From sequence record OM386654.1: 64,000 nucleotides of DNA. The stretch is one strand, 5' to 3'. Shown here one piece after another: positions 1-64,000 of the stretch (position 1 is the first letter of the stretch; every line of letters starts with the position of its first letter). The position numbers and the translations under genes were made by a program. The DNA is from Escherichia phage vB_EcoM_ESCO9. The notes beneath the pieces are model-generated. The model was not told the origin of the DNA. It did no database searches and worked only from the letters and a program-made list of their open reading frames with translations.

Positions 1-350
1 TCTAAAATACGTTCAGACATAGCTTCAATGATTGCTGATCGTGCTTTCACCTTAGTTTCTGCTTCTTTAATTTTCTTTTCAAGTTCTGCAATGTACTTCA
101 GTAGTGCACTAACAACATCTGGAGTATTTTCTTGATCATCTTGGGAAATTTTTACCAAAGAAGAAGCTGCTCTGCAACGGACTTTAGGTTCTACGTAGCC
201 AAAAGTCATATTTTCAGAAGAAGATTGTTGTGAAAACCAGTGTTTGTTCGAAAACACAGGTTCATCTTCAAACCAGAACACATCTCCAGTGATATCACGA
301 GCCATGAAATTTGCATTGTCTGGGACTTCGTAACGATGACCTTCAAACAT
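1..350 (-). CDS. hypothetical protein, partial (C-terminus beyond window start)
   Basis: Open minus-strand frame to the window edge; candidate ATG at 350 with AAAGAG RBS. Confidence 0.4.
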   Translation of the reverse strand, partial: MFEGHRYEVPDNANFMARDITGDVFWFEDEPVFSNKHWFSQQSSSENMTFGYVEPKVRCRAASSLVKISQDDQENTPDVVSALLKYIAELEKKIKEAETKVKARSAIIEAMSERIL

Positions 351-361
351 AATCTCTTTCA

Positions 362-946
362 TTACACATCCTCCATTTGGAACATCTCTTTGTGGTTAGA
401 ATAGATCTGTTTGAAAATCTTGTCAAGACGTTCATATGATTCTTTATGCTCTTGTTTCCATCCTTGATTTCGGATTTTATCTGCCAGATCATAAACCTCG
501 CATAAAACTTTGGCAAAATTGGTATTATCTATAGCACAAGCCTCAAAACCCTGAACTAAACCCTCTACATCGTACCACGTATAGTCAGAGTTACTAGGAG
601 GCTTTCCTGCATCGGCTAAACGTTGCCTTACCCATTCAATACGTTTTTCATTCAAATGGCACTTACCTTCTCTGCACTCTTGTTCTAATTCTTCTTTAGA
701 TTCGTTGAATGGGTGAAGGACAGGAAGTTCTGCTTTTTGCAATTGCTCCAGGTATTCACCTACAATGCGCATAGCTTCACTGTGTGTACACTTTCTGCCT
801 GTGTGCCAATAACGGAAGATACTTTCCGTTAAACAGATATTTTTACTAAACATCGCATTGTCTTTAACATTCGATCTAGTAACCCAGTCTATATAATATA
901 CGTAAAACTGCAATAATTCATAACTGCTTGGTATAATTTTACTCAT
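362..946 (-). CDS. hypothetical protein; paralog of 1570..1938
   Basis: 194 aa ORF; AAGGAGAGG RBS; shares LLQFY...HPFN...HLN..R..WV motifs with 1570..1938. Confidence 0.6.
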   Translation of the reverse strand: MSKIIPSSYELLQFYVYYIDWVTRSNVKDNAMFSKNICLTESIFRYWHTGRKCTHSEAMRIVGEYLEQLQKAELPVLHPFNESKEELEQECREGKCHLNEKRIEWVRQRLADAGKPPSNSDYTWYDVEGLVQGFEACAIDNTNFAKVLCEVYDLADKIRNQGWKQEHKESYERLDKIFKQIYSNHKEMFQMEDV

Positions 947-955
947 GACCTCTCC

Positions 956-1123
956 TTAATTGTGAAAAATGTTATCGATCAGTATGACTAGTAGTACGAG
1001 GATAGAAGGGAGCAGGAATAGAAATCTTAACATTATGTGATGCGTGTGAGAAGCGGCTTTAGCTCCAGCCGCCAATAAGCCTACTAATCCTACAATAAAG
1101 AGCAGTTGTTCAGGGACACCCAT
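956..1123 (-). CDS. small hydrophobic membrane protein (55 aa), approximate
   Basis: ORF below track cutoff; start overlaps stop of upstream gene (TAATATG); hydrophobic. Confidence 0.3.
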   Translation of the reverse strand: MGVPEQLLFIVGLVGLLAAGAKAASHTHHIMLRFLFLLPSILVLLVILIDNIFHN

Positions 1124-1124
1124 A

Positions 1125-1349
1125 TTATGGAACACTTGGATACTCCGTAAGTTTGGCTAACAGTTGAATATGTGGACACGTGAATTGTTGTCCTGGATAG
1201 CGTGAGCTAATATCATCCAGTAAAGCAATCACAGCATTGTGCAATGCTTCGTAATCTTCATAATACACCATTTCTCCATTAGGATCTTCAACAATATCGC
1301 AGTGACAAGCGTGAGCAGTACACGCATCCCATTCCAGACGTTTTACCAT
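1125..1349 (-). CDS. hypothetical protein, Cys/His-rich
   Basis: 74 aa ORF packed in minus-strand operon. Confidence 0.5.
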   Translation of the reverse strand: MVKRLEWDACTAHACHCDIVEDPNGEMVYYEDYEALHNAVIALLDDISSRYPGQQFTCPHIQLLAKLTEYPSVP

Positions 1350-1358
1350 AAATTCTCC

Positions 1359-1577
1359 TTACTCATACGTTTGATATGATACATAACGATTGCAATCAAG
1401 TGCGAGAAACTTTTCAGCATCTCTTTGATGCTTGAACACAATACACTGTTCTTTTTTAGCTGCACTTTCACGAGCTTCTCTTGCCATATACTCACCTAAA
1501 CGAACGATACCAGAGAATAACACGTATGCAAGAATAAGACAAACAGTGATTGCACAGAAAGTTTTAAACTTAACCAT
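1359..1577 (-). CDS. small membrane protein
   Basis: Internal ATG at 1577 preceded by GGAGAAA RBS; hydrophobic N-terminus. Confidence 0.5.
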   Translation of the reverse strand: MVKFKTFCAITVCLILAYVLFSGIVRLGEYMAREARESAAKKEQCIVFKHQRDAEKFLALDCNRYVSYQTYE

Positions 1578-1938
1578 TGTATTTCTCCATATCACGAATA
1601 CGATCAATCACCCATTGTACACGTTCTTTATTAAGGTGTGCAATGCCTAGCTCTGTTTCCGTAAAGTAGTGCGAGAAATCCGTATTAAACGGATGTAAAT
1701 GGTTCAAACCCGCTTTCTTAAATTGTTCCTTCATTTCCTCTCGTACAGAGGATTGGAGCTTTGATACATTCTCAACATCTTTTATCCAAGCAATGTTGTA
1801 TAAGAAGTCTACAAGACACGTGCAAAGACCATAATGCTTTTTGCTAAAGTTTGTATCTTCTTGTTCCAACCACCACTCATAAAATTGTAGCAAATAGGGG
1901 CTGCTTTTCATGTTACACACTTTATTATTCTCTTGCAT
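1570..1938 (-). CDS. hypothetical protein; paralog of 362..946
   Basis: 122 aa ORF; AAGGAG RBS 7 nt upstream. Confidence 0.6.
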   Translation of the reverse strand: MQENNKVCNMKSSPYLLQFYEWWLEQEDTNFSKKHYGLCTCLVDFLYNIAWIKDVENVSKLQSSVREEMKEQFKKAGLNHLHPFNTDFSHYFTETELGIAHLNKERVQWVIDRIRDMEKYNG

Positions 1939-1947
1939 GGCTGCTCC

Positions 1948-2247
1948 TTAATGCCAATCTACGATCACTGAATCTACAAAACCCTCTTTGGTGTTTAAAG
2001 CATACACCTTACTAAGTCCACGCTCTCGTAGTGCTTCCATAGCAAGATCAATCAAATCAACTTGGCGTTTCCTTGCTTGTTCATTTGTCGGATAGTCATC
2101 CAAACCGAAAACAGATGGTTTAAATGCTTTGGAGTATTTGCCAGTCTTAGCCTTATCATAACAGTCCTGAATAATTTCATCAATAGGAAACCACAAACCT
2201 TCCCCGCTTTGCTTTGCAATACAACGCAGTTTTTCTGTAACAGTCAT
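1948..2247 (-). CDS. hypothetical protein
   Basis: 99 aa ORF; AAGGAGAGG RBS. Confidence 0.6.
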   Translation of the reverse strand: MTVTEKLRCIAKQSGEGLWFPIDEIIQDCYDKAKTGKYSKAFKPSVFGLDDYPTNEQARKRQVDLIDLAMEALRERGLSKVYALNTKEGFVDSVIVDWH

Positions 2248-2456
2248 TCTTCCTCTCCTTTCAATTTACACTCAAAGATACCATTCTTAATGTTATCTGT
2301 CAAATAAAGGCTATCTTCTATCTCTTCTTTTGTATACACATAAGCCTCCTTTTCCACGTCTGTCAGACCTTGCATCGGAGCTAGTAGCCACCAGCCCCGC
2401 CAGTCAAACATAGGAGACTTATCAGATACACGAAGAATGTATCTATCATTACACAT
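2244..2456 (-). CDS. hypothetical protein
   Basis: ATG at 2456 coupled to stop of upstream gene; track start at 2465 is TTG. Confidence 0.45.
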   Translation of the reverse strand: MCNDRYILRVSDKSPMFDWRGWWLLAPMQGLTDVEKEAYVYTKEEIEDSLYLTDNIKNGIFECKLKGEEE

Positions 2457-2457
2457 A

Positions 2458-2910
2458 TTATACAATGTTCACATGAACATCTGCAACACCAATAAGAGAA
2501 TATACTTCAACTACACTCTGTGTACGATCCAGCTTGTAACGTTTTGCCTCTTTTTCAACTTCCTCACGGGAGATGGTTTCCATGATTGGAACTCCATCCA
2601 CTACAAGCAGGTATTTCTCTTCATGCTTACTTTTTGGTGCTTCTTCTAATACTTCTACAAAGTATTCAAACTCACTTTTTGCAAGCAACGTGTAACACTG
2701 AAGAAAGTCTCCTTCATTTTGAGCGATAATTTCTTGTTCTCCTGCTAAGGATTGCAAAGCAGTGACACCATACCAGTCATCCACATCTAATACACGAAAA
2801 TAGGAATCACCTAAGAAAGAAGCAATCCTGCTATTGCACTCAGACACATTAGCAAACTTACGGATATAAGATGGGTTTTTAAAACGATACACTTTACCAA
2901 TTTCAAACAT
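2458..2910 (-). CDS. hypothetical protein
   Basis: 150 aa ORF; AAGGAG RBS. Confidence 0.6.
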   Translation of the reverse strand: MFEIGKVYRFKNPSYIRKFANVSECNSRIASFLGDSYFRVLDVDDWYGVTALQSLAGEQEIIAQNEGDFLQCYTLLAKSEFEYFVEVLEEAPKSKHEEKYLLVVDGVPIMETISREEVEKEAKRYKLDRTQSVVEVYSLIGVADVHVNIV

Positions 2911-2921
2911 TACACAACTCC

Positions 2922-3098
2922 TTATTGTTCAAGAGTAAAAGGAATGATCTCACCATAGCTGTATTGCATGGCATTCACTTCTGCTTCTGCACGTTGTGCT
3001 AGTTCTAATGTTGCACAGATTTTATAAGGTACAGTGCTGCATTGGCTCCAGCCTGGGGTATTCTTTGTTACTAAGTACACAGTAGTTTCTTTATTCAT
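2922..3098 (-). CDS. small hypothetical protein (58 aa), approximate
   Basis: ORF below track cutoff; AGGAGAGG RBS. Confidence 0.3.
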   Translation of the reverse strand: MNKETTVYLVTKNTPGWSQCSTVPYKICATLELAQRAEAEVNAMQYSYGEIIPFTLEQ

Positions 3099-3552
3099 AA
3101 CTTTCCTCTCCTAGTTCATCATACCATTTCAAAGCGTCTTTTGGAAGCATACCAAAATCTTCTTTCAGTTCTTTTTCAATCTCTTCTTTCATTTCATTCA
3201 ACACTTGCAGTTGGCGTATTTTCTTCCGTAACAAAGTTTCCCGCTCATTGTTGCTTGGTGTTACTTCATTTGCTGCCATCATCACATATCCGGTCGGGGA
3301 GCAAGGAAGATAATCATCAATATTTTCTAAAGCATAACGAAAATTGGAATCCAAGAAGTTTACATGCACTTGATCACATCCAAACAACTTGGCACGAAAT
3401 ACTTCATAACGAGTTTCAGATAAGATATGTCGCACACAGACAATACCTACATCATTTTGCACTGCACAGGTTACATCCAACAAACTTGAGTGTTCTTTGA
3501 CATAATCTGCAACACATTGCACATGTGCTTCCAGTATAGATAGTTGTCTCAT
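3091..3552 (-). CDS. hypothetical protein (first gene of left operon)
   Basis: 153 aa ORF; GGGGAGG RBS. Confidence 0.6.
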   Translation of the reverse strand: MRQLSILEAHVQCVADYVKEHSSLLDVTCAVQNDVGIVCVRHILSETRYEVFRAKLFGCDQVHVNFLDSNFRYALENIDDYLPCSPTGYVMMAANEVTPSNNERETLLRKKIRQLQVLNEMKEEIEKELKEDFGMLPKDALKWYDELGEESYE

Positions 3553-3961
3553 TTTCTACCTCCCCATAATGCTAACATTTTATTGAAAAATGGAAACGCG
3601 TCGTGCGCGGTATGCAAACCACTATACAGACATTTTTATTCAATGCAAGCATTATTTGCATCTTCGATTCTGTCTTTCACCCACTGCAATAATGGAGGAA
3701 TTAGTATAGGTATTCCCTATCAATTATTCTATATATACCTATTATTTTTAACACACCCCTTTGTACATAATATAGACAAATAAATATCTATGCCACAAAA
3801 ATTTTCCGGTATACCCGATTTATTTCGACACACCCCCTTTTCATAAGCGTAAAGTCAATAATATCAATAACTTGCCGCAAAATACTGCTCGCTTGCGAGA
3901 GGTGCTTAACGCGATTTTCAGCGCCCCCGATTTCTGCCGACCGTCCCCCTCAAATATCAAT

Positions 3962-3980
3962 GAGAATTATTATCATTTGC
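3962..3980. promoter_or_regulatory. Fur-box-like site
   Basis: gagaattattatcatttgc versus Fur consensus GATAATGATAATCATTATC (about 14 of 19). Confidence 0.35.
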
Positions 3981-4156
3981 ATTATCATTCAATGACTTAT
4001 AAGACTTTTGATTATTTTCTGAGCAAGAAAGGCACTACTCACAACAAAACAGATAAATTCTAAGTAAATCAATGGCTTGGCATTTCTAAACATCTATATA
4101 CACCTTGCCAAATGAAATGATCCTGCGTGAAATAGTGCTACCCGTGGAAGATAGCT

Positions 4157-4175
4157 GATAATGATTATCATTTGC
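4157..4175. promoter_or_regulatory. Fur-box-like site (best match)
   Basis: gataatgattatcatttgc matches Fur consensus at 16 of 19 positions. Confidence 0.5.
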
Positions 4176-4512
4176 ATATTTTCTATACTATAAAACACCC
4201 TAAAAATCAAGATAATTCTAATTTATTGCGCTTTTAAGAAAGTAGGCTCAACAAATGATAGGCTATATGGGGGGCAATAGTATGAAAAACCATCTATTCA
4301 TATATAAATAATTTTGCGCAATAGTGTTAATATTTTTCTTGACAAGAAAGATTTCTTTGTGTTCACATAGCGCCCCCTGGAAGGTGGCGCATTATGATCA
4401 TCAGCATCATTATTCACGATGTTTATTATTGTATAGCTTATTATTTAGCTTATATTATAGCCAATGTTCTAAACATTAGCTAATAATAACGCACCGCAAC
4501 AATGTAAGGGAT

Positions 4513-4556
4513 ACAATATACAATTGTATATTGTTGCGCTTGCAGTTGTTGCAAGC
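4513..4556. repeat. two adjacent perfect palindromes
   Basis: acaatatacaattgtatattgt (22 bp perfect inverted repeat) followed by gcttgca-gttgt-tgcaagc. Confidence 0.6.
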
Positions 4557-4695
4557 TACATAAGCACAAATAATGACTATCGGTGATGGTTATTATGTGG
4601 GGTGTGTAGTTGCGTTATTATTAGCCGCCTATGTGTCCGGCATAGGCTGCTAATGATACGCTTGCGAATTATATTTCTTGTTATAGTTATTGTAT

Positions 4696-5050
4696 GGAAT
4701 GATTACCACATGAAATGGTTACTGTATGCAATGATTACTGTATGAAATGATTATCTAAGTAATAGATAGGAAGGTAAAGATTAGACCATAAATAGATAGG
4801 ATGTGAATTATTTAGTAATGTTACTAACAATTTAATAGTTACTTTGTGCAACAATTCGATAGATTATAATTGTAGTTTTAAGGGTTAGATAGATTATATT
4901 TAGCTTAGTAATGATTTATATTAGTTATTATTGTTTAATACAATGTTATCAATGAGATAGTAACAGTAAGTTATAAATAAAGGTGAGATAATTAGTTTTA
5001 ATTTAGTTAGATAACTTATTATTTTATAGGTTAGATGGTCTTAAGTTAAG
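4696..5050. repeat. AT-rich iteron-like short direct repeats
   Basis: Repeated words aatgattac, tgtatg(a/c)aat, aatagatagg, ggttagat(a/g)g. Confidence 0.45.
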
Positions 5051-5122
5051 AATGATTCTCATTATTGCATTATGCAATTTATTGCATAAATAATCAGCTA
5101 TAAATAAGAATGATTATCATTT
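5051..5122. promoter_or_regulatory. Fur-box-like sites plus palindrome
   Basis: gaatgattctcattattgc and agaatgattatcattt; palindrome ttgcattatgcaa between them. Confidence 0.4.
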
Positions 5123-5320
5123 AAGAGGAAAGACAAGAAAAAGGCTGTTTTTGCCAGGTAATTACATGAAGAAATTAAAAATAAGCGGTCTAAAACACGT
5201 TGTAAGCGCCTTATGATCTTCATGGTATGGTTGTTCATCTGCTCCTTGATTAGCTCGATACCGCGATCTATTCACTTTTTTCGGTGAACGTTTTTGATAG
5301 GTAAAAGCTATCATCTTTAT

Positions 5321-5353
5321 TTAGGTAAAAAGAAAGGGCGCAATAAGCGCCCT
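5321..5353 (-). terminator. intrinsic terminator after gene 5369..5752
   Basis: Stem agggcgc/gcgccct followed by T-run on the minus strand. Confidence 0.55.
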
Positions 5354-5368
5354 TGTTTGAAATGTTAT

Positions 5369-5752
5369 TTACTGATAAGCTGGATCGTTTGTTATATCAA
5401 TCCAATGAGATAAATTAATTTTATTTTTTGCTTTCATTTTCTCGATCAAACGTTCGGCTAATGTTTCTGAACGAATATAAACATGCTCGCTAAAATCTTG
5501 CCCCGTTTCTTCGTCGATCATTTCTCTATATTCAACCTTGCCGATAAACGCATGATTCAGCGCATAAGTTTTACCCGTGTACCAGTTATGTAAATGGATC
5601 TCGCATTTATAATCATCGCTATACCCTTCGGTTGTTCTAACTTCAACCAAGTCACCTTTAAACACTGATAAGCACCACATAGGATCACGATCTACAGCGC
5701 CGTTAAAATCTTTACCGTTTACAGTAGCCGCCAGGTTGATGATATTGCTCAT
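5369..5752 (-). CDS. hypothetical early protein
   Basis: 127 aa ORF; GAGG RBS. Confidence 0.6.
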   Translation of the reverse strand: MSNIINLAATVNGKDFNGAVDRDPMWCLSVFKGDLVEVRTTEGYSDDYKCEIHLHNWYTGKTYALNHAFIGKVEYREMIDEETGQDFSEHVYIRSETLAERLIEKMKAKNKINLSHWIDITNDPAYQ

Positions 5753-5827
5753 GGTGATTCCTCGTTTACCGTTTAAAATGATTTGCCCTACACGATAACT
5801 ATAAGTTAACAGAGGCTATAAAGCAAG

Positions 5828-6058
5828 TTATTTTTCAAAAAATTTTTCTACTGTGATATTCTTCCCAGTGGGATTAGCTACTTTCAAAATTTTATCATGT
5901 ACTGGACGCCCAAAAGAATAAGATCCGTATACAGTAAACCAATAATCACCGTCAGGCTGTACTATCACCGCTGCATAGGGTACGCCTTTTTCGTTATTGC
6001 TGACAGAATAGATCACATTGCCGTTAATAGCTTCAGCGCGTTTAATTTGTTCGATCAT
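5828..6058 (-). CDS. hypothetical early protein
   Basis: 76 aa ORF downstream of promoter-hairpin cassette. Confidence 0.55.
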   Translation of the reverse strand: MIEQIKRAEAINGNVIYSVSNNEKGVPYAAVIVQPDGDYWFTVYGSYSFGRPVHDKILKVANPTGKNITVEKFFEK

Positions 6059-6075
6059 GATATGATTCCTATATT

Positions 6076-6137
6076 GAGCGGGAAACCACTTCCCGCCTTA
6101 CGTGATACATCTTAGTATAAGGGCGATCCGGTGTCAA
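6076..6137 (-). promoter_or_regulatory. early promoter plus leader stem-loop cassette
   Basis: Minus strand: TTGACA, 17 nt, TAAGAT, then hairpin GGCGGGAAGTGGTTTCCCGC. Confidence 0.6.
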
Positions 6138-6481
6138 TAGGTAGGATTGTAAATATTTGATAGTTTATTCCTTTGATGTTTTGTTGTTTGATAGGTATTA
6201 GCTATTAATATATAGCGGGATCTTCCGGTGATTATCTTCCCCTGTCCCCAGGTGCCGCCCGTTCCATAATAATAATCAAAAGCAGGATAAAAGGCAAGAT
6301 AAAAAGCAAATTATTTCCTATGTGCTTTAAACGCTCTAGATAGCTTTATAACAGCTTTTTCATCCTGGTAAGGTGATTAATCATTCCTACCTTGTTTAAG
6401 CGGTTACAGTCGGTTTTAGATGGTTTTACGCCACCTTTACGCCTATTCTTTACGTGTCGCTTCCATTGTGAAAAAGAATAC

Positions 6482-6513
6482 AAAAAAGGGCGCTTAGTGC
6501 GCCCCTTTCTTTT
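6482..6513. terminator. bidirectional terminator-like hairpin
   Basis: aaaaaa-gggcgc-ttagt-gcgccc-ctttctttt. Confidence 0.5.
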
Positions 6514-6521
6514 ACCGTGTA

Positions 6522-6911
6522 TTAATATTCGTTATAATACATCGCTAACTTTTCATCAAAAGCCGATTGACGATCTGCATACTCCCAGAACATTTCCTGA
6601 TCCTGTTGTTCGTCATCATCCATCATATTAAATTGCGCAACCTCCTGGTAAGTGATCGCCATATTATAACGATAGGTGATCTCTTCTGCGATGTTTTCCG
6701 GTAAAGATGATTCTACACTGTCTAACAGCATATTTAACATCATTTCAGCCGCTTTTTCATCATTATCAAAGCAGTAAGCAGACCATGCCGCATGATGTTT
6801 ATTTTTCATCTTTGCAATCAAGCCATTGACTAAAAAAGGCGCTACGTTGTTAACGATACCCTGTAAAGATTGGAATTTTTCAACGTTAGAAACAGAAACC
6901 AGGTTGCGCAT
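6522..6911 (-). CDS. hypothetical early protein
   Basis: Start moved to internal ATG at 6911; track start at 6947 lies inside the leader hairpin. Confidence 0.5.
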   Translation of the reverse strand: MRNLVSVSNVEKFQSLQGIVNNVAPFLVNGLIAKMKNKHHAAWSAYCFDNDEKAAEMMLNMLLDSVESSLPENIAEEITYRYNMAITYQEVAQFNMMDDDEQQDQEMFWEYADRQSAFDEKLAMYYNEY

Positions 6912-6934
6912 AGTATTTACCTTTTTGATTACCT

Positions 6935-6993
6935 GGCGGGAAACCATTTCCCGCCTACGTGGTAAATAATAACATATTGGGGATCGGTGTCAA
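6935..6993 (-). promoter_or_regulatory. early promoter plus leader stem-loop cassette
   Basis: TTGACA, 16 nt, TATTAT, hairpin GGCGGGAAATGGTTTCCCGCC. Confidence 0.6.
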
Positions 6994-6999
6994 TACTTT

Positions 7000-7386
7000 T
7001 TATTCAATATAAATCAAATTATCTTCACCAATGTAAGCATGCACCGATGGCATTAATTTAGCTGCATTTGTTAGGCGGTTGGCGGTGTTAGTAGTGTATA
7101 TTTCAGGGCGATCCCAAAAGCCTACGCCGTGACCGTTACGGGTAAAATGTAAATCATTCCCGATCTGGTTTGCTGTAGCGCCGTCGCTCATTGCCTCAGA
7201 GATAGCAGCATCATTGGCATCACAATAAGCCGCTACGTCATGAATGATCCGCTGATGGGCTTGATCTGAAAAATCATAATCGTCTAAGTTATCAATAAAA
7301 TAGCCTTCATGATCCCTGGCCGATTCAGCAAAAATAAAGGCTTCTTTATAACCGTTGATGATTTCAATAATGATTTCAGTTTTCAT
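7000..7386 (-). CDS. hypothetical early protein
   Basis: 128 aa ORF. Confidence 0.6.
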   Translation of the reverse strand: MKTEIIIEIINGYKEAFIFAESARDHEGYFIDNLDDYDFSDQAHQRIIHDVAAYCDANDAAISEAMSDGATANQIGNDLHFTRNGHGVGFWDRPEIYTTNTANRLTNAAKLMPSVHAYIGEDNLIYIE

Positions 7387-7598
7387 GCTGTACGCTCGAC
7401 AATAATAATGGTTTGCGGTATCTCGTTTTCTACTACTAACAAGGCTTTTTTCTGCGTGATAGATATTTTAACACGTTGTAAAGTAGCGGTAAAATCTTTC
7501 ATTTCATTATGCGCGGATTTAGTGCAATGCCAGATCTCAGGTTTACCTATTTGCAAGCCGCGTAAAAATTCTGTTTTACCTGTCTTATTCGTGATCAT
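7383..7598 (-). CDS. hypothetical early protein
   Basis: ATG at 7598 with AAGGTG RBS; track start at 7616 is TTG. Confidence 0.45.
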   Translation of the reverse strand: MITNKTGKTEFLRGLQIGKPEIWHCTKSAHNEMKDFTATLQRVKISITQKKALLVVENEIPQTIIIVERTA

Positions 7599-7608
7599 TT
7601 GATTCACC

Positions 7609-7713
7609 TTATCCAATACCGTGGGAAGATAGGATCATGTTAGCCATAGTTGCAACCAATCCAACCGATAACGCCAGGCCAACTATTACAACCGTGAAAA
7701 TTTTCTCTAACAT
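7609..7713 (-). CDS. small single-TM peptide (34 aa), approximate
   Basis: MLEKIFTVVIVGLALSVGLVATMANMILSSHGIG; GAGGGTAG RBS. Confidence 0.3.
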   Translation of the reverse strand: MLEKIFTVVIVGLALSVGLVATMANMILSSHGIG

Positions 7714-7794
7714 GATTCTACCCTCATTAATGGGCGTTGCCTTATTGCCCCGCCCTATGTCGTACACTTTACCAGATAACCGCGTATTGTCAAA

Positions 7795-7989
7795 CTATTT
7801 TTTATAAGGGATCAGTAAACTTCTTGCTACCGCTTCACGTAAACCTTCCCTTTTTATCAGGTCTATTGTTGCAGGGTGGCAAGTAAAAGCCTTTGACCAT
7901 TTTTGATCACCTGGTTTACGGGCGAAAATGTAAACTTCTCCGTCGATTTCATCCCAACGAGTATTGCTTGTTAGTTTTTTAAGCGCCAT
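7795..7989 (-). CDS. hypothetical early protein
   Basis: Start moved to ATG at 7989; longer ORF runs into leader hairpin. Confidence 0.5.
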   Translation of the reverse strand: MALKKLTSNTRWDEIDGEVYIFARKPGDQKWSKAFTCHPATIDLIKREGLREAVARSLLIPYKK

Positions 7990-8010
7990 GCTGATTTCTC
8001 TTTTAGTTGT

Positions 8011-8068
8011 GAGCGGCACTATTGCCGCCCTACGAAATACATTCTACCCGATTTATAATTGTTGTCAA
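8011..8068 (-). promoter_or_regulatory. early promoter plus leader stem-loop cassette
   Basis: TTGACA, 16 nt, TAGAAT, hairpin GGGCGGCAATAGTGCCGCTC. Confidence 0.6.
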
Positions 8069-8069
8069 A

Positions 8070-8339
8070 CTATTTTTTCAAGCTCGACCAGTCAAAACAC
8101 GGGGCGATCTCGTTAAAACTTGTACCCTGTAAAGCACATAATTTTTTAGCAATAGCCGCCGTAACCTGGCGTTGTACGCGCGGATCTGCTACTGATTGGA
8201 GAAAATAGGCGGTTTTATATGTGATCATGCTTTCGCCTGTTTCCTTGTTAACGTGGTGCACGGTTTTAGCCTTATCATCTTTTACCAGGGTGTAACCGGA
8301 TTCAATGGCCTTGATTGCAACGTCCAAAGATATTTTCAT
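8070..8339 (-). CDS. hypothetical early protein
   Basis: 89 aa ORF; AAAGAGGTAAATC RBS. Confidence 0.6.
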   Translation of the reverse strand: MKISLDVAIKAIESGYTLVKDDKAKTVHHVNKETGESMITYKTAYFLQSVADPRVQRQVTAAIAKKLCALQGTSFNEIAPCFDWSSLKK

Positions 8340-8358
8340 GATTTACCTCTTTATTGAC

Positions 8359-8379
8359 GGCGGGGAATACTCCCCCGCC
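8359..8379 (-). promoter_or_regulatory. leader stem-loop with no own promoter
   Basis: ggcggggaatactcccccgcc about 19 nt upstream of start codon; upstream gene ends immediately before it. Confidence 0.5.
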
Positions 8380-8386
8380 TTATTAA

Positions 8387-8557
8387 TTACTCTTCATCGT
8401 CGCCGTTATAGTATTCAATGCCGTTTTCATCGGTTACAGTAATGTTAACGCCACCGATAGCAACACGATCACGGGCAAACGTCATGGCTTCATTTAAATC
8501 TTCAGACCAAAAAATATTGTGACCTTTGCGCGATACATAAAACATAGTTGGGATCAT
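8387..8557 (-). CDS. small hypothetical protein (56 aa), approximate
   Basis: ORF below track cutoff; AGAAGAGAAA RBS; sits downstream of cassette 8579..8640. Confidence 0.35.
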   Translation of the reverse strand: MIPTMFYVSRKGHNIFWSEDLNEAMTFARDRVAIGGVNITVTDENGIEYYNGDDEE

Positions 8558-8578
8558 GATTTGTTTCTCTTCTGTTGT

Positions 8579-8640
8579 GAGCGGGAAACCATTTCCCGCC
8601 CTATGTGATAAACTTTACTACGTTGTTTGCCTAGTGTCAA
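8579..8640 (-). promoter_or_regulatory. early promoter plus leader stem-loop cassette
   Basis: TTGACA, 17 nt, TAAAGT, hairpin GGGCGGGAAATGGTTTCCCGCTC. Confidence 0.6.
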
Positions 8641-8641
8641 A

Positions 8642-8926
8642 TTATTTTTTAATGTTTTGCCCTACAAAATTGATCACTTCCTTAAGCTGTTTCTCAGTCA
8701 TGATCGTGCCTGGTAATTCTTCTTTGATTTCTTCCGGTAGATAGATATTACCGCGCCAGGTTAATAAACAACCGTTTTGATCTTCGCAGATAGAATAAGA
8801 GAAGATCCACTCATTATCATTCTCAAGCTCCCAAAAGCACAAAAAATCTTCTTTCCCTAAATTTTCAACGGTTAAACATAATCCGCGACGTGCTGCATAG
8901 TTGGAAAGTGCTTTTGTGATCTTCAT
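8642..8926 (-). CDS. hypothetical early protein
   Basis: 94 aa ORF. Confidence 0.6.
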   Translation of the reverse strand: MKITKALSNYAARRGLCLTVENLGKEDFLCFWELENDNEWIFSYSICEDQNGCLLTWRGNIYLPEEIKEELPGTIMTEKQLKEVINFVGQNIKK

Positions 8927-8945
8927 AGCTTATCTCTTCTGTTAA

Positions 8946-9008
8946 GGCGGGGAAACCATTTCCCCGCTCTATGAGATACAATATACTATCTGTTAGGTGT
9001 GCTGTCAA
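8946..9008 (-). promoter_or_regulatory. early promoter plus leader stem-loop cassette
   Basis: TTGACA, 17 nt, TATATT, hairpin GCGGGGAAATGGTTTCCCCGCC. Confidence 0.6.
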
Positions 9009-9332
9009 TCAATAATCTTTAAGATTTTCTACATTTACAAAAGTGCGTTTATTTTCTAAGTTTTCGCCGTACCATTGCCCCATGTTGATTTCTGCGGTGC
9101 GCAACCAGGACATGCCGCGTTGTATCTTTTTACTTGCAATCTCGATCCGGCTTTTGCATAGTGCTTTCGCTTGCAATGTAAAAACACTATTGCCCTGTAA
9201 TGCTTCCAGGTCATCATGTGCAAGGCGATACTCTTTAAAGCCTGATTCTATCATTTCAATAGCATCAAGTAAACGCGCGCGATGATAGAAAAAATCAGAG
9301 TTATCCAAATAAACACCGATCACAGATTTCAT
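9009..9332 (-). CDS. hypothetical early protein
   Basis: Start moved to ATG at 9332 (MKSVIGVY...) with AAAAGGGTAAAATT RBS. Confidence 0.5.
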   Translation of the reverse strand: MKSVIGVYLDNSDFFYHRARLLDAIEMIESGFKEYRLAHDDLEALQGNSVFTLQAKALCKSRIEIASKKIQRGMSWLRTAEINMGQWYGENLENKRTFVNVENLKDY

Positions 9333-9432
9333 AATTTTACCCTTTTGTTTGCGGCCTTTGCCGTTTTCAAGATATAGTTTAAAGCATAACAAAAAATTGT
9401 CAAGCCTTTAAAGCGTACAACTATAAAACCTA

Positions 9433-9552
9433 TTAAAACACAATGTATAACAACATGGCTATAGTAGCAATACAACATAAAGCCATGCTTGTTTTCCTTC
9501 CTTCCTCGTATGCTGGATTTATTACGCTATATTGTACGGGAATAATTTTCAT
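9433..9552 (-). CDS. small hydrophobic peptide (39 aa), approximate
   Basis: MKIIPVQYSVINPAYEEGRKTSMALCCIATIAMLLYIVF; AAGGAAACAGC RBS. Confidence 0.3.
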   Translation of the reverse strand: MKIIPVQYSVINPAYEEGRKTSMALCCIATIAMLLYIVF

Positions 9553-9561
9553 GCTGTTTCC

Positions 9562-9657
9562 TTAATGTCTTAAAACGTGGTTTACAATAGAAACAAGCAT
9601 ACAGAAGAAAAAAGATCCTGTCAATAAGATACCGAAAAATAAATGTAAATAGGGCAT
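9562..9657 (-). CDS. small hydrophobic peptide (31 aa), approximate
   Basis: MPYLHLFFGILLTGSFFFCMLVSIVNHVLRH; AAGGAG RBS. Confidence 0.3.
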   Translation of the reverse strand: MPYLHLFFGILLTGSFFFCMLVSIVNHVLRH

Positions 9658-9661
9658 GGTT

Positions 9662-9964
9662 TTACTCCTTAAAAAAATCATTGACAATTAAACTGATAAC
9701 GCCCAGCACCAGATCACCAGGTAGTGCCGCGCTTTCGTTGTTGCTTGTTTGCACTTCCTCACTAGTACCAGCACGATAGATTGCATGGTAAGCAATAGTA
9801 TAATAACCTTTCGTTATTTCTTTAAGATTAATGATTAGCACGTTATTTGTTTCATCTTGAAACAATTTAGCGGTGATAGTATTGTTTTCTTTTACACTAT
9901 CGACTTTTATTGATGGATCATTTACACCAGAAAAAAGAAAAAACGTTTTAGCTATGCCGTTCAT
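9662..9964 (-). CDS. hypothetical early protein
   Basis: 100 aa ORF; AAGGAG RBS. Confidence 0.55.
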   Translation of the reverse strand: MNGIAKTFFLFSGVNDPSIKVDSVKENNTITAKLFQDETNNVLIINLKEITKGYYTIAYHAIYRAGTSEEVQTSNNESAALPGDLVLGVISLIVNDFFKE

Positions 9965-10011
9965 GTAGTTCTCCTTTGTTGTGTGTATCTTATAACGTGC
10001 TTTCTATGTTG

Positions 10012-10413
10012 TCAATCTTTTATCTCGGTGCATTTTGCTAGGGTATACGTTGCAAGTGCTGACACTAGTTTTTCATTGCTACGATCTGCGGCTGTACTGT
10101 GTACTTTTTGAATACTTTTTAACCACGGCGTAAAATTTTGAGTAGTCAGCACACTGGTAATAATTTCACATGGCACATCTTCATTTAAGCCGTTAACAAT
10201 AGATTTATCTATTTTTGCCGTTAGTTGTGTAACAGCACCATAAGCGATCATGTGTGAATCCTCCATGATTTCATCGGGGATCGCATTATTAATAAGCATG
10301 ACGTTTTCCATTGCATCAACGGCGCTTAATTCTGCTACTGTGGAGGATATCGCCGCGCTAGATGTTCCAACCATGCCAAAAGAGATTAAACCAGCGATCA
10401 ATAATTTTTTCAT
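10012..10413 (-). CDS. secreted protein with N-terminal signal peptide
   Basis: MKKLLIAGLISFGMVGTSSAA signal-peptide-like N-terminus; GAGG RBS. Confidence 0.55.
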   Translation of the reverse strand: MKKLLIAGLISFGMVGTSSAAISSTVAELSAVDAMENVMLINNAIPDEIMEDSHMIAYGAVTQLTAKIDKSIVNGLNEDVPCEIITSVLTTQNFTPWLKSIQKVHSTAADRSNEKLVSALATYTLAKCTEIKD

Positions 10414-10421
10414 TTCTTGCC

Positions 10422-10604
10422 TCATATATGTTTTATTGAGATTATATTGTCACTATATACAACGTTTTTCAACGTGTCAATAAAAATCTTATTGCCTTCA
10501 ATCCCCAGGATCACGCCGCTAGTTATGAAGCCATATTGATCACGATATCGGGCGCATAACCTTTGCCCCTGGGCTAGTGCCTTGCTTATTTCGTCTAATT
10601 TCAT
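10422..10604 (-). CDS. hypothetical early protein
   Basis: 60 aa ORF; AGGAG RBS. Confidence 0.5.
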   Translation of the reverse strand: MKLDEISKALAQGQRLCARYRDQYGFITSGVILGIEGNKIFIDTLKNVVYSDNIISIKHI

Positions 10605-10696
10605 TTTTAAAGCTCCTGTAAAGCCGTCTAACGTTGATTTATAGGCTTATCCTGGCGTTACCATTGCCTATGGGTAACAAGCCTCTATATAAGCTA

Positions 10697-10724
10697 AAAG
10701 GGCGCTTATTGCGCCCTTTTTTGT
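10697..10724. terminator. bidirectional terminator-like hairpin
   Basis: aaagggcgc-ttatt-gcgccc-ttttttg. Confidence 0.5.
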
Positions 10725-10876
10725 TATTCGTTCCAGTATCTTTTTGTGCTGCGATCTCTCTTTGTTTTGTTCCGCTTGTCGCCTTTTTTGGTGATCTCTT
10801 CGTTCCAATCTTTACGCGCCTTGCTGCGGTTGAATTTTTCGATCTGCTGTGATGCGTTCATGTTTCTTCCTCTTAA

Positions 10877-11236
10877 TTACGCCACGTTATGCTGTTTTGC
10901 CAGGATTACGATCATGCTTGCAATATATAACCAATAATTTTCCCGCTCACGGGTAACGGTTGTTTCTTTGCTTGTTTCTTTTATGTACTTCCATTCAATT
11001 AATAAATGATCAATCTCGTTATAATCAAAGGCGATGTTAATGTCTGACGGTAAACCTTGTAACCATGAGGCTATCGCCTTGATCACGTTATAATTGTAAC
11101 GTTTTTGATTATCGGGATACCAGTATTCAGAGTTAAAACGGCGCATCAGTTCGGTGATCTTTTCTTTTTCGGTTGTAGTACCATCAAAAGAAATAGCCGA
11201 CACAATGTAAGTTTTAATTGCTTTTACTGATTTCAT
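10877..11236 (-). CDS. hypothetical early protein
   Basis: 119 aa ORF downstream of cassette. Confidence 0.6.
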   Translation of the reverse strand: MKSVKAIKTYIVSAISFDGTTTEKEKITELMRRFNSEYWYPDNQKRYNYNVIKAIASWLQGLPSDINIAFDYNEIDHLLIEWKYIKETSKETTVTRERENYWLYIASMIVILAKQHNVA

Positions 11237-11256
11237 GATCTTATCTCTTTATTGAT

Positions 11257-11315
11257 GGCGGGAAACCATTTCCCGCCGTTGTTGTTACTTTACTTATAAA
11301 TGATGCTACTGTCAA
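11257..11315 (-). promoter_or_regulatory. early promoter plus leader stem-loop cassette
   Basis: TTGACA, 17 nt, TAAAGT, hairpin GGCGGGAAATGGTTTCCCGCC. Confidence 0.6.
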
Positions 11316-11322
11316 GCGGATT

Positions 11323-11493
11323 TTATTTATTTTTTAGCGTTAACGTTCCCAGCTTATCAGCGTGACGCAGACCAGGGAAGATCCATTTACCTGATTCATC
11401 TTTTACCGGGGCTTTAAGCGTAGCGCCCAGGTTGGCGGCGTTAACTTTACGTGCAACGTTGCGAGCGGCTTCACGGGTAGCGAAAGTGATCAT
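11323..11493 (-). CDS. hypothetical early protein (56 aa)
   Basis: Start moved to ATG at 11493 with AAGAGGAAA RBS. Confidence 0.45.
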   Translation of the reverse strand: MITFATREAARNVARKVNAANLGATLKAPVKDESGKWIFPGLRHADKLGTLTLKNK

Positions 11494-11516
11494 GATGTTT
11501 CCTCTTCTCTTTGTTA

Positions 11517-11577
11517 GGCGGTGGGCTATTCCACCGCCTTGATGAATACAGTTTACTTTATTTTTGCAGTATTGCAA
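11517..11577 (-). promoter_or_regulatory. leader stem-loop with variant -35
   Basis: Hairpin ggcggtgggctattccaccgcc (compensatory stem changes); TTGCAA in place of TTGACA. Confidence 0.45.
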
Positions 11578-11583
11578 GCGGTT

Positions 11584-11799
11584 TTATGAAATAAATGTCA
11601 AAGTAAAATCATAATCTTTTGACAGTTTATATTGCACCTTGTTACCGTATATGTCACCTTTACGTAAAGATCCACGGATACCGATAACATCCTTCACGTC
11701 TTTTAAATTTTTCACGCCTGTAATGTCTTTGTTGAAATACTCGTCATCTGAAAATAAAACTTGACTTGCATTTTTTAACAGTGTGCGGATATTAGCCAT
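11584..11799 (-). CDS. hypothetical early protein (71 aa)
   Basis: Start moved to ATG at 11799. Confidence 0.45.
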   Translation of the reverse strand: MANIRTLLKNASQVLFSDDEYFNKDITGVKNLKDVKDVIGIRGSLRKGDIYGNKVQYKLSKDYDFTLTFIS

Positions 11800-11820
11800 C
11801 TTGATAATCTCTCTCACTAG

Positions 11821-11878
11821 GAGCGGCACTATTGCCGCCCTATGCATTACATTTTACTGATTTTAGTTATCTTGTCAA
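11821..11878 (-). promoter_or_regulatory. early promoter plus leader stem-loop cassette
   Basis: TTGACA, 16 nt, TAAAAT, hairpin GGGCGGCAATAGTGCCGCTC. Confidence 0.6.
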
Positions 11879-11886
11879 TATTATTT

Positions 11887-12114
11887 TTAGTTTAATTGAT
11901 CCAGGCACAACAAGCGATCAACATTTAGATCGGTTAGGCTAATCGTTGGCACCTGGTAGGATTCGATGTACTCAACGCTCGACCATTGCCCAAAGTTAGC
12001 GACCGCCCAGCTATTCAAGGAGGAGTGAAGATCATCCCCTTTCTTCTCTGTGATAACTGCTACTACCTGGGAGCTTCCAACCGTACCGGATACGCGAACA
12101 ATAACGATAGCCAT
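11887..12114 (-). CDS. hypothetical early protein
   Basis: 75 aa ORF; AAAGAAAGG RBS. Confidence 0.5.
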   Translation of the reverse strand: MAIVIVRVSGTVGSSQVVAVITEKKGDDLHSSLNSWAVANFGQWSSVEYIESYQVPTISLTDLNVDRLLCLDQLN

Positions 12115-12136
12115 AATGATAACCTTTCTTTGATTT

Positions 12137-12196
12137 GGCGGGAAACCATTTCCCGCCCTATGTGATAAACTATACCAGAATTTTAAACAGTGTCAA
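12137..12196 (-). promoter_or_regulatory. early promoter plus leader stem-loop cassette
   Basis: TTGACA, 16 nt, TATAGT, hairpin GGGCGGGAAATGGTTTCCCGCC. Confidence 0.6.
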
Positions 12197-12291
12197 ATTA
12201 TTTTCTATTTCTTCCGTAATAGCCTAACTTATGATCTAAGCTAAAACGTTTTGTGAGATAGGTCGAACGATGTTTCATTTTTATACCTCCT

Positions 12292-12531
12292 TTACATTCC
12301 AACCATAGCGGCACGGATCGCGGTTTTACTGAACTTGAATCCGTCTGGCGTTTTATCTTGATCCATACTTTCAAGAAATAACATCATATCCCGCGCTGCG
12401 TCATTCTTATTGGTGTTAGCTGCGATAAATTCACGCGCAAGATTATAAAAACCTTCATCGTTGTTGATCCAAAGGCTTACATTCCAATGAGTTTTGTTTT
12501 TGTGACCTAAGAACATTTTAGATTTAGCCAT
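12292..12531 (-). CDS. hypothetical early protein
   Basis: 79 aa ORF; AAAGAGATTAACATC RBS. Confidence 0.55.
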   Translation of the reverse strand: MAKSKMFLGHKNKTHWNVSLWINNDEGFYNLAREFIAANTNKNDAARDMMLFLESMDQDKTPDGFKFSKTAIRAAMVGM

Positions 12532-12555
12532 GATGTTAATCTCTTTTTCAGTGAG

Positions 12556-12614
12556 GCGGGAACTATTCCCGCTCTCGATATAAGTATTATATGCTTTTTA
12601 TTCGTGCTGTCAAT
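12556..12614 (-). promoter_or_regulatory. early promoter plus leader stem-loop cassette
   Basis: TTGACA, 16 nt, TATAAT (perfect -10), hairpin gcgggaa-cta-ttcccgc. Confidence 0.65.
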
Positions 12615-12619
12615 GCTTT

Positions 12620-12985
12620 TTATAAATCTTTTTTACGTTTAACATCGCTTGCATGACTGTATACAGCGATCCCATTATCACGGCAAAAACGGGAAAGGTA
12701 TGCATAATTTGAAAACTCTTTACCTTCCATATTAATAACCTTGCTAAATTCTTCCAGGGCGACGGTATCAAAATGATCCCCATAACCATATTGAAACGGA
12801 ACGTTAACGACTTCAATCAGTTTACCGCCGATCTCAACGTCAACCATCAAAGAGAAATAAGTATTACCATAAGACTTTTGAAACCAGCGACGGGCGCTAA
12901 TATGTACCGCTTCAATGCTGGATAGTTCAATTTTAGCAGTGTTAGCCAGGGTAGCATAAGCAGAAACATTGATATTTTTAGCCAT
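12620..12985 (-). CDS. hypothetical early protein
   Basis: 121 aa ORF; AAAAGAGATTAAAG RBS. Confidence 0.6.
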   Translation of the reverse strand: MAKNINVSAYATLANTAKIELSSIEAVHISARRWFQKSYGNTYFSLMVDVEIGGKLIEVVNVPFQYGYGDHFDTVALEEFSKVINMEGKEFSNYAYLSRFCRDNGIAVYSHASDVKRKKDL

Positions 12986-13080
12986 AGTCTTTAATCTCTT
13001 TTGATTAGTTAGGAGTATTCCCGATAAAAGTTATTATGCTTGTACTATCGTTCGTTGTCAATAGCACAAGACTAAAACTT

Positions 13081-13260
13081 TTAACGATAATCATCATATG
13101 CTTTATTGACCTGGCGAATATAGCATTCAAAAGCTAGATCAATAGATTTATATTCACGGATATAATCACCATAGGAAACCACATACATTTCTATAGCTTC
13201 CTCATATGCCAGGATGATAGAATCTAAACCTACGATCTCAGTCTTTGCAATAATAGCCAT
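13081..13260 (-). CDS. small hypothetical protein (59 aa), approximate
   Basis: ORF below track cutoff; AAGGA RBS. Confidence 0.3.
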   Translation of the reverse strand: MAIIAKTEIVGLDSIILAYEEAIEMYVVSYGDYIREYKSIDLAFECYIRQVNKAYDDYR

Positions 13261-13408
13261 GCTTTTATTCCTTAGTCATGTTTCAATCTATATAAGCATT
13301 ATAGCTTACTGATTTCAGGTGTCAAGTGATTTTTTTTATTTCACCTTATGGGGCGTTGCCCCGCTTTATGTGGTACATATTACGGGGCTTGTTCGCATAT
13401 GTCAAGCC

Positions 13409-13963
13409 TTACACAAGACAATTTTCATAATTTTTTAGGGCTTGTCTTTTTTCCTCTTCCGTCGGCATGTATGGCTGGATCTCTTCCTCTTCCAGGGTAG
13501 GCATGATTTCTTCCTCTTCCTCCTGGTCGTCCTGGTCTTCCTCTTGCGCTACTGCAACAAGTTTATTGATCTTCTCCTGGGCTTTAATCAATTTTGCATC
13601 TAGCACCATTTTAGCGGTGTTGTATACCGTCCATGCCATGCGTTTTTCTTCGTATGCTTTATCTAGTGCGGCTAATTTAGCGGGATATTCTTCTAACACC
13701 TTAAAAGCCGGATCAATGCTGTATAAGGGATTATTTTTAGCGTCATCGCTTGGATCTGCGGCGCTTGCAATGTCAGCGTTACCATTTGCCAGCCAACCAG
13801 GGCGAACAGATCGCGCCTTTGTGTTGCCGTTGCTCTTTGCCGCTCGATTTCCTATCTGCTCCCCGCTATACCCTACCATGTGATCGATCATGTCATCTGG
13901 TATTATGCGCGGATCATTAGCGTCATGCTTTACCCAGGACTGGATCACATACTCACGCCCCAT
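13409..13963 (-). CDS. hypothetical early protein with strongly acidic C-terminal region
   Basis: 184 aa ORF; EEDQDDQEEEEE tract. Confidence 0.6.
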   Translation of the reverse strand: MGREYVIQSWVKHDANDPRIIPDDMIDHMVGYSGEQIGNRAAKSNGNTKARSVRPGWLANGNADIASAADPSDDAKNNPLYSIDPAFKVLEEYPAKLAALDKAYEEKRMAWTVYNTAKMVLDAKLIKAQEKINKLVAVAQEEDQDDQEEEEEIMPTLEEEEIQPYMPTEEEKRQALKNYENCLV

Positions 13964-13964
13964 G

Positions 13965-14225
13965 CTAATTTGCCTCTTCTGTTAGTAGTTTACATACCTT
14001 AAACATGCTTGCCGCGTCTTTTGACGGTAGCCAGCCTATGCGATACACTCCCGGATCTGGATTAGTTATATCAGTCAGTTGCGCGTTGCGATGATTAAAA
14101 ATAGTGTAACCGCCGCCAGCACGGGGATAAACATTATCTTTAAACCTGATAGCGTATCTCGCCAGGTTGAACGTTGCAGCATGTTCAAAAGCGATCACAT
14201 TATCAAAAACTTTTAGAAAAAACAA
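13965..14225 (-). CDS. hypothetical early protein
   Basis: 86 aa ORF. Confidence 0.55.
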   Translation of the reverse strand: MFFLKVFDNVIAFEHAATFNLARYAIRFKDNVYPRAGGGYTIFNHRNAQLTDITNPDPGVYRIGWLPSKDAASMFKVCKLLTEEAN

Positions 14226-14227
14226 GA

Positions 14228-14374
14228 TTATCCTCCCCAGCGTTTAAAGCCCGTTGCACGGTTGTTTTTTAGCTCTCGTTTTAGTCTCTTGCAACGGTTT
14301 ACAAGTGCAAACCGTGCCGGAGTCGTAACAGTAGCGCCGTTTTTGGTGTGAATACTCATTACATATTGTTTCAT
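14228..14374 (-). CDS. small basic protein (48 aa), approximate
   Basis: ORF below track cutoff; K/R-rich; AGGA RBS. Confidence 0.3.
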   Translation of the reverse strand: MKQYVMSIHTKNGATVTTPARFALVNRCKRLKRELKNNRATGFKRWGG

Positions 14375-14393
14375 AAAGTTTTATCCTATGTAA

Positions 14394-14446
14394 GCGGGAA
14401 CTATTCCCGCTTTAAGATAGCTTATCAGGTTTTAGTGCAATGTCAA
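14394..14446 (-). promoter_or_regulatory. early promoter plus leader stem-loop cassette
   Basis: TTGACA, 16 nt, TAAGCT, hairpin GCGGGAATAGTTCCCGC. Confidence 0.55.
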
Positions 14447-14452
14447 CCGTTT

Positions 14453-14815
14453 TTATTCGTAAATTTTACCGCTTTCTACCCATACCATAACACGGCGCAT
14501 GTTATCCCATGCATCTTGTCGCAGATTTAAGGCATGCAATTCTTCGGTTGTGCTCATACCTGGTACGGGCTTGCTATATGTTACAAAGAGATCGCCAGCA
14601 TATTCATAAGCCAGGGTAAGATCACATTGAATCATCTTTTTAAGCATAGCATTAAGCATCATATTAGCGGCATGTTGATCACGTTTTAGCGGTAGCGTTG
14701 CGATCTGTGAGCGATAGCTTTCGATCCGTGCATCCACTGCATCACGTGGAAGATTTTTCACGTCGTCGCGGAAAGATACCAGGTTTAACATGATAGTATT
14801 GATTTGCTTGCTCAT
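14453..14815 (-). CDS. hypothetical early protein
   Basis: 120 aa ORF. Confidence 0.6.
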   Translation of the reverse strand: MSKQINTIMLNLVSFRDDVKNLPRDAVDARIESYRSQIATLPLKRDQHAANMMLNAMLKKMIQCDLTLAYEYAGDLFVTYSKPVPGMSTTEELHALNLRQDAWDNMRRVMVWVESGKIYE

Positions 14816-14840
14816 TGTGTTACCCTTTCTTTGATGGCCT

Positions 14841-14901
14841 GGCGGGAAACCATTTCCCCGCCTTATGTGGTATATATTACCAAATTATTTTTCAGTGTCA
14901 A
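14841..14901 (-). promoter_or_regulatory. early promoter plus leader stem-loop cassette
   Basis: TTGACA, 16 nt, TAATAT, hairpin GGCGGGGAAATGGTTTCCCGCC. Confidence 0.6.
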
Positions 14902-14904
14902 GCC

Positions 14905-15177
14905 TTAAAGCAAAAACGCTACATCTTGCGCTTTTAGTGTAGTATCAACCATTTTCGGGCTTTTATAATCAACAAAGCGCGCGGTTTTTTCAATAACGAA
15001 GCCGAGATAATCTTGTTTATTGAAATTACATTCTTTTTTAAATGTTTCCCGTGCCACGGTGATCGCTGCATCCAGGGATAAACGCCCATCAATATTGATG
15101 TTAGCGAAAGATCCGCCACCGCGCATAGGTTTACCAGTGATGCCCATTACGATCATTGATGCGCTATATGATGCCAT
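14905..15177 (-). CDS. hypothetical early protein
   Basis: 90 aa ORF. Confidence 0.55.
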   Translation of the reverse strand: MASYSASMIVMGITGKPMRGGGSFANINIDGRLSLDAAITVARETFKKECNFNKQDYLGFVIEKTARFVDYKSPKMVDTTLKAQDVAFLL

Positions 15178-15199
15178 GATTATTTCTCTCTTCTGTTAT

Positions 15200-15257
15200 G
15201 AGCGGCACTATTGCCGCCCTATGTGATACATCTTATCAGATTAAAAAACGTTGTCAA
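15200..15257 (-). promoter_or_regulatory. early promoter plus leader stem-loop cassette
   Basis: TTGACA, 16 nt, TAAGAT, hairpin GGGCGGCAATAGTGCCGCT. Confidence 0.6.
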
Positions 15258-15632
15258 GAATATTTTTAAAAAATAATAACCGCAACTACAATCCAAAATG
15301 GAACGGCAAGAATGATAGCGTTAATCGTTCCAACCGTCAAGCTGTTTTCTTTCTTGATCATCGTTATCAACCTTTTATAAGTAATGTTATTGTGACGGTG
15401 GATTATGGAGATCCTCACCTTTGCCCGTCCTACATTGCGCCCTCCTTTTGTTTATTGTCGTTGTGCCTCGCCCCCTCGACAAGATGAATAATACGCTACC
15501 AGGTGAGGAACGTCAACCCCTTTTTTAATCTTTTTTTCATTTCTTTTTTTTTTTGCTTGCTATCTATAAAGGAAAGGGCTATTATCTTTCTACCGCGCCA
15601 ACCAGGGCGCACATCAAAGAAAGGGCGATACC

Positions 15633-15899
15633 ATGACAAATACTACTCTACACCTCATGCACTCATTAGGCTGGCAAGGCGGCACGGTGCACCAGGTAGC
15701 AAGCGCAACGGGCTTAAAGGTTGAAACCGTTCTCAACCTGGGCGATCATAAGGTGGAAGAAATAGATCATTTTGATCCGTTCGCCAATGGTTATCTATGG
15801 GCTTGCAGTGGCGGCGGGGAAAGCAAGATACCACCAGGGGCGCGGGGCGATATGTATTTTTGGTTAGGTGTCCTATCCTGGCAAGAAAACAAAAAGTAA
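15633..15899 (+). CDS. hypothetical protein (uncertain)
   Basis: 88 aa plus-strand ORF in a locally GC-rich patch; weak AAAGGG RBS. Confidence 0.3.
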   Translation: MTNTTLHLMHSLGWQGGTVHQVASATGLKVETVLNLGDHKVEEIDHFDPFANGYLWACSGGGESKIPPGARGDMYFWLGVLSWQENKK

Positions 15900-15901
15900 T
15901 A

Positions 15902-15930
15902 TTGACAAGCCCAGGGATCGGGCTTATACT
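15902..15930 (+). promoter_or_regulatory. near-consensus sigma70-type promoter with no obvious downstream ORF
   Basis: TTGACA, 17 nt, TATACT. Confidence 0.5.
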
Positions 15931-16160
15931 GTTTTACATACAGAAGAGGAAACGCCACCCCCACGGCGTAAAGGCGGGGCTAACATACCAGGGGGCACTG
16001 GTTGGAAGGTTGATCGCCGGTAGCTCGTCTAAAATAAATTTGTAAAGAAATGTAAAGATAAAAATAATCGCTTGCTTTTGTTGTTGGTTATGCTATTCTT
16101 ATTGTATGGCGAGGGGACACGGGAGCGCGAGACAAACACCGCCCCTGCGCGTTATTCTCT

Positions 16161-16275
16161 AAATGAGAAAATTCTCATTTGCTAATGATTCTCATTCTCT
16201 TACTGAGAATGATTATCACTTACATAGTTAAATGATAATGATTCTCATTTACAAACGAAAATGATTCTCATTAAC
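16161..16275. promoter_or_regulatory. cluster of about five Fur-box-like sites
   Basis: aaatgagaaaattctcattt palindrome, gagaatgattatcacttac, aaatgataatgattctcattt, aaaatgattctcattaac. Confidence 0.5.
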
Positions 16276-16289
16276 ACACCTATAAAAAC

Positions 16290-16500
16290 ACGAAATTGAA
16301 CTTTTCATTTTTGATTTTTCTACGGAAAAAGGCAAAAAAACTTTAAATAAACTGGGGAATTTTTAAAAAATTGAAGTTTTCATTTTCAAAATCTGGATAG
16401 AAATACATACAAAAACTTTAAATAATTTTGACCAAACTTGAACTTTTCATTTTCAAAATTTGTACCCAAAAATCTGTAAAAACTTTAAATAATTTTGTAC
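16290..16500. repeat. three tandem ~67 bp direct repeats
   Basis: Each unit has TTGAAcTTTTCATTTTcaaaat ... aaaaactttaaataatttt. Confidence 0.6.
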
Positions 16501-16711
16501 TTTTTATAAAAATGATTTTACTGTTCTGTTATAAGTAGTAGTTAAGAGATAGTATGTCTTTTAAAGATCAGATACCATAGTCAAACAAACAAATTAAATA
16601 CTTTATTAACAGAGTACAGAATAATATTTACTCTGGATATATTATTCAGAGGGTGGATTTCCGTACATGAAACCCACACCCCTTTTTATAAAAATAAAAA
16701 TTTTCAAAATA

Positions 16712-17263
16712 TCAGGAAATATCAGATTGTGCTTTTAGATAAACAGCAAGGTCTGTATGCCATTTTCCTAAAAGATTTTGTCCTTTCCAACAGTCCTTAT
16801 TTTCCACGTCACGATCCCACATTCCCATTTTGATACCATAAATAGAATCATAAGGGCTTGCCTCTACGAACTCCTTATCTGCGTAAGCGATAAGTTTATT
16901 TTTGAGATCTTCATTTTGTGTGTATTTAAGATACAAACCACGCTTGACAATCTTCTCCCGTAAAGAAGTCCAAGTAGCTTCATCGTAATCTTTAACTAAT
17001 CTACCTAGTCGCTTATAATATGCTTGTTCTTTTTCTCCTGTATATCTTAGATCTCCGGTTAAAATAGAAGATGCAATACTGTAATCATAAAACAAACATG
17101 CTTTTCTCCACATCATATATTGTTCCACACAAGTAAATTCAACAGAACTTGTAATAGAATTATTATACTTGGGTGCTAAAGGTTCAATAAAAGATGATAG
17201 ATACCAGTTGCTAAATTCATCTTTTGCTGAAAAGAAGAACACATACTTATCAGTAATCCGCAT
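16712..17263 (-). CDS. NADAR-domain protein (YbiA-like)
   Basis: FFFSAKDEFSNWYLSSF ... EQYMMWRKACLF ... EASPYDSIYGIKMG ... KGQNLLGKWHTDL resemble E. coli YbiA motifs. Confidence 0.75.
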   Translation of the reverse strand: MRITDKYVFFFSAKDEFSNWYLSSFIEPLAPKYNNSITSSVEFTCVEQYMMWRKACLFYDYSIASSILTGDLRYTGEKEQAYYKRLGRLVKDYDEATWTSLREKIVKRGLYLKYTQNEDLKNKLIAYADKEFVEASPYDSIYGIKMGMWDRDVENKDCWKGQNLLGKWHTDLAVYLKAQSDIS

Positions 17264-18253
17264 TTACACCTCCTTATTGTATACTAACTTGCCACCATAT
17301 TGTGTAATAATTTTTTGAAGATTTTCCAAATCAGAAACACTTACTGTTTCTGTATGACCGTCTTTCAACTCTCTTGCTGTTAAAATACCAGTTTTTAATT
17401 TTTTCTTTATAGCTCTTTCAGCAGCCTTACACTGTTTCACTGTGCTAAAATCATATAAACAAATACGTTCCATAAAAAACAGATTACGGCTATTTTGAAT
17501 GTTTAATCGCCTATCACTATCTTTAGCTATACCAAACTTAAGAGCAACTATAATATTATCATCCTTAACAATATTAATATATAACTGCTGCTGACTATGA
17601 CCAGCACACATAGGACAACCTCGACCGAGGCTTAATAAATTATGAGCACTCCCTATCTGCTCACCATGCACAAGACAAAGATATTTAAACTTACCTATAG
17701 AAGAGGGTTTGGTAATCCAATCTACCCAGACATACCCTTTCCCTTCTACTTCCTTTTTTACCCTATAGGTGATCTGGTCTTCTGTATACCGATAGTTCCC
17801 ACAACGACACGGAATATACCCTCGTTTAAGGTTATCTCCTTCAGAGTAAAATTTACCATCACAAACACCTGCTTGAACATATTCATCATGAGAGCAAACA
17901 GGACATTCAACCATCCAGATAATATTCCTACATCCTTTACCCCGTGTTCCTGTGTTAGTGAAGATAGTGCCTTCCTTAAATTCCCCTGTAGAAAAGAAAT
18001 CTGCAATATGTTGATCGTCGGACATTGTTTGTGACTTCCTTATATTCTTCCTCCTACATTGTGGACAACCGCTACCACATTTAAAACTGTTAATACTTGT
18101 AGTATCCCATTTATAACCACAATGGCACAACAAATCAAGTTTTGTGTGGACCCCTTTCCATTGTCCCGTCCATCCTAAGATTTGGATTTGCTTACTCTCT
18201 GCTATTGGTATACACTCTTCTTTATATTGTTCCCATGATTTTGGTGCTGCCAT
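17264..18253 (-). CDS. Cys-rich zinc-ribbon protein with T5orf172/GIY-YIG-like C-terminal region
   Basis: Four CxxC-type pairs; C-terminal LYINIV...KFGIAKDSDRRL; stop abuts NADAR start. Confidence 0.45.
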   Translation of the reverse strand: MAAPKSWEQYKEECIPIAESKQIQILGWTGQWKGVHTKLDLLCHCGYKWDTTSINSFKCGSGCPQCRRKNIRKSQTMSDDQHIADFFSTGEFKEGTIFTNTGTRGKGCRNIIWMVECPVCSHDEYVQAGVCDGKFYSEGDNLKRGYIPCRCGNYRYTEDQITYRVKKEVEGKGYVWVDWITKPSSIGKFKYLCLVHGEQIGSAHNLLSLGRGCPMCAGHSQQQLYINIVKDDNIIVALKFGIAKDSDRRLNIQNSRNLFFMERICLYDFSTVKQCKAAERAIKKKLKTGILTARELKDGHTETVSVSDLENLQKIITQYGGKLVYNKEV

Positions 18254-18289
18254 CTACTACTCCTCTTATTAAATCTGGCATTAATGCAA

Positions 18290-18315
18290 GAAAACCCGCC
18301 GAAGCGGGTTTTTAT
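18290..18315. terminator. terminator-like hairpin after AAA ATPase gene
   Basis: acccgc-cgaa-gcgggt flanked by A-run and T-run. Confidence 0.5.
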
Positions 18316-18327
18316 TTGCTGGCTTAC

Positions 18328-19455
18328 TTAAAACACACTTGCCAAAGTTGCACCATTGGTGATAGTTGGTTCCAGAACAATACGGAAAGAATCTTCTGGA
18401 TCATCACTAAACACAACGATTTTACCGCCTGTGATAAGATCTGCTTTCATTTTTGTCGCATTCAATGGAATTCGAGCATCGCCTTCATCATCAAAAACCA
18501 CGTAAGAGCTATTAGCAAGGGCTTCTTTAGAATCTGCATCACTTGGAGATGACAAGTACACGTCTAGTGTGCACGAGCCACCTAAAAAGATTGCAGGTGT
18601 AAAGTTATGCCAACTAGATACCCAGCTAACTTTCTGAAGTTTCCCATTAATAACAACACTGCTGATATCCCATTTATTACCACCACCTAAAGAAACGCCC
18701 ATCATAGAGATGCATTCTTTAAAGGATAAATCAGGGTAGAAATTAAGTTCTTCTACTATACCTTGGATCACATCAAAGGACAACTCTAAACTTACATCCC
18801 AAAGTCTTTGGAAATTATCAAAGTGTGCTTTGTTATCCAGGTTTTTATCTAAATAGTCAATCATAGTTTCTAGTGAGATTTTATCATAATTAAAATTATA
18901 AAACACACGACTAGGACGATTTAAAAAGAATTCAGAGATAAAACCACTGTTTTTAGTCAGAATAAACAGTTTATTACCACTGCCAGTACCATCTAACAAA
19001 GTGAGAAGTGCTTCTTGATCTTGTTTCTTCTCATACACTTTATCAAACTCGTCAAAAATAATCACTGCTTTGTCTGTGATCTTGCTAATAAGTTCAATGA
19101 AATTAGCATCGCTGTAGGCTTGAGTAACCATAATAGTTGGAATACCTTCTTCTACAAGGTCACGACTAATGAGTTTGGCTAACATAGTTTTACCACTGCC
19201 CTTAGTGCCTGTCAGGAGCAAACCTGTATTTTTACCTTGTGCACTCCGGCGATGGAATGTACGAATAACGTGATTTGCTCGTTTTTCTGTTTCACCATAC
19301 AGAACATCCGGTACACCTGTTAGATTACCACGGCTTAAAAAGTAATTGCCAAGGGGATCACGACTAACAGTATAGAATCCAGGTGGAAGATAGTTAGATT
19401 CCACGCCCATATCTTTATTTACACTTACAATATCACCATAAATCGTGTATTTCAT
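18328..19455 (-). CDS. AAA-family ATPase; paralog of 33435..34595
   Basis: Walker A GTKGSGKT, Walker B IIFDEFDK, LFILTKN...RPSR region. Confidence 0.7.
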   Translation of the reverse strand: MKYTIYGDIVSVNKDMGVESNYLPPGFYTVSRDPLGNYFLSRGNLTGVPDVLYGETEKRANHVIRTFHRRSAQGKNTGLLLTGTKGSGKTMLAKLISRDLVEEGIPTIMVTQAYSDANFIELISKITDKAVIIFDEFDKVYEKKQDQEALLTLLDGTGSGNKLFILTKNSGFISEFFLNRPSRVFYNFNYDKISLETMIDYLDKNLDNKAHFDNFQRLWDVSLELSFDVIQGIVEELNFYPDLSFKECISMMGVSLGGGNKWDISSVVINGKLQKVSWVSSWHNFTPAIFLGGSCTLDVYLSSPSDADSKEALANSSYVVFDDEGDARIPLNATKMKADLITGGKIVVFSDDPEDSFRIVLEPTITNGATLASVF

Positions 19456-19467
19456 TTTAAACCCCTT

Positions 19468-19905
19468 TTATCTTTGTTGAGATGAACGAATTAAATCAGC
19501 AGCAAATTCAATCAGATACACTTTTGGTGCAATAATAATTTTTAGCCAATCGAAATTCGAAAAGAAAATAACAAATCCTAAAAAGAAAAAGAAAGCACAG
19601 ACAACAAGACCAACAATAGGCAAAGCAGATACCTCACCATAGCGATCTCGTGACCACAGACATTCTTTATCTTTAATTGCTTTTATGAGGTTCCGCACAA
19701 CAATAAAAGTAATAAACATAAAGCAAATACTAAAAAGTTGCCATAAACCTGCGGATACTGCTTTCCACATTAATAATTGATGAATTACTTCTGGAATTTG
19801 TTGTTTTCCAAACTCTACAACATCACTCATTGTTTGAATAGTGACGTTAACCATGTTCAGAAGTACATCAGTTGCTTTATCTGCGATTGCGTTTGTTTTA
19901 CTCAT
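19468..19905 (-). CDS. membrane protein
   Basis: 145 aa with hydrophobic helices. Confidence 0.6.
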   Translation of the reverse strand: MSKTNAIADKATDVLLNMVNVTIQTMSDVVEFGKQQIPEVIHQLLMWKAVSAGLWQLFSICFMFITFIVVRNLIKAIKDKECLWSRDRYGEVSALPIVGLVVCAFFFFLGFVIFFSNFDWLKIIIAPKVYLIEFAADLIRSSQQR

Positions 19906-19919
19906 TCTTTATTCCTCAC

Positions 19920-20093
19920 TTACCTTTTAAGGAAACCAATCATAATGAAGAACCACATCCAGGCAGGAGAGATAATAAAGCCAAAGAAACCGCAAATAAC
20001 CGCTTTCTTAATCTCTTCCAGACAACCCACCAGGAAAAGAACGAGTGAGACTACAATCCAGATAGCCATAAATACTGTAACAAAGAAACTCAT
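19920..20093 (-). CDS. small membrane protein (57 aa), approximate
   Basis: ORF below track cutoff; GGAGAAAGG RBS; two hydrophobic segments. Confidence 0.3.
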   Translation of the reverse strand: MSFFVTVFMAIWIVVSLVLFLVGCLEEIKKAVICGFFGFIISPAWMWFFIMIGFLKR

Positions 20094-20113
20094 ACCTTTC
20101 TCCCGTCTGTATT

Positions 20114-20365
20114 TTAAAATTCAACCACTACTTTGTCGAGGTGCTCTGCTTCAACTTGATCTAATGTTAACACCTCAACTAAACCCTTGTCAATACCTAA
20201 TTTAATAACATCAACATATTGTCCAAACAGATCCTGAATAGATATCTTGTGTTCGACAACAACCACTACTTCATTCCCTTTTGTGAATTCTCTCCATACA
20301 CGTCCACATTTGAAAATAAAGTCTGCTTCGTCTTCTGTTATCATTTTAGGTTTGATGCTTAACAT
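20114..20365 (-). CDS. hypothetical protein
   Basis: 83 aa ORF. Confidence 0.5.
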   Translation of the reverse strand: MLSIKPKMITEDEADFIFKCGRVWREFTKGNEVVVVVEHKISIQDLFGQYVDVIKLGIDKGLVEVLTLDQVEAEHLDKVVVEF

Positions 20366-20916
20366 TATAAAACTCCGTATTCCGGCTCAAAATCATATTT
20401 TTCACAAATCATGTCCCAGCGTTCGTTGCCGAAGCTGCGACCACAAATTGCATCGTAAGCATAATGCTCTGCTAACCATTTTACAACAGTGTCTACATCG
20501 TTATCAAGTGGTAATCTGAATTCTTTGCCGTATCGCATACGAAGAACAAATTCATCCCCTTCTTCAAACAAGTGCATATGGCTTTTTGCATAAGAAGCAA
20601 GGTTGAAAAAAGATACCTTTTCCCAGCATTCTTTTTCCACTGCAATTCCGTGATCAACAACTAAAGTACCGATAACGCGATACATAATAGGACTAAACAG
20701 TGCGCTTGGGCTAGGCTGCTCTTCAACTATAGACCAACCTGTCCCCTGCCAAATTTCATTTTTGAACCATTGTTGCATGTCATTCCCTTTTTCATCTACA
20801 ATGGATCGGTTACGCATTTCAAACCATTCTCCTTCGCAAAAGTATTTATGTTTAACGCGTTTGCCTTTTAACATTGCTTCTTTGGCTTCTATCCAAGTCA
20901 GATCGGTGTTTTGCAT
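20365..20916 (-). CDS. hypothetical protein
   Basis: Start moved to ATG at 20916 with GAGGAG RBS 8 nt upstream. Confidence 0.55.
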   Translation of the reverse strand: MQNTDLTWIEAKEAMLKGKRVKHKYFCEGEWFEMRNRSIVDEKGNDMQQWFKNEIWQGTGWSIVEEQPSPSALFSPIMYRVIGTLVVDHGIAVEKECWEKVSFFNLASYAKSHMHLFEEGDEFVLRMRYGKEFRLPLDNDVDTVVKWLAEHYAYDAICGRSFGNERWDMICEKYDFEPEYGVL

Positions 20917-21035
20917 TCGTTTATCTCCTCTCATTTGTGTATGCATTAAGATTAGCACAATAAAACAGTATGTCAATACTTGATCTGAAATTAATTTCTG
21001 GTACTCTGTGTGTATCGTAACAAAAGAGGTTAGAT

Positions 21036-21326
21036 ATGAACATCACACTAGCAACTAAGAATATTACAGAAACTTTTGATGGTTTTGGCATTATTATTGC
21101 TGTTCATGGGCATAACGAAAAATGGTTAGCCTCTTTTGAAGAGGACAAAGAACGCAATGTACGTTTGAATGCACCAATCAAAGTTTTACACCAGGTAGGT
21201 GAGAATAAGAAACAATGGAGATCATACAAAGAGTGGAACATTACGAACGAGTTAATACACAAACTTGACAAAGTGATAGACATGTTCGACAATGCACCCA
21301 TCGGTACAAAACGTGTCTTAATGTGA
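21036..21326 (+). CDS. hypothetical protein
   Basis: 96 aa; AAGAGG RBS; first gene of plus-strand block. Confidence 0.55.
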   Translation: MNITLATKNITETFDGFGIIIAVHGHNEKWLASFEEDKERNVRLNAPIKVLHQVGENKKQWRSYKEWNITNELIHKLDKVIDMFDNAPIGTKRVLM

Positions 21327-21338
21327 GAGGAGAACAAA

Positions 21339-21623
21339 ATGTACTATTCACAAGACGAAGCAGCAAACATTAAACTGGCAGTTGGCGATCTTATTGTGTC
21401 ACCTAACTACCATTGGGATAACACAGATTTGGTTGAAGTAGTAACTCATGTTGGGTTTGAGGGTGTTGTGCTCTACACACTGGGTGGAGGTGTTGTTGGG
21501 GAAATGGAACGTTATACAACAACGAAGAAACTGGTAAGCTCTTATCGCATGTTTTTACACCAAGGCTCGGAAGAGTATACAGCTTTCTTGTTGAAATTAG
21601 ACGCAGATCGGGAGAAGGCATGA
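21339..21623 (+). CDS. hypothetical protein
   Basis: 94 aa; GAGAGGAG RBS. Confidence 0.55.
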   Translation: MYYSQDEAANIKLAVGDLIVSPNYHWDNTDLVEVVTHVGFEGVVLYTLGGGVVGEMERYTTTKKLVSSYRMFLHQGSEEYTAFLLKLDADREKA

Positions 21624-21976
21624 TGAAAATTGTACACGATGAAATTCAATTTGAAGAGAGTGATCTTCTTGATCTAGATGTGACACTAAGTAAACTGATC
21701 TACAATGCACTTTCTACATATCGTGCAAAAGTGATAGCCACAAACAATGTTAAAATTCCTAGTGGGTTACTTCGTCGGATGTACCCACACGCTAAAGGTG
21801 ACTATCTACCTTATATGGAAGAACGAGCAGCAGAACACTGGCTAGAAATTCTTGAAAAAATGGAGTCCTCTTTTAAGGATTCAACTCCACCAGAAGAAGT
21901 TAATGAAAAACAGCGGCAAGATCGTTTAGAAGGTCGCATTTTGTTTGCTAAGTATTTCCATAATCTGTGGATGTAA
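21620..21976 (+). CDS. hypothetical protein
   Basis: 118 aa; ATGA start-stop overlap. Confidence 0.55.
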   Translation: MMKIVHDEIQFEESDLLDLDVTLSKLIYNALSTYRAKVIATNNVKIPSGLLRRMYPHAKGDYLPYMEERAAEHWLEILEKMESSFKDSTPPEEVNEKQRQDRLEGRILFAKYFHNLWM

Positions 21977-21988
21977 CAAGGAGTAAAC

Positions 21989-22144
21989 ATGGTTATCTAC
22001 AAAAATAAGTTCACTGGCTGTCTGCGTAAATTTATTGACAAAAAAGGGTATGTTTCTGTTGACAATGGTGTTACGTGGGTGCAAAATGGCACTTCAGAAC
22101 AACTGATCAAGGCTTTACCTTACTATGAGGAGTTTACAAAATGA
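21989..22144 (+). CDS. small hypothetical protein (51 aa)
   Basis: AAGGAG RBS; stop overlaps next start. Confidence 0.35.
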   Translation: MVIYKNKFTGCLRKFIDKKGYVSVDNGVTWVQNGTSEQLIKALPYYEEFTK

Positions 22145-22341
22145 CAGGATGGGTAAAAGTAGAAGATCCATACGATATTCCACTAGGTGAGTATGTGGTG
22201 GTAATGGAAGATGGTGAAAAAGGGTATTGTGAAGTGCATAAAAGTATGTCTGGTAAGATTATTGTGGTGAACCATCATTTTCACTTTGATTACCCTCCTA
22301 TTGTGGCATATATGCCTTTACCTAAATATGAAGGGGATTAA
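22141..22341 (+). CDS. hypothetical protein
   Basis: 66 aa; GAGGAG RBS. Confidence 0.5.
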   Translation: MTGWVKVEDPYDIPLGEYVVVMEDGEKGYCEVHKSMSGKIIVVNHHFHFDYPPIVAYMPLPKYEGD

Positions 22342-22488
22342 ATGTTATTCTTTAAACTTAATATTGCTTTTTGTTTGTTTGCAAACATTGCATTCTGGGT
22401 ACTAGGTAGTGTAAAATTAGGCTACTTCTTTATTGTACTACAAGCTATTTGTTTAGCTGGTCAAATAATCACTAAGGGGCGAGTATGA
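22342..22488 (+). CDS. small membrane peptide (48 aa)
   Basis: AAGGGGA RBS; hydrophobic; ATGA overlap with next gene. Confidence 0.35.
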   Translation: MLFFKLNIAFCLFANIAFWVLGSVKLGYFFIVLQAICLAGQIITKGRV

Positions 22489-22913
22489 CACAACAAATTC
22501 AAGACAAGTTTAATGAACTCTATCCAGCAAGCGAAAGCGGCACTCATAACGTGCGTAAATCGCTCTATAACGTCTTTAAAGCAGGATGGGAGGCTTGCCT
22601 TCAGGCTCAAGAAAAACCAGTGTCAGGGACGCGTAACGGCTTTTATATCCCGATTGTTGAAAGTGAGGAAGGATGGGGTAGCAAACATGATGGTTATATG
22701 GTAGGATTCACCATAGAAGATCTTGAAGAACGCCGTAAAGTCTTTGAGGCAGCTAATACAGAAAAGTATGGCTACTATTATGAACGACCTGTTCGTTACA
22801 TTCCTGTTGTGCTTAGTCCTAAAGCTGTTGAAACAATGTCTGCAACAGAAAAAGAAAGGACTCGCCATTGTGTATGGTTTGATGATATTGACGACTTTCG
22901 ATTTGGAGACTAA
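22485..22913 (+). CDS. hypothetical protein
   Basis: 142 aa. Confidence 0.6.
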   Translation: MTQQIQDKFNELYPASESGTHNVRKSLYNVFKAGWEACLQAQEKPVSGTRNGFYIPIVESEEGWGSKHDGYMVGFTIEDLEERRKVFEAANTEKYGYYYERPVRYIPVVLSPKAVETMSATEKERTRHCVWFDDIDDFRFGD

Positions 22914-22916
22914 TTT

Positions 22917-23189
22917 ATGAAAAATAAACACCCTTACTATCAACTATTGCATGTACTGCGCCGATTGCGCAATAAGCAGATTGAAGATTTCCGTCACTTC
23001 AAGCGTGATCGTGTGAATCGTCAATGGATGGATCATCGTTTCTTCTCTTTAACTGTACGTAAGTTCCGTGAAGAGATTAAGAAGACAGACCAGGTAATTG
23101 CAGGTGCTAAACGTGCAATCTCTATGTCAAAAATCACAGGTGTAAATCATATGTACGACTTCAAAACAGACTCTGTTGTACCTATGTAA
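22917..23189 (+). CDS. hypothetical protein
   Basis: 90 aa. Confidence 0.55.
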   Translation: MKNKHPYYQLLHVLRRLRNKQIEDFRHFKRDRVNRQWMDHRFFSLTVRKFREEIKKTDQVIAGAKRAISMSKITGVNHMYDFKTDSVVPM

Positions 23190-23353
23190 AAGTATTTTGT
23201 AAAGTTTTGTGGAGAGTATTGACTTTTTCAGAAAAACATGCTACCCTAAACCTGAAAGGTGACGAGCGAAGCGAGTTAGTATTCTCTATAGATATTGTTC
23301 CTGTCACTCATGGAGGGGCAGGAACAGAGTGTATTACTGTATAGGAGAATACT

Positions 23354-23620
23354 ATGGATGTTACTACACTAAGGTTTATACTTCTCTTCTTACTTATAGT
23401 TATAGGATTAATTGTTATACCCTATCTATACGTCTACATGTTATCTCGTAAGTATGGTTATGATCGTATACCATTTTACTATTTAATACCTGTCTTAGTT
23501 ATCTATCTATTTCTCTTTTGTAGATATTGCCCTGAATTAGTTCCTGAACATTGGAAGTTAGAACCTGTTGAAGTTTACCATTGTGAATGGAAGACAGAGT
23601 ACAGATCTAACAGTAATTAG
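23354..23620 (+). CDS. membrane protein
   Basis: 88 aa; two hydrophobic helices; AGGAGAATACT RBS. Confidence 0.55.
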   Translation: MDVTTLRFILLFLLIVIGLIVIPYLYVYMLSRKYGYDRIPFYYLIPVLVIYLFLFCRYCPELVPEHWKLEPVEVYHCEWKTEYRSNSN

Positions 23621-23623
23621 TTA

Positions 23624-23652
23624 TTGACTCTATCTACTAAATAATCTAGACT
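23624..23652 (+). promoter_or_regulatory. sigma70-type promoter
   Basis: TTGACT, 17 nt, TAGACT. Confidence 0.45.
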
Positions 23653-23680
23653 CTATGTAAAATTTACTAAGGAGACTACT

Positions 23681-23845
23681 ATGCAAAACATTTCTATCAC
23701 TAAAACAAAAAGGTCTGTACCTAAACTTACTCACTCTACATATCCTGTTATCATCCGTAAAGGAAAAGAATGGATTAAAGATGATCATGGTGGTTATGTA
23801 GAAGTGTCAAAGCTGAAAGAAGCAGAAGTTAACTTTGTACGCTAA
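23681..23845 (+). CDS. small hypothetical protein (54 aa)
   Basis: AAGGAG RBS. Confidence 0.35.
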   Translation: MQNISITKTKRSVPKLTHSTYPVIIRKGKEWIKDDHGGYVEVSKLKEAEVNFVR

Positions 23846-23855
23846 GGAGTAGACT

Positions 23856-24137
23856 ATGACTGAAGAGTTTAAGCAATGGTTTGATAAAAACTTTCCACCA
23901 CATATGTGGCCTAACGAAGAAGAACGTCAAGAAGTGATGATCTACACTTGGCTTGCCTGGCGGGATGGTATCCGTAGCAAAGAAGCCCAGGAAGAGGAAC
24001 CTATTGCTTACATCTTTAAACATCCAGCAGGTAAGTTGTTTTGGGCTTTAACAGATGAAAGTAATAAAGATCATGATGATGTTATTCCTGTGTATGCCAA
24101 GGACAATGTAAAGGATCAATCAGATGACAATGTATAG
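23856..24137 (+). CDS. hypothetical protein
   Basis: 93 aa; AAGGAG RBS. Confidence 0.55.
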   Translation: MTEEFKQWFDKNFPPHMWPNEEERQEVMIYTWLAWRDGIRSKEAQEEEPIAYIFKHPAGKLFWALTDESNKDHDDVIPVYAKDNVKDQSDDNV

Positions 24138-24606
24138 CATATGGGGTAGAATGGGCGAAGACCATGATTACTATTGCTTGAAAAGTAATGTTGAACAGGA
24201 AGATGTTGATAAAATTATAAAGCACTACCTGAAAACATGGCGTGAAGTGGAGTTTAGAGAGTTTGCTATCCTCCATAGTCAAGAAGGAGAAAAGGAGATA
24301 GACATGAGTACACTAACTAAAGCAGTACAAACGCATAAAGAATATGAGGAAGCAGTTAAAGATGAAGTAAACCCTACTTCACTGACCTTCGAAAACCTTA
24401 CCCCTTTGTTTTGGTCATACGATGGTAATGAAATTCTTACACATGATACACCAGAGGCTGTTAAAAATTGGGAAGGTTGTTGTAATTCCTATGAGGTATT
24501 ATATGTCGTAGAAGAAGATGATACGTACATTATGTTCCGCATAGATAACGGCTGTGGTGATCAATGGGATATTGTTCTTTCTAAACATTTACAATTGGGT
24601 GGTTAA
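24124..24606 (+). CDS. hypothetical protein
   Basis: 160 aa. Confidence 0.6.
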   Translation: MTMYSIWGRMGEDHDYYCLKSNVEQEDVDKIIKHYLKTWREVEFREFAILHSQEGEKEIDMSTLTKAVQTHKEYEEAVKDEVNPTSLTFENLTPLFWSYDGNEILTHDTPEAVKNWEGCCNSYEVLYVVEEDDTYIMFRIDNGCGDQWDIVLSKHLQLGG

Positions 24607-24607
24607 A

Positions 24608-24970
24608 ATGCTAAAGTACCTGATGATCACTTGGTTATGTTTACTTTCATTTGCGGGACATGCAACAGAGGGTTTTAAACTTGGTGCTGACGGTACTAAA
24701 TTCTTTACATATTGGGGTGGGAAAGCCTTATACCAAGAAGAAAAGAATAGCATAGAGTGTACGGTTAGTAAGAAGATTAAATCAGTAGATCAATATGGGG
24801 ATGCCTATACTGGTGTAGGTTTTAACTGTGGAAAAGATTTATTTCTATTTGTTAAGAAGTATTTAGATGTTAACCTTGTATTGCTTATTGTTGTAGATCC
24901 TGCTAAGTTTGAAGAGCGTAAAGCATATCGTGCAGATATGTTCCTAGAATATGATGATAAGGAGAAATAA
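24608..24970 (+). CDS. secreted protein with signal peptide
   Basis: MLKYLMITWLCLLSFAGHA signal-like N-terminus; start moved from 24554. Confidence 0.5.
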   Translation: MLKYLMITWLCLLSFAGHATEGFKLGADGTKFFTYWGGKALYQEEKNSIECTVSKKIKSVDQYGDAYTGVGFNCGKDLFLFVKKYLDVNLVLLIVVDPAKFEERKAYRADMFLEYDDKEK

Positions 24971-25321
24971 ATGCTTGATGTAACTATTAATGGTGTTAAA
25001 TATATTCCTTATGTAGAGAAAAGCAATCCTGATGCCTTGGATGTTATGTTTGAGGATTCAGATCTTGGTACTGTCACTGTACGGGAATATTTCCGACAAC
25101 TACTCTCTACGTTATGGAGAGAAGAAGAGTGTTTTAATGGTAAACGTCCATTTGGTAACTCATGCTGGCAATTTGATATGATCCGCGCCTTAATTGAGGC
25201 AGGGTATATTGAAGGTACAGTTGTGTACGATGAAGATGGATATCCAGAAGAGACTGACTACGACAGTAAAGAAGCTAATAAATTTATACAGGGCTTGATT
25301 GCACAGATGTGTTTGGGTTAA
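24971..25321 (+). CDS. hypothetical protein
   Basis: 116 aa. Confidence 0.55.
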   Translation: MLDVTINGVKYIPYVEKSNPDALDVMFEDSDLGTVTVREYFRQLLSTLWREEECFNGKRPFGNSCWQFDMIRALIEAGYIEGTVVYDEDGYPEETDYDSKEANKFIQGLIAQMCLG

Positions 25322-25322
25322 T

Positions 25323-25709
25323 ATGAAAGTATTAAATTTTTACCACTTAGGTAAAGTAATACCTGAAGGTGCAGTTTACATTGGCAGAGCTATGCCTCAT
25401 ATGGGGTTAAAAGCCTCAAAGTTTGCAAATCCTTTTAAGTTAAAGGATGATGAACCACGAGGGTCAACTATACAAAGATATAAAGAGTGGTTGTGGGAAC
25501 AAATTCGTTGTGGTAAAATCACTCTTGAGGATTTGTTAGAATTAGAAGGGAAAGACTTAGTTTGCTTCTGCGCACCTCAACCTTGTCATGGTGATGTGTT
25601 GGTAGCAGCGGTTGCTTGGGCTAGAGCAGAGTGGGATAAAAGGCATCCTACTTACACAGATGATTATTGGATTTGGGAGGATATTTATGAAGACTACACA
25701 AGAAATTAA
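25323..25709 (+). CDS. DUF4326-like protein
   Basis: VYIGR...NPF...Y..WL...L..L.GK.L.C.C.P..CHGDVL pattern; start moved to ATG at 25323. Confidence 0.5.
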   Translation: MKVLNFYHLGKVIPEGAVYIGRAMPHMGLKASKFANPFKLKDDEPRGSTIQRYKEWLWEQIRCGKITLEDLLELEGKDLVCFCAPQPCHGDVLVAAVAWARAEWDKRHPTYTDDYWIWEDIYEDYTRN

Positions 25710-26052
25710 CGTATTTGATCTGTCAGGTTTAGATATGGAAAAAGCAACCCTGTATCATCACGATAAAGATAACATTACGTACATCTACATCGGAGCAGAT
25801 AAATATAACATTCCTGAAAACTCCCTAGCGGTAATGAAGGAAGGGGATATGCCTTTGCAAGAGAAGATGATTGGTTTTTCCTTTCGTCAAGATGTTAAGA
25901 TGGATGGTGTTATTGCTGTCTTCCAGGTGGACGAGTTTTATATGGTTACTTTTGTCACACCAAATTTCACCAATATCAATGGGGAAGAGGCAGCAAACGA
26001 TGTTATTGTTCTAACGTTGGGTAATGCCTTAAAAGATTTAGAAAACGTTTAA
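25687..26052 (+). CDS. hypothetical protein
   Basis: Start moved to ATG at 25687 with GGAGG RBS. Confidence 0.5.
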   Translation: MKTTQEINVFDLSGLDMEKATLYHHDKDNITYIYIGADKYNIPENSLAVMKEGDMPLQEKMIGFSFRQDVKMDGVIAVFQVDEFYMVTFVTPNFTNINGEEAANDVIVLTLGNALKDLENV

Positions 26053-26073
26053 CAAACCAATAAGGAAAATATA

Positions 26074-26589
26074 ATGTTTTTTGATGCTCAATCTCCACTT
26101 GTTGACTCTGTAAGCAGGGCGGTAATATATCCAGACTTTGATGAAAGAGAAATATGGCTTAAGGAACACCACTATGATCCAGAAAATGTCAACTGGTGCA
26201 ATCTGGATGTTGGTAAGTATCCGCGAGATAAGGGCATCTTGAAATATTATGCTTGCTATACGGTGGATAACATCTATGAATACTACGTGTTTCGTAGTTT
26301 GATTATCCATCTAAATAAATTGGGTGCTCTAACAGGAGATTCTCAATTTACTCTAGGCCACTATAAACCATTTAAGAAAGGTGGAGAGCACTTTCCAAGC
26401 AATTGGATTATACAAACATTAAAAGATAATTCTCGTGCTAGTGATGTTATCCCAGACAAAAAAGAAAAGTGGACATGGCATGAGCAAATGGAGTATATTA
26501 TACAACATATGCCACAACGTGTATTGTATGAGGAAAAGTTGGTCAACCGTTGTGCCGAGTTAATACAGATTGTTAAAGGGTTTTACTAG
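26074..26589 (+). CDS. hypothetical protein
   Basis: 171 aa; AAGGAAA RBS. Confidence 0.6.
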   Translation: MFFDAQSPLVDSVSRAVIYPDFDEREIWLKEHHYDPENVNWCNLDVGKYPRDKGILKYYACYTVDNIYEYYVFRSLIIHLNKLGALTGDSQFTLGHYKPFKKGGEHFPSNWIIQTLKDNSRASDVIPDKKEKWTWHEQMEYIIQHMPQRVLYEEKLVNRCAELIQIVKGFY

Positions 26590-26597
26590 GGGGAAAT

Positions 26598-27074
26598 ATG
26601 TCTAAACGTTTTGGTCGTAATCAAAAAAGAAAGTTAAGTGCTCAACTAGCAGCTTTGCAAAAAGAGGTTAACACTTTACAAAAAAGTGTTTGTGAACTTA
26701 AGGAACAAAACCAACTTGAAAAAGAGTGTATCCAGCTTACACAGGAAGTTATTGGTGAGTATTTTCCTTCACTAGTTCCTAAGAAGGTGGCTCTTAGGGA
26801 AAATCTACCTTTTACCTTGTCCTTAATGCAAGCAAATGATAGATTCCAAACTGAAACTGATGATTTGATGTTTGCAATGCATCAATTACATGGTTTAGAA
26901 TATACAGCACAAGTGGATAAACTTCGTAACATGTTATATGTGCGGGTAGAAACACCTAAAGGTGAGACAGTAGCTTTTAATTATAATTTCCAACAGCTAC
27001 CTGATCATATTATTGAACAAATTTTAAAACGAGATTTTGTTCCTATGCTTGTTAAACAAATTAAGAGAGGTTGA
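26598..27074 (+). CDS. hypothetical protein (coiled-coil N-terminus)
   Basis: 158 aa. Confidence 0.6.
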   Translation: MSKRFGRNQKRKLSAQLAALQKEVNTLQKSVCELKEQNQLEKECIQLTQEVIGEYFPSLVPKKVALRENLPFTLSLMQANDRFQTETDDLMFAMHQLHGLEYTAQVDKLRNMLYVRVETPKGETVAFNYNFQQLPDHIIEQILKRDFVPMLVKQIKRG

Positions 27075-27075
27075 A

Positions 27076-28812
27076 ATGGCTAAGAAAGAGTTGAGCTTCA
27101 CTCCGACAGAAGAGCAAACAGCTATTAAGGAGGCTTTTCCAGATCATCGCTTTTTAACTATCCAAGCTAAATCTGGATCAGGTAAAACGTCAACACTTTA
27201 TTTGCTGGCTAACAGTACAGAAGATCGCATTCTTTACTTAGCTTTCAATAAAAGCATGGCAGAAGAAGCACGGCGTAAGATGCCACCAAATGTAGAATGC
27301 CGTACATTGCATTCCATTTGCTATCAATTCCTGGATCATCGCTTACGTGCAAAACTGTCACGACCAGAAGGACAATATGTTAACGTTGCAGGTACAGGTA
27401 GCGAGATAGCAAAGAAATTTAAGATTAATAATCTTATTGATAAACGAGGGAAAACACTTTTAACTCGTGCTATGATTGGTTTAATGATCAAGCAAACAGT
27501 AGGTAAGTTTGAATTTTCGGATGATCCTTTTATCAGCCGTAAACATTTTCCTAGTGTACATCTTGCAGATATTAAAAGAAAAGGTATTAACGAACACAAA
27601 CTAATTACAGAAGTAGTTAAGTATGCAAAACAATTGTGGCGAGAGCGCATTGATCCTAATACAGATACTTTGATGACGCATGACACCTATGTAAAATTGT
27701 TTGAATTATCAGGTGCTGATCTTGGTTATGACATTATTTTTGGGGATGAATTCCAGGATGTTAACCCTGCATTCTTGTCTATTCTGCGAAATGCTAAATC
27801 TGCAAAACAAGTAGTAGTGGTCGGGGACGAATATCAGAGCATCTACCAGTTCCGTGGAAGCCAAAATATGATGAAGGAAACCTCTACATATGGGGCAGAG
27901 CTTCCATTAACTGCTTGCTTCCGTTTTGGCCCCAAAGTGGCAAACATTGCCAATATGATTTTAAGCGATAAAGAACCTTTGCGTCATCCTTTGGTTGGTA
28001 AAGGCTTTGATACTGTAGTAGGTAGCTACAAATCAGATGTTGTAGACTATACAAAACCTTACACTATCATCTTTCGCAAGAATTTAACCTTGCTTATGGA
28101 GGCAATGGATCGTATTGCAGATGGGGAAGAAATTATTATTAACGTAGATACCAGGGATTTTATCTCTATGGTAGATAGTGTTAATGCTCTTCGGAGAGGA
28201 GATATTGAGAAAGTAAAACATGAAACTGTATTACCTTACGCAGACTGGAATGAATTTGTTGAGTGTGCAGAGGCTGATCCAGATGCTAAACGCTTGTTAA
28301 ACATCGTAGTTTCTGGTAAGGCGAACACTATAGCACATACACTTAGAACGCATAGAAATTCTCCTACAGCAAAAGTCACACTGACTACAGCACACAAGTC
28401 TAAAGGTTTGGAGTGGGATCAGGTTATTGTTGCTAATGATTTTCCTTCCAACTATGATAAAAAGACTGGTGAATGGGTAGGACTGGAAGAGGCAGAGCGA
28501 AACCTACTGTATGTAGCGCATACCCGTTGTGTTAAATGCTTACAATGGAACACAACCGTACAGGAGATTATAGATATCAACCGTGTTGCAACAGAGAAAG
28601 TACCAACAAGCACCACTTTACCGATCAATGGTATTAAACTTGGTGTATTTGGCGCTGGCACATCTCGAAAAACTGTAGAAAAATTTGTTGCAGATTCTTT
28701 TGATGGTAACTATAATCATGCACAAGCATATGAGAGTTGGCTAGAGGAAGGTGAAGGTGATTTCTTAGGTGAAATAAATCTTTTACCAGACATAAATAAA
28801 CTGGTAAACTAA
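27076..28812 (+). CDS. SF1 DNA helicase, UvrD/PcrA-like
   Basis: Walker A SGSGKT; IIFGDEFQD; VVVVGDEYQSIYQFRG; TAHKSKGLEWDQVIV. Confidence 0.8.
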   Translation: MAKKELSFTPTEEQTAIKEAFPDHRFLTIQAKSGSGKTSTLYLLANSTEDRILYLAFNKSMAEEARRKMPPNVECRTLHSICYQFLDHRLRAKLSRPEGQYVNVAGTGSEIAKKFKINNLIDKRGKTLLTRAMIGLMIKQTVGKFEFSDDPFISRKHFPSVHLADIKRKGINEHKLITEVVKYAKQLWRERIDPNTDTLMTHDTYVKLFELSGADLGYDIIFGDEFQDVNPAFLSILRNAKSAKQVVVVGDEYQSIYQFRGSQNMMKETSTYGAELPLTACFRFGPKVANIANMILSDKEPLRHPLVGKGFDTVVGSYKSDVVDYTKPYTIIFRKNLTLLMEAMDRIADGEEIIINVDTRDFISMVDSVNALRRGDIEKVKHETVLPYADWNEFVECAEADPDAKRLLNIVVSGKANTIAHTLRTHRNSPTAKVTLTTAHKSKGLEWDQVIVANDFPSNYDKKTGEWVGLEEAERNLLYVAHTRCVKCLQWNTTVQEIIDINRVATEKVPTSTTLPINGIKLGVFGAGTSRKTVEKFVADSFDGNYNHAQAYESWLEEGEGDFLGEINLLPDINKLVN

Positions 28813-28822
28813 GGGGGTTAAA

Positions 28823-29074
28823 GTGGCAGGGTATCATTTGAAGGAGATTAGCAAAGAGGAATATGGTTCTGTTGCTAAGATTCAAGAAGAGCTTTATGAA
28901 CTTCAAGATGCTATTGATCAAGATTGCAAGCTGATGCAACTTATTGAGTTATCAGATATTGTAGGCGCTGTTGAAGGTGTTCTTGAACAGTATTTTCCTG
29001 ATATGACGCTTCAAGATTTGATCACTATGTCAAACATTACTAAACGTGCATTCCGCAATGGAGGTCGATCATGA
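28823..29074 (+). CDS. hypothetical protein, possibly MazG-like all-alpha NTP pyrophosphatase (weak)
   Basis: 83 aa; E..EL.DAI...L.ELSDIVGA pattern; GTG start. Confidence 0.3.
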   Translation: MAGYHLKEISKEEYGSVAKIQEELYELQDAIDQDCKLMQLIELSDIVGAVEGVLEQYFPDMTLQDLITMSNITKRAFRNGGRS

Positions 29075-29643
29075 ATGTTGCAGTAATAGCTCAAGCTATT
29101 GATTACTATGGTCGATTTGCACAAATGTTAGAAGTTCCATATCTCGTGGATGCTGATATACTGGCGTACACACTACCAGAAAATAAAGAGGATCGCCCAT
29201 TAGGGCATCCTAACGGTAAATACTATGTAGCTAGTGCAGAACAATCTTTCCTGCAAATGGAGAAGGATGGTTTTGAATTTGCAGCAGGTAATCCGTATAT
29301 GGCACTAACGCCATGTTACCGTACAGAAGAAAATTTAGATGATACCCATTTTAATATTTTCTTGAAATTGGAGTTGATTGAGTTCTACCCTGGTGCTACA
29401 ATTGAAGAGTATGCTAACGCTATGCGCTGTTTCTTCTCTACTTATTATGGAGTTAAAACATATTTAGTACCCACTAATATTGGGGTTGACGTAGAGGATG
29501 AATATGGTTTAGAATTAGGTTCATTCGGTATGAGGGAGTCTCCAAACGGTCATCCTTATATCTATGCAACAGGTGTTGCGGAGCCTAGGGCTTCACTGGC
29601 AATAAACCGTGTTGTAAATAACATTCAAAGCATTAGCAAATAA
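29071..29643 (+). CDS. hypothetical protein
   Basis: 190 aa. Confidence 0.6.
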   Translation: MNVAVIAQAIDYYGRFAQMLEVPYLVDADILAYTLPENKEDRPLGHPNGKYYVASAEQSFLQMEKDGFEFAAGNPYMALTPCYRTEENLDDTHFNIFLKLELIEFYPGATIEEYANAMRCFFSTYYGVKTYLVPTNIGVDVEDEYGLELGSFGMRESPNGHPYIYATGVAEPRASLAINRVVNNIQSISK

Positions 29644-29655
29644 GAGGAGAATAGA

Positions 29656-30090
29656 ATGTCTATTGTGACACAAATGAAAGCAGATCGTATCTTAGCACGT
29701 ACAACCGACAAGGGTGCTTTTGCTTTGTTAACTAATATTATTGGTGAGTTTGACCTTGCTCGTACTCAAAAGGCAAATCTGAACAAATCAGAAGATGATA
29801 TTATGATTAACATTGTTAAGATTGGTATTGCACACGCTAAAGAGGAACTAGACTCGCTTAAGAAAGTTAATGCTTCCATTAGCAAATGTGAGCGAGCTAT
29901 GCGTGATATCACCACTCTGGAAAAATATTTACCAGAAATGCTATCTGAAGATGACCTTCGAGCGATTGCTGAAGAATTTGCCTTGACAGGCAAGAAAATG
30001 CCAGATATGATGAAACACCTTAAAGCAGAGTATCCTAATCAATATGATGGAAAACTTGCTTCTACCATTGCCAAAGAAATTTTAAACTAA
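29656..30090 (+). CDS. GatB/YqeY-domain protein
   Basis: C-terminal LEKYLPEMLSEDDLRAIAEEF...DGKLASTIAKEILN resembles YqeY. Confidence 0.65.
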   Translation: MSIVTQMKADRILARTTDKGAFALLTNIIGEFDLARTQKANLNKSEDDIMINIVKIGIAHAKEELDSLKKVNASISKCERAMRDITTLEKYLPEMLSEDDLRAIAEEFALTGKKMPDMMKHLKAEYPNQYDGKLASTIAKEILN

Positions 30091-30107
30091 TTTAGAAGGA
30101 GAACATA

Positions 30108-31058
30108 ATGATTGCATTTTACGCTAATAAACTGGAAGTTAAAAAAGCAGCAGAAGAGATGGGTATCCTGCATATTCTTAATGAAGCAATTCACAAAAGT
30201 TTTGGTTACACATCTGAAGCAGAAATCAATGATCTGATTCATAGTGTTAATGACTTGTTCTTCTATCCTAACTTCCTACAGCAATTAGATGGTTGTGGAT
30301 TTGAATATATGGAACTTCACCCTGAATACACATTTATGGAAGTAACACCTGAAGGTTTTCTGGAGATTATTCGTACTGAATATCTTGCCAACGAGGATAA
30401 AGAAATGGATATGGTTGCAAAAGTACAACTGACTGTGCATAATACGTGTTTCCTGGATACTAGTGCAACGGAAGAAGATATTAGTTATCTGCTTTCCGTT
30501 TGTAATCCGCATTGTCCACAACCACATTGGAAAGATGCAGACCATTATCTAACATATTCAACTGAAGAAAACATTACTTTCTTCGATGAAAACAGTGGTA
30601 TTAATGGTGCACATAAGAATTCTCCATATAGGAAAGATCGGTTTGTAGTTGATGTAAAAACATTTACTAAACTGTTTGAGGAGTATTATTCAAAAAATGA
30701 AAGTAAGACTGAATCTTCACCAAAACCACGTTTTCGCCGACCGCGTAAACCTGTGCCTACTCGTTCTGTAAGTTATGTTCGTATCATTTACACTACGCAG
30801 CAGGTATATACTCTTAAGAACGTAAGCACTCTTACTGTACAAGAAGATGTAATTAATATTGTGCGTAATAATGTTATTACAGAGGGTATTGAGGAAAAGA
30901 TTATGTCTGTTATCGATCCTAAACTTGTTATGGCAATCATTATTAATGAACCAAAAGGTGTAACAACATTGTTCCGAAATATTCATGGCACTTGGGAAAC
31001 TCAAGTTGACGGTTTGACTTCTGACGGTTGTACACGTATTACCAAAAACCTTGACTAA
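30108..31058 (+). CDS. hypothetical protein
   Basis: 316 aa; AAGGAG RBS. Confidence 0.6.
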   Translation: MIAFYANKLEVKKAAEEMGILHILNEAIHKSFGYTSEAEINDLIHSVNDLFFYPNFLQQLDGCGFEYMELHPEYTFMEVTPEGFLEIIRTEYLANEDKEMDMVAKVQLTVHNTCFLDTSATEEDISYLLSVCNPHCPQPHWKDADHYLTYSTEENITFFDENSGINGAHKNSPYRKDRFVVDVKTFTKLFEEYYSKNESKTESSPKPRFRRPRKPVPTRSVSYVRIIYTTQQVYTLKNVSTLTVQEDVINIVRNNVITEGIEEKIMSVIDPKLVMAIIINEPKGVTTLFRNIHGTWETQVDGLTSDGCTRITKNLD

Positions 31059-31105
31059 GATCAAGGACAATCTTACGAAAAAGATTTAAAATAAAGATCC
31101 ACCCT

Positions 31106-31134
31106 AAAGCCAGCTTAATGCTGGCTTTTATTTT
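31106..31134 (+). terminator. intrinsic terminator
   Basis: aaagccagc-ttaat-gctggcttt then tatttt. Confidence 0.6.
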
Positions 31135-31147
31135 CCACGGAGGATTA

Positions 31148-32947
31148 ATGACCCAAAAACTATATGAGGATGTAATCGGATTCCTCGAACAAACATCCGA
31201 AGAATTTACTCGTGAAAATGCAAACAAACCTGCAATGATTGTTAATACTCACCGAGATTTACTAGCAGGTATCCTAAGCAAGCACATGGCAATGACCCAT
31301 ATTTTACCTGAAGATTTAGCAGAATGGCATAAAAGTGGGTATGGTCACATCCACGATTTAGATTATTTACTCTCACCTTTAACTAATTGTTGCCTGGTAA
31401 ATTACCAAGATATGCTTGAGAACGGTTTCCGTATTGGTAATGCACATATTGAAAAACCAAAATCTATCGGTGTAGCGACTACTGTCCTAACTCAAATTAT
31501 TCAAGCAGTAGCTTCTAGCCAATATGGTGGACAAACTTGTGCACATGTTGATACTGGGCTTAGTCAATACGTTAAAGCAAGTTTTAATAAAATATATGCT
31601 GATGTTGGCGATTATGATATTGCTATGCGTATGGTAGATAAACAGGTCTATGATGCAATGCAAACTTTAATCTACCAGGTGAACACTCTAATGAGTGTAA
31701 ATGGTCAGTCACCTTTTATAACAATTAGTTTAGGTTTGGATACCTCTGCTTTTGGTAGAATGATCACTAAAAACTACCTAATGGTGCACAAACAAGGGTT
31801 GGGAAAAGATAGGGTAACTCCTGTGTTTCCTAAAGTTATCTTCTTCTTGGAAGATGGTGTTAACATGAAAGCTGGCGATCCAAATTATGATTTGAAGCAA
31901 CTGGCAATGGAGTGTTGTGCTGAACGCATTTATCCTGATTTTATCTCTGTACCTTTAAACAAAGAAGTTACAGGATCTTCAGATGGTCGCGTCACAAGCA
32001 TGGGTTGCCGTAGCTTCTTGTCATACTATGCAACAGAGCAAGGTGAAAAATATGATGGTCGTTTCAACTTAGGCGTAGTTTCTTTAAACTTACCTATCAT
32101 TGCAGCAGAGTCCCGTGAAAAGGGCATCTTATTTACTGAACTGTTGGAACAACATATGGAGATGGCGTATAAGGCACATATGCTACGTGTTAACCGTATT
32201 AGACATACCAAAGCATCTCAAAACCCTACATTGTTTATGGAAGGGGCTTTAGCTCGACTAGAAGCTAATGAAGAGATTGGTAAACTATTCGAAGGTGGTT
32301 ATGCCTCTATTAGTATCGGTTATGTAGGTTTAGCAGAAGCTATGGAGATTTTATACCCAGGTAACACCAATCCAAAAGCAATGGGTAAAAACATCCTTCA
32401 ATATATGAAGGATATCTGTGGCACATTTAAAGAACGTTCTGGTTTAGCTTTTAGTTTGTATGGAACACCAGCAGAATCCTTGTGCTATAAATTTGCCAAA
32501 GCATTAAATGATCGCTATCCTGGTTCTATTGATCGTGACTACTTGACAAACTCTTTCCATCAACCTGTGTGGATGCACACTACCCCGTTCCAAAAGTGGG
32601 ATTATGAGGAAGGTTTTGCACAAATCAGTAATGGTGGGAACATAGGCTATGTAGAAACACCAAACCTTAAAAATAACTTGCAAGCACTGGAAACCCTTGT
32701 AGATTATGCCTACAACAAAATTCCTTATTTTGGCGTGAACCAACCTGTAGATCAGTGTTTCAAATGTGGTTTTCATGGTGAATTTAAGGCAACAGCTAAA
32801 GGCTTCGAGTGTCCAATTTGTGGCAATCATGAGGAAGAATCTATATCTGTAATCAGAAGAGTGTCAGGATACCTGTCTGCCCCTAACTCTCGCCCTTATA
32901 ATAAAGGTAAAATGCAAGAGGTATTAGAAAGGGAGAAACATTTTTGA
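31148..32947 (+). CDS. nrdD: anaerobic ribonucleoside-triphosphate reductase (class III)
   Basis: C-terminal glycyl-radical RVSGYL motif and Zn ribbon CFKCG...CPICG; start moved to ATG 31148 after GGAGG. Confidence 0.9.
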   Translation: MTQKLYEDVIGFLEQTSEEFTRENANKPAMIVNTHRDLLAGILSKHMAMTHILPEDLAEWHKSGYGHIHDLDYLLSPLTNCCLVNYQDMLENGFRIGNAHIEKPKSIGVATTVLTQIIQAVASSQYGGQTCAHVDTGLSQYVKASFNKIYADVGDYDIAMRMVDKQVYDAMQTLIYQVNTLMSVNGQSPFITISLGLDTSAFGRMITKNYLMVHKQGLGKDRVTPVFPKVIFFLEDGVNMKAGDPNYDLKQLAMECCAERIYPDFISVPLNKEVTGSSDGRVTSMGCRSFLSYYATEQGEKYDGRFNLGVVSLNLPIIAAESREKGILFTELLEQHMEMAYKAHMLRVNRIRHTKASQNPTLFMEGALARLEANEEIGKLFEGGYASISIGYVGLAEAMEILYPGNTNPKAMGKNILQYMKDICGTFKERSGLAFSLYGTPAESLCYKFAKALNDRYPGSIDRDYLTNSFHQPVWMHTTPFQKWDYEEGFAQISNGGNIGYVETPNLKNNLQALETLVDYAYNKIPYFGVNQPVDQCFKCGFHGEFKATAKGFECPICGNHEEESISVIRRVSGYLSAPNSRPYNKGKMQEVLEREKHF

Positions 32948-33414
32948 ATTACGCCGGATATGAACCTGTTGACATGCTCAACGGTGATGGTGTAAGATGC
33001 TCTTTGTGGGTGAGCGGTTGTAGCCACGGTTGCCGTGGCTGCTTTAACCAGAAAGCCTGGTCGTATAACTACGGACAAGAGTTCACTACTGAAACATTAG
33101 ATCTTATCTTGAAAGATTTATCTCGACCTTTCATTAAAGGATTAACAGTTTTAGGTGGTGAACCTCTTGACAAAGAGAACATTGACACTGTAGAGTATGT
33201 TCTTGAGAAGGTAAGAGATTGTTTTGGAAACAAAAAAGATATTGTCTTATATACAGGATATCTTTTTGAAGAAATTCCAGAAAAAATTAAAAAACTGGTT
33301 GACATAGTGATAGATGGTAAGTATGATATGAATCAACCAACAACGAAACGTTATAGAGGCTCAGATAATCAACGAATGTGGGTTAAGAAAGACAACATTT
33401 GGGAATCTGACTAA
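32944..33414 (+). CDS. nrdG: anaerobic RNR activating protein (radical SAM)
   Basis: CSHGCRGC radical-SAM cluster motif; TTG start overlapping nrdD stop. Confidence 0.85.
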   Translation: MNYAGYEPVDMLNGDGVRCSLWVSGCSHGCRGCFNQKAWSYNYGQEFTTETLDLILKDLSRPFIKGLTVLGGEPLDKENIDTVEYVLEKVRDCFGNKKDIVLYTGYLFEEIPEKIKKLVDIVIDGKYDMNQPTTKRYRGSDNQRMWVKKDNIWESD

Positions 33415-33434
33415 ATTAAATAGAGGAGAAAACT

Positions 33435-34595
33435 ATGTTTACAGTATTCGGCAATCAAATCTTTCTGCGTCAGAAATCTGGTACAGATATTGAAGAAATT
33501 CCAGCAGGAACTTTTGGTGTAGGTGTTACTCAAAGTGGTGAGTTCTTCCTGTATCCTAAAAACGATATGGAAGTCCCTTCAGTAACATACGGTGATACTG
33601 ATGATAAATCAGAACGTATTATCAAAACGTTCCTTAGCCGCAAAGGTAAAAACACAGGTGTTCTCCTTGAAGGTACGAAAGGTAGCGGTAAAACTTTGCA
33701 AGCTAAAATGCTGTCTTCTGCTCTTCGTGAAATGGGTATTCCTACTATTTCTATCGGTAGTGCTTTTAATGGTGAAGGCTTTATCAATTTTATGTCTAAA
33801 ATCACACAACCTGTGATGATTATGATCGATGAATTTGATAAACTGTATGCTGAAAAAGATGCACAAGATGGTTTGCTTACCCTGCTGGATGGTGTTGGTG
33901 GCTACGACAAACTGTTTGTATTGACTAAAAATGATGGTTATGTATCAGAATTTTTGCGTAATCGTCCTAGCCGTATTTTCTACAGTTTTAGCTATAAGAA
34001 ACTACCTAAAGCTACTATGGATGATTATCTGGCTAAAAATCTGGAGAACAAAGCCTTCTTACCAGATTTTGAAACGCTTTATAATCTCTCCGTGGATTTG
34101 AACTTTGATATTGTTCAGTCATTAGTAGAAGAACTTAACCGTTACCCTAATGACAAATTCTCTGATGCACTTGCATTGATGGGTATCAGTATTACTGAAC
34201 ACCGCTATGCTGCAAAAGAGGTTAAACTTCTGAAAGTTAACGGTGTAGATCGTACAGGAGATGTTTCGTCAGATACCGATATTGACGGTATGACAGCACA
34301 AGGTTTGTTTAGCGGTAATCGTTATGTTGTAGCTGTAGACCATAAACTAGGTGAAGAGCATCTTCCTGAAATGGAAGGGATTGTTACCGTAGAAGATAAA
34401 GATGAAGAAGGTGATTACTACTGGGGTGTAGACCGTATCTTGCTAACGTATGATGAAAAACACATTCGTACAATGGGTGGTGACGGCTATCACTTTATGT
34501 TCACCGATGATAAAGGTAACAACATTGAAGTTGTTATTAAAAACAAAGAACGTAAAAACTACACAGAGTATGTGTTTGGTGGTCGTTCTTACTAA
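33435..34595 (+). CDS. AAA-family ATPase; paralog of 18328..19455
   Basis: GTKGSGKT, IMIDEFDK, LFVLTKN...RPSR; roughly half of aligned residues shared with the paralog. Confidence 0.7.
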   Translation: MFTVFGNQIFLRQKSGTDIEEIPAGTFGVGVTQSGEFFLYPKNDMEVPSVTYGDTDDKSERIIKTFLSRKGKNTGVLLEGTKGSGKTLQAKMLSSALREMGIPTISIGSAFNGEGFINFMSKITQPVMIMIDEFDKLYAEKDAQDGLLTLLDGVGGYDKLFVLTKNDGYVSEFLRNRPSRIFYSFSYKKLPKATMDDYLAKNLENKAFLPDFETLYNLSVDLNFDIVQSLVEELNRYPNDKFSDALALMGISITEHRYAAKEVKLLKVNGVDRTGDVSSDTDIDGMTAQGLFSGNRYVVAVDHKLGEEHLPEMEGIVTVEDKDEEGDYYWGVDRILLTYDEKHIRTMGGDGYHFMFTDDKGNNIEVVIKNKERKNYTEYVFGGRSY

Positions 34596-34603
34596 GTGAT
34601 AAA

Positions 34604-34628
34604 AGGAGGCGAAAGCCTCCTTTATTTA
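34604..34628 (+). terminator. intrinsic terminator
   Basis: aggaggc-gaaa-gcctcct then ttatttat (GNRA loop). Confidence 0.6.
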
Positions 34629-34641
34629 TATGGAGGGTATT

Positions 34642-34833
34642 ATGGATCATTATTTTGTTTTTAAAGATAAAGTTGATACCGCAGGTGGTCACGTTGCTAA
34701 AAATGATCGTGACATTAAAGAAGTATTAGGAGATCTGATTAACATTTTAGAACAAAAAGAGTTGCTTTTAGATAAGGATATTGCTAGACTTCTTGGTGTG
34801 GGGATAAGTGACATACAAAGATTACCATTCTAA
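34642..34833 (+). CDS. small hypothetical protein
   Basis: GGAGGG RBS before ATG 34642. Confidence 0.4.
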   Translation: MDHYFVFKDKVDTAGGHVAKNDRDIKEVLGDLINILEQKELLLDKDIARLLGVGISDIQRLPF

Positions 34834-34845
34834 AGGGGGAAGAAA

Positions 34846-34998
34846 ATGCTTACAGATGATGAATATAAAGCTATCCAAGAAAAACTAACGGAGCTTGAAA
34901 TTCTTGCTGTCAATATTAAAGATCAATCACATGCTGGAAAGTTACTACATCAAGAGATCAATAAAATTAAGCAGATGATATTCTTTTGGACGGAGGAT
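34846..34998 (+). CDS. small hypothetical protein (50 aa)
   Basis: ORF below track cutoff; GGGGGAAGAAA RBS. Confidence 0.3.
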
Positions 34999-35003
34999 TA
35001 AAA

Positions 35004-35660
35004 ATGACTGTTAAGCATATTTCTTTTGATGTATGGAATACTCTTATTACTGCTAATCCTTTGTATGCAGAAGAACGCAACAAGGTTATTGCCGAGTATG
35101 CCTCTTGTTCTGAGGCAGAAGCAGCTACTGTTTATAAAGAGGTAAAAACTCTCTTAGATTTAAAAGCAGAAAAAGGCATTTGTGGAACGTCTAAGGATGC
35201 TTGGGTAACACTTTCTACTCGTTTGAACATTGATCTTGACAAAGTGGATGGGTTAAAAAGAGATTGTTTGGCAATGTTTATAAAACATCCTCCAACATTG
35301 AATCCTGAACTTTGCAAGAAGTTGGAAGAGCTAAGTTCAACCTACTCTTTGAGTATTAAGAGCAATACTAATTTTGTACCAGGTAGTTTCTTAGCTGTAT
35401 ATTCTGGTTTAACAAAATTACCATTCGACTTTATGCATTTTTCTGACGAGTTTTGCTTGTGTAAACCAGATCCTAGGTTTTTTAAACTCTCTTTTGATGA
35501 AATGGTGACGTTTGATCTCGCACCAGAGGAGATTTTACACGTTGGAGATAGTTTGATTTATGATGGAAAAGCTGTTGACATAGGGATGAAGTTCTGTCAT
35601 ATTATTAATCCAGAAGACTTGTTGGCTAAACTTAAAAAAGAGGAACTTATTAATGCGTAA
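35004..35660 (+). CDS. HAD-superfamily hydrolase
   Basis: Motif I FDVWNTL, motif II SIKSNTN, motif III KPDPRFF, motif IV HVGDSLIYD. Confidence 0.75.
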   Translation: MTVKHISFDVWNTLITANPLYAEERNKVIAEYASCSEAEAATVYKEVKTLLDLKAEKGICGTSKDAWVTLSTRLNIDLDKVDGLKRDCLAMFIKHPPTLNPELCKKLEELSSTYSLSIKSNTNFVPGSFLAVYSGLTKLPFDFMHFSDEFCLCKPDPRFFKLSFDEMVTFDLAPEEILHVGDSLIYDGKAVDIGMKFCHIINPEDLLAKLKKEELINA

Positions 35661-36510
35661 TCAAATTCAACATTTTGCTAATACTTTTACTAACCTGAAG
35701 GAAGCAAAATTTAACATTGCAGATTATTCCAAACTAAAGTTTGGTAGTAACCAGGCAGCAAAAAGAATGGGGCGCATTCTGGCTGAAAGTTTCTTTTCTA
35801 AGTATGAAGAACGACTGGTAAATGAAAGTTTTGTTGTTATTCCATCTCCATATAACTATGTGAAAAATGCAGCTACAGTGTTATCTGAACATTTTGTAGA
35901 TCACCTCAACTACCTAATCTCTATCAAAGGTGGTAAACCAGTGGAGTGGGATATCGTTCATCGTAAAGTGAGCTATATCAATGATTATGGATTTCTTAGC
36001 AAAGAAGATCGTAAGGCTTTGATCGATGGTGACACTTTCTCTATCAATCGTGATTTCTGGGGTAATAAAACTCTGATTTTCATTGATGATGTTAATATTA
36101 CAGGAACGCACGAAGAAAAACTTATTGAAATTTTAGACAAAGAAGGTGTTGAAAACGATACGTTTTTCCTGTACTTTGCAAAGTATGAAGGTACAGAAGC
36201 CAACACCGAAGCTGCACTTAACTTCAACTATATCAATAACCTGGCAGCTTTTATTAAGATGATTAAGCAAGAAACTGATGCTAAATGTTTGGTTCGTCCT
36301 ATTAAGTATCTAATGAGTCAAAGCGAAGTTGATTTTAAAATTGCACTTTCACAGCTTCCTTTGTATTATGTAGAACAACTGTTCTTTGGTTGCCTTGCAG
36401 AAGGCTACAATAACATTGAAAAATATAAAGAGAACTTTGATTTTCTACGTCAATTTTTTGAAAGCAACATTATCAATAAATCTAATGTTAAAGGGGATTA
36501 TTATGTCTAA
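35653..36510 (+). CDS. phosphoribosyltransferase-like protein (type I PRTase motif)
   Basis: PRPP-binding-like TLIFIDDVNITGTHEE; overlaps HAD gene stop. Confidence 0.55.
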   Translation: MRNQIQHFANTFTNLKEAKFNIADYSKLKFGSNQAAKRMGRILAESFFSKYEERLVNESFVVIPSPYNYVKNAATVLSEHFVDHLNYLISIKGGKPVEWDIVHRKVSYINDYGFLSKEDRKALIDGDTFSINRDFWGNKTLIFIDDVNITGTHEEKLIEILDKEGVENDTFFLYFAKYEGTEANTEAALNFNYINNLAAFIKMIKQETDAKCLVRPIKYLMSQSEVDFKIALSQLPLYYVEQLFFGCLAEGYNNIEKYKENFDFLRQFFESNIINKSNVKGDYYV

Positions 36511-37219
36511 TAAAGTAATGACTTTCGGAGATCCTATCACCAATATTACAGAAAAAGATTTTGGGCGTGTAGCAACAGATAAAGATGGTGTCTTAAGAAT
36601 TCGTGTACAAGGTATTACAGCACAGGATGAATATGCTGTGTATGTTTCAGGTCTTAACTATATTGATGATCGCATTACACAAAACTTTGCACTGATCGGT
36701 GGTGTAGAGAAAATGTACTGGGAAGATGAAATTGTAACAAGTTATCCAGCAGGTATCATTGAGGTATACGGTGATCTTTTAGCAGCAGCCGAGAGAGGCG
36801 ATATAGACGCTATAGCACACTGCTGTAACTGTTTTTGCACTATGGGTAGTGGTATTGCACCAAAAATTAAAAGTAAGTGGCCTGGGGCGTTTAAAGCAGA
36901 CTGTGCCACTAAACGTGGTGATTATAAAAAATTAGGTACGTTTACCAAGTATACAGAAAACAATTTGACAATTTATAATTTATATGGACAATATGGTTAT
37001 AGTCGTCGTGAGGAAGGCAAGCGTGACCTGAATTATGAAGCTATCTATAATGCGTTAGATAGTATGGGAGACGATGTTGTATCTTCAGGCGGTAAAATTG
37101 TAGGTTTACCAATGCTTGGTTGTGGTTTGGCTGGAGGTTCTTGGAATATTGTAAAACTTATGATCGAAGAAACTCTAGTAAACAAAGGTTTAAATGTAAT
37201 TGTTTACAAACTGAAATAA
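36503..37219 (+). CDS. macro-domain protein, TARG1/OARD1-like
   Basis: IDAIAHCCNCFCTMGSGIAPKIK and LPMLGCGLAGGSWNIVKLMIEE...VIVYKL resemble human TARG1 LAHCISEDCRMGAGIA / MPRIGCGLDRLQW; about 95 aa N-terminal extension. Confidence 0.75.
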   Translation: MSNKVMTFGDPITNITEKDFGRVATDKDGVLRIRVQGITAQDEYAVYVSGLNYIDDRITQNFALIGGVEKMYWEDEIVTSYPAGIIEVYGDLLAAAERGDIDAIAHCCNCFCTMGSGIAPKIKSKWPGAFKADCATKRGDYKKLGTFTKYTENNLTIYNLYGQYGYSRREEGKRDLNYEAIYNALDSMGDDVVSSGGKIVGLPMLGCGLAGGSWNIVKLMIEETLVNKGLNVIVYKLK

Positions 37220-37228
37220 GGAGAAAGT

Positions 37229-37435
37229 ATGGCAGGTGTTTTAGCAGTATTAGGTTGTTTTATTGTTGTGTTCTTGATTGTGTTAATCCCTAGTTGGCTA
37301 CTGCTTTTAGCATACAATTATATGATTGACATTATCGGCTTAGACTGGCATCATGTTCCTGTAACGTTTTGGAGTGTAGTCTGTGTGACGTTCATTCTTG
37401 CGGTACTCCGTGGTATCTTTCAATCTAACAAATAA
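37229..37435 (+). CDS. small membrane protein
   Basis: 68 aa, two TM helices; AAGGAG RBS. Confidence 0.5.
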   Translation: MAGVLAVLGCFIVVFLIVLIPSWLLLLAYNYMIDIIGLDWHHVPVTFWSVVCVTFILAVLRGIFQSNK

Positions 37436-37449
37436 GAGAGGATCTTTAT

Positions 37450-37698
37450 ATGCGTAAAGTAAATGTTGAAGTGCTTGAAAAATTTATAAACACCCGTGAT
37501 TGTACTATCGGCAAGGTTTACGAGGCTATTCTCATTGAAGATGGGGATGAAGTTCCTGCCCCGTATCATGCCTTTAACGGTCAGGTTAGCAAAGTGGAAG
37601 GTGGTCTTGCTATTTGCTTTATTGATGATGTAGGTGATGCTGTAGCTTTCCCTATCATTAACAAAGAAGATAAACTTAAAATTACAGAACTGAACTAG
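37450..37698 (+). CDS. hypothetical protein
   Basis: 82 aa; AGAGAGG RBS. Confidence 0.5.
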   Translation: MRKVNVEVLEKFINTRDCTIGKVYEAILIEDGDEVPAPYHAFNGQVSKVEGGLAICFIDDVGDAVAFPIINKEDKLKITELN

Positions 37699-37757
37699 TT
37701 GACTTTCTTTAAAAACAGTTTATAGTATAAGATATAGAGCGGAGGATTGTCCTCCGC
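37699..37757 (+). promoter_or_regulatory. promoter plus leader stem-loop upstream of TerC gene
   Basis: TTGACT, 17-18 nt, TAGTAT, then hairpin gcggagga-ttgt-cctccgc, then AAGAGGAG RBS. Confidence 0.5.
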
Positions 37758-37775
37758 ATTAAAGAGGAGATAAGA

Positions 37776-38753
37776 ATGCAACTGGGTTTCCCAATTATTG
37801 ATGTGGTTGTTTTAGTGGGTATTTTAGTGTTGTCGATTTGTATTGATTTCTTTGGCCACAGAGAAAACAAAGAAATTTCATTTAAATCTGCAATTGGTTG
37901 GTCAATTTTTTGGATTGGGGTATCATTAGCCTACTATGGTTTTGTATACTTCCAGCACGGTGCTGATTTTGCGAGCTTGTTCTTGAGTGGGTATGTGTTG
38001 GAGAAATCTCTTTCTGTAGATAACTTAGTAGTATTTGTGGCAGTATTCGCAAGTTTTGGTATTAAAAGCACACACTTGCAACACAAGATTCTACTTTGGG
38101 GTATTGCAGGTGCGATTGTCTTCCGAGGTGTGTTTGTAGCAGTAGGCACTTACTTGTTGAGTTTGGGTTGGTATGTTAATATCTTCTTCGGTGCTGTCAT
38201 CCTTTTCTGTGCGGCTAAAATGGTATTCGCTGGAGATAATGATGCAGAAGTTGATTACTCTAAACACTGGGCTACTCGCATTGTTCGTAAGCTGTTCCCT
38301 GTATCTGATCAGATGGATGGTGAGAAGTTCTTCACAATCAAAAATGGTGTTCGTGTAGCAACTCCGGCTCTGGTTTGTGTGTTTGTAATGGAAATGGTTG
38401 ACGTAATCTTTGCAGTAGACTCTGTTCCAGCAGTAATTGCAGTGACACAAGAACCTCTGCTGGTGTTCTCTTCGATGCTCTGTGCAATCTTAGGTTTACG
38501 TGCTCTGTTCTTTGTTCTTAGTGTTGCACTGAAGTATTTGGTTCATCTGGAGAAAGCAGTTATCGTAGTCCTGGTATTTGTGGGTGTAAAACTGATGTAT
38601 CATCCGTTTGCAGAAACTCTGCACGCAAAAGTGAGTTTCCTGCCAGCACACATTGATCCGACGATCAGTATGTATATTGTGTTAGGTACTCTTGGGTTGG
38701 GTGTTATTGCAAGTTTAATCTTCCCTGAAAAAGAAGACCAGACTGTTGCTTAA
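37776..38753 (+). CDS. TerC-family integral membrane protein
   Basis: Multi-pass membrane protein with YVLEKSLSVDNLVVF signature. Confidence 0.8.
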   Translation: MQLGFPIIDVVVLVGILVLSICIDFFGHRENKEISFKSAIGWSIFWIGVSLAYYGFVYFQHGADFASLFLSGYVLEKSLSVDNLVVFVAVFASFGIKSTHLQHKILLWGIAGAIVFRGVFVAVGTYLLSLGWYVNIFFGAVILFCAAKMVFAGDNDAEVDYSKHWATRIVRKLFPVSDQMDGEKFFTIKNGVRVATPALVCVFVMEMVDVIFAVDSVPAVIAVTQEPLLVFSSMLCAILGLRALFFVLSVALKYLVHLEKAVIVVLVFVGVKLMYHPFAETLHAKVSFLPAHIDPTISMYIVLGTLGLGVIASLIFPEKEDQTVA

Positions 38754-38759
38754 TTCATT

Positions 38760-38782
38760 AAGCCCCTTCGGGGGCTTTGTTG
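38760..38782 (+). terminator. intrinsic terminator
   Basis: agcccc-ttcg-ggggct then ttgtt (UUCG loop). Confidence 0.6.
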
Positions 38783-38792
38783 AGGTGATCTG

Positions 38793-38999
38793 ATGGTAGT
38801 TTTACGTGTTCTTTGGATTCTGTTTGAAAATATTTGTTTTGCTTTAGGGTTATTTTGTTTGATTTTTATCTTGACAACATACATTGATAACCATACAATT
38901 ACTATCAACAGGAACGGAGAACAGATGTATTGTTTCTCTAGGGATTTTAAAAATTGTGTTGAGACTTTAAATGAGAGGGTTACAAATGAAAAACATTAA
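38793..38999 (+). CDS. small membrane protein
   Basis: 68 aa hydrophobic N-terminus. Confidence 0.4.
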   Translation: MVVLRVLWILFENICFALGLFCLIFILTTYIDNHTITINRNGEQMYCFSRDFKNCVETLNERVTNEKH

Positions 39000-39576
39000 A
39001 TCTTTTATTGTTGCAGTTGTTTTAGGTAGTGCATTGCTGGTAGGTTGTGATGATTCTGAAAATGTACAAAATCAACGTTACCAACAAACACCAAATCAGA
39101 TGGTAGATGAACAATATGTAAATCAGCCTGCACCTCAAGTTGTTCAAGCAGCACCTGCACAACCTTCAACAGTTGTTGTGCAAGGAGGCGGCAGTGGTTC
39201 TTCTGGTGTAGGTGAGTTTGCTACAGGTATGCTTCTTGGTCATATGTTGAGTGGTAATAGTGGCGGTGGTGGTTATAGAGATGGTGGTAGCAGCACAACA
39301 ATTATTAATAACAACGCTGCTCCTACAACTAACAGTAAAGCATATACAACACAAAAGCATAGTTTTTATGATAAACAAGGAAATACATATACAACCACTA
39401 AACAAAACACAATTAAGCAGCAAAGTGTACAAACGTATTCACGCCCATCAACAACAAAAGTGAATAGTGATTACTCTGCTCGTAAGTCTTACTCAAGCCC
39501 TATTAGCTCTTATAGTAAGTCTTCGAAAAGTTATTCTTCGTCGAAACGTAGTTTTAGTAGCTCACGTCGTCGTTAA
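38986..39576 (+). CDS. lipoprotein with Gly-rich and Ser/Tyr/Lys-rich low-complexity regions
   Basis: Signal peptide with lipobox LLVGC; GGGSGSSGVG...GNSGGGG; C-terminal SYSKSSKSYSSSKRSFSSSRRR. Confidence 0.6.
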   Translation: MKNIKSFIVAVVLGSALLVGCDDSENVQNQRYQQTPNQMVDEQYVNQPAPQVVQAAPAQPSTVVVQGGGSGSSGVGEFATGMLLGHMLSGNSGGGGYRDGGSSTTIINNNAAPTTNSKAYTTQKHSFYDKQGNTYTTTKQNTIKQQSVQTYSRPSTTKVNSDYSARKSYSSPISSYSKSSKSYSSSKRSFSSSRRR

Positions 39577-39611
39577 TAATTTAATACAGATTAAATAAGA
39601 AGGAGAAACAG

Positions 39612-40463
39612 ATGAAACTAGAAGTTGGTAAAGTATATCGCCTGGAAGGTTGGATCTTTAATCAAGAAATCCTTGAGAAGAATAAAGATGGTTTTGAGTT
39701 TGTTGGTACTACCAAGGAAAGTATGCACGATGACGAATACTGTAAATTCGTTGGTAAAAATACAGGTCAAGAACAATTTTGCTTTAAGAGCGCAATCGGG
39801 GACTATGCTTCTGTAATGCCAACACCAGAAAAGACTTCGAAGCAATATACTGTCTTTGGTGTAAAACTTGAAGAACTTGTAGAACACCCACGTTTTGAAG
39901 AGTTCAAGGTTGCTGCAATGCGCAAGCATTCTGAAATTAAAATACATAATTTGTTTGATTTAGAAGATCGGTTTGATATCTTTATGTATGATCGCAGGGA
40001 AAAGCATTTTGATGCAACGACTTCAAAATTTGCTGCAACAGAGGATATTAAAATCCTTGATGTTGATACCTTTCTTGAGAGTGTATCGTTTGTATTCATT
40101 CCTAAATACAAAAAACGTAGTGATCATAAACGTGTGAAAGGAACTCCTCGTAAGAAACGTACTGTAAACAAAGCAACTTTGCACTTCACTTCTGGTGATA
40201 AATATACTCTCAAAGGGTTTGAAAGTGTTTTATATGATGCTGGAACAGGTAATATCAAGTTTATCATTAAGGCAACCTACAAAGGTACGGTATTGCACGA
40301 AGAGGCTGTTACACTACCTGTATTCGATATCTCTCGTGTTGAGGTACGGGGTGTTAAAGAGTCCTTCGATCTGGATTTCTTAACTACTAATGCTACTGGT
40401 TATGTTAATCTGGAAGCAGATGGAGCATTTATTACTACAAATTATTTAGATATGTTTGTTTAA
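39612..40463 (+). CDS. hypothetical protein
   Basis: 283 aa; AAGGAG RBS. Confidence 0.6.
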   Translation: MKLEVGKVYRLEGWIFNQEILEKNKDGFEFVGTTKESMHDDEYCKFVGKNTGQEQFCFKSAIGDYASVMPTPEKTSKQYTVFGVKLEELVEHPRFEEFKVAAMRKHSEIKIHNLFDLEDRFDIFMYDRREKHFDATTSKFAATEDIKILDVDTFLESVSFVFIPKYKKRSDHKRVKGTPRKKRTVNKATLHFTSGDKYTLKGFESVLYDAGTGNIKFIIKATYKGTVLHEEAVTLPVFDISRVEVRGVKESFDLDFLTTNATGYVNLEADGAFITTNYLDMFV

Positions 40464-40531
40464 TACTTAATTTGTGTTATGATGGTGGTACAGAGGTATC
40501 ACCATCTACTAAAGAATATGGAGGAAATTGA

Positions 40532-41635
40532 ATGTCCAGTCCTTTTATCAGTGCCGTAAAAAGCAAACCGTCTGAAATGAGTGTATTCACGGCAACAACA
40601 GAAAAAAGTAAGTCTTTGTTTGCTCCAAGTGCTATGGATGCAAGCCCTGTATATGCCCCTGCTGTTGCACGACCTGTACAAATGCTGCCTCCAATGTCTC
40701 GTGAAGAGATTGAACAGGTTGGTGCTGATGCAGGACTTACTCTTCGTAACCTTAATGCTGAAGTGCTTAAACACCAGCGTTCATCTCAGGGAGATGAAAT
40801 GAGTGAACGTTTAACTGCACTTATTAAGCAAGCAAAGCAACTTGATCCTAACTCTATTAAACAATCTAAAGGCTTAGGTAAACTAGTTAAGAAAGTATTA
40901 GGTATGAAAGAAGATTTGTTTGGTGAATTTGACACCATCAATAATCGTATTGAAGGTTTGGTAAAGACACTACAAACAGACTTGAAAAAAGAAGAAGATT
41001 CTTTACGATATCTGCAACGTTTAGAAGAGGCTATTGCAAAATATGCTCTTAGCTTAAACAGGGATATAGAGCTTCTAACAGCTACTTATGAAAAAGAAGA
41101 AGTTCGCCTTAATACACTACCTGAAAATGAAGTAGAAGAGCGTCAACGTACTCGTGACACTATGGATCTGCTTGAAATTCGTATTGCAGATCTGAAAGCC
41201 TTACGTTTACTGTGCGTTCAGATGGGGCCACGTGTACAAAGTATGCAGAAAGTATCTGCAAGTTTGATGCGATCAGCCCGTAATATTGTGAATAATGTTA
41301 TTCCTGCTTACTCTGCAAACTTTTCTATGTATATTGAAAGTCTACGCCAGAAGAAAGCAGCCGATACGCAGAACAATGTACTGAATGAATTTAATGCTGC
41401 TATTGCAATGGGTAGTGATCTGGCTGCACAAAACCAGATTGAAGCTACACAACTTGCTAATCGTCAAGTATTGGATATTGAAACATTGCGTCGTGATCAA
41501 GAAAACTTAGTTAAAATGTTGGAAGAAACTAACCGAATCAACACTGAAGCCCGTGCTGCTCGTATTGATTACATTCAAGAAGTGCAATCTCTTGAAGATG
41601 GTATGATTCAAACTGTTAAACGTGGTCTACTTTAA
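40532..41635 (+). CDS. TelA-like (toxic anion resistance) protein candidate
   Basis: 367 aa, largely helical/coiled-coil; size and LDPNSIKQSKGLGKL region fit my recollection of TelA. Confidence 0.45.
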   Translation: MSSPFISAVKSKPSEMSVFTATTEKSKSLFAPSAMDASPVYAPAVARPVQMLPPMSREEIEQVGADAGLTLRNLNAEVLKHQRSSQGDEMSERLTALIKQAKQLDPNSIKQSKGLGKLVKKVLGMKEDLFGEFDTINNRIEGLVKTLQTDLKKEEDSLRYLQRLEEAIAKYALSLNRDIELLTATYEKEEVRLNTLPENEVEERQRTRDTMDLLEIRIADLKALRLLCVQMGPRVQSMQKVSASLMRSARNIVNNVIPAYSANFSMYIESLRQKKAADTQNNVLNEFNAAIAMGSDLAAQNQIEATQLANRQVLDIETLRRDQENLVKMLEETNRINTEARAARIDYIQEVQSLEDGMIQTVKRGLL

Positions 41636-41648
41636 GGAGAAATATATT

Positions 41649-41855
41649 ATGAATATTAAAATTTACAAACTGTCTGGTTCTATGATTGCTGTTCAGTATG
41701 ACAATGAAGATCGTTATGTTCTCCTCCAGGATGCTTGGTTAGATGATCCTAATGTATTCACTGTCCTGCGAGAACTACGTTCTGTCTATACCTATTCTTC
41801 TAAAGATGGTTTTGACAATTCAACGATGGAATTGGTAAAAGAGGAGAATGTGTAA
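41649..41855 (+). CDS. hypothetical protein
   Basis: Start moved to ATG 41649 with AAGGAG RBS. Confidence 0.5.
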   Translation: MNIKIYKLSGSMIAVQYDNEDRYVLLQDAWLDDPNVFTVLRELRSVYTYSSKDGFDNSTMELVKEENV

Positions 41856-42055
41856 TGAGTAAAGATATTCACTTAACTCGTGAAGAATTGCAAACCATTA
41901 TGGAAGATGCTTTCATTGATGGTTGGAAACAAGGTCAAGAATCAGATTGGTATGATGCCGAAGATTTTTTGTATTATCATATGACTGCACCTGTAGACGA
42001 GCAAACACACTCTGAAACAACTTTGGCTTTAATTGATCTTAAGGCTGGTGTATAA
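41855..42055 (+). CDS. hypothetical protein
   Basis: 66 aa; shares EL..I...AF..GWK.G motif with C-terminus of next ORF. Confidence 0.5.
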   Translation: MSKDIHLTREELQTIMEDAFIDGWKQGQESDWYDAEDFLYYHMTAPVDEQTHSETTLALIDLKAGV

Positions 42056-42618
42056 TGGGGTGTTTTAGTTTCTTGTGCAAAGAGTCTGGTAATGCTGCTC
42101 TTTCTACCTCTTTCGATGGCTCTCCTTGCTACCTATTTCTTTTGAAAGGTGGTAAGGTTGTCGAAGAGATGTATGGGAATTATGATAGCTATGGTAGTGT
42201 TTTCTCTAACGAAGAAGATAAACATGGCAATCGTAAAAGATTTAAGTGGTCTATGCCTTGGGAAGAAGTTTGTAATTTGATGTTCTCTTCCGATCTTGGA
42301 GATGGGATTGCTCTAGTATTAGAAGAGCACTTTACAGGCGAGATCCCAACAGAAAGATCTGAAGAAGACCCTAACCAGGGTTGGGGTGATGGGGAAGAAG
42401 ATCCAGATTGCTTCTTCAGCACTGAAAATAATAAATTTAAACGTGTTGACAATCCTTACCACAAAGTGCATAATACTTGCATTGAGACAGAAGAAGACTC
42501 AAAGCTAGAAATTGAAGATGATTTAGTTGTAACTATCTCTTTAAACGAGTTGCAAAAAATCACTAGAGAGGCTTTCTATTTAGGTTGGAAAGTAGGTAAA
42601 GGAGGAGATAGTGCTTAA
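42055..42618 (+). CDS. hypothetical acidic protein
   Basis: 187 aa. Confidence 0.55.
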   Translation: MGCFSFLCKESGNAALSTSFDGSPCYLFLLKGGKVVEEMYGNYDSYGSVFSNEEDKHGNRKRFKWSMPWEEVCNLMFSSDLGDGIALVLEEHFTGEIPTERSEEDPNQGWGDGEEDPDCFFSTENNKFKRVDNPYHKVHNTCIETEEDSKLEIEDDLVVTISLNELQKITREAFYLGWKVGKGGDSA

Positions 42619-42880
42619 ATTTAATATCAAAGACGACAAATCAGATGAACCTAAATGTTTTGGAGAACTTGACGTAGGTGATACATTTGTATATTATGTT
42701 GCCTATCAAGATTCTGGTTTAGATACATTCAGAAATTTAGTGTTTATTAAGGTTAATACAAACCAAGCAATGTGTCTGAACGGTTCGCAAAGAGGTCAAC
42801 TTAGCTGTATTTCGTATGATACAGAAATGGTAGAAGTGGATTTAGAAGTTACTAACATTACACTCAGAAAGGAGAAATAA
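42611..42880 (+). CDS. hypothetical protein
   Basis: 89 aa; GTG start after AAAGGAGGAG. Confidence 0.5.
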   Translation: MLKFNIKDDKSDEPKCFGELDVGDTFVYYVAYQDSGLDTFRNLVFIKVNTNQAMCLNGSQRGQLSCISYDTEMVEVDLEVTNITLRKEK

Positions 42881-42881
42881 T

Positions 42882-43676
42882 ATGTCCAATAAAATCAGTC
42901 TTAAAAAACGTCAAGAAACTCTTACCGTATCTCTGCGTAAGAAAAAGATTAACGATGTTGTTCTTCGTGTCGGTAGTGCCTTAGATATTTCGGGTAGTAT
43001 GTGTGAGCTGTATCGTGATGGCACTGTTAGTGATTTTGTAGGTAAACTGCTGCCGTTTGGTATGAAGTTTGATGATAATGCACAGATTGACATGTGGGCT
43101 TTCAATAGTTCTTCTTTTGAACTGCCTCCTGCAACGGCTGATGTATATGATGATTATGTCGGCTCTTGTATGTCTAATGTTTGCATCAATGGTGGTACAG
43201 CTTATGCCCCAGTAATGCAAGAGATCTATGATACATACTTCGGTAGTGTACCTATGAAAAATATTACACGCGAAGTCGTTGAGTATGAAGAAGTTCCGGC
43301 TAAGGGTTTCCTTGCTAAACTAACTGGTAAAAAAGAACGTGTAGAAGTTACACGTACTGTTGTAGAACAGGTTGTAGATACTGATGCACAAGTTGATCGT
43401 ACTCCTGCAATGATTTTCTTCCAAACTGACGGGGAGAACATGGATACTTCAGCAGTACGTAGTTTGCTGAACAAACACCGCAACACTCCTGTTTACTGGT
43501 TTATGGTTGGTGTAGGCAATGCAAACTTTAAATTCCTGAAAGACTTGGCAAAAGAATACGATAATGTTGATTTTATCGGTATTGCAGATTTGTCCTTGTC
43601 TGACGAAGAACTTTACGATAAACTGCTATCCGAAGAGTTTGGTGAGTGGGTTAAAAAATTTGGAGCAAAAGCGTAA
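42882..43676 (+). CDS. vWA-domain protein, TerY-like
   Basis: MIDAS-like motifs DISGSM, GGTAYAPV, FFQTDGENMD; N-terminus ISLKK...VSL resembles TerD N-termini. Confidence 0.65.
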   Translation: MSNKISLKKRQETLTVSLRKKKINDVVLRVGSALDISGSMCELYRDGTVSDFVGKLLPFGMKFDDNAQIDMWAFNSSSFELPPATADVYDDYVGSCMSNVCINGGTAYAPVMQEIYDTYFGSVPMKNITREVVEYEEVPAKGFLAKLTGKKERVEVTRTVVEQVVDTDAQVDRTPAMIFFQTDGENMDTSAVRSLLNKHRNTPVYWFMVGVGNANFKFLKDLAKEYDNVDFIGIADLSLSDEELYDKLLSEEFGEWVKKFGAKA

Positions 43677-43683
43677 AAAACGC

Positions 43684-43711
43684 TTGACTTTGTAGAAAAG
43701 ATTAGTAAAAT
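43684..43711 (+). promoter_or_regulatory. sigma70-type promoter upstream of TerD gene
   Basis: TTGACT, 16 nt, TAAAAT. Confidence 0.55.
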
Positions 43712-43748
43712 AGACAACGTAAATTAACAACAAAGGAGATAATAAATT

Positions 43749-44345
43749 ATGACTCAGAAAATTTCCCTGAAAAAAGGTTCTAGCGAAAAAGTTTCTCTGA
43801 AAAAGATTGCACCAGCACTGAAACGCATTCGTCTGGAATTCTCTTGGAAATCTAACGAAAAACTGGATCTGGATGTTAGTGCTCTGATTTGCCGACACAA
43901 TGCATCTGGTCTGCCGGAACTGTTGTCTCCTCGCCACCTGGTGTGCTACGCGCAGAAATTTGATCCTGAACGTTCTACTTTTGCAGGTGAAGATGTTCGT
44001 GATGGTGTAGGACAGATGGAGCAGATTGATGTTACACTGGATAATATCTCTGCTGAAGCACAGGAAATTGCATTCGTAATTACTATTGATGACGAAACGG
44101 GTAAGAAACGCCTTGGTCACGCTACCGAAGGTTTCCTTAAAATCTTCGATGATGAACGTAATGTTGAACTGCTGGATTTTGACTTCTTGGCTCCAGAACT
44201 TGCAGGTAATACCATTTGCCACGTTGCCTCCCTGGTGCGGGAAGATAGCGAATGGAAACTGAAAGCATATGGTGTAGGTAAAGCTGGACTTGACATTTAT
44301 GATGTAGTTAAAGCGTTTGGCGCTGGCGACGATTGGTTCGAGTAA
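43749..44345 (+). CDS. TerD-domain protein
   Basis: ISLKKG..VSLKK, DLDVSAL, IAFVITIDD, SEWKLKAYGVG align with E. coli TerD. Confidence 0.85.
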   Translation: MTQKISLKKGSSEKVSLKKIAPALKRIRLEFSWKSNEKLDLDVSALICRHNASGLPELLSPRHLVCYAQKFDPERSTFAGEDVRDGVGQMEQIDVTLDNISAEAQEIAFVITIDDETGKKRLGHATEGFLKIFDDERNVELLDFDFLAPELAGNTICHVASLVREDSEWKLKAYGVGKAGLDIYDVVKAFGAGDDWFE

Positions 44346-44353
44346 TAAATCAT

Positions 44354-44377
44354 AGCGCCCTTCGGGGCGCATATTTT
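44354..44377 (+). terminator. intrinsic terminator
   Basis: gcgccc-ttcg-gggcgc then atatttt. Confidence 0.6.
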
Positions 44378-44397
44378 AAATAGAAGAGGAGAAAACA

Positions 44398-45000
44398 ATG
44401 GGTATTACTTTAGAAGGTCAAAAACTTATTCGTAGCGGTAATTTTCTTGTGGATATTGACAACAATGAAGATTATGCTTTAGAAGTTAGTGATGTACTGT
44501 TTAATGCTTTGCAGTCTGGTTTCAATTTTGAAGTTTATGAAGTAATCCGTGGAACTAAACTCAGAGATACCCTTGGATCAACTAGTGATGTTTATTCGGC
44601 AATCTGGCAATATTTCGGGTTAATGGATGGTAAGACATACCTTACTGATAGTTATTCTGAAGATGTTGTTTATCTTGATATGGAAGAGTTTCGTCGTCTG
44701 TTCAAAAATGAAGAAAATGAAGAAGAGGGTGAACTTTTTGAAGGAATTACTCTCGAAGGTAATGTTGAAATTGTGTATAAAGCAGGAAAAACATTCCACT
44801 TGCGCGAAAACGGTAAAGCAAAAGTTGATTTTGTAAACAAGACAGTAACAACTGAACATAATTATCTTAAAGATGGTCAACCAGCTTTTGAACGTGTAAC
44901 AATTAAATTTAAAGTATTGTCTGCACTAATTACGGATCAAGAACGTATTGATTTTGTAGAAGATGGTGTAGTAACTCATACGAAGGTCTACAACATCTAA
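44398..45000 (+). CDS. hypothetical protein
   Basis: 200 aa; AGAGGAG RBS. Confidence 0.6.
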   Translation: MGITLEGQKLIRSGNFLVDIDNNEDYALEVSDVLFNALQSGFNFEVYEVIRGTKLRDTLGSTSDVYSAIWQYFGLMDGKTYLTDSYSEDVVYLDMEEFRRLFKNEENEEEGELFEGITLEGNVEIVYKAGKTFHLRENGKAKVDFVNKTVTTEHNYLKDGQPAFERVTIKFKVLSALITDQERIDFVEDGVVTHTKVYNI

Positions 45001-45092
45001 CAGGGTGTAAGAGGGGGATAATCCCCCTCAACTTGCAAAACAGCCTCTTCTGTGTTACAATAAAAGTTCGTTTAACAAAATAGGAGGCAAGT

Positions 45093-45602
45093 TTGTCAAT
45101 AAAAACCTTTGTCGCAATTGCGTTACTATCCTTAACTGCTTTTACATTTACACCTGTCGTGGCGCAAGCCGAAGCTGCAAACGTAAAAACTGCTAAAGTA
45201 GTTCACAAGTGTACAAAGCGTGATAGTAAAGAAAATCTATTAGCTTGTGCAATCTATGCAGAAAGTCGTAATCAAGGAAAGCGCGGTATGTCTGCTGTTG
45301 GTAATGTAGTATTAAATAGGGCTAGAGATTCATATTTCCCTGATACTATAAAAGAAGTTTTGTTTCAAAAAGGACAATTCTCTTACACAAAGACATTCAA
45401 CGTTATGGAACGTGATAAGTGGAAGGAAGCTAAGGCTATAGCAGAACGTCTGCTTTATCTCGATACGCATTTTCCAGAATTACGAATTGCATTAGATATT
45501 ACAAAAGGAGCATTATACTTTAAAAAATCTACAATAAGAGCACACTGGGAAAAAGATATGGTTCTAGTGTACCGCTACAAAGAACATCAATTCTATCGCT
45601 AA
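45093..45602 (+). CDS. secreted cell-wall hydrolase, SleB-like (candidate endolysin)
   Basis: Signal peptide; LLACAIYAESRNQGKRGMSAVGNVVLNRARDSYFPDTI; TTG start after GGAGG. Confidence 0.65.
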   Translation: MSIKTFVAIALLSLTAFTFTPVVAQAEAANVKTAKVVHKCTKRDSKENLLACAIYAESRNQGKRGMSAVGNVVLNRARDSYFPDTIKEVLFQKGQFSYTKTFNVMERDKWKEAKAIAERLLYLDTHFPELRIALDITKGALYFKKSTIRAHWEKDMVLVYRYKEHQFYR

Positions 45603-45612
45603 GGAGATATAG

Positions 45613-45891
45613 ATGAAAGATGGCGTTATCGTTGCAAGTTATCTTGTTATTGGTCTTACAGAAGAGGATGTACATTACATTAGGAAACATTTAGAACAGT
45701 TTGCAATGATGTTCATCGAAGACGAAGACAATATGGATGTTTATTCAATTGAAATGATCAATGATAACGTCTATCCTTGTATAGCTTTACGAGTCGATGA
45801 AGATGTTTGGGAACGTTTTTCACGTAGTCACGATAATGTTGAATGTTCTATGGTTATGTCACAAAACAACATACTGGGAGTGTTACACTGA
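45613..45891 (+). CDS. hypothetical protein
   Basis: 92 aa. Confidence 0.5.
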   Translation: MKDGVIVASYLVIGLTEEDVHYIRKHLEQFAMMFIEDEDNMDVYSIEMINDNVYPCIALRVDEDVWERFSRSHDNVECSMVMSQNNILGVLH

Positions 45892-46121
45892 TGGCTGATG
45901 TTATTGAGGTTAACTTTAAAACAAAAAAGAAAGTTGATAAGTATACAATCTTAAAAAATATTTGCGTTGTGTGCTTCAATTCTGTAATATATGACTCACG
46001 TAAGGGCGAAAATGAAAATGAACCTTACATCCAGATTTCTAAAGGTAAAGGGCAGTGTATCTGCAAAAACTGTGCTGTAGCAATTAAGGAGGTTGTAGAT
46101 GAAAACCATTGGGATCAATGA
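45891..46121 (+). CDS. hypothetical protein with CxxC pairs
   Basis: Start moved to ATG 45891 (TGATG overlap). Confidence 0.45.
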   Translation: MADVIEVNFKTKKKVDKYTILKNICVVCFNSVIYDSRKGENENEPYIQISKGKGQCICKNCAVAIKEVVDENHWDQ

Positions 46122-46293
46122 TACTGGTGAAGTTGTAAAATCTTGGGATGATCTTAGTGGTATCCCTACAGATAAGCTGATTAAACTGCGTGATGTTTGT
46201 CGTGATCATCTTAATGAAACATATAAAGAGTATATGGAAGCACGAGATCACAGTTTAGCTATCCAAATGGAACTCGCAAAACGTAATCAATAG
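46099..46293 (+). CDS. hypothetical protein
   Basis: 64 aa; AAGGAGG RBS. Confidence 0.45.
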   Translation: MKTIGINDTGEVVKSWDDLSGIPTDKLIKLRDVCRDHLNETYKEYMEARDHSLAIQMELAKRNQ

Positions 46294-46350
46294 GTAAAAC
46301 CATTTGGACTTTTTAGTCTAAAAATGCTAAAGTAATAATACGGAGGGAGT

Positions 46351-46914
46351 ATGATATTTCACATAACTCCCTATCTTTCTGGAGATATTGGAAAAGGTAT
46401 CAATGACACAATAAGTGTCTTACCAGAAGATAGTTGGATTTGCCTAAGAGACATTGATACAATGTTTCTTCTTCCAGAACAACCTGCTTGGCTGGAATCA
46501 ATTGTCCGTTCAAATCCTGATTTTGATGTTCTTGGTGCATCTTGTAACAGATTGGGATCAACATATCAATTATTTAATAATGAAAGAAGTGAAGATCCGA
46601 ATATATTACACCACATTGAGATTGCAAAAAGAGCACATCTAGAATGGGGAAACTCAATAGAGGAAGTACCTACAGATGCTATCTTAGCAGGATTCTTTCT
46701 TCTCTTTCGTAAGAGTCTGTGGAATGAAATTCCTTTTGAGGAAAGATCAATACAGTTTGATATAATTTTCTCTAAAGCATTGCACGCTAACAATAAAAGG
46801 CTAGGTTTACTACGTGGGTTATATTTATTTCACACATACCGTTTAGGTAATGATGATCCTAGAAAAGCTGTTTCACACCTTTTACATTGTCAAGACATGA
46901 ATAAAATTATTTAA
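46351..46914 (+). CDS. possible GT-A-like glycosyltransferase (weak)
   Basis: DxD-like LRDIDTMF; position in glycosyltransferase cluster. Confidence 0.35.
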   Translation: MIFHITPYLSGDIGKGINDTISVLPEDSWICLRDIDTMFLLPEQPAWLESIVRSNPDFDVLGASCNRLGSTYQLFNNERSEDPNILHHIEIAKRAHLEWGNSIEEVPTDAILAGFFLLFRKSLWNEIPFEERSIQFDIIFSKALHANNKRLGLLRGLYLFHTYRLGNDDPRKAVSHLLHCQDMNKII

Positions 46915-46923
46915 GGAGTTATT

Positions 46924-47610
46924 TTGGAAAATACAAAAATTGGTGTTGGTGTTATTACTGTAGGTAAGCGTCCTCTTAAAGATTATCTTGTGACTGATCC
47001 TAGTGCTACTTTTGTTGTACAGTATGATCGGGAACGAAAAGGTGTTGCATATGCTCGTAATGAACTGATGAAAAAGTTTTATGATGAAGGATATGATTAC
47101 TGGTTTATTTTTGATGATGATTGCTATCCTGTTGTTCAAGGTTGGGAAACATATTTTGTAAAACAGGCGAAGGAAAATGGTTGGGATTTCTTTGGTATGC
47201 CTGAATACTTTAAAGATAAAGTAAAAGGTATTGAAGGGGAAGTGGTTATTTGGGAGCTAGGAATGTGCCAGTTTGGTATGTATTCCCGTGCAGTTATTGA
47301 GAAAGCTGGCTATTTCCGCTCATACACCCACGGCTATGGGTATGAAGATGCAGAGTGGATTCATCGCGTCCCACTGGCAGGTTTGAACCGAGGTATTCAA
47401 GGCGTACCATGTCCTATTCGAATTATGGCGTTTATCCATCCTGATGATGTATTTGGAGACAATCCTTTACCTTTTGCGAATCTGTCAAAAGAAGAGAAAG
47501 AACAGGGGATTGGTGTAAACTGGGAACAATATAAACAATCCCTGGAGGATCTTCGCAATGGTAAAACTTTTATCTCTTATGAGGAGGCTCAAAAATATGG
47601 TAAATCCTAA
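46924..47610 (+). CDS. GT-A fold glycosyltransferase (family-2-like)
   Basis: WFIFDDDCYP DxD motif and GYGYEDAEW..R. Confidence 0.6.
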   Translation: MENTKIGVGVITVGKRPLKDYLVTDPSATFVVQYDRERKGVAYARNELMKKFYDEGYDYWFIFDDDCYPVVQGWETYFVKQAKENGWDFFGMPEYFKDKVKGIEGEVVIWELGMCQFGMYSRAVIEKAGYFRSYTHGYGYEDAEWIHRVPLAGLNRGIQGVPCPIRIMAFIHPDDVFGDNPLPFANLSKEEKEQGIGVNWEQYKQSLEDLRNGKTFISYEEAQKYGKS

Positions 47611-48571
47611 TACTCCTGTACTTAAGTGTGATAATAAGTTAGGCAGTGGTTGTGATTACCATCGTATTGTAATGCCATTTGCTGGAAATACGTTTAAACC
47701 TAAGAAAGACGTTTTAGTTTTTAATAGAGTGTATTCTCGTGGATCAGACGAAGTTAAACGCCTGAAGGCACAAGGTGTTAAGATTATTGTTGATTTAGAT
47801 GATTTTTATTCGCTTAATCCTGAACATTATATGGCTGGCGTATTTACTAATCACTCAAAGACTATTGTAGAGATGATTAAGTTAGCAGATGTGGTTACTG
47901 TAACAACAGAATACCTAGCTTACAAAATTCGTCATTTAAATCGTAATGTTGTCGTTATTAGAAACGCACTACCTTACGACGAAGGTCAATTTACTTTGAC
48001 AAAAGACCGTTATTCTGACACGCCTATTATTTGGGCGGGAGGAGCAAGCCATGAACCTGATTTATCTCTTGTAGCTAATACATTTGATGATACGCTATTG
48101 ACAATTGCAGGGTATGAAGTGTATCCTTCTGCACCTGTTGGAAATAATAGTCAGTATCTAACTACTGCGGAGTGGGTTAAAGTAAAACGTAAAATTCCAA
48201 ATGCACAGTATAAACCAGCTATTAAAAATTTAGGTGAGTATATGTCTGTGTATGACGGTCACAGTATTGCAATTGCTCCTCTGGTAGATAATGACTTCAA
48301 CAACTGTAAAAGCAATTTGAAGATTTTGGAAGCAGGTGCAAAGGGTCTTCCTATTATCTGTTCTCCTGTGCTGCCGTACTTCAATCCGGTAGATGCAAAG
48401 GCTGTTATCTATGCAGACTCTAAAGCATCTTGGCATTATAAAGTTGTCAAGCTAATGAGGAACCCTAGATACACAGAAGATCGTGGTATGATGCTTGCAG
48501 AACACGTTCGTCTTAATTATAATCTTGCAGATGCTAATGAACTGCGTCGTCAAGTTATTGAAAGTCTTTAA
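47597..48571 (+). CDS. GT-B fold glycosyltransferase; paralog of 48583..49527
   Basis: C-terminal KSNLKILEAGAKGLPIICSP; start moved to ATG 47597 after GAGGAGG. Confidence 0.6.
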   Translation: MVNPNTPVLKCDNKLGSGCDYHRIVMPFAGNTFKPKKDVLVFNRVYSRGSDEVKRLKAQGVKIIVDLDDFYSLNPEHYMAGVFTNHSKTIVEMIKLADVVTVTTEYLAYKIRHLNRNVVVIRNALPYDEGQFTLTKDRYSDTPIIWAGGASHEPDLSLVANTFDDTLLTIAGYEVYPSAPVGNNSQYLTTAEWVKVKRKIPNAQYKPAIKNLGEYMSVYDGHSIAIAPLVDNDFNNCKSNLKILEAGAKGLPIICSPVLPYFNPVDAKAVIYADSKASWHYKVVKLMRNPRYTEDRGMMLAEHVRLNYNLADANELRRQVIESL

Positions 48572-48582
48572 TAAGGAGCTAT

Positions 48583-49527
48583 ATGCCTAATATTATTCTT
48601 GACACACGCGGAAATGAAAAGTATAGTGTATGTGATTTTCATAGAATCATTTTGCCATATAAACGCAAACTGACCATTAATCCTAAGCATAATATTTTTG
48701 TGTTCAATGGAGTACCAACACGTGGAAAGCCAGGTTTCCTGGCTCTTAAACAACTTGGGTTTAAATTGGTAATGGATCTGGATGATTCTTTAATTATTCC
48801 TGAAGGGCATATGCTTGAAGGATTATTTGAAAATCAAATCCGAGATGACCTAAAATGGTTCCTTGAAAGAAGTGATCTTGTAACTACAACAACTCCGGCA
48901 TTAAAGGTTGAATTAAGCCAATACAATGATAATGTACATATTGTGCCTAACGGACTACCTTTTGATGAAGGACAGTTTGTTCTTACTAAAGATCGTTATT
49001 CTAAAAGTCCACTGGTTTGGGCGGGAAGTGAAACACATAAACATGATTTAGCAATTCTTCCTGATTTTGGTAAAGATTTAACTTTATGTGGATTTCGTAG
49101 AGATCACGAAGAGTTAAGTAGTGCTCAATGGTTGCAAATTAAAGAAAATATTCAACCAGATTGTGTTTATGAAGGTATTCGTCCTTATGAGTGTTATATG
49201 GAAGCATACGATGGTCATCAAATCTCCATAGCTCCATTAGTAAATAATCATTTTAATAATGCCAAAAGTAATTTAAAAATTCTTGAAGCTGGTGCTAAAG
49301 GTTTGCCACTCGTTTGTTCGCCACGAGAGAACTATTATACTGAAGAATTTAAAGATCTAATCTTCTTTGCTGATTCAGTTAAAGAGTGGAAAGATATTGT
49401 AGAATACTTAATCGAATCCCCTGATGTTTGTATTGAGAAAGGATTGGCTCTTGCTAAGTATGTAAGAGATAACTACAATATTGATGATTTAAATGAAACC
49501 CGCAGACTGCTTATCGAGGATTTATAA
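48583..49527 (+). CDS. GT-B fold glycosyltransferase; paralog of 47597..48571
   Basis: KSNLKILEAGAKGLPLVCSP; shared DGH.I.IAPLV.N.FNN.KSNLKILEAGAKGLP block. Confidence 0.6.
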   Translation: MPNIILDTRGNEKYSVCDFHRIILPYKRKLTINPKHNIFVFNGVPTRGKPGFLALKQLGFKLVMDLDDSLIIPEGHMLEGLFENQIRDDLKWFLERSDLVTTTTPALKVELSQYNDNVHIVPNGLPFDEGQFVLTKDRYSKSPLVWAGSETHKHDLAILPDFGKDLTLCGFRRDHEELSSAQWLQIKENIQPDCVYEGIRPYECYMEAYDGHQISIAPLVNNHFNNAKSNLKILEAGAKGLPLVCSPRENYYTEEFKDLIFFADSVKEWKDIVEYLIESPDVCIEKGLALAKYVRDNYNIDDLNETRRLLIEDL

Positions 49528-49796
49528 TGCACACTTTTGATTTTGAGTATAAACAAGATAATAAAGAACCTATTATTGTTGAAGTAGATTACTATTATGA
49601 AGAACCTAACCCTTTCTCACGAGAAAGTGATTGGGATTATTATGGTGGTCTTATTGTTGATGGTATTAGGTTTTATTCTGGTACAAAAGACCTTTTTGAT
49701 ATAGATATTTCCCCATCGGAAATTGTTTACCAATTTAAGAAACATATGGAAGATTTGGAAATGCAATATATTATGGAGACAAACGAATCATTTTAG
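49527..49796 (+). CDS. hypothetical protein
   Basis: 89 aa. Confidence 0.5.
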   Translation: MHTFDFEYKQDNKEPIIVEVDYYYEEPNPFSRESDWDYYGGLIVDGIRFYSGTKDLFDIDISPSEIVYQFKKHMEDLEMQYIMETNESF

Positions 49797-49808
49797 TAGG
49801 AGAATCCT

Positions 49809-51581
49809 GTGTCTTATGTTGTAAATAAATATGGGTATAACATTGATCTAAGTCAAGAAGGACATACTGGGTGTCCTCGTTGTATGAAAGGAGGGCGTGA
49901 TCGATCACAAAACAATTTGATGGTATATGGCTTAGATGCCGATGAAGACCATCGAGGCGCACATTGTTTTTCTTGTGGCTTTACTATCCCTGATCAAAAA
50001 TGGTTAAATGCACACGGCGAAGAAATTGAAGAGGAGGATATCTTGGGTAGTGAGTTTAATCCAGAAGTACATGATAAACTAAAAGCCAGCACTGGAACTA
50101 ATCCAAAAGGTTATCGCGGTATTCGTGAAGATATCTCTAAGCCTTTCGGTGTACGTTATATGTACGATGAAGCTACTGGCGAAGTAATTTCAACACTATA
50201 CCCTACAACTAAAGATTACAATATTGCTGGGTATAAACAACGTATCGATCCAAAAGATTTCTCACATCCTATCGGTGAAACAGGAAAGGATTGTGATCTT
50301 TTTGGGGAGTTTAAATATCGTAACCACAGCGGTACTATTCTAATCGTTGGTGGTGAACACGATATGCTGGCTGCAACACAGATGCTAAAAGATTATAACA
50401 AGGGTGGTAAATATCCTGTTCCTGCTGTAGTATCTGGTACTTGTGGCGAAACATCTCTGCATAAGCAGCTTCAACATCGTTATAAATTCTTAGATCAATT
50501 TAAAAAGATTGTTCTATGTATGGATAATGATGAAGCTGGACGTGCAGCAGTTGAGAAATGTGTTAAAATCTTACCACGTAATAAAGTTTACGTGATGGAA
50601 CTAACGGATGTTAAAGATCCTAACCAGGCACTAGTAGAAGGAAAAATTGATCATTTTATTGATCGCTTTTTCAAAGCTAAACTGTACACACCTGCTGGTG
50701 TTTACGCTTCTAACGTACTATATGAAGCAGCCTTGGAATGCCTGGAAGCTAAAATGATCACCCTTCCTCCATTCATGCGTGTTGCTTCGAATATGTTAGG
50801 TGGAGGCTTGGTAGAAGAAGAAATTACTGTTATACTTGCAAAAACAAGTATCGGTAAGACACTGTTGGTTAACGAGATTACGAAACACATTATTCTTGCA
50901 CACCCAGAACATACTCTTGGTATTTTATCTTTGGAGGCAACGTATAAGAAGTATTCTCGTAACTTACTGTCTTCATTCTTGCATATCCCTCTTCACCGTA
51001 AAACGAAAGAAGAGAAGGAAAAGATTTTAAAAGATAATGAAGAAAAGATTCGTGATTTTTACGAACGAGAAGATGGAACACCACGTTTCTATGTTTGTGA
51101 TGATCGTGGAGCTAACGTAGATGTGATTAAAGAGAAGGTTCTGGAAATGATTATTTATTTCGGAGTAACCATTCTTGTTATCGACCCTTATTCTGACTTG
51201 CTTTCTGGTATGGACGTGTCACAACAAGAGGAACTTGCGACGTGGCTGAAACGCATTATGAAAGAGTATGCAATAACCATTGTTGTAATTTCACACGTTA
51301 AAAAGTCTTCTAACAATAGTAATGAACATATTGTAGAAGATGATGCAATGGGTAGTAGCTTCCTTGCTAAAGGTGCTGGTATCACAATTGCGCTGGAGCG
51401 TGATAAACAAGCTGAAGATCCTATGGAACGTAACCGCACATATTGCTACATTCTAAAGAACCGTGAGTTCTCAGAGACTGGTGCAGCAGGTAGTTTCTTC
51501 TATGAGATTAAAACAGCTACACTTCACGATTACGATCAATACACAAGTAACCCAGAGAATATTCCTGATGGTTCTTATTAA
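49809..51581 (+). CDS. bifunctional DNA primase-helicase (T7 gp4-like)
   Basis: N-terminal Zn finger CPRC...CFSCGF; TOPRIM-like VGGEHD / DNDEAG; Walker A AKTSIGKT; Walker B LVIDPYSD. Confidence 0.85.
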   Translation: MSYVVNKYGYNIDLSQEGHTGCPRCMKGGRDRSQNNLMVYGLDADEDHRGAHCFSCGFTIPDQKWLNAHGEEIEEEDILGSEFNPEVHDKLKASTGTNPKGYRGIREDISKPFGVRYMYDEATGEVISTLYPTTKDYNIAGYKQRIDPKDFSHPIGETGKDCDLFGEFKYRNHSGTILIVGGEHDMLAATQMLKDYNKGGKYPVPAVVSGTCGETSLHKQLQHRYKFLDQFKKIVLCMDNDEAGRAAVEKCVKILPRNKVYVMELTDVKDPNQALVEGKIDHFIDRFFKAKLYTPAGVYASNVLYEAALECLEAKMITLPPFMRVASNMLGGGLVEEEITVILAKTSIGKTLLVNEITKHIILAHPEHTLGILSLEATYKKYSRNLLSSFLHIPLHRKTKEEKEKILKDNEEKIRDFYEREDGTPRFYVCDDRGANVDVIKEKVLEMIIYFGVTILVIDPYSDLLSGMDVSQQEELATWLKRIMKEYAITIVVISHVKKSSNNSNEHIVEDDAMGSSFLAKGAGITIALERDKQAEDPMERNRTYCYILKNREFSETGAAGSFFYEIKTATLHDYDQYTSNPENIPDGSY

Positions 51582-51591
51582 GGAGAGAAAT

Positions 51592-51987
51592 ATGAAAGAC
51601 AACGAAAATATCCTTTATGGGGTATCCCCTTCTGCGTTAGGGTATGATTATACGAAAACTGTTGCTAAGTTTAAATTTCAAGATGGATCGGAGTTAGAAC
51701 CATACGGTTATGCTTATGGTGAACATTTGTGGTTTGAGGATGGTTGCCTATACCTTCTCATTCAAACTACCAGTGGTTTTGTGGGAGAGCTTGTAGATCG
51801 TATGCTGAAAAATGTTAGTGATAAAGTTGTTCTTGATATCGCTAGTAAGGATGAAAACATTAATAACATTGTTTCCACTTTTAATGGTTTGACAGGCACT
51901 GTTAAAATTGAACGTGTAGGCTTGAGAAATACCAATGGTGTCCCTAATTGCCTTATTAAAGTACAACTAAGTGCTGACAATAAATAA
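51592..51987 (+). CDS. hypothetical protein
   Basis: Start moved to ATG 51592 after AAGGAGAG. Confidence 0.5.
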   Translation: MKDNENILYGVSPSALGYDYTKTVAKFKFQDGSELEPYGYAYGEHLWFEDGCLYLLIQTTSGFVGELVDRMLKNVSDKVVLDIASKDENINNIVSTFNGLTGTVKIERVGLRNTNGVPNCLIKVQLSADNK

Positions 51988-51991
51988 CAAG

Positions 51992-52010
51992 AAGGGGCGA
52001 AAGCCCCTTT
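51992..52010 (+). terminator. terminator-like hairpin (weak U-tract)
   Basis: aggggc-gaaa-gcccct then tt. Confidence 0.4.
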
Positions 52011-52077
52011 ACAAAACAATTAATTTGTGGTACAGTATTAACAAATTAAGACTTTAGAAATATTTTAAGGAGGGAGA

Positions 52078-54657
52078 ATGGGAGCTTTTACTTTCGACAT
52101 TGAAAGTAACAACTTGCTTAATGACGAAAGTGTAGATTACTTGGCAAGTCCATATCGTTTAAAAGATAGTTTTGCAATGCACTGTATTGTGTGCGAAAGT
52201 CATGATACTGGAGAGATTATTGCTTTCCATGATGGTGATAAATATCTTTTCGATGGTCGTCCGTATATTGAGACTGACGGAAAGTATGAATACCGACTGG
52301 AGGAATATGAGCATTTAGAATATACCCATTTCCCTCTTAAAGATTTTCCTGATTTTGTAAATGGAACAGGTAAATTTAAAGGTAATTCAAACTATAAAAT
52401 TACCAAAGTAGTTGGACATAACATCATTAACTTTGACTTACTGGCAATTAAATTATTTTTTAAACTCAACTACAGTATTAAGTACAATACTTGGGGTAAT
52501 AGTAACATTGAAATTTGTGATACTATGATCTTAAGTAAGACACTAAACCCTGATCGCTTCGGTGGTCATAGTCTGGCAGAGTTATCTAAGAAAGCTGGAG
52601 GGGATGTTAAAATTGATTTTAGAAAAAACATCCCTGAAACTGAAAGATTTAAAACATTTGCAGCAGATATGCTGTATTACTGTATTTACGATAACAAAGC
52701 TAACACCGCAGTGTTCCGTTATTTGATGGAAGAGTGGGGTGATTATAATAAGTGGTCTGAACCATTTAACTTAGAACAACGTGTAGCTGATATTATTACA
52801 CGTCAAGAGCACCGTGGCTTTGCTTTCAATATGAAGCAAGCAGAAGATAATATTCGTGATCTGGATGCTCGAATGGAAGCATGTCGTTTAGAGGCAGAAC
52901 CTGTGCTACCTCCTAAACCTGCTACTAAAGGTTATTTGAAATCATTCATTCCACCTAAACTACAGTTTAAAAAGAATGGTGAACCTTCAAGTAACATGAT
53001 AAAGTTTGCAGAGAAACATTCTGGTGAACTTGTACAAAAAGAAGATGGTTGGTGGTTATTTGCATTAGGTAAAGAGTTTAAACTGCCTATTCCAGCAGAA
53101 GAACCTATTTGTGATCCTACAGTACCTGCTACTTTAGACGACACTACACATATTAAAAATTGGTTAGTTGGTTTAGGTTGGAGTCCATCTGAATATAAAG
53201 ATAAAGATATCACTCTTAAATCTGGCACTAAGATTAAGAAAGATGAAGCACAAATGGAGAAAGCTATTCGTGACTATGTTGATCAAACATTAGCATCTAA
53301 CTTCTGCCAGGATAGATGTGATCATCTGGAGTGCACACCAGAAACTTTGGAATGGAAACTAAGAGATCGTATTGCTAAAGCTAAAGGTCGTGGTGTTAAG
53401 GTGCTTACTAACCCTTCCTTTACAAAAGGGCAAGAGAAGGATATTTGTCCTAACTTGGAAGCACTAGGTGAAAAGTTTCCTTATGCTACGCAGATTGTGC
53501 AGTATCTTACGTATAAACATCGTAGAAACTCTATTCTAGGCGGTGGTGCTGATTGGGAAGAGGATGAAGAGGATTACGATAAAGGTTATCTGGCGGCAGT
53601 AAGGGCTGATGGTCGTATACCGACTCCTGCTGCAACGTGTGATGCAGCTACGTCTCGTATGAAACATAGGTTAGTAGCAAATATCCCACGTGTAACATCT
53701 CTGTACGGATATGAAATGCGTAACTTATTTGGTGTAGAAGTTCCAAAATACTTCCAAATTGGTTATGACTTTGATTCTCTTGAGGCAAAAATAGAATCAC
53801 ACTACTGTTGGCGGTACGAGCAGGAACCACATGAATATTGTAATGCTCTATTATTGGAAAAACCTAATGATGTTCATACAATGATGGCTCGACGTATTTC
53901 TGACACTATTGGTCGTAAGTTTGAACGAAGCCCTGCTAAATCTGTTAAGTATGGTATTACTTATGGTGCTCAAGCTGCAAAAGTAGCAAAAACTATAGGT
54001 AGTGATATGTATACAGGACAGCTTGTATACGATGCTTTCTGGGAAGCTGCAAAACCTCTTGCGCTTCTTAAAGAACGTCTGCATGATTTTTGGGTTAAAA
54101 CAGGTAAGAAATACATTCTTGGTATTGATGGTAGGAAAGTACCTACACGATCTGCACACGCAATACTTAACTCTCTGTTCCAGAGTGGTGGTGTTATTTG
54201 TGCAAAAAGAGCAATGGTTATCTACGACGATCTTATCGAAGAAGAAGGATTAGCTGTTGACTTTTTTGTTGATGACTGGAAAAATAAGTCATTCGTTCAA
54301 CAAATGATTGCATATCACGATGAAGCACAGCTTGAAGTAACTCGTGATCTGGTGCATTTTAAATGGTTCTCTAAAGAATCTTTAGGTTGGACTCAAGTTG
54401 ATGATCCAGAAGAACAAAAGAAAATTGATAAAGAATGTTTGGATAAGGTTAATGCCTGGAAAGAAGAGGAAGAGAAACGTACTGGCAAGATTTGGGCTAA
54501 CGTACATGAATCTCCGAAAGGTGGTTGGTTTACAGCCTACAGTCGTGCTGGAGAATTAGCATCTATCGCTGTTAATAAAGCTGGTGAGTATTACAATCTT
54601 AATGTACCTCTCACTGCTGGTTACGATGTTGGTAGTTCATGGTCAACTTGTCACTGA
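52078..54657 (+). CDS. family A DNA polymerase with 3'-5' exonuclease domain
   Basis: Exo I FDIES; motif A-like GYDFDSLEAKI; motif B RSPAKSVKYGITYG; motif C YHDEAQLEV. Confidence 0.9.
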   Translation: MGAFTFDIESNNLLNDESVDYLASPYRLKDSFAMHCIVCESHDTGEIIAFHDGDKYLFDGRPYIETDGKYEYRLEEYEHLEYTHFPLKDFPDFVNGTGKFKGNSNYKITKVVGHNIINFDLLAIKLFFKLNYSIKYNTWGNSNIEICDTMILSKTLNPDRFGGHSLAELSKKAGGDVKIDFRKNIPETERFKTFAADMLYYCIYDNKANTAVFRYLMEEWGDYNKWSEPFNLEQRVADIITRQEHRGFAFNMKQAEDNIRDLDARMEACRLEAEPVLPPKPATKGYLKSFIPPKLQFKKNGEPSSNMIKFAEKHSGELVQKEDGWWLFALGKEFKLPIPAEEPICDPTVPATLDDTTHIKNWLVGLGWSPSEYKDKDITLKSGTKIKKDEAQMEKAIRDYVDQTLASNFCQDRCDHLECTPETLEWKLRDRIAKAKGRGVKVLTNPSFTKGQEKDICPNLEALGEKFPYATQIVQYLTYKHRRNSILGGGADWEEDEEDYDKGYLAAVRADGRIPTPAATCDAATSRMKHRLVANIPRVTSLYGYEMRNLFGVEVPKYFQIGYDFDSLEAKIESHYCWRYEQEPHEYCNALLLEKPNDVHTMMARRISDTIGRKFERSPAKSVKYGITYGAQAAKVAKTIGSDMYTGQLVYDAFWEAAKPLALLKERLHDFWVKTGKKYILGIDGRKVPTRSAHAILNSLFQSGGVICAKRAMVIYDDLIEEEGLAVDFFVDDWKNKSFVQQMIAYHDEAQLEVTRDLVHFKWFSKESLGWTQVDDPEEQKKIDKECLDKVNAWKEEEEKRTGKIWANVHESPKGGWFTAYSRAGELASIAVNKAGEYYNLNVPLTAGYDVGSSWSTCH

Positions 54658-54684
54658 CATCTCTTTGATTTTAAAGGAGTTTTT

Positions 54685-55281
54685 ATGCTTACCGTATATG
54701 GTGAAGGTATTAATGATTTGGAAGGCGAGAGTACGCTACCTGGTAGTAAGAAACTAACGCCGCATTATATGAAATGGATGGCTATGTTGGGGAGGTGTTA
54801 CTCCCCTTGTCAACAAGAACGTGATCCTTGTTATAATGGGGTGACGGTTTGTGAAGAATGGAAACTGTTCTCCAATTTCTACTCTTGGTTGCAAACTTGG
54901 GATAACTGGGAAAACTTAGAACTTGATAAAGATATTATAGGAGGGAGAGTTTACTCTCCCGATACCTGTCTTTTAGTAACAGGAGATCTTAACAAGTTCT
55001 TAGCTTATAGAGTAAGTAAAAGATCTCATGGGACTATGGTAGGATGTAGTTACGAAAAAGATCGTAAAAAGTATAAAGCCCATATTCAACGTGATGGACG
55101 TGTTATAACACTGGGACGTTTTAATACTGAAATTGAAGCGCATCTTTGTTGGTTGAAGGCTAAGGCAGAACAGCTTACAAAATTCTTTGAAACTGAAGAT
55201 GAAAGAGTTGTTCCACATCTTAAAGCACTATATAATGAAATGCTTGAGCATGTAGAACAACACAAAGAGTGGACACGATAG
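54685..55281 (+). CDS. HNH-family homing endonuclease with AP2-like DNA-binding domain
   Basis: Y..W..M..RC N-terminal pattern; C-terminal YKAHIQRDGRVITLGRFNTEIEAHLCW AP2-like. Confidence 0.55.
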   Translation: MLTVYGEGINDLEGESTLPGSKKLTPHYMKWMAMLGRCYSPCQQERDPCYNGVTVCEEWKLFSNFYSWLQTWDNWENLELDKDIIGGRVYSPDTCLLVTGDLNKFLAYRVSKRSHGTMVGCSYEKDRKKYKAHIQRDGRVITLGRFNTEIEAHLCWLKAKAEQLTKFFETEDERVVPHLKALYNEMLEHVEQHKEWTR

Positions 55282-55289
55282 GAGAAAAT

Positions 55290-55883
55290 ATGAATATTGA
55301 AGATCAAAAAGTACGAGCTTTAGAAGTATTACGTATGTGCCAACTGGTAGATCCGTTTGCAATTGTAGCTGGCGGCGCTGTACGTGACTGGCGATTAGAG
55401 AAACCTGCGCAAGATATTGACATTTACTTGCGTATGCCTAACCACAATACACTCGTGCTAGTAGAGAAGTTTTTGATGTTGGGTGTTGGTGCACGTAATG
55501 TTAAACAACTTACTAAGCAAACAGAACACACTTATGCCGAACTACCACATTTGAAATGGGTATTTGAAGCATACTATAAAGACCTTAAGTTTAACTTTAT
55601 GATCATGGAAGAAGGTGTACGCAGTGAAATCGTATGGAACTTTGATGTAGCTATTTGCCTGTGTTACTGGGATGGTCAAAATTATGTATATCATCCAGAT
55701 TTTGAATTTGCACTGAAAACTAATATTTGTACTATTAATCACCGCTACACAGGTAAAGAAGCACACGTCCGTAAAATGGCAGAACGTTTCCCTATGTTCC
55801 GCTTTGTAAAAGACGTTTTCATTCCCAAAGAACCAGAAGTACGTACACTGGATTCATTTAACAACGAAGAATTTAAGATTTAA
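55290..55883 (+). CDS. nucleotidyltransferase, CCA-adding-enzyme head-domain-like
   Basis: VAGGAVRDWRLEKPAQDIDIY resembles GGAVRD...DxD motif. Confidence 0.5.
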   Translation: MNIEDQKVRALEVLRMCQLVDPFAIVAGGAVRDWRLEKPAQDIDIYLRMPNHNTLVLVEKFLMLGVGARNVKQLTKQTEHTYAELPHLKWVFEAYYKDLKFNFMIMEEGVRSEIVWNFDVAICLCYWDGQNYVYHPDFEFALKTNICTINHRYTGKEAHVRKMAERFPMFRFVKDVFIPKEPEVRTLDSFNNEEFKI

Positions 55884-55926
55884 GTGTTGACAAACATTAT
55901 AATTATGTGTTATTATTAGGACTTGA

Positions 55927-56325
55927 ATGACAGATAATCGTTCTAAAATCTTAGTCGAGACGTTCTACAGTAGAGAAACTAATCGTCTTGAGCTAACTAA
56001 AAAAGATGTTGAACCTCAAGATAATACCTTTTTTATTCAAATACTATGTCTCTTTGGTGGATACAATCGTTTAACAGTGAGAGTAGAAAACAAAGAGATA
56101 TCTGAAACCACTATCACAAAACGTGAACTAATGCTACTACAGGATACAATACGAGATGTTTTGGATAATCCTGGAAAAGCAAAAGTAATTAACCTTGGTG
56201 GAGAAAAGATACAAATCCTCCATTTCGAAAGTGGTGAAATAGGATTTGGTATTGGTCTTGGTAAATACCTGTTGGAAGAAACTGACGCTACTCTTTTACG
56301 AGAGTTTTGTGTTAAAGTAATGTAA
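55927..56325 (+). CDS. hypothetical protein
   Basis: 132 aa. Confidence 0.5.
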   Translation: MTDNRSKILVETFYSRETNRLELTKKDVEPQDNTFFIQILCLFGGYNRLTVRVENKEISETTITKRELMLLQDTIRDVLDNPGKAKVINLGGEKIQILHFESGEIGFGIGLGKYLLEETDATLLREFCVKVM

Positions 56326-56341
56326 TTATAGAGGAGAATTT

Positions 56342-57289
56342 ATGCCAGTAATTAATTCTGAAATCGATCGTCGTACTAAAAAAGAAGCATTCTGGGCTGA
56401 AGGTATCGTTGAATATGTCAAACTAGATAAGTTTGATGAAATGAAAGTCTCTTATATTAAGGTTGCAGGTCAGCCAGATAAGAAAATTGAATCAACTCAC
56501 AAAGCATCCCTGCTTATTAAAGAGAAAGGTGCTGGTGCTGATGATAAAGGTGTTTGGGTTAGCCTAGGTGAAGTTAAACTGCACCCAGAACATGAAAACC
56601 TGCAAGTTAAAGATGGTGATAAGTGGATTACTATCGAAAAAGGTGTAGAAGTAACTATGGATGTTAAACCTTCCGAATGGAATGGCAAAACATACTACAA
56701 CTCCTCTAAAGGTAAAATCACTGTTCTTTCAACAGAAGGTGTTCAGCAAGCACAATCTTCTTCAAAAGGTGGAAATAAGCCATCTAATAACGAAGGTAGC
56801 AAGCCTAACTACAAAAAACGTGATACCGTAGGGATTGAAACAGGACACGCTGTAAACGGCGCTCTGGAGCTTCTACGTGCTGGTGTGAAAGGTGATGCTT
56901 TCGACTTGGCTGGTGTGGTACAATCTGCAACTGTTAATCTGAAAGCAGAAATTGCTAAAGATCGTGGCGTTGATGTGACTGACTATGATCTTGGTGCTTC
57001 AGTTGGACACGCAATTCTTAACGCTTGTCGTGATCATACAGGTAAAACTGTAACGGCAGAAGAGATTATTGAAGCTGCTCGTGAAGTTCTTGCTTTGTCT
57101 GATAAAGTAGCTGCTGCTATCCGTGGAATGTCTACCCCAGTACAAGAAGTTAAGAAAGAAACTAAAAAAGTAGAGAAAAAAGAGCCAGCACCGAAAGAAC
57201 CAGAACCTGTTGTTCAAGATTTCGATGATGATATCCCATTTGCTCCTATTGGTTTGCAGTATGGTCGAAATTTCCTGCACTGTTTCTAA
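56342..57289 (+). CDS. putative ssDNA-binding protein (SSB-like acidic tail motif)
   Basis: DFDDDIPF motif near C-terminus; position between replication genes. Confidence 0.4.
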   Translation: MPVINSEIDRRTKKEAFWAEGIVEYVKLDKFDEMKVSYIKVAGQPDKKIESTHKASLLIKEKGAGADDKGVWVSLGEVKLHPEHENLQVKDGDKWITIEKGVEVTMDVKPSEWNGKTYYNSSKGKITVLSTEGVQQAQSSSKGGNKPSNNEGSKPNYKKRDTVGIETGHAVNGALELLRAGVKGDAFDLAGVVQSATVNLKAEIAKDRGVDVTDYDLGASVGHAILNACRDHTGKTVTAEEIIEAAREVLALSDKVAAAIRGMSTPVQEVKKETKKVEKKEPAPKEPEPVVQDFDDDIPFAPIGLQYGRNFLHCF

Positions 57290-57311
57290 TAGTTAAATAT
57301 TGTGTGAATAT

Positions 57312-57337
57312 AAGGAGCCTAACGGCTCCTTTTCTTT
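57312..57337 (+). terminator. intrinsic terminator
   Basis: aggagcc-taac-ggctcct then tttcttt. Confidence 0.6.
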
Positions 57338-57349
57338 GAAGGAGATATA

Positions 57350-58081
57350 ATGAGCGAATTTGTAAACAACACCGCATTAAACTACCTGCAAACCCTCGAA
57401 AGCAATAGTGTAGATTTGATTCTTACTGACCCACCATATGCTATTTCTCGTGACACAAATTTTCAGTCTGGAGAGCCTACTGGAAAAGATACGGATAGAT
57501 TCCGTGTATCTTACAACTTCGGTGATTGGGATGTTGTAGATATTCCTTACTTTAAAGAAGTATTCAAAGAAGCCTACAGGGTGCTTAGAAAAGGTGGTAC
57601 TTGCATAGTTTGGTATGATATCTGGAAGATCCAGGAACTACGTGAAATCCTTGAACCGCTTGGTTTTCGTATGTTCCGTACCATCGAATGGATTAAAACA
57701 AACCCTGTACCCATCAACAGTGGTGTTAACTACCTTAGTAACGCTAAAGAGATGGCTATTGTTTGTGTTAAAGGTTCGAAACCAACCTTCAATGCTTCCT
57801 ACCATAAGGGTGTGTTTGAGTATCCTATCTATCAAGGAGCAGATCGTTTTCATCCAACACAAAAACACTTGACTTTGTTTTGTGACCTTATTAATATACA
57901 CACCAACGAAGGAGATGTAGTCTTAGACTTCTTCTCTGGAAGTGCAACAACACAAGTTGCGGCACTTTTAACAGGTAGAGAATACTTAGGCTGTGAAGCC
58001 GATGTAAATATTTTTAAGCAAGCGGAGGAACGACTAAATGAGTACACTGAACAGCAAAATCACCCTGAAAGCACTGATTAA
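57350..58081 (+). CDS. DNA methyltransferase (N6-adenine or N4-cytosine, DPPY type)
   Basis: LILTDPPYAI motif IV precedes AdoMet motif VLDFFSGSATT. Confidence 0.8.
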   Translation: MSEFVNNTALNYLQTLESNSVDLILTDPPYAISRDTNFQSGEPTGKDTDRFRVSYNFGDWDVVDIPYFKEVFKEAYRVLRKGGTCIVWYDIWKIQELREILEPLGFRMFRTIEWIKTNPVPINSGVNYLSNAKEMAIVCVKGSKPTFNASYHKGVFEYPIYQGADRFHPTQKHLTLFCDLINIHTNEGDVVLDFFSGSATTQVAALLTGREYLGCEADVNIFKQAEERLNEYTEQQNHPESTD

Positions 58082-58469
58082 CAATGGTATGAACCTGGAC
58101 TCTGGTCTGTCTCCAAAGATTTCTATGGCACGACTGGAACAAGTTACTGGTCTTCGTCAAGTAAGTAATGGCGGTAAGATTATTCGTGATGACGCTGTAC
58201 CTTTTAATAAGTTTCAGATTGAACGTCATTACGATCCTGTAACTGCAAGCCTCACTGGTGTAACTTTCTCAGGTTATCGTACTGCCGGATACCAGCGTAA
58301 AGTTGTAGCTGAACGTATTAAGAGTCGCAAACAGAAAATTGCGACATTGAAGAAACTGGTAGAGAAAGATGTTTCAGAACTTCTTAACCTGTATGAAACT
58401 CTTGAGACAAAAGGTGAAGATCATAAACTCTTCTCTAAAGAAGATGTAAGCGTAATTTTCACTGATTAA
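58038..58469 (+). CDS. hypothetical protein
   Basis: GGAGG RBS 9 nt before ATG 58038; overlaps methyltransferase 3' end by 44 nt in another frame. Confidence 0.5.
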   Translation: MSTLNSKITLKALINNGMNLDSGLSPKISMARLEQVTGLRQVSNGGKIIRDDAVPFNKFQIERHYDPVTASLTGVTFSGYRTAGYQRKVVAERIKSRKQKIATLKKLVEKDVSELLNLYETLETKGEDHKLFSKEDVSVIFTD

Positions 58470-58475
58470 GATAAA

Positions 58476-58506
58476 AGAAAAGGAGCCTAATGGCTCCTTT
58501 TTGTTT
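58476..58506. terminator. bidirectional terminator between convergent genes
   Basis: aaaggagcc-taat-ggctccttttt, T-rich on both strands. Confidence 0.65.
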
Positions 58507-60391
58507 ATGTAACATTGACTGTAAATCTGACAAGAGGTGATAACACGTCATTATCAGCATCATAGTGTGCAACATCAAACACTGTTGTACCTGCTGCAAA
58601 TCCATATTGTTCAACCTGATCTGCATAAGTAAATGTGTAAGTGTTAGTATCCAGGGTTTGTTCTGTAAGAATTGCTGCTGTGAGGACGTTTACATTTCGG
58701 AAGTAATGTTTAGTATATCCTGCTGGTTCCCAAGAGACAATTGCATCTTGGTTAGCTTGTCTTACAGCGGCTCCTCCTGTTGGAACAGACATATCAACCC
58801 AAACAGGTGACGCTGATGTTAAGTCTGTACCGTCTGCTGCCGATTTAGCAAGTTTTGTAGCTGCTGTTTGATATACAGAAGAAATATAATGGATACGACC
58901 ATCAATACCTTCTTCATAAACATAACCACTGTAACGTTCAGCACCATCTACCCAAGAACCAATTATAACATCATCACGTGCTGTAGAGATGGTTCTTTGT
59001 ACATTTCTGTACTTCTGCCAATCCACACCATTAACTTCTACACCATATAAATAAGAACGTCCTAGGATCTGCCAAACAATTTTTGCTTGAGAAGCAGGAA
59101 CTATTGTACGCATCTTATCAAAGATAGCTATCGTAGCATCATGGTAACGTGTAGTGTTACTGTACCTACCTGCAACAGTCGAAGATGCTGATACAGCATC
59201 ATTTTCACCTTGTCCCCAAATAATTGCTTTAACCTTACTTGCATAAGGTGTGACTTTAGTGATAAAGTTAGTTAAGCATGGCCCATCTGCTGTGTTATCC
59301 AGATCATACCAGTAGTTGTCTGGTGTTCCTGTTCCGGCTTTATCATCTGCATATTTATCTGCTGCTGATGATCCAGAAGCTGCATTTAACGGAAGAACTT
59401 CAGCATTTGCTAAACCACGTTGCGTAGCATATGCATTACGGGCTGTTGTGCTACTCATTGCTGCTTTATTTGCACCAGATAGTTCTGTAAAGTGTGCATT
59501 TACGTTATCTTGTCCAGCAAAGACAATAACTTCTTTAATGAATGAATCATCTGTAGCTATTGAGCTATTAAAGATAACGGCTGCTGCTTTGGTGCTCTTA
59601 ACGCTAATTTTAAGGTATGTTGGAGCAAACCCATAAAGAGGAATAGAGTCAGAGATATCAAAGTAGGCGTAAGTATTTGTGGTTGTTGTAGTCCACTGGA
59701 CACTATTATCACTTAAATCTAATACTTCTACAGTATAAGTATCACCATCTAGCGGATCAGTTACATCCCAAGCAACACGAACGTCTCCATAACTGTTTGC
59801 CACGGCTGTTACATTAGAAATAACAGGAATAGCATTAACACCTAAATAAGAACTATCAGAGGCCACAACTGTTCCTTGATACGTTGCAGTACAACCTATA
59901 CGGCAATTACCATCTTTAAGAGCAGTTATTAATCCTGTAGGGCTTACAGTAGCTACTTCTGGATCTGTTGTGGTGTACGTAATTACCATGTCTGGAAGAT
60001 CTTTAGCACCTTCTGGACTGATTGTAGCAACCAACTGTTGAGTAGTGCCTACATCCATAGCTGATAGACTTTCAGTGTACACGCTTAATTCTGAAGCATA
60101 ACCACCAGATTGATCAGTTAAGACAGCACCTAAATTATTTTTAGCTGTCATTATTGCATCAAAACCACCTTCGGCAACAAACTCCATCATACCACTATTA
60201 TCTATAACCATTTTGGTATTATCTGAAGATGAAAAAGCTATATCAAATAACGCACCATCTTCCGGTGAAACTGTGTATGTCAGTTGCTTTTTACTACCAA
60301 CTATTGCAATACCAATAGAGGAAGTGGTTATAGATGTAGCTGTTACTACTGAAGCTGATGTTGTTGACATAAATAAAGGAATAGGATACAT
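58505..60391 (-). CDS. tail fibre / receptor-binding protein with Ig-like domains and SASA-type carbohydrate esterase domain
   Basis: BIG2-like TVSPTGLITALKDGNCRIGCTA; esterase-like VFAGQDN and IIWGQGEND. Confidence 0.6.
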   Translation of the reverse strand: MYPIPLFMSTTSASVVTATSITTSSIGIAIVGSKKQLTYTVSPEDGALFDIAFSSSDNTKMVIDNSGMMEFVAEGGFDAIMTAKNNLGAVLTDQSGGYASELSVYTESLSAMDVGTTQQLVATISPEGAKDLPDMVITYTTTDPEVATVSPTGLITALKDGNCRIGCTATYQGTVVASDSSYLGVNAIPVISNVTAVANSYGDVRVAWDVTDPLDGDTYTVEVLDLSDNSVQWTTTTTNTYAYFDISDSIPLYGFAPTYLKISVKSTKAAAVIFNSSIATDDSFIKEVIVFAGQDNVNAHFTELSGANKAAMSSTTARNAYATQRGLANAEVLPLNAASGSSAADKYADDKAGTGTPDNYWYDLDNTADGPCLTNFITKVTPYASKVKAIIWGQGENDAVSASSTVAGRYSNTTRYHDATIAIFDKMRTIVPASQAKIVWQILGRSYLYGVEVNGVDWQKYRNVQRTISTARDDVIIGSWVDGAERYSGYVYEEGIDGRIHYISSVYQTAATKLAKSAADGTDLTSASPVWVDMSVPTGGAAVRQANQDAIVSWEPAGYTKHYFRNVNVLTAAILTEQTLDTNTYTFTYADQVEQYGFAAGTTVFDVAHYDADNDVLSPLVRFTVNVT

Positions 60392-60400
60392 TTAATCTCC

Positions 60401-60428
60401 TTAAATAATAAGCCCCCGAAGGGGCTTT
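60401..60428 (-). terminator. terminator-like hairpin between tail genes
   Basis: Minus strand: aaagcccc-ttcg-ggggctt then attattt; followed by AAGGAG RBS. Confidence 0.5.
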
Positions 60429-60430
60429 GA

Positions 60431-62392
60431 TTATGTGCGTTTAGCAACAATAGCATCTACGTAATCGCCAACACCACAATATGTTAGTTGTAGTATTGTT
60501 ACTCCGTTAGGATCTGTATTAATATCACTAGAACCAATTACTTTGTAAGATGGATCTAAAGTAACAGTACGACCTCCAGTGGCATCTTGGATAAGATAAA
60601 CTATTGCAGAGAATGGTTTAGGTTTTGTGCTATCTTCGACACCAGGCCATGCTTTTATAGTAGAGTTACCAGTAAGATTCAACACATTCATGTTATGTGT
60701 TCCTGGAGGTGTCCAGTCACCTGTAACAGAGTTGTTGGTGTATGCTGTAACCTCTATAAAATTAGTTGTTACTTTTGTTGGAACTATATCTTGACCATCT
60801 ACAGAACTAGTGAGTTCTTCCCATGCTCCATCTTTACGAGCATAGATCTTACCGTCACTAGGTGCATCTGTGATGCTAGGCAGTGTACCTTGAGAAGTCC
60901 AGGCAGTTGCAGATGTTTTTAAGAACACCTCACCAGTGGAGATATTAAAGGCATAATCACCTTGTTTACCATCACTAGAAATTGGATCTGTTGTTTTAAC
61001 AATCCAAGTTGCACCGTCTGTACCGTTAGTACCAGCGTCACCTTTTTCACCCTTATCACCTTTCAAACTACCCATATCTACATATTCAGCAGTTTGAGTT
61101 TGTTCATCATAGGTGTAAATGTAAAGATGACCTGTATCTTCCGTCAGATAAGCATCACCGTAATTGGCTGTAGGAGGAAGTGCACTTGCAGACGCAACGT
61201 GTCCTTTTGCAGTGATTGGAGTACCAGCTAAACGACCAACATTTGTCCACTGTGTGGCTCCTTGCAACCAAACCCAAAGTTCATTATTGATCAGATAACC
61301 ATCACCATCTTCTCCAGTTTGTGGTAGTTCAGAAGTGTCAGTCAGAATATCAATAATTGTCAACCCTGCACCAGTTGGCCCCGTCAAGCCTTGTATACCC
61401 TGCTCACCTTGATCACCCTTGTCTCCCTTATCACCTTTTTCTCCTTTCAGAGAGGCAATATATTCATCAATAGTACCAACGTTACCAGCATTTAACCAGA
61501 CTTGATAAGCAGAATCACCAGTGTTACCCTTATCTCCTTTGTCGCCTTTATCTCCTTTTGGCCCCACTATAGCGCCCATATTGATCCATTCTACACCGTT
61601 TGACACGTATAGATATGTACCAATACTCCATGCTTGAGATGTGTTTCCAGGAGATGCAGAAGGAAGATCTGAAACAGAATTAGCTGCACCTTGGTAATCA
61701 AAACCATTAGCATTATTACCTGGTACACCTTGTGGCCCCTCTGGGCCAGGTTCCCCTTTATCACCTTTAATTGAAGCAAGATAATCTAGTTCTGTACCTT
61801 CATTTCCTGCTGCAAGCCATACTTCATAAGCAGATTTACCTTCTGGCCCCTGTGAGTTTACTTTTCTCCAAGCAGTGCCATCCCAAGCATACATATTCTC
61901 GCCTACAATCCATGCGTCACCTGCATTGTTTCCAGTTGTAGGTAATTGGTTGGTATTAGACAGCGTTCCTAATAGCTTTAATGGAGCACCTGGATCGCCT
62001 TTTAAAGAAGCCAACCACTCTGCCTCAGTACCTTGGAAACCATTGTCTACGGCAATCTGGTAAGCTGATTTACCAGCTTCTGGAATGGACTCTCTAAGAT
62101 CTTCAATTTCAGCTTCAATAGCATCTAATTCTGATTCTATTTGAGCAATGTCATCTGCATTACCCACATTTTTCCAAGCTGTATCTGAAATCCCTCCAGT
62201 AGATGTAGGAGTAGAGTTAGCAGGTACAACTTTAGGTAGAGAACCTTTCCACTGATAGTAGTTACCGTCAGTTTCAAAGAGCAATGCTTCACGAGCATCT
62301 CTTAAGGTAAAACCACTTGCAAAACTTCTACGCTTTCTATAGCGAGACTCTACCATGTCTGCAATGGCACTATTTGGACGTGTTAAAATCAC
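60431..62392 (-). CDS. tail fibre protein with collagen-like Gly-X-Y tracts and tandem fibre repeats
   Basis: GDKGDKGDKGNTGD, KGEKGDKGDKGDQGEQG; three repeats of SAYQ..W...G..GTE..YLASLKG; GTG start. Confidence 0.8.
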   Translation of the reverse strand: MILTRPNSAIADMVESRYRKRRSFASGFTLRDAREALLFETDGNYYQWKGSLPKVVPANSTPTSTGGISDTAWKNVGNADDIAQIESELDAIEAEIEDLRESIPEAGKSAYQIAVDNGFQGTEAEWLASLKGDPGAPLKLLGTLSNTNQLPTTGNNAGDAWIVGENMYAWDGTAWRKVNSQGPEGKSAYEVWLAAGNEGTELDYLASIKGDKGEPGPEGPQGVPGNNANGFDYQGAANSVSDLPSASPGNTSQAWSIGTYLYVSNGVEWINMGAIVGPKGDKGDKGDKGNTGDSAYQVWLNAGNVGTIDEYIASLKGEKGDKGDKGDQGEQGIQGLTGPTGAGLTIIDILTDTSELPQTGEDGDGYLINNELWVWLQGATQWTNVGRLAGTPITAKGHVASASALPPTANYGDAYLTEDTGHLYIYTYDEQTQTAEYVDMGSLKGDKGEKGDAGTNGTDGATWIVKTTDPISSDGKQGDYAFNISTGEVFLKTSATAWTSQGTLPSITDAPSDGKIYARKDGAWEELTSSVDGQDIVPTKVTTNFIEVTAYTNNSVTGDWTPPGTHNMNVLNLTGNSTIKAWPGVEDSTKPKPFSAIVYLIQDATGGRTVTLDPSYKVIGSSDINTDPNGVTILQLTYCGVGDYVDAIVAKRT

Positions 62393-62408
62393 TTTACTAC
62401 TCCTTTTA

Positions 62409-62429
62409 TAAAGGGGCTTTCGCCCCTTT
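62409..62429. terminator. hairpin, terminator-like
   Basis: aggggc-tttc-gcccct flanked by A and T runs. Confidence 0.4.
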
Positions 62430-62433
62430 TTAA

Positions 62434-63963
62434 TTAAGCATTATTGACAGTAACAAAAGTAACAGGGTTCAGAGCTTTAATTTGTGTATTCTCTGCTGTA
62501 GGTGTTACAATTGGATCTGCAATATCTATTGTGTACAAACTATTTGTCACATATGTAGCACGTGCTATAGTTGTCACAAGATCGCCGCCATTTGCACCTG
62601 CACCTGGAATAACAATCTTAGTACCTGCTGCTTTAGCGTAGCCATTACTAGCCCAGTTTAAAGCATTAGACTGTAGATAGGTTTGACCTGTAACAGTTGC
62701 TTTTATTTTCTCGTTGGCACTAAAGAAAGCACCACCTACTGTAACAACATGTTTTTTACCGCTTGCACAATGAATAACTGTTCCAGTAGGGAATTCACGC
62801 CCACCTGGGAATTCATCATAAGCTGTAAAATATTGTTCAGAGATAGTAGTTAAAACTGGCCCACGATGACCTGTTCCATCAACAGCAGTTGGAACACCAA
62901 AGTTATTTCCAACCTGATCGCAACGATCCGTGTAGATTTTAGCAAAAGAAACTGTTGTTTCATCTCCGCTAAGTGCTGTACATCCTACCCACTTCATATA
63001 CGTGAATTGGCTGCGAGTATAGAAACCGCCACCACTTCCTTCTCCGCTTCCGTGTTGACCAATAAAGTCAATACTACGGCAACGAATATTATTAAAGGTA
63101 GAGCTAGATGGTAGCCCACGCCATTTAAAAACATTACAATTGATATTACTAACAATTGTAGAGTTTTCCCAGTCATCTGATCCAGATGTTGCAATCTCAA
63201 TTGAAGATTCTGGAATATCCAAATTCTTAATTGTAAAGTTAATTGGTGGCCCCGCATATCTTCCACTGTTAACACCCCAGTCAATAAAGACCATGCGTGT
63301 TGAAACAGACGGATCATTAAGCAGATAACCAGTTAAACCATCAACTTCAAAATCTTGGCATCCGTATAATGCAACACCACAAGTAGTTAAACCTGTACCT
63401 GTTGAAACTGCTGTGTTAGGATAAACTTCATTATCACGTATTGTGAAGTTTTTACCCATTTCAACGTGTAAACATTGACGGCAATTGTAAACCCTATTCC
63501 CAACGATACTGAAATTACGTACATATTGTGAATCAGGAACATCAACACCATATGGGCCACTACCTGCTACACCAATACCAATACCCCAGTTTGCACCTTG
63601 TCCAGAAGCATCTACGTTAGCAATGTGGTTATTCTCGATAATCAAACCTTCAGTGTAGTGTTTTTGAACTACGTTAAGTTCAATAGCATCACCTTTAATA
63701 TCGTGAATATAGTTGTTAGAGTAACGCCCGTAGGTCATTACTTCTCCAGTACCTTGTTGCAGGATCGCATATTTACAACCATACATTTCGTTGTAACTGA
63801 AGTCCAACGTACCTTCACTTGTCATTGCTTGCATTAAGAATGCTGCTGTAGATGTTGCGTTGGAGAAGATATTACGATAGAATCGGCAATCGCCACCTAA
63901 CATCTTAACATAACATTTTTCAAAGCGAACGTTTTCCATCCAACAGGACACAGTAGAAATCAT
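62434..63963 (-). CDS. tailspike / depolymerase-like protein with parallel beta-helix repeats
   Basis: Repeats IENNHIANV, VGNRVYN, IRDNEVY; frame stays open upstream to the window end so the true N-terminus may lie beyond 64000. Confidence 0.6.
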   Translation of the reverse strand: MISTVSCWMENVRFEKCYVKMLGGDCRFYRNIFSNATSTAAFLMQAMTSEGTLDFSYNEMYGCKYAILQQGTGEVMTYGRYSNNYIHDIKGDAIELNVVQKHYTEGLIIENNHIANVDASGQGANWGIGIGVAGSGPYGVDVPDSQYVRNFSIVGNRVYNCRQCLHVEMGKNFTIRDNEVYPNTAVSTGTGLTTCGVALYGCQDFEVDGLTGYLLNDPSVSTRMVFIDWGVNSGRYAGPPINFTIKNLDIPESSIEIATSGSDDWENSTIVSNINCNVFKWRGLPSSSTFNNIRCRSIDFIGQHGSGEGSGGGFYTRSQFTYMKWVGCTALSGDETTVSFAKIYTDRCDQVGNNFGVPTAVDGTGHRGPVLTTISEQYFTAYDEFPGGREFPTGTVIHCASGKKHVVTVGGAFFSANEKIKATVTGQTYLQSNALNWASNGYAKAAGTKIVIPGAGANGGDLVTTIARATYVTNSLYTIDIADPIVTPTAENTQIKALNPVTFVTVNNA

Positions 63964-64000
63964 TGTTCCACCGTTACCAGTGAATGTACCACCATACCAA

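Follow-up and report, generated by a model that had tools for sequence, protein, structure and literature searches.

A repeated promoter and stem-loop cassette in the variable small-gene region of a phi92-like phage

Anatomy and distribution of the cassettes

The window analyzed here, a stretch of 64,000 nucleotides from Escherichia phage vB_EcoM_ESCO9 (OM386654.1), belongs to a Justusliebigvirus (phi92-like) and is 99.5% identical to phage Paula. Its minus strand carries, from 6058 to 15257, 15 copies of a regulatory cassette, 1 promoterless hairpin and 2 decayed copies, and about 16 small genes, presumably early, are preceded by a cassette of ~90 bp. All 10 of the cassette-flanked genes tested match PHROGs of unknown function, and the gene content of the region varies among close relatives. 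The copies are listed below, each promoter being given as the -35 box, spacer length and -10 box.

15175..15257, minus strand: cassette, TTGACA-16-TAAGAT; hairpin 15200-15219 (GGGCGGCA atag TGCCGCTC); ATG 15177; covariance-model E=8e-6
14813..14901, minus strand: cassette, TTGACA-16-TAATAT; hairpin 14841-14862 (GGCGGGGAA atgg TTTCCCGCC); ATG 14815
14372..14446, minus strand: cassette, TTGACA-16-TAAGCT; hairpin 14392-14412 (AAGCGGGAA tag TTCCCGCTT); ATG 14374
13350..13405, minus strand: solo cassette without an ORF, TTGACA-17-TAATAT; hairpin 13350-13362 (GGGGC aac GCCCC); weak covariance-model match, E=4.5
13258..13325, minus strand: promoter without a hairpin, consensus TTGACA-16-TATAAT; ATG 13260
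12983..13061, minus strand: cassette with a decayed hairpin (CGGGAATACTCCTA, 3' arm mutated), TTGACA-17-CATAAT; ATG 12985
12529..12613, minus strand: cassette, TTGACA-16-TATAAT; hairpin 12556-12572 (GCGGGAA tag TTCCCGC); ATG 12531
12112..12196, minus strand: cassette, TTGACA-16-TATAGT; hairpin 12137-12157 (GGCGGGAAA tgg TTTCCCGCC), dG -17.5, RBS unpaired; ATG 12114
11797..11878, minus strand: cassette, TTGACA-16-TAAAAT; hairpin 11821-11840 (GGGCGGCA atag TGCCGCTC); ATG 11799
11491..11577, minus strand: cassette with a weaker -35, TTGCAA-16-TAAACT; hairpin 11516-11539 (AGGCGGTGG aatagc CCACCGCCT); ATG 11493
11234..11315, minus strand: cassette, TTGACA-17-TAAAGT; hairpin 11257-11277 (GGCGGGAAA tgg TTTCCCGCC); ATG 11236
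9330..9403, minus strand: decayed cassette, TTGACA-16-TAAACT; 4-bp hairpin 9352-9363 (CGGC aaag GCCG); ATG 9332; covariance-model E=0.4
8924..9008, minus strand: cassette, TTGACA-17-TATATT; hairpin 8947-8967 (GCGGGGAAA tgg TTTCCCCGC); ATG 8926
8555..8640, minus strand: cassette, TTGACA-17-TAAAGT; hairpin 8579-8601 (GGGCGGGAAA tgg TTTCCCGCTC); ATG 8557
8337..8379, minus strand: promoterless hairpin 8359-8379 (GGCGGGGGA gta TTCCCCGCC), then leader/SD and ATG 8339; covariance-model E=1e-11
7987..8068, minus strand: cassette, TTGACA-16-TAGAAT; hairpin 8011-8030 (GGGCGGCA atag TGCCGCTC); ATG 7989
7711..7793, minus strand: cassette, TTGACA-16-TAAAGT; extended hairpin 7732-7755 with an internal loop (GGGCG gg GC aataag GC aa CGCCC; dG -16.8, z -3.8); ATG 7713
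6909..6993, minus strand: cassette, TTGACA-16-TATTAT; hairpin 6935-6955 (GGCGGGAAA tgg TTTCCCGCC); ATG 6911
6056..6137, minus strand: cassette, TTGACA-17-TAAGAT; hairpin 6077-6097 (GGCGGGAA gtggt TTCCCGCT); ATG 6058

The unit runs in the order TTGACA, 16-17 nt, TAnnnT, ~10 nt, GC hairpin, A-rich leader of 17-25 nt, weak SD and ATG; in the alignment an A-rich block lies ahead of TTGACA, and AAAGAG or AAAGG followed by ATG forms the other end. Perfect TTGACA, a 16-17 nt spacer and TAnnnT are found at 15257, 14901, 14446, 13405, 12613, 12196, 11878, 11315, 9008, 8640, 8068, 7793, 6993, and 6137, and the 11577 copy has TTGCAA as its -35 box. Altogether, a perfect promoter of this form is predicted in 16 of the 17 promoter-bearing units (scores of 10-12 of 12), and 59 of the 76 copies across relatives have a promoter match of at least 10/12. 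Both components are far more frequent in the window than in randomized sequence: TTGACA-N15-19-TAnnnT occurs 37 times (7.2 +/- 2.2 in shuffles) and GC-rich hairpins with a stem of at least 6 bp 35 times (2.3 +/- 1.3 in Markov shuffles). The first paired base lies 6-14 nt past the -10 box, with a mode of 10-11, and the hairpin ends 17-25 nt before the ATG. Promoter scans and the reading of the minus strand thus agree with the order of -35, spacer, -10 and hairpin in the original prediction, as do the measured distances with its spacings of ~10 nt to the hairpin and ~20 nt to the start codon.

The hairpins are 13-24 nt long, with stems of 7-10 bp and loops of 3-7 nt that vary in sequence, U(A/G)G being frequent; at -14 to -19 kcal/mol they are the dominant predicted fold and leave the SD and ATG unpaired. 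A box common to the cassettes, CAYRTAGG, flanks the hairpin. The family had been described as at least 14 near-identical cassettes. The copy number stands (15), but near-identity does not: mean column identity is 59-62%, the -35 box is the only invariant part, and the hairpins sort into about six sequence types. Some mechanically called ORF starts do fall inside cassettes, as had been noticed; for example, ATG 6947 in an AAATGG loop is false, and the PHROG profile supports 6911.

The covariance-model search suggested with the original prediction limits the element to one stretch, both in the window and in a relative. With filters off, the model gave 15 minus-strand matches at E<0.01 in the 64-kb window, all in 6055-15227, and in the complete Justusliebigvirus alia genome every strong match lies inside one 8.3-kb stretch. 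The model found no copy outside this stretch in the 64 kb, or outside the equivalent ~8 kb of the complete related genome.

Promoter and hairpin also occur apart. The promoters at 13325, 10480, and 10015 have no hairpin; together with the 2 decayed copies, these three hairpin-less consensus promoters indicate that some genes, at least, can do without the hairpin. The 4-bp hairpin of the 9403 copy folds no better than shuffles, and phi92 lacks both the 12983..13061 cassette and the ORF upstream of it. Directly after the solo cassette at 13350..13405 comes the hairpin-less promoter 13325. Conversely, hairpin 8359-8379 has no usable promoter (best match 7/12), in line with the earlier view that the hairpin can exist alone. 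This hairpin sits immediately 3' of the stop codon of the upstream gene.

Recombination joints and stem pairing

The cassettes coincide with the gene gain and loss junctions of related phages. When phi92, ESCO13 and two IMG/VR relatives were compared, 18 of 26 unique indel breakpoints fell inside cassettes, which make up 20% of the region (p<1e-4 vs random positions). This excess is partly expected from selection against gene disruption, because cassettes take up almost all of the intergenic space in this region, and relative to cassette-less gene junctions it is only about 3-fold. phi92 carries a chimeric cassette in which the promoter of the 8640 copy is joined, within the common CATAGGGCGG, to the hairpin and gene of the 8068 copy, at a cost of 572 bp and two genes. 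A second indel has its junction at the ATGGCTA of two cassettes. Several junctions fall in or adjoin hairpins; as a whole, they are spread through the UP region, spacer, hairpin and SD/ATG, which fits general homology and not a site-specific cut.

Compensatory changes have kept the stem paired, as had been proposed: 97.4% of stem cells are paired, compared with 85.7% in shuffles and 39-73% in slid controls, and double-sided changes occur in all 8 stem pairs (66 cells), a result reached by 0/500 shuffles. The variation is not always compensatory, as had been stated, since the basal pair shows G.U and A.C mismatches. Over 34 orthologous cassette pairs, the hairpin reaches 95.4% conservation, against 95.7% in coding sequence and 88% in the spacer of the -35 and -10 boxes. 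The Vequintavirinae relatives Av-05 and a MiataMamis-like contig have other stems at the same position behind consensus promoters.

The further claim that this covariation argues for selection on RNA structure was not established. Sense-strand mismatches in 40 distinct hairpins comprise 12 G.U and 9 A.C (p=0.66), so that the wobble test gave no sign of sense-RNA-specific selection in this set. Folding favors the sense strand in 37 leaders and the antisense strand in 24, with no consistent difference. In a relative (L005 10778-10801), the central 8 nt of the 11516-11539 hairpin are present as their exact reverse complement; the segment between the arms was flipped, which shows that palindromes undergo such events at the DNA level. 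The pairing could therefore persist at the DNA level or through quasi-palindrome correction. The inverted repeat might act as a DNA hairpin or cruciform that stimulates recombination and is the target of a structure-specific nuclease or recombinase, or it might merely persist as a quasi-palindrome that template-switch repair keeps perfect and cassette duplication spreads, in which case it would have no role in the RNA. The junctions in or beside hairpins are in favor of this idea, which was also raised by the authors of the promoter-early stem-loop (PeSL) cassettes of T4-type phages (PMC2839356). However, the junctions cover the entire cassette, the hairpin is always part of the transcribed leader and keeps a constant distance to both the -10 box and the ATG, in two subfamilies and with differing stems, and the loops are strongly biased in orientation, T(A/G)G-type loops being found in the sense strand in at least 45 copies and inverted in 1-3. 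We therefore consider a purely DNA-level role unlikely. A rigid dimeric DNA-binding protein is also unlikely because the outer GGCGG/CCGCC boxes are 13-17 bp apart among copies. A palindromic operator of a dimeric repressor was rejected, as the inner stem covaries, the length ranges over 13-24 nt and the half-sites have no fixed spacing.

Proposed terminator and protein-binding functions of the stem-loop

It is also conceivable that the stem-loops are transcription terminators or attenuators that shield each gene from upstream transcription. The annotation of Paula (LR865361) places 11 'terminator' features on cassette hairpins, on either strand, and the hairpins of Vequintavirinae and Stephanstirmvirinae are GC-rich and stable. 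A terminator/attenuator role was assigned to the PeSL stem-loops of RB49/phi1, and an RB49 PeSL stem-loop behind a strong promoter lowered lacZ expression (PMC2839356). As a positive contrast we used the T-run terminators at 5334-5354 and at the two following positions.

10696..10720, no strand assigned: canonical intrinsic terminator, bidirectional form (AAAAGGGCGC aataa GCGCCCTTTT) with flanking A and T runs, called by the scan on the + strand only; ends the first cassette run
6482..6510, minus strand: canonical intrinsic terminator with a T-run (GGGGCGC actaa GCGCCC TTTTTT); ends the second cassette run

On the gene strand, the terminator scan called no cassette hairpin, yet it found 6482-6510 and 5334-5354, and on the + strand only 2 copies passed the T-run criterion. 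The 8 nt past the stem contain a mean of 1.4 T (maximum 4, none with at least 5) and 4.2 A in 68 distinct sense copies. As every copy lacks a U-tract, the cassette hairpins are not intrinsic (Rho-independent) terminators, and the identity given in the Paula annotation was rejected. Moreover, because each hairpin follows the promoter of its own unit, a terminator at this point would cut that gene's transcript short at about +25. A terminator or attenuator function is thus very unlikely.

Another proposal is that an RNA-binding protein of phage or host origin attaches to the hairpin and exerts regulon-wide post-transcriptional control of the early genes, the hairpin serving either early shut-off through a translational repressor or antitermination of the N/boxB-like or put-like kind. 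This would suit an element that has many copies within a single temporal class, lies 5-10 nt ahead of the SD, and comes with the common CAYRTAGG box and the frequent U(A/G)G in the loop. However, loop length and sequence vary, which disfavors a loop-specific RNA-binding protein, and the stems differ among copies and genera. No boxA-like motif was found adjoining any of the hairpins, and an Rfam search with the hairpin element returned no match; a nut/boxB-type antitermination site was rejected on these grounds and on the loop lengths of 3-7 nt. Since there are only three terminators in the region, antitermination at every promoter would have no obvious purpose. We regard control through a bound protein as highly improbable.

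A probable leader hairpin and its known counterparts

We suggest, with moderate confidence, that the unit is a PeSL-like cassette with early regulatory and recombination roles, and that its stem-loop, transcribed as a hairpin near the 5' end of the leader, probably serves as an mRNA stabilizer or decay insulator. The variable, presumably early, gene region of this phi92-like myovirus (Stephanstirmvirinae) is built from a repeated ~90 bp cassette. In it, a consensus sigma-70 promoter preceded by an A-rich UP-like stretch is followed by an AT-rich putative start-site box (CAYRTAG) and a GC-rich stem-loop of 7-10 bp; then come an unstructured A-rich leader, a weak GAG/AGG Shine-Dalgarno and the ATG. 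The -10 box always precedes the stem-loop, which hence lies in the transcript. Transcription by host RNA polymerase is predicted to begin with the A of the CAT box, 7-8 nt past the -10 box, and with this start the stem-loop would begin about 3-5 nt from the mRNA 5' end.

In most copies the hairpin begins 10-11 nt past the -10 box, thus at about +4/+5, which is within the distance range for 5' stabilizers reportedly defined in 1992 by Emory, Bouvet and Belasco and by Bouvet and Belasco. Among the roles proposed in the original prediction, namely 5' stabilizer, processing site and protein-binding site, a 5' stabilizer best suits the predicted geometry. Against it, 3-4 unpaired nucleotides are predicted at the 5' end, which just reaches the upper limit at which RppH is still blocked, and about 10% of the copies are promoterless and so would not be 5'-terminal unless the transcript is processed. 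The searchable literature yielded no transcript 5' ends, half-lives or timing for the phi92-like group. As a 5'-proximal protective hairpin, the stem-loop would counter RppH and RNase E 5'-end-dependent decay while the ribosome site stays open; in read-through transcripts and promoterless copies it would stand between cistrons and block 3' exonucleases or the scanning of RNase E. The small cistrons would in this way each be expressed and decay independently. The many dispersed copies probably act in addition as homology patches at which recombination adds, deletes or swaps the flanked small genes, as was proposed earlier for the PeSL cassettes of T4-type phages (PMC2839356; PMC4122927).

Several known systems share parts of this layout. 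The E. coli ompA 5' UTR hp1 and papA stabilizers also have a stable hairpin a few nt from the 5' end (here predicted) followed by an unstructured ribosome-binding region, whereas the present element is a multi-copy paralogous phage element with some transcript-internal copies and predicted 5' ends. Intercistronic stabilizers and REP elements are likewise GC-rich intercistronic hairpins without a U-tract that could stop exonucleases or RNase E scanning, and the promoterless 8359-8379 copy has this arrangement. However, REPs are host elements 3' of genes, some forms being bound by gyrase or IHF, while the hairpin here stands at a fixed distance from the downstream RBS. Lambda nut (boxA-boxB) and HK022 put hairpins are also transcribed just past early promoters, but the cassettes lack boxA, a conserved GNRA-like pentaloop and the two-stem put fold, and number dozens of copies instead of two. 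Integron attC sites resemble the cassettes in having an imperfect inverted repeat per small promoter-proximal gene cassette, with gain and loss at the repeat; here there is no integrase and no extrahelical-base signature, and the junctions are not at one fixed position.

The closest counterparts are the PeSL cassettes, described in the T4-type phages RB49/phi1, PST/T4, and nt-1/KVP40 (Arbiol et al. 2010, PMC2839356; Comeau et al. 2014, PMC4122927). The phages studied here are Stephanstirmvirinae/Vequintavirinae and not T4-like, and the sequences are unrelated. PeSL stem-loops lie upstream of, between or overlapping the promoter boxes, whereas here they are always downstream of the -10 box, a position that a minor RB49 subclass shares (PMC2839356); unlike PeSL, the hairpin here has no U-tract, and termination is not expected. 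In both families, the repeated intergenic unit of ~70-100 bp combines a near-consensus sigma-70 early promoter, preceded by an AT-rich stretch, with a G/C-rich stem-loop, an SD and a start codon. The units of both cluster among small genes of unknown function in a variable region, coincide with indels and replacements among close relatives with crossovers at various points in the unit, and include solo or degraded copies. The presumably early cassettes of this phage have the architecture described as PeSL in T4-type phages.

Anatomy, number, and setting of the cassettes

The cassettes are a real, well-delimited repeat family. Each is a minus-strand unit of about 90 bp in which TTGACA, TAnnnT, a GC-rich hairpin, and an A-rich leader with a weak Shine-Dalgarno (SD) sequence precede the ATG, and the minus strand reads as this module had been described in the original prediction. 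The pattern TTGACA-N15-19-TAnnnT was found 37 times in the window versus 7.2 ± 2.2 times in shuffles, and 20 of the 37 matches are on the minus strand at 6.1-15.3 kb. GC-rich hairpins number 35 versus 2.3 expected. One class consists of canonical terminators with A and T runs on the flanks and GNRA or UUCG loops; it comprises the hairpins at 10696-10720, 6482-6510, and 5334-5354 and those outside the early region. The other, at 6077-15219, is of the GGCGG...CCGCC type without T-runs. At least 14 cassettes had been predicted and 15 were counted, and a hairpin existing without a promoter, which had also been claimed, was confirmed in one copy.

Cassettes and related elements of the early region (cassettes by start of the -35 box)
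15257, 14901, 14446, 13405, 12613, 12196, 11878, 11577, 11315, 9008, 8640, 8068, 7793, 6993, 6137; minus strand; 15 promoter-plus-hairpin cassettes
8359-8379; minus strand; hairpin without a promoter
9403, 13061; minus strand; two decayed copies
13325 (minus strand), 10480, 10015; three consensus promoters without a hairpin

Between the -10 box and the hairpin are 6-14 nt (mode, 10-11 nt), and another 17-25 nt separate the hairpin from the ATG. The description of the cassettes as near-identical was too strong, as the mean column identity is just 59-62%. The cassette at 13350-13405 has no ORF and is followed 20 nt on by a second consensus promoter (13258-13325); it looks like a solo cassette remaining after a gene deletion. 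In gp225-gp248 of phi92, genes behind hairpin cassettes mostly have a three-base SD (GGA, GAG, or AGG) in an A-rich leader, and AGGAG or GGAG prevails in their cassette-free neighbors. The weak SD is supplied by the cassette itself.

The MAFFT alignment of full leaders was not structure-consistent, and a seed of 15 equal-geometry hairpins from the window and four relatives was therefore used for the covariance model. With filters off, this model found 15 minus-strand copies at E < 0.01, every one in 6055-15227, and no comparable match in the rest of the 64 kb; in the complete genome of Justusliebigvirus alia, every strong match is inside one 8.3-kb stretch. The search, which had been suggested with the original prediction, thus confines the matches to the early region of the window and the equivalent stretch of J. 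alia, and we therefore regard the element family as specific to the early region. No Rfam family was found for the hairpins at gathering or permissive thresholds, and the sole weak match (STnc320, E = 0.32) falls on the true terminator at 10691-10736.

Escherichia phage Paula shares 99.5% identity with window positions 6000-15300, and many other Justusliebigvirus genomes (phi92-like, Stephanstirmvirinae) share 95-99%. The phi92 orthologues of the genes in this region are gp226-gp248; these occupy the right end of the genome, and their transcription runs towards the terminal repeat. All 10 cassette-flanked proteins tested matched PHROG families of unknown function. The same E. coli phage region is matched at about 95% identity by 19 records titled "Campylobacter phage" (A145 and A110a among them), whose host labels look doubtful. 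Between the terminator at 6482-6510 and cassette 6137, a stretch of about 330 nt (6150-6480) has no convincing ORF; phi92, ESCO13, and L004, a further comparison sequence, have different sequence in its place.

The same cassette is present in Phapecoctavirus (ESCO13), and similarity matches also occur in records of Klebsiella, Enterobacter, Pantoea, Serratia, and Salmonella phages. In two Vequintavirinae loci, one from phage Av-05 and one from a contig that shares 99.5% identity with phage MiataMamis, hairpins again lie downstream of consensus promoters, with the same spacing but different stems, such as GACGGGGAG/TTCCCCGTC, GGGGAGAG/CTCTCCCC, and GGGGGCAAG/TTTGCCCCC. The repeated hairpin of a Vequintavirus-like contig (L007) is a different one, GATGGCCTTG acac/ataac CAGGGCCATC; there are three copies (6582-6606, 7216-7239, and 11503-11526), and a start codon follows each after 48-51 nt. 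No earlier description of the motif was found in the literature covered on phi92-, phAPEC8-, and rV5-like phages (Stephanstirmvirinae and Vequintavirinae), which did not include the phi92 genome paper, and no transcript mapping was found for these subfamilies; the rV5 genome paper reports sigma-70 promoters and terminators only.

Pairing of the hairpins and the molecule on which it acts

Several known elements were considered and rejected. Intrinsic terminators do not fit, as the 8 nt past the stem contain on average 1.4 T and at most 4 (68 distinct copies), and a terminator scan of the gene strand did not call the cassette hairpins; the label "terminator" that the Paula record gives to such hairpins is best taken for a software call. 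Against nut sites, the loops vary, Rfam gives no match, and a nut/boxA search found nothing associated with the hairpins. Against a rigid-dimer operator, the stems covary and the outer boxes are 13-17 bp apart. An N4-type hairpin promoter is unlikely, as the hairpins lie immediately behind consensus sigma-70 boxes and phages of this kind are not known to have a virion RNA polymerase.

In 89 model-aligned matches, whose numbers lean towards structure because the model itself guided the alignment and 13 of the matches are antisense, standard pairs occupy 97.4% of cells versus 85.7% in shuffles, double-sided changes occur in all 8 stem pairs (66 cells), none of 500 shuffles reaches the observed values, and slid controls are 39-73% paired. 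The distinct stem types are independent evidence for the same point. Conservation across 34 orthologous pairs of cassettes is 95.4% for the hairpin, close to the 95.7% of the coding sequence and above the 88% of the promoter spacer.

The predicted stem covariation thus stands insofar as compensatory changes keep pairing, which shows selection or mutational bias for pairing and does not indicate the acting molecule. On the sense strand, G.U and A.C have equal opportunity to arise by transition from a G-C pair, and an excess of G.U would be expected under selection on the sense RNA. Among 40 distinct hairpins, the sense strand has 12 G.U and 9 A.C (p = 0.66), and the folding energy favors sense in 37 leaders and antisense in 24. 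In L005, an IMG/VR relative, the orthologue (10778-10801) of the window hairpin at 11516-11539 has its central 8 nt changed from GAATAGCC to the exact reverse complement GGCTATTC. This is a DNA-level event, a short segment having been inverted between the arms; the AGTAT and ATACT loops of different cassettes suggest that the same process may have acted there. Because neither test shows a clear strand bias and because of this inversion, the selection on RNA structure that had been claimed is not established. An RNA role is favored by the position of the hairpin in the transcribed leader in both subfamilies, the fixed distance of promoterless copies to the ribosome-binding site (RBS), the predicted single-stranded state of the RBS, and the strong bias of sense-strand loops to U(A/G)G-type sequences.

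It is very improbable, in our judgment, that the hairpins are recognized by structure rather than sequence, either by a phage factor which cuts or recombines extruded DNA hairpins or by a factor which binds the 5' leader hairpins of the early regulon. In the former case a virulent phage would have in these units a system of actively mobile gene cassettes similar to integrons; in the latter the early regulon would be switched off or on posttranscriptionally.

Recombination at the cassettes

When the region was compared with phi92, ESCO13, and two IMG/VR relatives, 18 of 26 unique breakpoints were inside cassettes and 21 were at most 7 nt from one. Cassettes make up 20% of the region (p < 1e-4 versus random positions), and part of this enrichment is selection against gene disruption because nearly all intergenic space is cassette; the enrichment is about threefold when set against the roughly 11 gene junctions that lack a cassette. 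In the clearest case, a phi92 cassette is identical to the window 8640 copy up to CACATAGGGCGG and thereafter to the 8068 copy, and this junction deletes 572 bp with two genes and the promoterless hairpin. Another indel joins two cassettes at ATGGCTA, and the replacements 6936-6153 and 8013-7804 have the hairpin at one border and the UP region at the other. Since the junctions spread over the whole unit, ordinary homology-driven exchange suffices. These genome comparisons support a putative role of the cassettes as recombination linkers.

Significance and comparison with known systems

Mechanically called minus-strand ORFs start at 6947, 11577, 9008, and 12613, at the ATG of an AAATGG loop or the TTG of TTGACA; the one at 6947 begins at a loop ATG, in line with the ORF starts inside hairpins reported earlier. 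For a 129-aa protein, PHROG alignment supports a start at 6911. Public records of relatives have CDSs or "terminators" annotated over hairpins, and if our reading is true, annotations of hairpins as terminators and of ORF starts in loops or at the -35 TTG need correcting.

We give about an even chance to the reading that the cassettes are early regulatory units, similar to the promoter-early stem-loop (PeSL) cassettes of T4-type phages, which carry a transcribed leader hairpin and double as linkers, with RNA stabilizer or insulator as the most likely function of the hairpin. If so, the PeSL principle of regulatory cassettes doubling as accessory-gene recombination linkers would extend beyond T4-type phages to phi92/rV5-like myoviruses, which are in use in phage therapy collections, in a form whose stem-loop is part of the mRNA leader. 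As a compact part of natural origin that combines a strong promoter, a 5' hairpin, and an open RBS, the cassette would also offer about 40 sequence variants for testing the effects of 5'-proximal hairpins on E. coli mRNA decay and translation.

The rule for 5' stabilizers is 2-4 unpaired nucleotides. The 5'-terminal stabilizer hairpins of ompA and papA have a geometry similar to that predicted for these leader hairpins (references via PMC3997798). In anatomy, genomic setting, and evolutionary behavior, the cassettes match T4-type PeSL (PMC2839356, PMC4122927). However, they occur in another phage lineage, they are free of terminator features, and their stem-loop consistently follows the -10 box, whereas most stem-loops in RB49/phi1 overlap the promoter boxes or lie between them, and those in PST and nt-1 lie upstream (PMC2839356, PMC4122927). 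On the plus strand of the window at 15902-15930, a divergent consensus promoter (TTGACA-17-TATACT) has the inverted repeat AAGCCCAGGGATCGGGCTT between -35 and -10; among the PeSL of RB49 no layout is commoner, and the minus-strand cassettes differ from it.

Follow-up and report, generated by a model that had tools for sequence, protein, structure and literature searches.

Five tandem palindromes resembling Fur boxes lie in noncoding DNA at 16160-16274 of the 64,000-nucleotide stretch of Escherichia phage vB_EcoM_ESCO9 (OM386654.1) analyzed here, which we call the window. Which protein do they bind, and what do they do in a phage? The original prediction had placed such repeats on both sides of a GC-richer early gene block (5369-15177), and had proposed either that one DNA-binding protein coordinates the two flanks, or that the repeats are remnant boundaries of an acquired module. 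The window comes from a Justusliebigvirus (phi92-like) of the subfamily Stephanstirmvirinae, which are virulent myoviruses of ~147 kb. Over 15200-17200 the window shares 99% identity with Escherichia phages vB-Eco-KMB37 and inny, and 96% with phi92. In GenBank the site arrays are unannotated, or marked merely as 'repeat_region' (alia, inny).

A palindromic site confined to two clusters

The repeat unit is a 23-bp palindrome, tAAATGAGAATnATTCTCATTta, whose core is a 7-1-7 inverted repeat (TGAGAAT-N-ATTCTCA) with AAA/TTT flanks. The information profile of the sites is symmetric and totals 26.6 bits. Scores below refer to a position weight matrix (PWM) that was derived from phage sites only, 21 in number, and mismatches are to the 19-bp Fur consensus unless another pattern is named. 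The sites in the window are:

3957-3979, left-cluster site, TCAATGAGAATTATTATCATTTG; 27.5 bits; counterpart in phage tuntematon (L013) at 2948
4152-4174, left-cluster site, TAGCTGATAATGATTATCATTTG; 2 mismatches, the nearest to the Fur consensus in the window; tuntematon counterpart at L013 3127
5043-5065, left-cluster site, AAGTTAAGAATGATTCTCATTAT; 16.3 bits
5101-5123, left-cluster site, TAAATAAGAATGATTATCATTTA; 33.7 bits; tuntematon counterpart at L013 3939
16160-16181, site S1, TAAATGAGAAAATTCTCATTTG; a palindrome 1 bp short of 7-1-7, directly after the RNA2 hairpin (see below) and TTATTCTC
16176-16198, site S2, CATTTGCTAATGATTCTCATTCT; 19.8 bits; 3 mismatches
16200-16222, site S3, TTACTGAGAATGATTATCACTTA; 23.7 bits; perfect 7-1-7 core, 0 mismatches to TGAKAAT-N-ATTMTCA
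16229-16251, site S4, TAAATGATAATGATTCTCATTTA; 36.8 bits, the best score in the window; 3 mismatches
16252-16274, site S5, CAAACGAAAATGATTCTCATTAA; 24.4 bits; 3 mismatches

All five tandem sites of the right-hand array are present as predicted, including the palindrome at S1, whose counterpart in close relatives is a full 23-mer, TAAATGAGAAAAATTCTCATTTG (26-27 bits). The occurrence of the same motif family on both flanks of the block of small minus-strand genes is also real. On the left, the predicted range of 4157-5122 contains genuine sites but missed the one at 3957; the four left-hand sites are dispersed across 1.2 kb, 11 kb from the right array.

There are six exact copies of the core AATGATTMTCATT in 64 kb, all of them within the two clusters (4160, 5051, 5109, 16184, 16237 and 16260). 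With up to two mismatches it has 30 matches, compared with 9.3 +/- 3.0 in shuffled sequences, and none of 100 shuffles reached 30, so the sites are more alike than AT-rich DNA would yield by chance. The Fur consensus GATAATGATAATCATTATC with up to three mismatches has 5 matches, at 4157, 16181, 16234 and 16257 (2-3 mismatches each), for an expectation of 0.05 per 64 kb; the sites at 3962, 5048 and 16205 have 4 mismatches. The pattern TGAKAAT-N-ATTMTCA is matched with 0-1 mismatch at 3961, 4156, 5047, 5105, 16180, 16204 and 16233. When the window was scanned with the PWM, eight sites (S2-S5, 3957, 4152, 5043 and 5101) scored 16-37 bits and the next position 10 bits, and in the complete genome of inny (147,483 bp) scores above 17 bits were found at the same two clusters only. 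The shuffles and the PWM scans together show that the sites are not an artefact of composition. We also rejected a host origin of the cluster, because BLASTN detected no significant match in 5,426 E. coli genomes.

The sites have the sequence of Fur operators

The PWM, although built from phage sites only, retrieves Fur operators of the host. In 45 kb of the E. coli K-12 genome containing the enterobactin genes, its top five hits were in the fepB-entC, fepA-fes and fepD-entS intergenic regions, which together make up ~730 bp and hold the three divergent promoter regions of that gene cluster under Fur control. In a second K-12 stretch of 49 kb, the best hit was on the ryhB promoter (ACAATAATAATCATTCTCATTCG, 21.9 bits) and the second, at 7.3 bits, in the feoA promoter. 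These two promoters are Fur-regulated as well. The phage core AATGAGAATCATT is identical to the core of the aerobactin iucA operator, and we know of no other E. coli regulator motif that fits TGAGAAT-N-ATTCTCA. The label Fur-box-like is thus borne out by the shuffles, by the consensus matches and by the retrieval of K-12 operators. Judged by their sequence, these are Fur operators, nearer to the palindromic ideal than most host sites.

Like the Fur boxes of E. coli (ryhB, fepA-fes, fepB-entC, iucA and fhuA), the phage sites have the 6-1-6 / 7-1-7 core and an extra AT-rich hexamer, and they differ from the 19-bp consensus at 2-4 positions. Clustering is typical of Fur sites (PMC2189734), and the phage sites are likewise clustered. 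However, E. coli Fur boxes are overlapping sites shifted by 6 bp, whereas those of the phage are separate full palindromes spaced 23-29 bp apart, and they favor GAGAAT over the canonical GATAAT. They also differ in that they occur in a virulent phage, do not lie over recognizable -35/-10 elements, and are only predicted to bind Fur. We considered that the phage might encode its own Fur, and rejected this because TBLASTN found no Fur homolog in phages of the window's group; the binder would then be host Fur. We infer that host Fur very probably occupies the phage sites, because they are at least as consensus-like as chromosomal operators known to be Fur-bound.

Our literature search found no report of Fur boxes in Vequintavirinae or Stephanstirmvirinae; the phage-borne Fur boxes it did find all belong to cargo operons carried by temperate phages (e.g. 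sitABCD, PMC6969025). The paper describing a Keio collection screen with phage LL12 does not mention fur or iron.

The right array lies within a noncoding module

We found no credible open reading frame in 15900-16711, a noncoding region bounded by the 3' ends of a plus-strand gene (15633-15899) and of a minus-strand gene for a NADAR-domain protein (16712-17263). From left to right on the plus strand, the control region contains:

15633-15899, plus strand: small gene (88 aa), the sole plus-strand gene of the control region
15902-15930, plus strand: P1, a strong sigma70-type promoter close to the consensus, TTGACA-17-TATACT (matching it at 11 of 12 promoter positions)
~15937-16030, plus strand: RNA1, a conserved structured element of ~95 nt after P1
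16041-16058: direct repeat TGTAAAGA-aa-TGTAAAGA, one helical turn apart, just upstream of P2
16072-16099, plus strand: P2, a promoter-like site, TTGCTT-16-TATTCT, recognized by consensus match only and facing the Fur-like array
16109-16150 (with surroundings 16106-16158), plus strand: RNA2, a hairpin predicted by folding, GCGAGGGG...GAGACAAACACCG...CCCCTGCGC, then TTATTCTC
16160-16274: the five Fur-like sites, S1-S5
16293-16513, plus strand: three iteron-like direct repeats of ~70 bp, in 76% A+T DNA
16648-16691: closing hairpin, -11.8 kcal/mol on the plus strand and -20.1 kcal/mol on the minus strand (z = -4.2)

The array begins ~55 nt downstream of the putative P2 start, so that its sites are at about +55 to +170, an unusual position for Fur repression that counts against a role for Fur. 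No convincing sigma70-like promoter overlaps the array (16160-16274) on either strand. We rejected an extended -10 on the minus strand beside S5 (TGTGTTAAT), which is not conserved in phage alia, and the TATAAA at 16282, which has no usable -35. In three relatives (KB57, SPLA5a and W70) a TTGACA-type promoter follows 13-25 bp after the site or sites.

This geometry bears on the idea of coordinated control. The minus-strand promoter-like sites that face the small-gene block are at 15230-15516, 650-900 bp from the right array, with no strong Fur-like site; one plus-strand gene and two conserved noncoding elements lie in between. The array is ~1 kb from the edge of the block and inside another conserved module, which is separate and plus-strand-oriented (P2, hairpin, Fur sites, iterons). 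Because the array is far from the block promoters and no sigma70-type promoter clearly overlaps it, simple joint repression of the block is unsupported, although action of one DNA-binding protein at both clusters is plausible given that the two-cluster arrangement recurs in tuntematon and KB57. The description of the block as GC-richer holds weakly (39.6%, compared with 37.8% for the window); it is the noncoding flanks, both 32% GC, that stand out, and 16276-16711 has only 23.9% GC.

P1 and RNA1 neighbor the module containing the Fur-like sites but are separable from it. In contigs of 115-139 kb from another type of phage, RNA1 is present by itself and has a terminator of its own. Besides the window, P1/RNA1 loci are L003-L008, L021, L030, L052, L059, L065, L069, L082 and L083. 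Distant phages of Klebsiella, Cronobacter, Pectobacterium and Salmonella have RNA1 with 82-88% identity. A pseudoknot-type pairing between its hairpin loop and a downstream tetranucleotide covaries (CCCC/GGGG, CCAG/CTGG, CCAA/TTGG and CCAT/ATGG), and RNAalifold gives two additional covarying pairs. RNA1 has no Rfam match and is a candidate for a new family of phage noncoding RNA. Rfam searches of the whole window (gathering threshold) and of 15850-16750 (E-value up to 10) returned only meaningless miRNA and PrrF matches on palindromes, and a tRNA scan of the window found none.

The direct repeat at 16041-16058, which is kept as TTTGTAAAGAnnTGTAAAGA in all the relatives we examined, is a possible activator or UP-like site. 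P2 varies, with CTTGAT or CTTGCA followed by TATTAT or TATATT in relatives. RNA2, with its core GAGACAAACACCG, aligns in 8 phages with many invariant columns. RNA2 is not coding, because a frame-shifting indel separates phages, and its closing helix shows an A:U to G:C change in CR8.

The 70-bp repeats (TTGAACTTTTCATTTTCAAAAT...AAAAACTTTAAATAATTT) have motifs that occur only here in the window and in the whole inny genome, so we rejected them as a general (late) phage promoter. Vequintavirinae have three to five repeats of unrelated sequence at this position (GAAAAAATACGATTTCGATTTTGAAAAACCGATCGAGAACCC; in W70, GAAAAACCTCTCAAGTTCT). The repeat region is a possible replication origin. Between 15178 and 16720 we found no exact DnaA box (TTWTNCACA) and 4 matches with one mismatch. 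The single IHF consensus match (15365) is well upstream of the array, and GC skew tracks gene orientation without marking an origin. The closing hairpin is followed by a T-run on the plus strand, and its stem is stronger on the minus strand.

Among nearby genes, that for an AAA+ ATPase, annotated as 'replicative helicase' in phage KP2025, is 2 kb from the array. The 88-aa protein has an HTH-like segment, GGTVHQVASATGLKVETVLNL; its Stephanstirmvirinae homologs are 95-100% identical and those in unrelated metagenomic phages 40-50%. Pfam gave no match for it, and its neighbors have no DNA-binding assignment. Beyond the NADAR-domain gene on the minus strand is a gene for a protein with CapR homology and a T5orf172 domain (17264-18253). 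This gene varies between close relatives (a 390-aa gene in inny and a 465-aa gene in alia at the same position), and looks like a mobile, homing-endonuclease-like insertion.

The left noncoding region

The left cluster lies in 1.8 kb of noncoding DNA (3553-5368, 32% GC) that contains several repeat families besides the Fur-like sites. The left edge of the site at 5043-5065 overlaps the first hexamer of a weak minus-strand promoter-like match (5049-5021). Other repeats in the region are ATGATTAC(T/C)GTATG, with 3-4 copies at a 16-bp period (4683-4762), and CCCGATTT..GACACACCCCCT, with three copies (3737-3950); TAGATAG-type repeats occur as well, as do several long palindromes (4479-4625, 4503-4544). 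At 4341-4400, TTGACA-N17/18-TCACAT precedes a hairpin, GCGCCCCCTGGAAGGTGGCGC, and a stretch that weakly resembles a Fur box, GCATTATGATCATCAGCATCATTATT. Similar units, 'TTGACA ... tgcTCAAAAT', lie ahead of Fur-like sites in the left region of KB57 (L014 22465-22525 and 23045-23120). Such units may represent promoters of an unusual class. The GenBank entries of several related phages start or end inside the left region (window ~3908 and ~4249), which may hold the genome termini or reflect a reference start convention.

The sites are conserved across two subfamilies

Many relatives share the layout of the right module at the syntenic position. They include Phapecoctavirus (tuntematon, ESCO5), Klebsiella phage KP2025, and the Vequintavirinae phages SPLA5a (Salmonella), CR8 (Cronobacter), KB57 (Klebsiella) and coliphage W70. 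The layout spans Stephanstirmvirinae and Vequintavirinae phages of Escherichia, Klebsiella, Salmonella, Cronobacter and Pectobacterium. In an alignment of 8 phages the first site always begins 8-9 nt after the RNA2 hairpin, and 11 of its positions are invariant. The right array has one copy in SPLA5a and W70, two in KB57, three or four in CR8, phiTE, KP2025 and the Phapecoctaviruses, and five in the window, most often with a center-to-center spacing of 29 bp. By scanning IMG/VR with RNA1 as the anchor we found ~25 loci with the module; most of them, ~18 of the 25, carry an array of 1-5 sites whose first site is at a fixed 143-154 nt from the anchor. Arrays are also present in genomes of 49-52% GC, which rules out AT-richness as their cause.

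The flanking DNA is otherwise unalignable between genera. On the left, tuntematon has three sites at equivalent positions in a 1.6-kb noncoding region that barely aligns elsewhere, and the Mydovirus KB57 has five sites. The two-cluster arrangement of the window thus recurs in the distant relatives tuntematon and KB57. W70 keeps the first right-hand site and has no left-cluster sites. The sites are under selection, being kept across two subfamilies while the surrounding DNA diverges. That pattern, and the distance of ~1 kb from the array to the block edge, leaves the idea that the repeats are remnant boundaries of an acquired module unsupported.

An uncultured sister lineage, represented by the IMG/VR contigs L059, L065 and L083 (e.g. 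IMGVR_UViG_3300031418_000008, 141 kb), keeps P1, RNA1, P2, RNA2 and the iterons, and its AAA+ ATPase shares 50-52% identity with the Stephanstirmvirinae one. At the array position it has unrelated repeats instead, other palindromes among them (GTTACTCACCGTGACTAAC, AATGATAACGTGCGGTATCATT and three copies of ACTATCAC), which identifies this position as a specificity cassette; the swapped repeats could serve a different host factor or a phage-encoded protein.

The position of the 88-aa gene is occupied by unrelated genes in KB57, SPLA5a and KP2025 (14-20% identity) and by none in CR8. L019 and L022 do have homologs of the gene but lack an array, and in L020 the gene is inverted relative to the module. 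We rejected the 88-aa protein as the binder of the array because it has no Pfam match and does not co-occur with the array.

According to a 2025 preprint, an intergenic region of ~2 kb in the Vequintavirinae phage Bas54 tolerates no transposon insertions (10.1101/2025.11.20.689424). In general terms, this fits the presence of essential noncoding elements in this phage group. W70 is not a close relative of Bas54.

Five GenBank records among the matches listed are named as Campylobacter phages, and there are single Acinetobacter and Pseudomonas phage records too. Campylobacter phages A110a and A145 (among records that include MG065689.1 and MG065645.1) are ~92-98% identical to the coliphage of the window; Acinetobacter phage ABPW7 and Pseudomonas phage PsgM04F have ~89-91% identity across roughly one-third of the noncoding query. 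Mislabelling or contamination of the assemblies is the probable reason.

Which protein do the sites serve?

The sites exist, are confined to two clusters, are equivalent in sequence to Fur operators, and are conserved in position and phase. On balance we favor, with some reserve, the explanation that they are operators for host Fur, arrayed so as to gate or shape a noncoding module that resembles an origin. The sites would be high-affinity Fur-type operators, occupied by iron-loaded Fur dimers of the host in the infected enterobacterial cell. The module would consist of a sigma70-type P2, a short hairpin, one to five phased Fur sites, locus-specific AT-rich iterons and a hairpin end, and Fur bound just past the first hairpin would control whether transcription or DNA opening enters the iteron region. 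Fur might act as a roadblock or co-terminator for P2 transcripts. In Vequintavirinae it might instead be an upstream regulator of the third, TTGACA-type promoter, as a repressor or an H-NS antagonist; Fur is known to act as an H-NS antagonist at ftnA. Alternatively, Fur could have an architectural or anti-H-NS role at the origin-like element. Any of these would tie the origin-like or regulatory function of the module to host iron status, and the dispersed left-hand sites would respond to the same protein. Both the direction of the Fur effect and the origin function of the module are speculative. The fixed place of the sites after a promoter and hairpin and before AT-rich iterons, and their conserved phasing, argue for a cis-acting role rather than mere titration.

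The palindromes could instead be operators or origin iterons of a phage-encoded dimeric protein, such as an initiator or an early repressor, with the likeness to Fur boxes incidental or serving competition. This we regard as rather unlikely, though it accounts for several features. Tandem palindromes with a regular period of 23-29 bp, downstream of promoters and beside 76% AT DNA with iterons, are what such a protein might use: the tandem sites (16160-16274) do adjoin an AT-rich region with three 70-bp repeats, and the AAA+ ATPase gene is only 2 kb away. The consistent use of GAGAAT rather than GATAAT points in the same direction and away from Fur. So does the sister lineage: its module is otherwise conserved but has other repeats at this position, as co-evolution with a phage-encoded protein would be expected to produce. 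It also counts against Fur that repression by its iron-loaded form in iron-replete cells has no obvious benefit for a lytic phage. However, no cognate initiator gene is linked to the array, no candidate protein co-occurs with it, and the adjacent gene at 15633-15899 is non-homologous or absent in other array-bearing phages; that no phage protein partner stands out counts for host Fur. The motif is constant across two subfamilies and in genomes with a GC content of 38-52%, whereas operators specific to a phage normally change along with the protein that binds them. Four further sites spread over 1.2 kb on the left are unlike a single origin. The retrieval of genuine host operators by the phage PWM also argues against a dedicated phage protein, and implies that Fur would bind the sites whether or not such a protein exists.

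Even if Fur is the binder, the clusters might be mainly a sponge, by which replicated phage genomes titrate Fur. Iron uptake by the host would then be derepressed, along with RyhB, Suf and NrdHIEF, and the iron-dependent ribonucleotide reductases of the phage would profit. The annotation of inny does include class Ia and class III ribonucleotide reductases. A cell contains a few thousand Fur molecules, and a Fur box on a multicopy plasmid is enough to titrate Fur in the FURTA assay; a phage with nine sites per genome and hundreds of genome copies could do likewise. The phage sites score 20-37 bits on the PWM and host operators 7-22, a comparison that favors the phage sites by construction. Against this, titration needs neither the invariant placement by the hairpin nor the 29-bp phasing, and little Fur would be titrated by those relatives that have one site only (SPLA5a, W70). 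We therefore consider titration improbable as the main function of the clusters, and plausible as an additional or alternative effect. There is hardly any chance that the sites are fortuitous matches in AT-rich, repeat-rich DNA or decayed remnants at the edges of an acquired block. Both regions are 32% GC and full of other repeats, but the shuffle controls exclude chance, and the persistence of the sites at fixed positions in 50% GC genomes and across subfamilies effectively refutes this explanation.

Relation to known systems

Host Fur boxes occur on the DNA of temperate lambdoid phages, at sitABCD (PMC6969025). The Fur-regulated cargo genes of temperate phages (sitABCD, stx1) have a single box on a bacterial-type cargo promoter and are expressed from the prophage; in contrast, the sites described here form arrays, which lie in control or origin-like noncoding DNA of strictly lytic myoviruses and have no gene related to iron in their vicinity.

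The closest structural parallels are with replication origins. The lambda origin (four O-protein iterons) and iteron plasmids share with the phage module four to five tandem palindromic sites with a period of ~2-3 helical turns and an AT-rich neighbor, and here the upstream promoters could supply transcriptional activation. Unlike the lambda origin, the module has no adjoining initiator gene, its motif is that of a host regulator, there is a second, dispersed cluster 11 kb away, and its origin activity is putative. T4 oriF and oriG and the T7 primary origin resemble it in having promoters (here tandem P1 and P2) that face an AT-rich stretch, which is repeat-rich here, but we know of no array of host-regulator sites between promoter and unwinding element in those origins.

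Implications

The module may be a replication origin or a hub of regulation, in phages for which both origins and early regulation are uncharacterized. The putative operators would place a host regulator in an unprecedented setting, two subfamilies of strictly lytic, broad-host-range phages, and suggest that the phage may read or manipulate the iron status of its host. Phages bearing the array are candidates for therapy. If Fur binds, the outcome of infection could depend on iron, which is low in gut, urine and serum; alternatively, derepression of siderophore receptors could alter susceptibility to other phages, colicins and siderophore-conjugated antibiotics. A bolder proposal, which we think possible but doubtful, is that Stephanstirmvirinae and Vequintavirinae have recruited Fur into an essential noncoding control or origin module, either to make replication or early transcription iron-gated or to let the replicating genome strip Fur from the host chromosome and so release iron uptake. 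If true, this would be a case of cis-encoded, protein-free sensing or reprogramming of host metal physiology by a lytic phage.

Follow-up and report, generated by a model that had tools for sequence, protein, structure and literature searches.

A deeply conserved array of three two-box repeats in a non-coding unit of phi92-like and rV5-like phages, a probable set of protein-binding sites on bent DNA

Within the stretch of DNA of Escherichia phage vB_EcoM_ESCO9 analysed here (OM386654.1; 64,000 nucleotides, hereafter the window), three head-to-tail repeat units lie in register at 16293-16500 and make up a genuine cis element, conserved over large evolutionary distances and hitherto unexplained, whose most likely interpretation is an array of protein-binding sites on bent DNA. 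More specifically, the preferred reading is of single-copy, cis-acting composite sites on double-stranded DNA for a sequence-specific, and probably phage-encoded, protein. A further step, to which a probability of roughly 0.35 is given, is that the array may be the protein-loading or unwinding part of a transcription-activated phage replication origin. This single-copy, deeply conserved cis element is in one unit with an undescribed conserved RNA and a cluster of predicted sites for host Fur, and the whole (RNA element, Fur-box cluster and array) is of greater interest than the array alone. The rV5-like and phi92-like phages are in wide use in therapy cocktails and in the BASEL collection; were the array an origin, it would offer a point of entry for engineering these phages and would help to explain how they depend on the host, and were its role at the RNA level, a novel non-coding RNA of phages would have come to light.

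In each unit, box A (20 nt) and box B (17 nt) flank a linker that is 20 nt long and free in sequence, and the spacing from unit to unit is 75 and then 67 bp (Table 1). A preliminary description of the region had three tandem repeats of ~67 bp; the three units stand where they were placed, but not the uniform period. A repeat search of the window yields in-register copies at 16293-16371, 16368-16446 and 16435-16513, with the second 65% and the third 72% identical to the first, and TRF has units 2 and 3 as a period-67 array (81% matches, score 178). Box A, TTGAACTTTTCATTTTCAAAAT, is matched at 16371 (one mismatch) and at 16438 (exactly), where 0.02 matches are expected in shuffles of the window; in unit 1, the most diverged of the three, the box A at 16296 is the more diverged TTGAACTTTTCATTTTTGATTT. 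Box B, AAAAACTTTAAATAATTTTG, is exact at both 16411 and 16478 and has three mismatches at 16336 (0.07 expected in window shuffles). Read from the sequence, TTGAAC precedes CTTTAAATA by 45 nt throughout, the pairs of positions for units 1 to 3 being 16296/16341, 16371/16416 and 16438/16483. The boxes are 45 bp apart inside a unit and 22-30 bp apart from unit to unit, and the linkers between box A and box B, of equal length at 20 nt, are unrelated in sequence across the units, in keeping with the earlier statement that shared boxes recur with divergent linkers. Self-alignment had been proposed as a check on whether the likeness is confined to A/T runs; with 20-22-mers that recur exactly and keep a constant offset inside the unit, the similarity amounts to more than such runs. 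The view that the array is not CRISPR-like also holds. CRISPR arrays have identical repeats of 23-50 nt in alternation with unique spacers of much the same length, along with cas genes or a leader; here each unit has a pair of dissimilar boxes, the linkers measure 20 and 22-30 nt, and the neighbours include no cas gene.

The array occurs once in the 145-kb genome, as judged by self-BLAST. Genome-wide statistics relate to the 145,329-bp genome of Escherichia phage Antha, assembled from three pieces, with which the 821 bp around the array are 100% identical (97.7-99.8% for the other listed phi92-like records, Justusliebigvirus, Stephanstirmvirinae); in the array region, window position equals Antha position minus 10325. 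The G+C content of the array is 22%, and 16445-16644 ranks third for low stability among the genome's 200-bp stretches. In a scan for A4+/T4+ tracts with a periodicity of 9.5-11.5 bp, the array, 40% of whose bases are in such tracts, has the highest score in the genome (99.9th percentile), with the reservation that the repeat period may add harmonics to the score. Given this top rank, strong bending of the array DNA is predicted. Stability is lower still at 3900-5330, another region without ORFs, which has Fur boxes as well. The cumulative GC-skew minimum, at ~21 kb, is away from the array, and the skew follows gene orientation.

The setting is an ORF-free gap of ~800 bp (no ORF of at least 40 aa is present between 16046 and 16711), bounded on the left by a small + strand ORF (15633-15899) and on the right by the 3′ end of a leftward operon for an NADAR protein, an endonuclease and an AAA+ ATPase, the last being of p97/FtsH type and not DnaA/Orc-like. 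The array is placed between converging transcription units. From left to right the order is P1, E1, TTTGTAAAGAAATGTAAAGA, P2, E2, Fur boxes, array, A+T-rich stretch, hairpin with T-run, and a AAATATCA doublet.

Table 1. Features of the repeat array and of the non-coding unit around it (window positions)
Feature	Position	Strand	Remarks
Promoter P1 (TTGACA-17-TATACT), aimed rightward into the non-coding unit	15902..15930	+	11/12 consensus matches
E1, RNA-like: hairpin CGCC/GGCG and loop-to-downstream pseudoknot	15937..16027	+	~84% identical across both subfamilies
Motif TTTGTAAAGAAATGTAAAGA, directly upstream of P2	16036..16056	+	nearly invariant in 12-phage alignment
Putative promoter P2 (TTGCTT-16-TATTCT)	16072..16099	+	inferred from positional conservation
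E2, conserved leader with hairpin, invariant loop AGACAAACACC	16106..16151	+	from alignment
Fur-box cluster	16152..16280		four predicted 19-mers, at 16181, 16205, 16234 and 16257, 3-4 mismatches to GATAATGATAATCATTATC
Repeat unit 1	16293..16367	+	box A 16296-16315, linker, box B 16335-16351; 3′ end GGGGAATTTTTAAAAAA
Repeat unit 2	16368..16434	+	box A 16370-16389, 20-nt linker, box B 16410-16426
Repeat unit 3	16435..16500	+	box A 16437-16456, 20-nt linker, box B 16477-16493
A+T-rich stretch with local inverted repeats	16501..16645		sequence not conserved between genera
Hairpin, then CTTTTTAT	16648..16692	+	+ strand fold -11.8 kcal/mol with T-run
AAATATCA doublet, right border	16707..16725	+	overlaps 3′ end of NADAR gene; TRF

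The promoter at the P1 position is kept in 12 of the 12 phages aligned. P2 in this phage is under the threshold of the scan, with relatives having TTGATC or TTGACC and TATTAT or TAATAT at the corresponding hexamers. In the pseudoknot of E1, an element with no match to an Rfam family, three of the five pairs change on both sides, and the pairing of its loop with downstream sequence varies by phage (CCCC/GGGG, GCCCC/GGGGC, CCAG/CTGG or ACCAA/TTGGT). The stem of E2 similarly differs by lineage (GCGA/TCGC, CGGG/CCCG or CGG/CCG, as seen by eye and with no count of pairs). Fur operators have a 19-bp consensus and are usually found as overlapping clusters. That a Fur-like cluster adjoins the repeats, as had been noted, is confirmed by four predicted 19-mer sites within 95 bp (16181-16275) that match the consensus at the level given in Table 1, with weaker sites at 16199 and 16228 and seven matches in a 13-mer scan; these sites are a property of the cluster and not of the array. 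The hairpin on the far side of the array folds at -20.1 kcal/mol when read on the - strand but is without a T-run in that direction, and phage Tr1 has an equivalent hairpin plus TTTTTAT; with CTTTTTAT it is the probable end of the rightward transcripts. The AAATATCA doublet is the sole such doublet in the genome, and both subfamilies have it at the same border. Right-hand neighbours are either an NADAR/DUF6939 protein or acidic proteins without a Pfam match.

With conservation, the array and what precedes it differ in reach. The array is found in 61 phage records, 55 of them at least 95% identical and 56 covering at least 80% of the query, and the upstream part (E1, E2 and Fur boxes) in 343-359 records from Stephanstirmvirinae and Vequintavirinae. 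About 20 lineages were read: phAPEC8, Citrobacter Tr1, Klebsiella KP2025 and KP13-16; PVP-SE1, CR8, Kashira, KB57, POP18, ABPH49 and NINP13076; ten IMG/VR contigs (phiTE, CR3 and BIS47-like included); and the rV5-like phage FFH2. Wherever the available sequence extended far enough, all lineages except KP13-16 agree in the order of the elements, with the Fur boxes followed by three tandem units. Three units are in the same place in the phi92-like phages, phAPEC8, Tr1 and KP2025, and three are also present in PVP-SE1, NINP13076, CR8, CR3-like, phiTE, POP18, Kashira, ABPH49, KB57, BIS47-like and FFH2. In KP13-16, P1, E1, P2, E2 and the Fur boxes are retained and the array is replaced by two copies, ~190 bp apart, of an unrelated motif of ~40 nt.

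What is kept between the subfamilies is the number of units, with unit spacing and box geometry under constraint and the sequence of the boxes different. The Stephanstirmvirinae unit consists of a box A′ (ACTTTAAATTTTGCTTTTG), a 20-nt free linker and a box B (GAAAAACTTTAAATAAT), with the boxes 45-46 bp apart and, in three genera, a unit spacing of 75-76 and then 66-67; box A of the phi92 type has drifted from A′, and of the phAPEC8 units the middle one is degenerate. The Vequintavirinae unit is AATACG-N18-CGATCGAG(A/T)AC, the offset from AATACG to CGATCGAG being exactly 24 in the units checked, often with AAAAATTTTTTCG in front and with a spacing of 63-67 and then 67-78. In FFH2 the unit is GAAAACGAAAAAC-AGATCGAGTAC. 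Common to the two types is AAAAAC followed by a 6-bp palindrome, TTTAAA in Stephanstirmvirinae and CGATCG in Vequintavirinae, that in some units is extended to CTCGATCGAG or TCTCGATCGAGA. As regards an inversion of the array between the subfamilies, box A of the phi92 type, when reverse-complemented, has GAAAATGAAAAGT in common with Vequintavirinae units and scores higher than in the forward orientation; the other Stephanstirmvirinae favour neither orientation. Among plasmids and E. coli genomes no homologue of the array was found, the only hits being Fur boxes in Moraxella plasmids. A scan of IMG/VR with ACTTTAAAT-N37-ACTTTAAAT gave 17 matches, none recognised as having the layout of the region, and the sole one read through (L024) was unrelated.

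Since the linkers are free while the number of units and the spacing of boxes and units are kept, the constraint would seem to be a geometric one on duplex DNA. The exchange of one palindrome for another in phage groups that share hosts suggests a dimeric DNA-binding protein that is encoded by the phage and co-evolves with its site, and so points to such a protein and not to a host factor or an RNA motif. Of the functions suggested at the outset, origin iterons or a repeated binding array are consistent with all findings: the single copy, the fixed number and spacing, the free linkers, the palindromic core that changes with subfamily, and the bent, easily melted DNA. In the genomes of virulent phages, cis elements that occur once are for the most part replication origins or packaging sites. 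With machinery such as the primase-helicase and Pol I that this phage encodes, T7 starts at a primary origin made up of tandem promoters plus an A+T-rich stretch, and T4 oriF and oriG consist of a promoter plus an unwinding element. What favours an origin here is the combination of two same-direction promoters, a closing hairpin with T-run, bent and meltable DNA, the T7-type primase-helicase and Pol I that the phage encodes, and the fact that the origin of the group is unmapped, skew analysis of rV5 having revealed no origin and only transcription switches (PMC3606486).

As a mechanism, the two boxes of each unit, held at a fixed distance (45-46 bp in Stephanstirmvirinae and 24 bp in Vequintavirinae) on intrinsically bent and very A+T-rich DNA, would be occupied by the protein. 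Rightward transcripts from P1 and P2 would cross the Fur-box cluster, enter the array and stop at the hairpin at ~16690, and transcription, or an R-loop, together with the bound protein may open the easily melted DNA, on which the T7-type primase-helicase and the Pol I of the phage would then load. Fur, at the cluster that separates the promoters from the array, could modulate read-through. Protein binding, transcription through the array and origin function are each inferred here.

Several considerations count against an origin. None of the neighbouring genes, among which the initiator of an iteron origin is usually encoded, is initiator-like or co-varies with the type of array; the upstream small ORF is of four unrelated types that do not follow array type, and no cognate binding protein emerges among the neighbours, as neither these ORF types nor the right-hand neighbours track it, though a more distant gene may encode one. 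The region at 3900-5330 would be an equally good origin candidate, the GC-skew minimum is not at the array, and KP13-16 lacks the array yet keeps P1, E1, P2, E2 and the Fur boxes. Fur binding under iron-replete conditions would block read-through, and this is not an obvious logic for a replication switch. Measured against iteron origins, the clustering of direct repeats at a single locus is present (boxes A and B three times each, unique in the genome), and so is an adjacent A+T-rich unwinding element (16445-16644), but in place of repeats of ~17-22 bp at a spacing of about two helical turns there are spacings of 75 and 67 bp. In view of that difference in size and spacing, the array is taken as one that may work in the manner of an origin array and is not filed as a member of the iteron family.

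Comparison with characterised systems is informative for what is shared and for what is not. With iteron origins (lambda ori, with four O-binding repeats and an A+T-rich stretch; P4 ori/crr; and T4 oriE, with iterons and early transcripts) the array has in common a single-copy cluster of direct repeats, a dyad core, bent DNA beside easily melted DNA and early transcription across it. Unlike them, its units are bipartite and of 67-75 bp instead of 17-22 bp, there is no sequence similarity, and no cognate initiator gene was found nearby, with the origin role being only a proposal. The two same-direction promoters followed by very A+T-rich DNA are paralleled by the T7 primary origin (phi1.1A/B) and by T4 oriF/oriG, and the likeness to T7 extends to the T7-type primase-helicase and Pol I, but those transcription-primed origins are without a conserved triple repeat or Fur boxes, and the promoters here are of host sigma-70 type with transcripts that begin with conserved structured elements. 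The tandem 43-bp repeats of F sopC, each with an inverted-repeat core, are alike in that units are longer than the binding site and each has a palindromic core; they differ in that there are no partition genes here, the phage is virulent and the units are three and not twelve.

A quite different type of explanation is that the array acts as RNA, namely as the unstructured A/U-rich middle of a ~600-750-nt transcript from P1/P2 that is Fur-gated and ends near 16690, with the boxes binding an RNA-binding protein or nuclease so that the whole serves as a sponge or decoy, e.g. against host defence or an sRNA chaperone. This is rather unlikely, though several features favour it. The array is inside a rightward unit flanked by promoters and by a hairpin with T-run; the E1 pseudoknot covaries and the E2 hairpin varies between lineages; the B-type box is always on the + strand; and Certrevirus-like phages have two covarying hairpins downstream of the array. 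As these hairpins and the structured, covarying E1 and E2 indicate functional RNA in the unit, the array could act as RNA too, and to that degree they weigh against an origin. A precedent comes from phiTE, of the same phage group, which has a gene for a repeat RNA that acts as a mimic of the antitoxin ToxI (PMC3475682). Against this, the array of this phage has no fold in excess of shuffles on either strand (z = +0.34 and +0.82), though in PVP-SE1 the + strand of the array does fold better than shuffles (z = -3.4), via pairing between the palindromic boxes. No Rfam family reaches its gathering threshold anywhere in the window, and a search of 15850-16720 up to E = 10 gives matches by chance alone, at the Fur boxes, which are palindromic. 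A palindrome of DNA type, swapped for another palindrome, forms the conserved core, and strong helical phasing of A/T tracts is a property of duplex DNA. With ToxI arrays and the phiTE pseudo-ToxI there is the parallel of a tandem repeat between promoter and terminator in an rV5-like genome, but the units there are 36-nt pseudoknots and here are 75/67 bp with no predicted structure and no Rfam match, and the locus is different. The phiTE pseudo-ToxI is at 106.7 kb beside tRNA and spanin genes, with the array region at ~39.6 kb, and has no sequence in common with the array; a ToxI mimic is rejected on this basis. A type III antitoxin RNA (ToxI-like), which would have equal tandem units of about 34-40 nt that fold as pseudoknots beside a toxin gene, is likewise rejected, the units being unequal, the fold and Rfam results negative and a toxin gene absent, and BLAST with a ToxI sequence gave no match.

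Explanations in terms of DNA other than the protein-loading array preferred here also merit consideration. An architectural or silencing element, in which bent A+T-rich DNA is a platform for host nucleoid proteins (of H-NS, IHF or Fis type) that, with Fur, insulates or tunes the collision of the rightward unit with the leftward NADAR operon, or titrates host proteins, is unlikely. The top phased A/T-tract score in the genome, the low G+C, the adjoining cluster of host Fur sites and the location between converging transcription units are as it would have them, but bending requires neither exact boxes of 17-20 nt at fixed offsets nor three units maintained over two subfamilies, and that the core motif differs between subfamilies with the same hosts is at variance with a host protein. 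Somewhat more doubtful is a pac site, on whose repeated boxes in bent DNA the small terminase would assemble ahead of the initial headful cut. Boxes repeated on bent DNA are known from SPP1 pac and lambda cosB, and P1 pac is rich in GATC; the array, single copy in the genome, resembles the former in its repeated boxes and bending, and the Vequintavirinae boxes, being GATC-rich, resemble the latter. Relatives are reported to have circularly permuted genomes with terminal redundancy, and phiTE carries out generalised transduction (PMC3475682). Set against a packaging role are the distance of ~75 kb between the array and the large terminase gene, the failure to find a small-terminase gene nearby, and the position of the array within an early, promoter-driven non-coding unit with Fur boxes. 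We know of no precedent for pac sites in a Fur-box non-coding unit of this sort. That the units are tandem sigma-70 promoters, with TTGAAC as the -35 hexamer of each, was among the functions initially proposed and is now very improbable. TTGAAC/TTGAAG does match five of the six positions of the -35 consensus in all three units, but no unit has a -10 hexamer 16-18 nt past it, a consensus scan finds one weak site only (in unit 2, at a non-equivalent position), the sister genera phAPEC8, Tr1 and KP2025 read CTTTAAAT or TTTTAAAT (CTTTAA/TTTTAA) where TTGAAC would be, and other genes of the phage are not preceded by the boxes. A phage-specific class of promoter is also rejected, a box B 14-mer and 10-mer being no commoner in the genome outside the array than in shuffles. 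Just as improbable is neutral tandem duplication devoid of function: A+T-rich DNA could be prone to slippage, but the number of units and the spacing of boxes and units are the same where linkers and flanking proteins have diverged beyond recognition.

A search of the rV5, phi92, PVP-SE1 and BASEL literature found no description of the region. In T5, Repeat Region 3 (the injection-stop region) has nine DRD repeats, two DRE repeats of ~66 bp and DnaA boxes (bioRxiv 10.1101/866236). Judging from their coordinates, the DRD repeats would be Fur-box-like units. The parallel is of a conserved untranslated region of a virulent coliphage in which a Fur-box-like run is beside direct repeats of ~61-66 bp; the T5 repeats differ from the array in carrying DnaA boxes, in being two and not three, and in having no sequence in common with it. 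A broader proposal, speculative and on balance improbable, is that the 0.8-kb unit is a previously undescribed control module of rV5-like and phi92-like phages that couples a cis event, most likely the start of replication, to host iron via Fur, with the array as the loading platform for a phage protein and with the T5-like runs of Fur boxes beside ~65-bp repeats as a convergent version.

With regard to annotation, units 2 and 3 already carry a bare 'repeat_region' label in the GenBank record of phage inny. The 'promoters' that PHIRE assigned in phAPEC8 prove to be early promoters of the ordinary kind, preceded by no such boxes and with a hairpin at the 5′ end; they have no relation to the array. 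In other GenBank records small ORFs are called across the array, and such spurious ORFs are annotated there in hundreds of records.

Upstream of the Fur-box cluster and the repeat array, the element E1 is a candidate for a new structured RNA. Its identity between the Stephanstirmvirinae and the Vequintavirinae is ~84%, and it matched no family in Rfam. The stem of its hairpin is CGCC/GGCG and the hairpin loop is complementary to a stretch further downstream, with this second pairing covarying as CCCC/GGGG, GCCCC/GGGGC, CCAG/CTGG and ACCAA/TTGGT. In two relatives, one a Justusliebigvirus and the other a Mydovirus-like phage, a 197-aa ORF, for which Pfam gave no match, is inserted exactly 3′ of E1, accompanied by another promoter and by a copy of E1 that has diverged. 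This cassette looks like a mobile one of the homing type that brings its own replacement E1. Another 5′ structure, a conserved hairpin (GGGCGGCAATGGTGCCGCTC), follows early leftward promoters in phage phAPEC8, with the counterpart promoters of the window lying left of 15560; the PHIRE ‘promoters’, as annotated, are promoter plus 5′ hairpin modules.

Positions of the elements discussed in the window and in related phage sequences
Feature	Sequence	Position	Strand	Remark
Second ORF-free region	window	3900-5330		~1.4 kb, very A+T-rich
Fur-box matches	window	3956-3980; 4157-4175; 5048-5124; 16152-16280		
E1	window	15937-16027	+	~90 nt, directly 3′ of a near-consensus promoter
Inserted cassette	L018 (phage cardinal); L044 (IMG/VR contig)	L018 788-1381		insertion point ~ window 16024
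AAATATCA doublet	window	16707-16725		right border of non-coding region
Gene between NADAR and AAA+ genes	window	17264-18253	−	CapR and T5orf172 domains; endonuclease PHROG
Hairpin pair, Certrevirus-like phages	L010; L014; L040	2560-2660; 2040-2130; 600-680 (L040, in the numbering of the region read)		
Early promoter and hairpin	L006 (phAPEC8)	561-580; 1450-1469; 2089-2108	leftward	

On the other side of the array, in Certrevirus-like phages, two hairpins follow it. Since their stems covary (AATGAGT/ACTCATT, TAACG/CGTTA and AATGTA/TACATT, read by eye and uncounted) and a loop motif, TTATG, also read by eye, is common to them, a functional RNA 3′ domain is suggested. The AAATATCA doublet, of which there is no second instance in the 145-kb genome of phage Antha (100% identical to the window over 821 bp here), is kept at the right border in both subfamilies, though the neighboring gene differs. 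Within the leftward operon beyond, the length of the CapR/T5orf172 gene varies among close relatives (329 aa here versus 390 aa in inny), a difference consistent with a mobile homing endonuclease.

Good Fur-box matches fall in two separate ORF-free regions of this virulent phage, the best, at window 4157, having 2/19 mismatches. Such sites may serve either to control phage transcripts or to titrate Fur of the host. Fur-box-like units, 23-35 bp apart, also form a run in the T5-like phage chee24, at the end of its left terminal repeat (L017 1400-1690), where two ~61-bp repeats with DnaA boxes TTATCCACA adjoin them. By position, the run seems to correspond to the DRD repeats, and the ~61-bp pair to the DRE repeats, of Repeat Region 3 in T5, which lies close to the injection-stop site; Fur is not mentioned in the T5 preprint (bioRxiv 10.1101/866236).

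The second ORF-free region, itself flanked by Fur boxes, is a candidate alternative origin. Of all 200-bp stretches in the genome, the least stable falls here, and short direct and inverted repeats are numerous, for instance four AATGATTAC-like units within 4683-4762. The region is possibly the ‘non-coding’ box in the drawing of the rV5 paper (PMC3606486).
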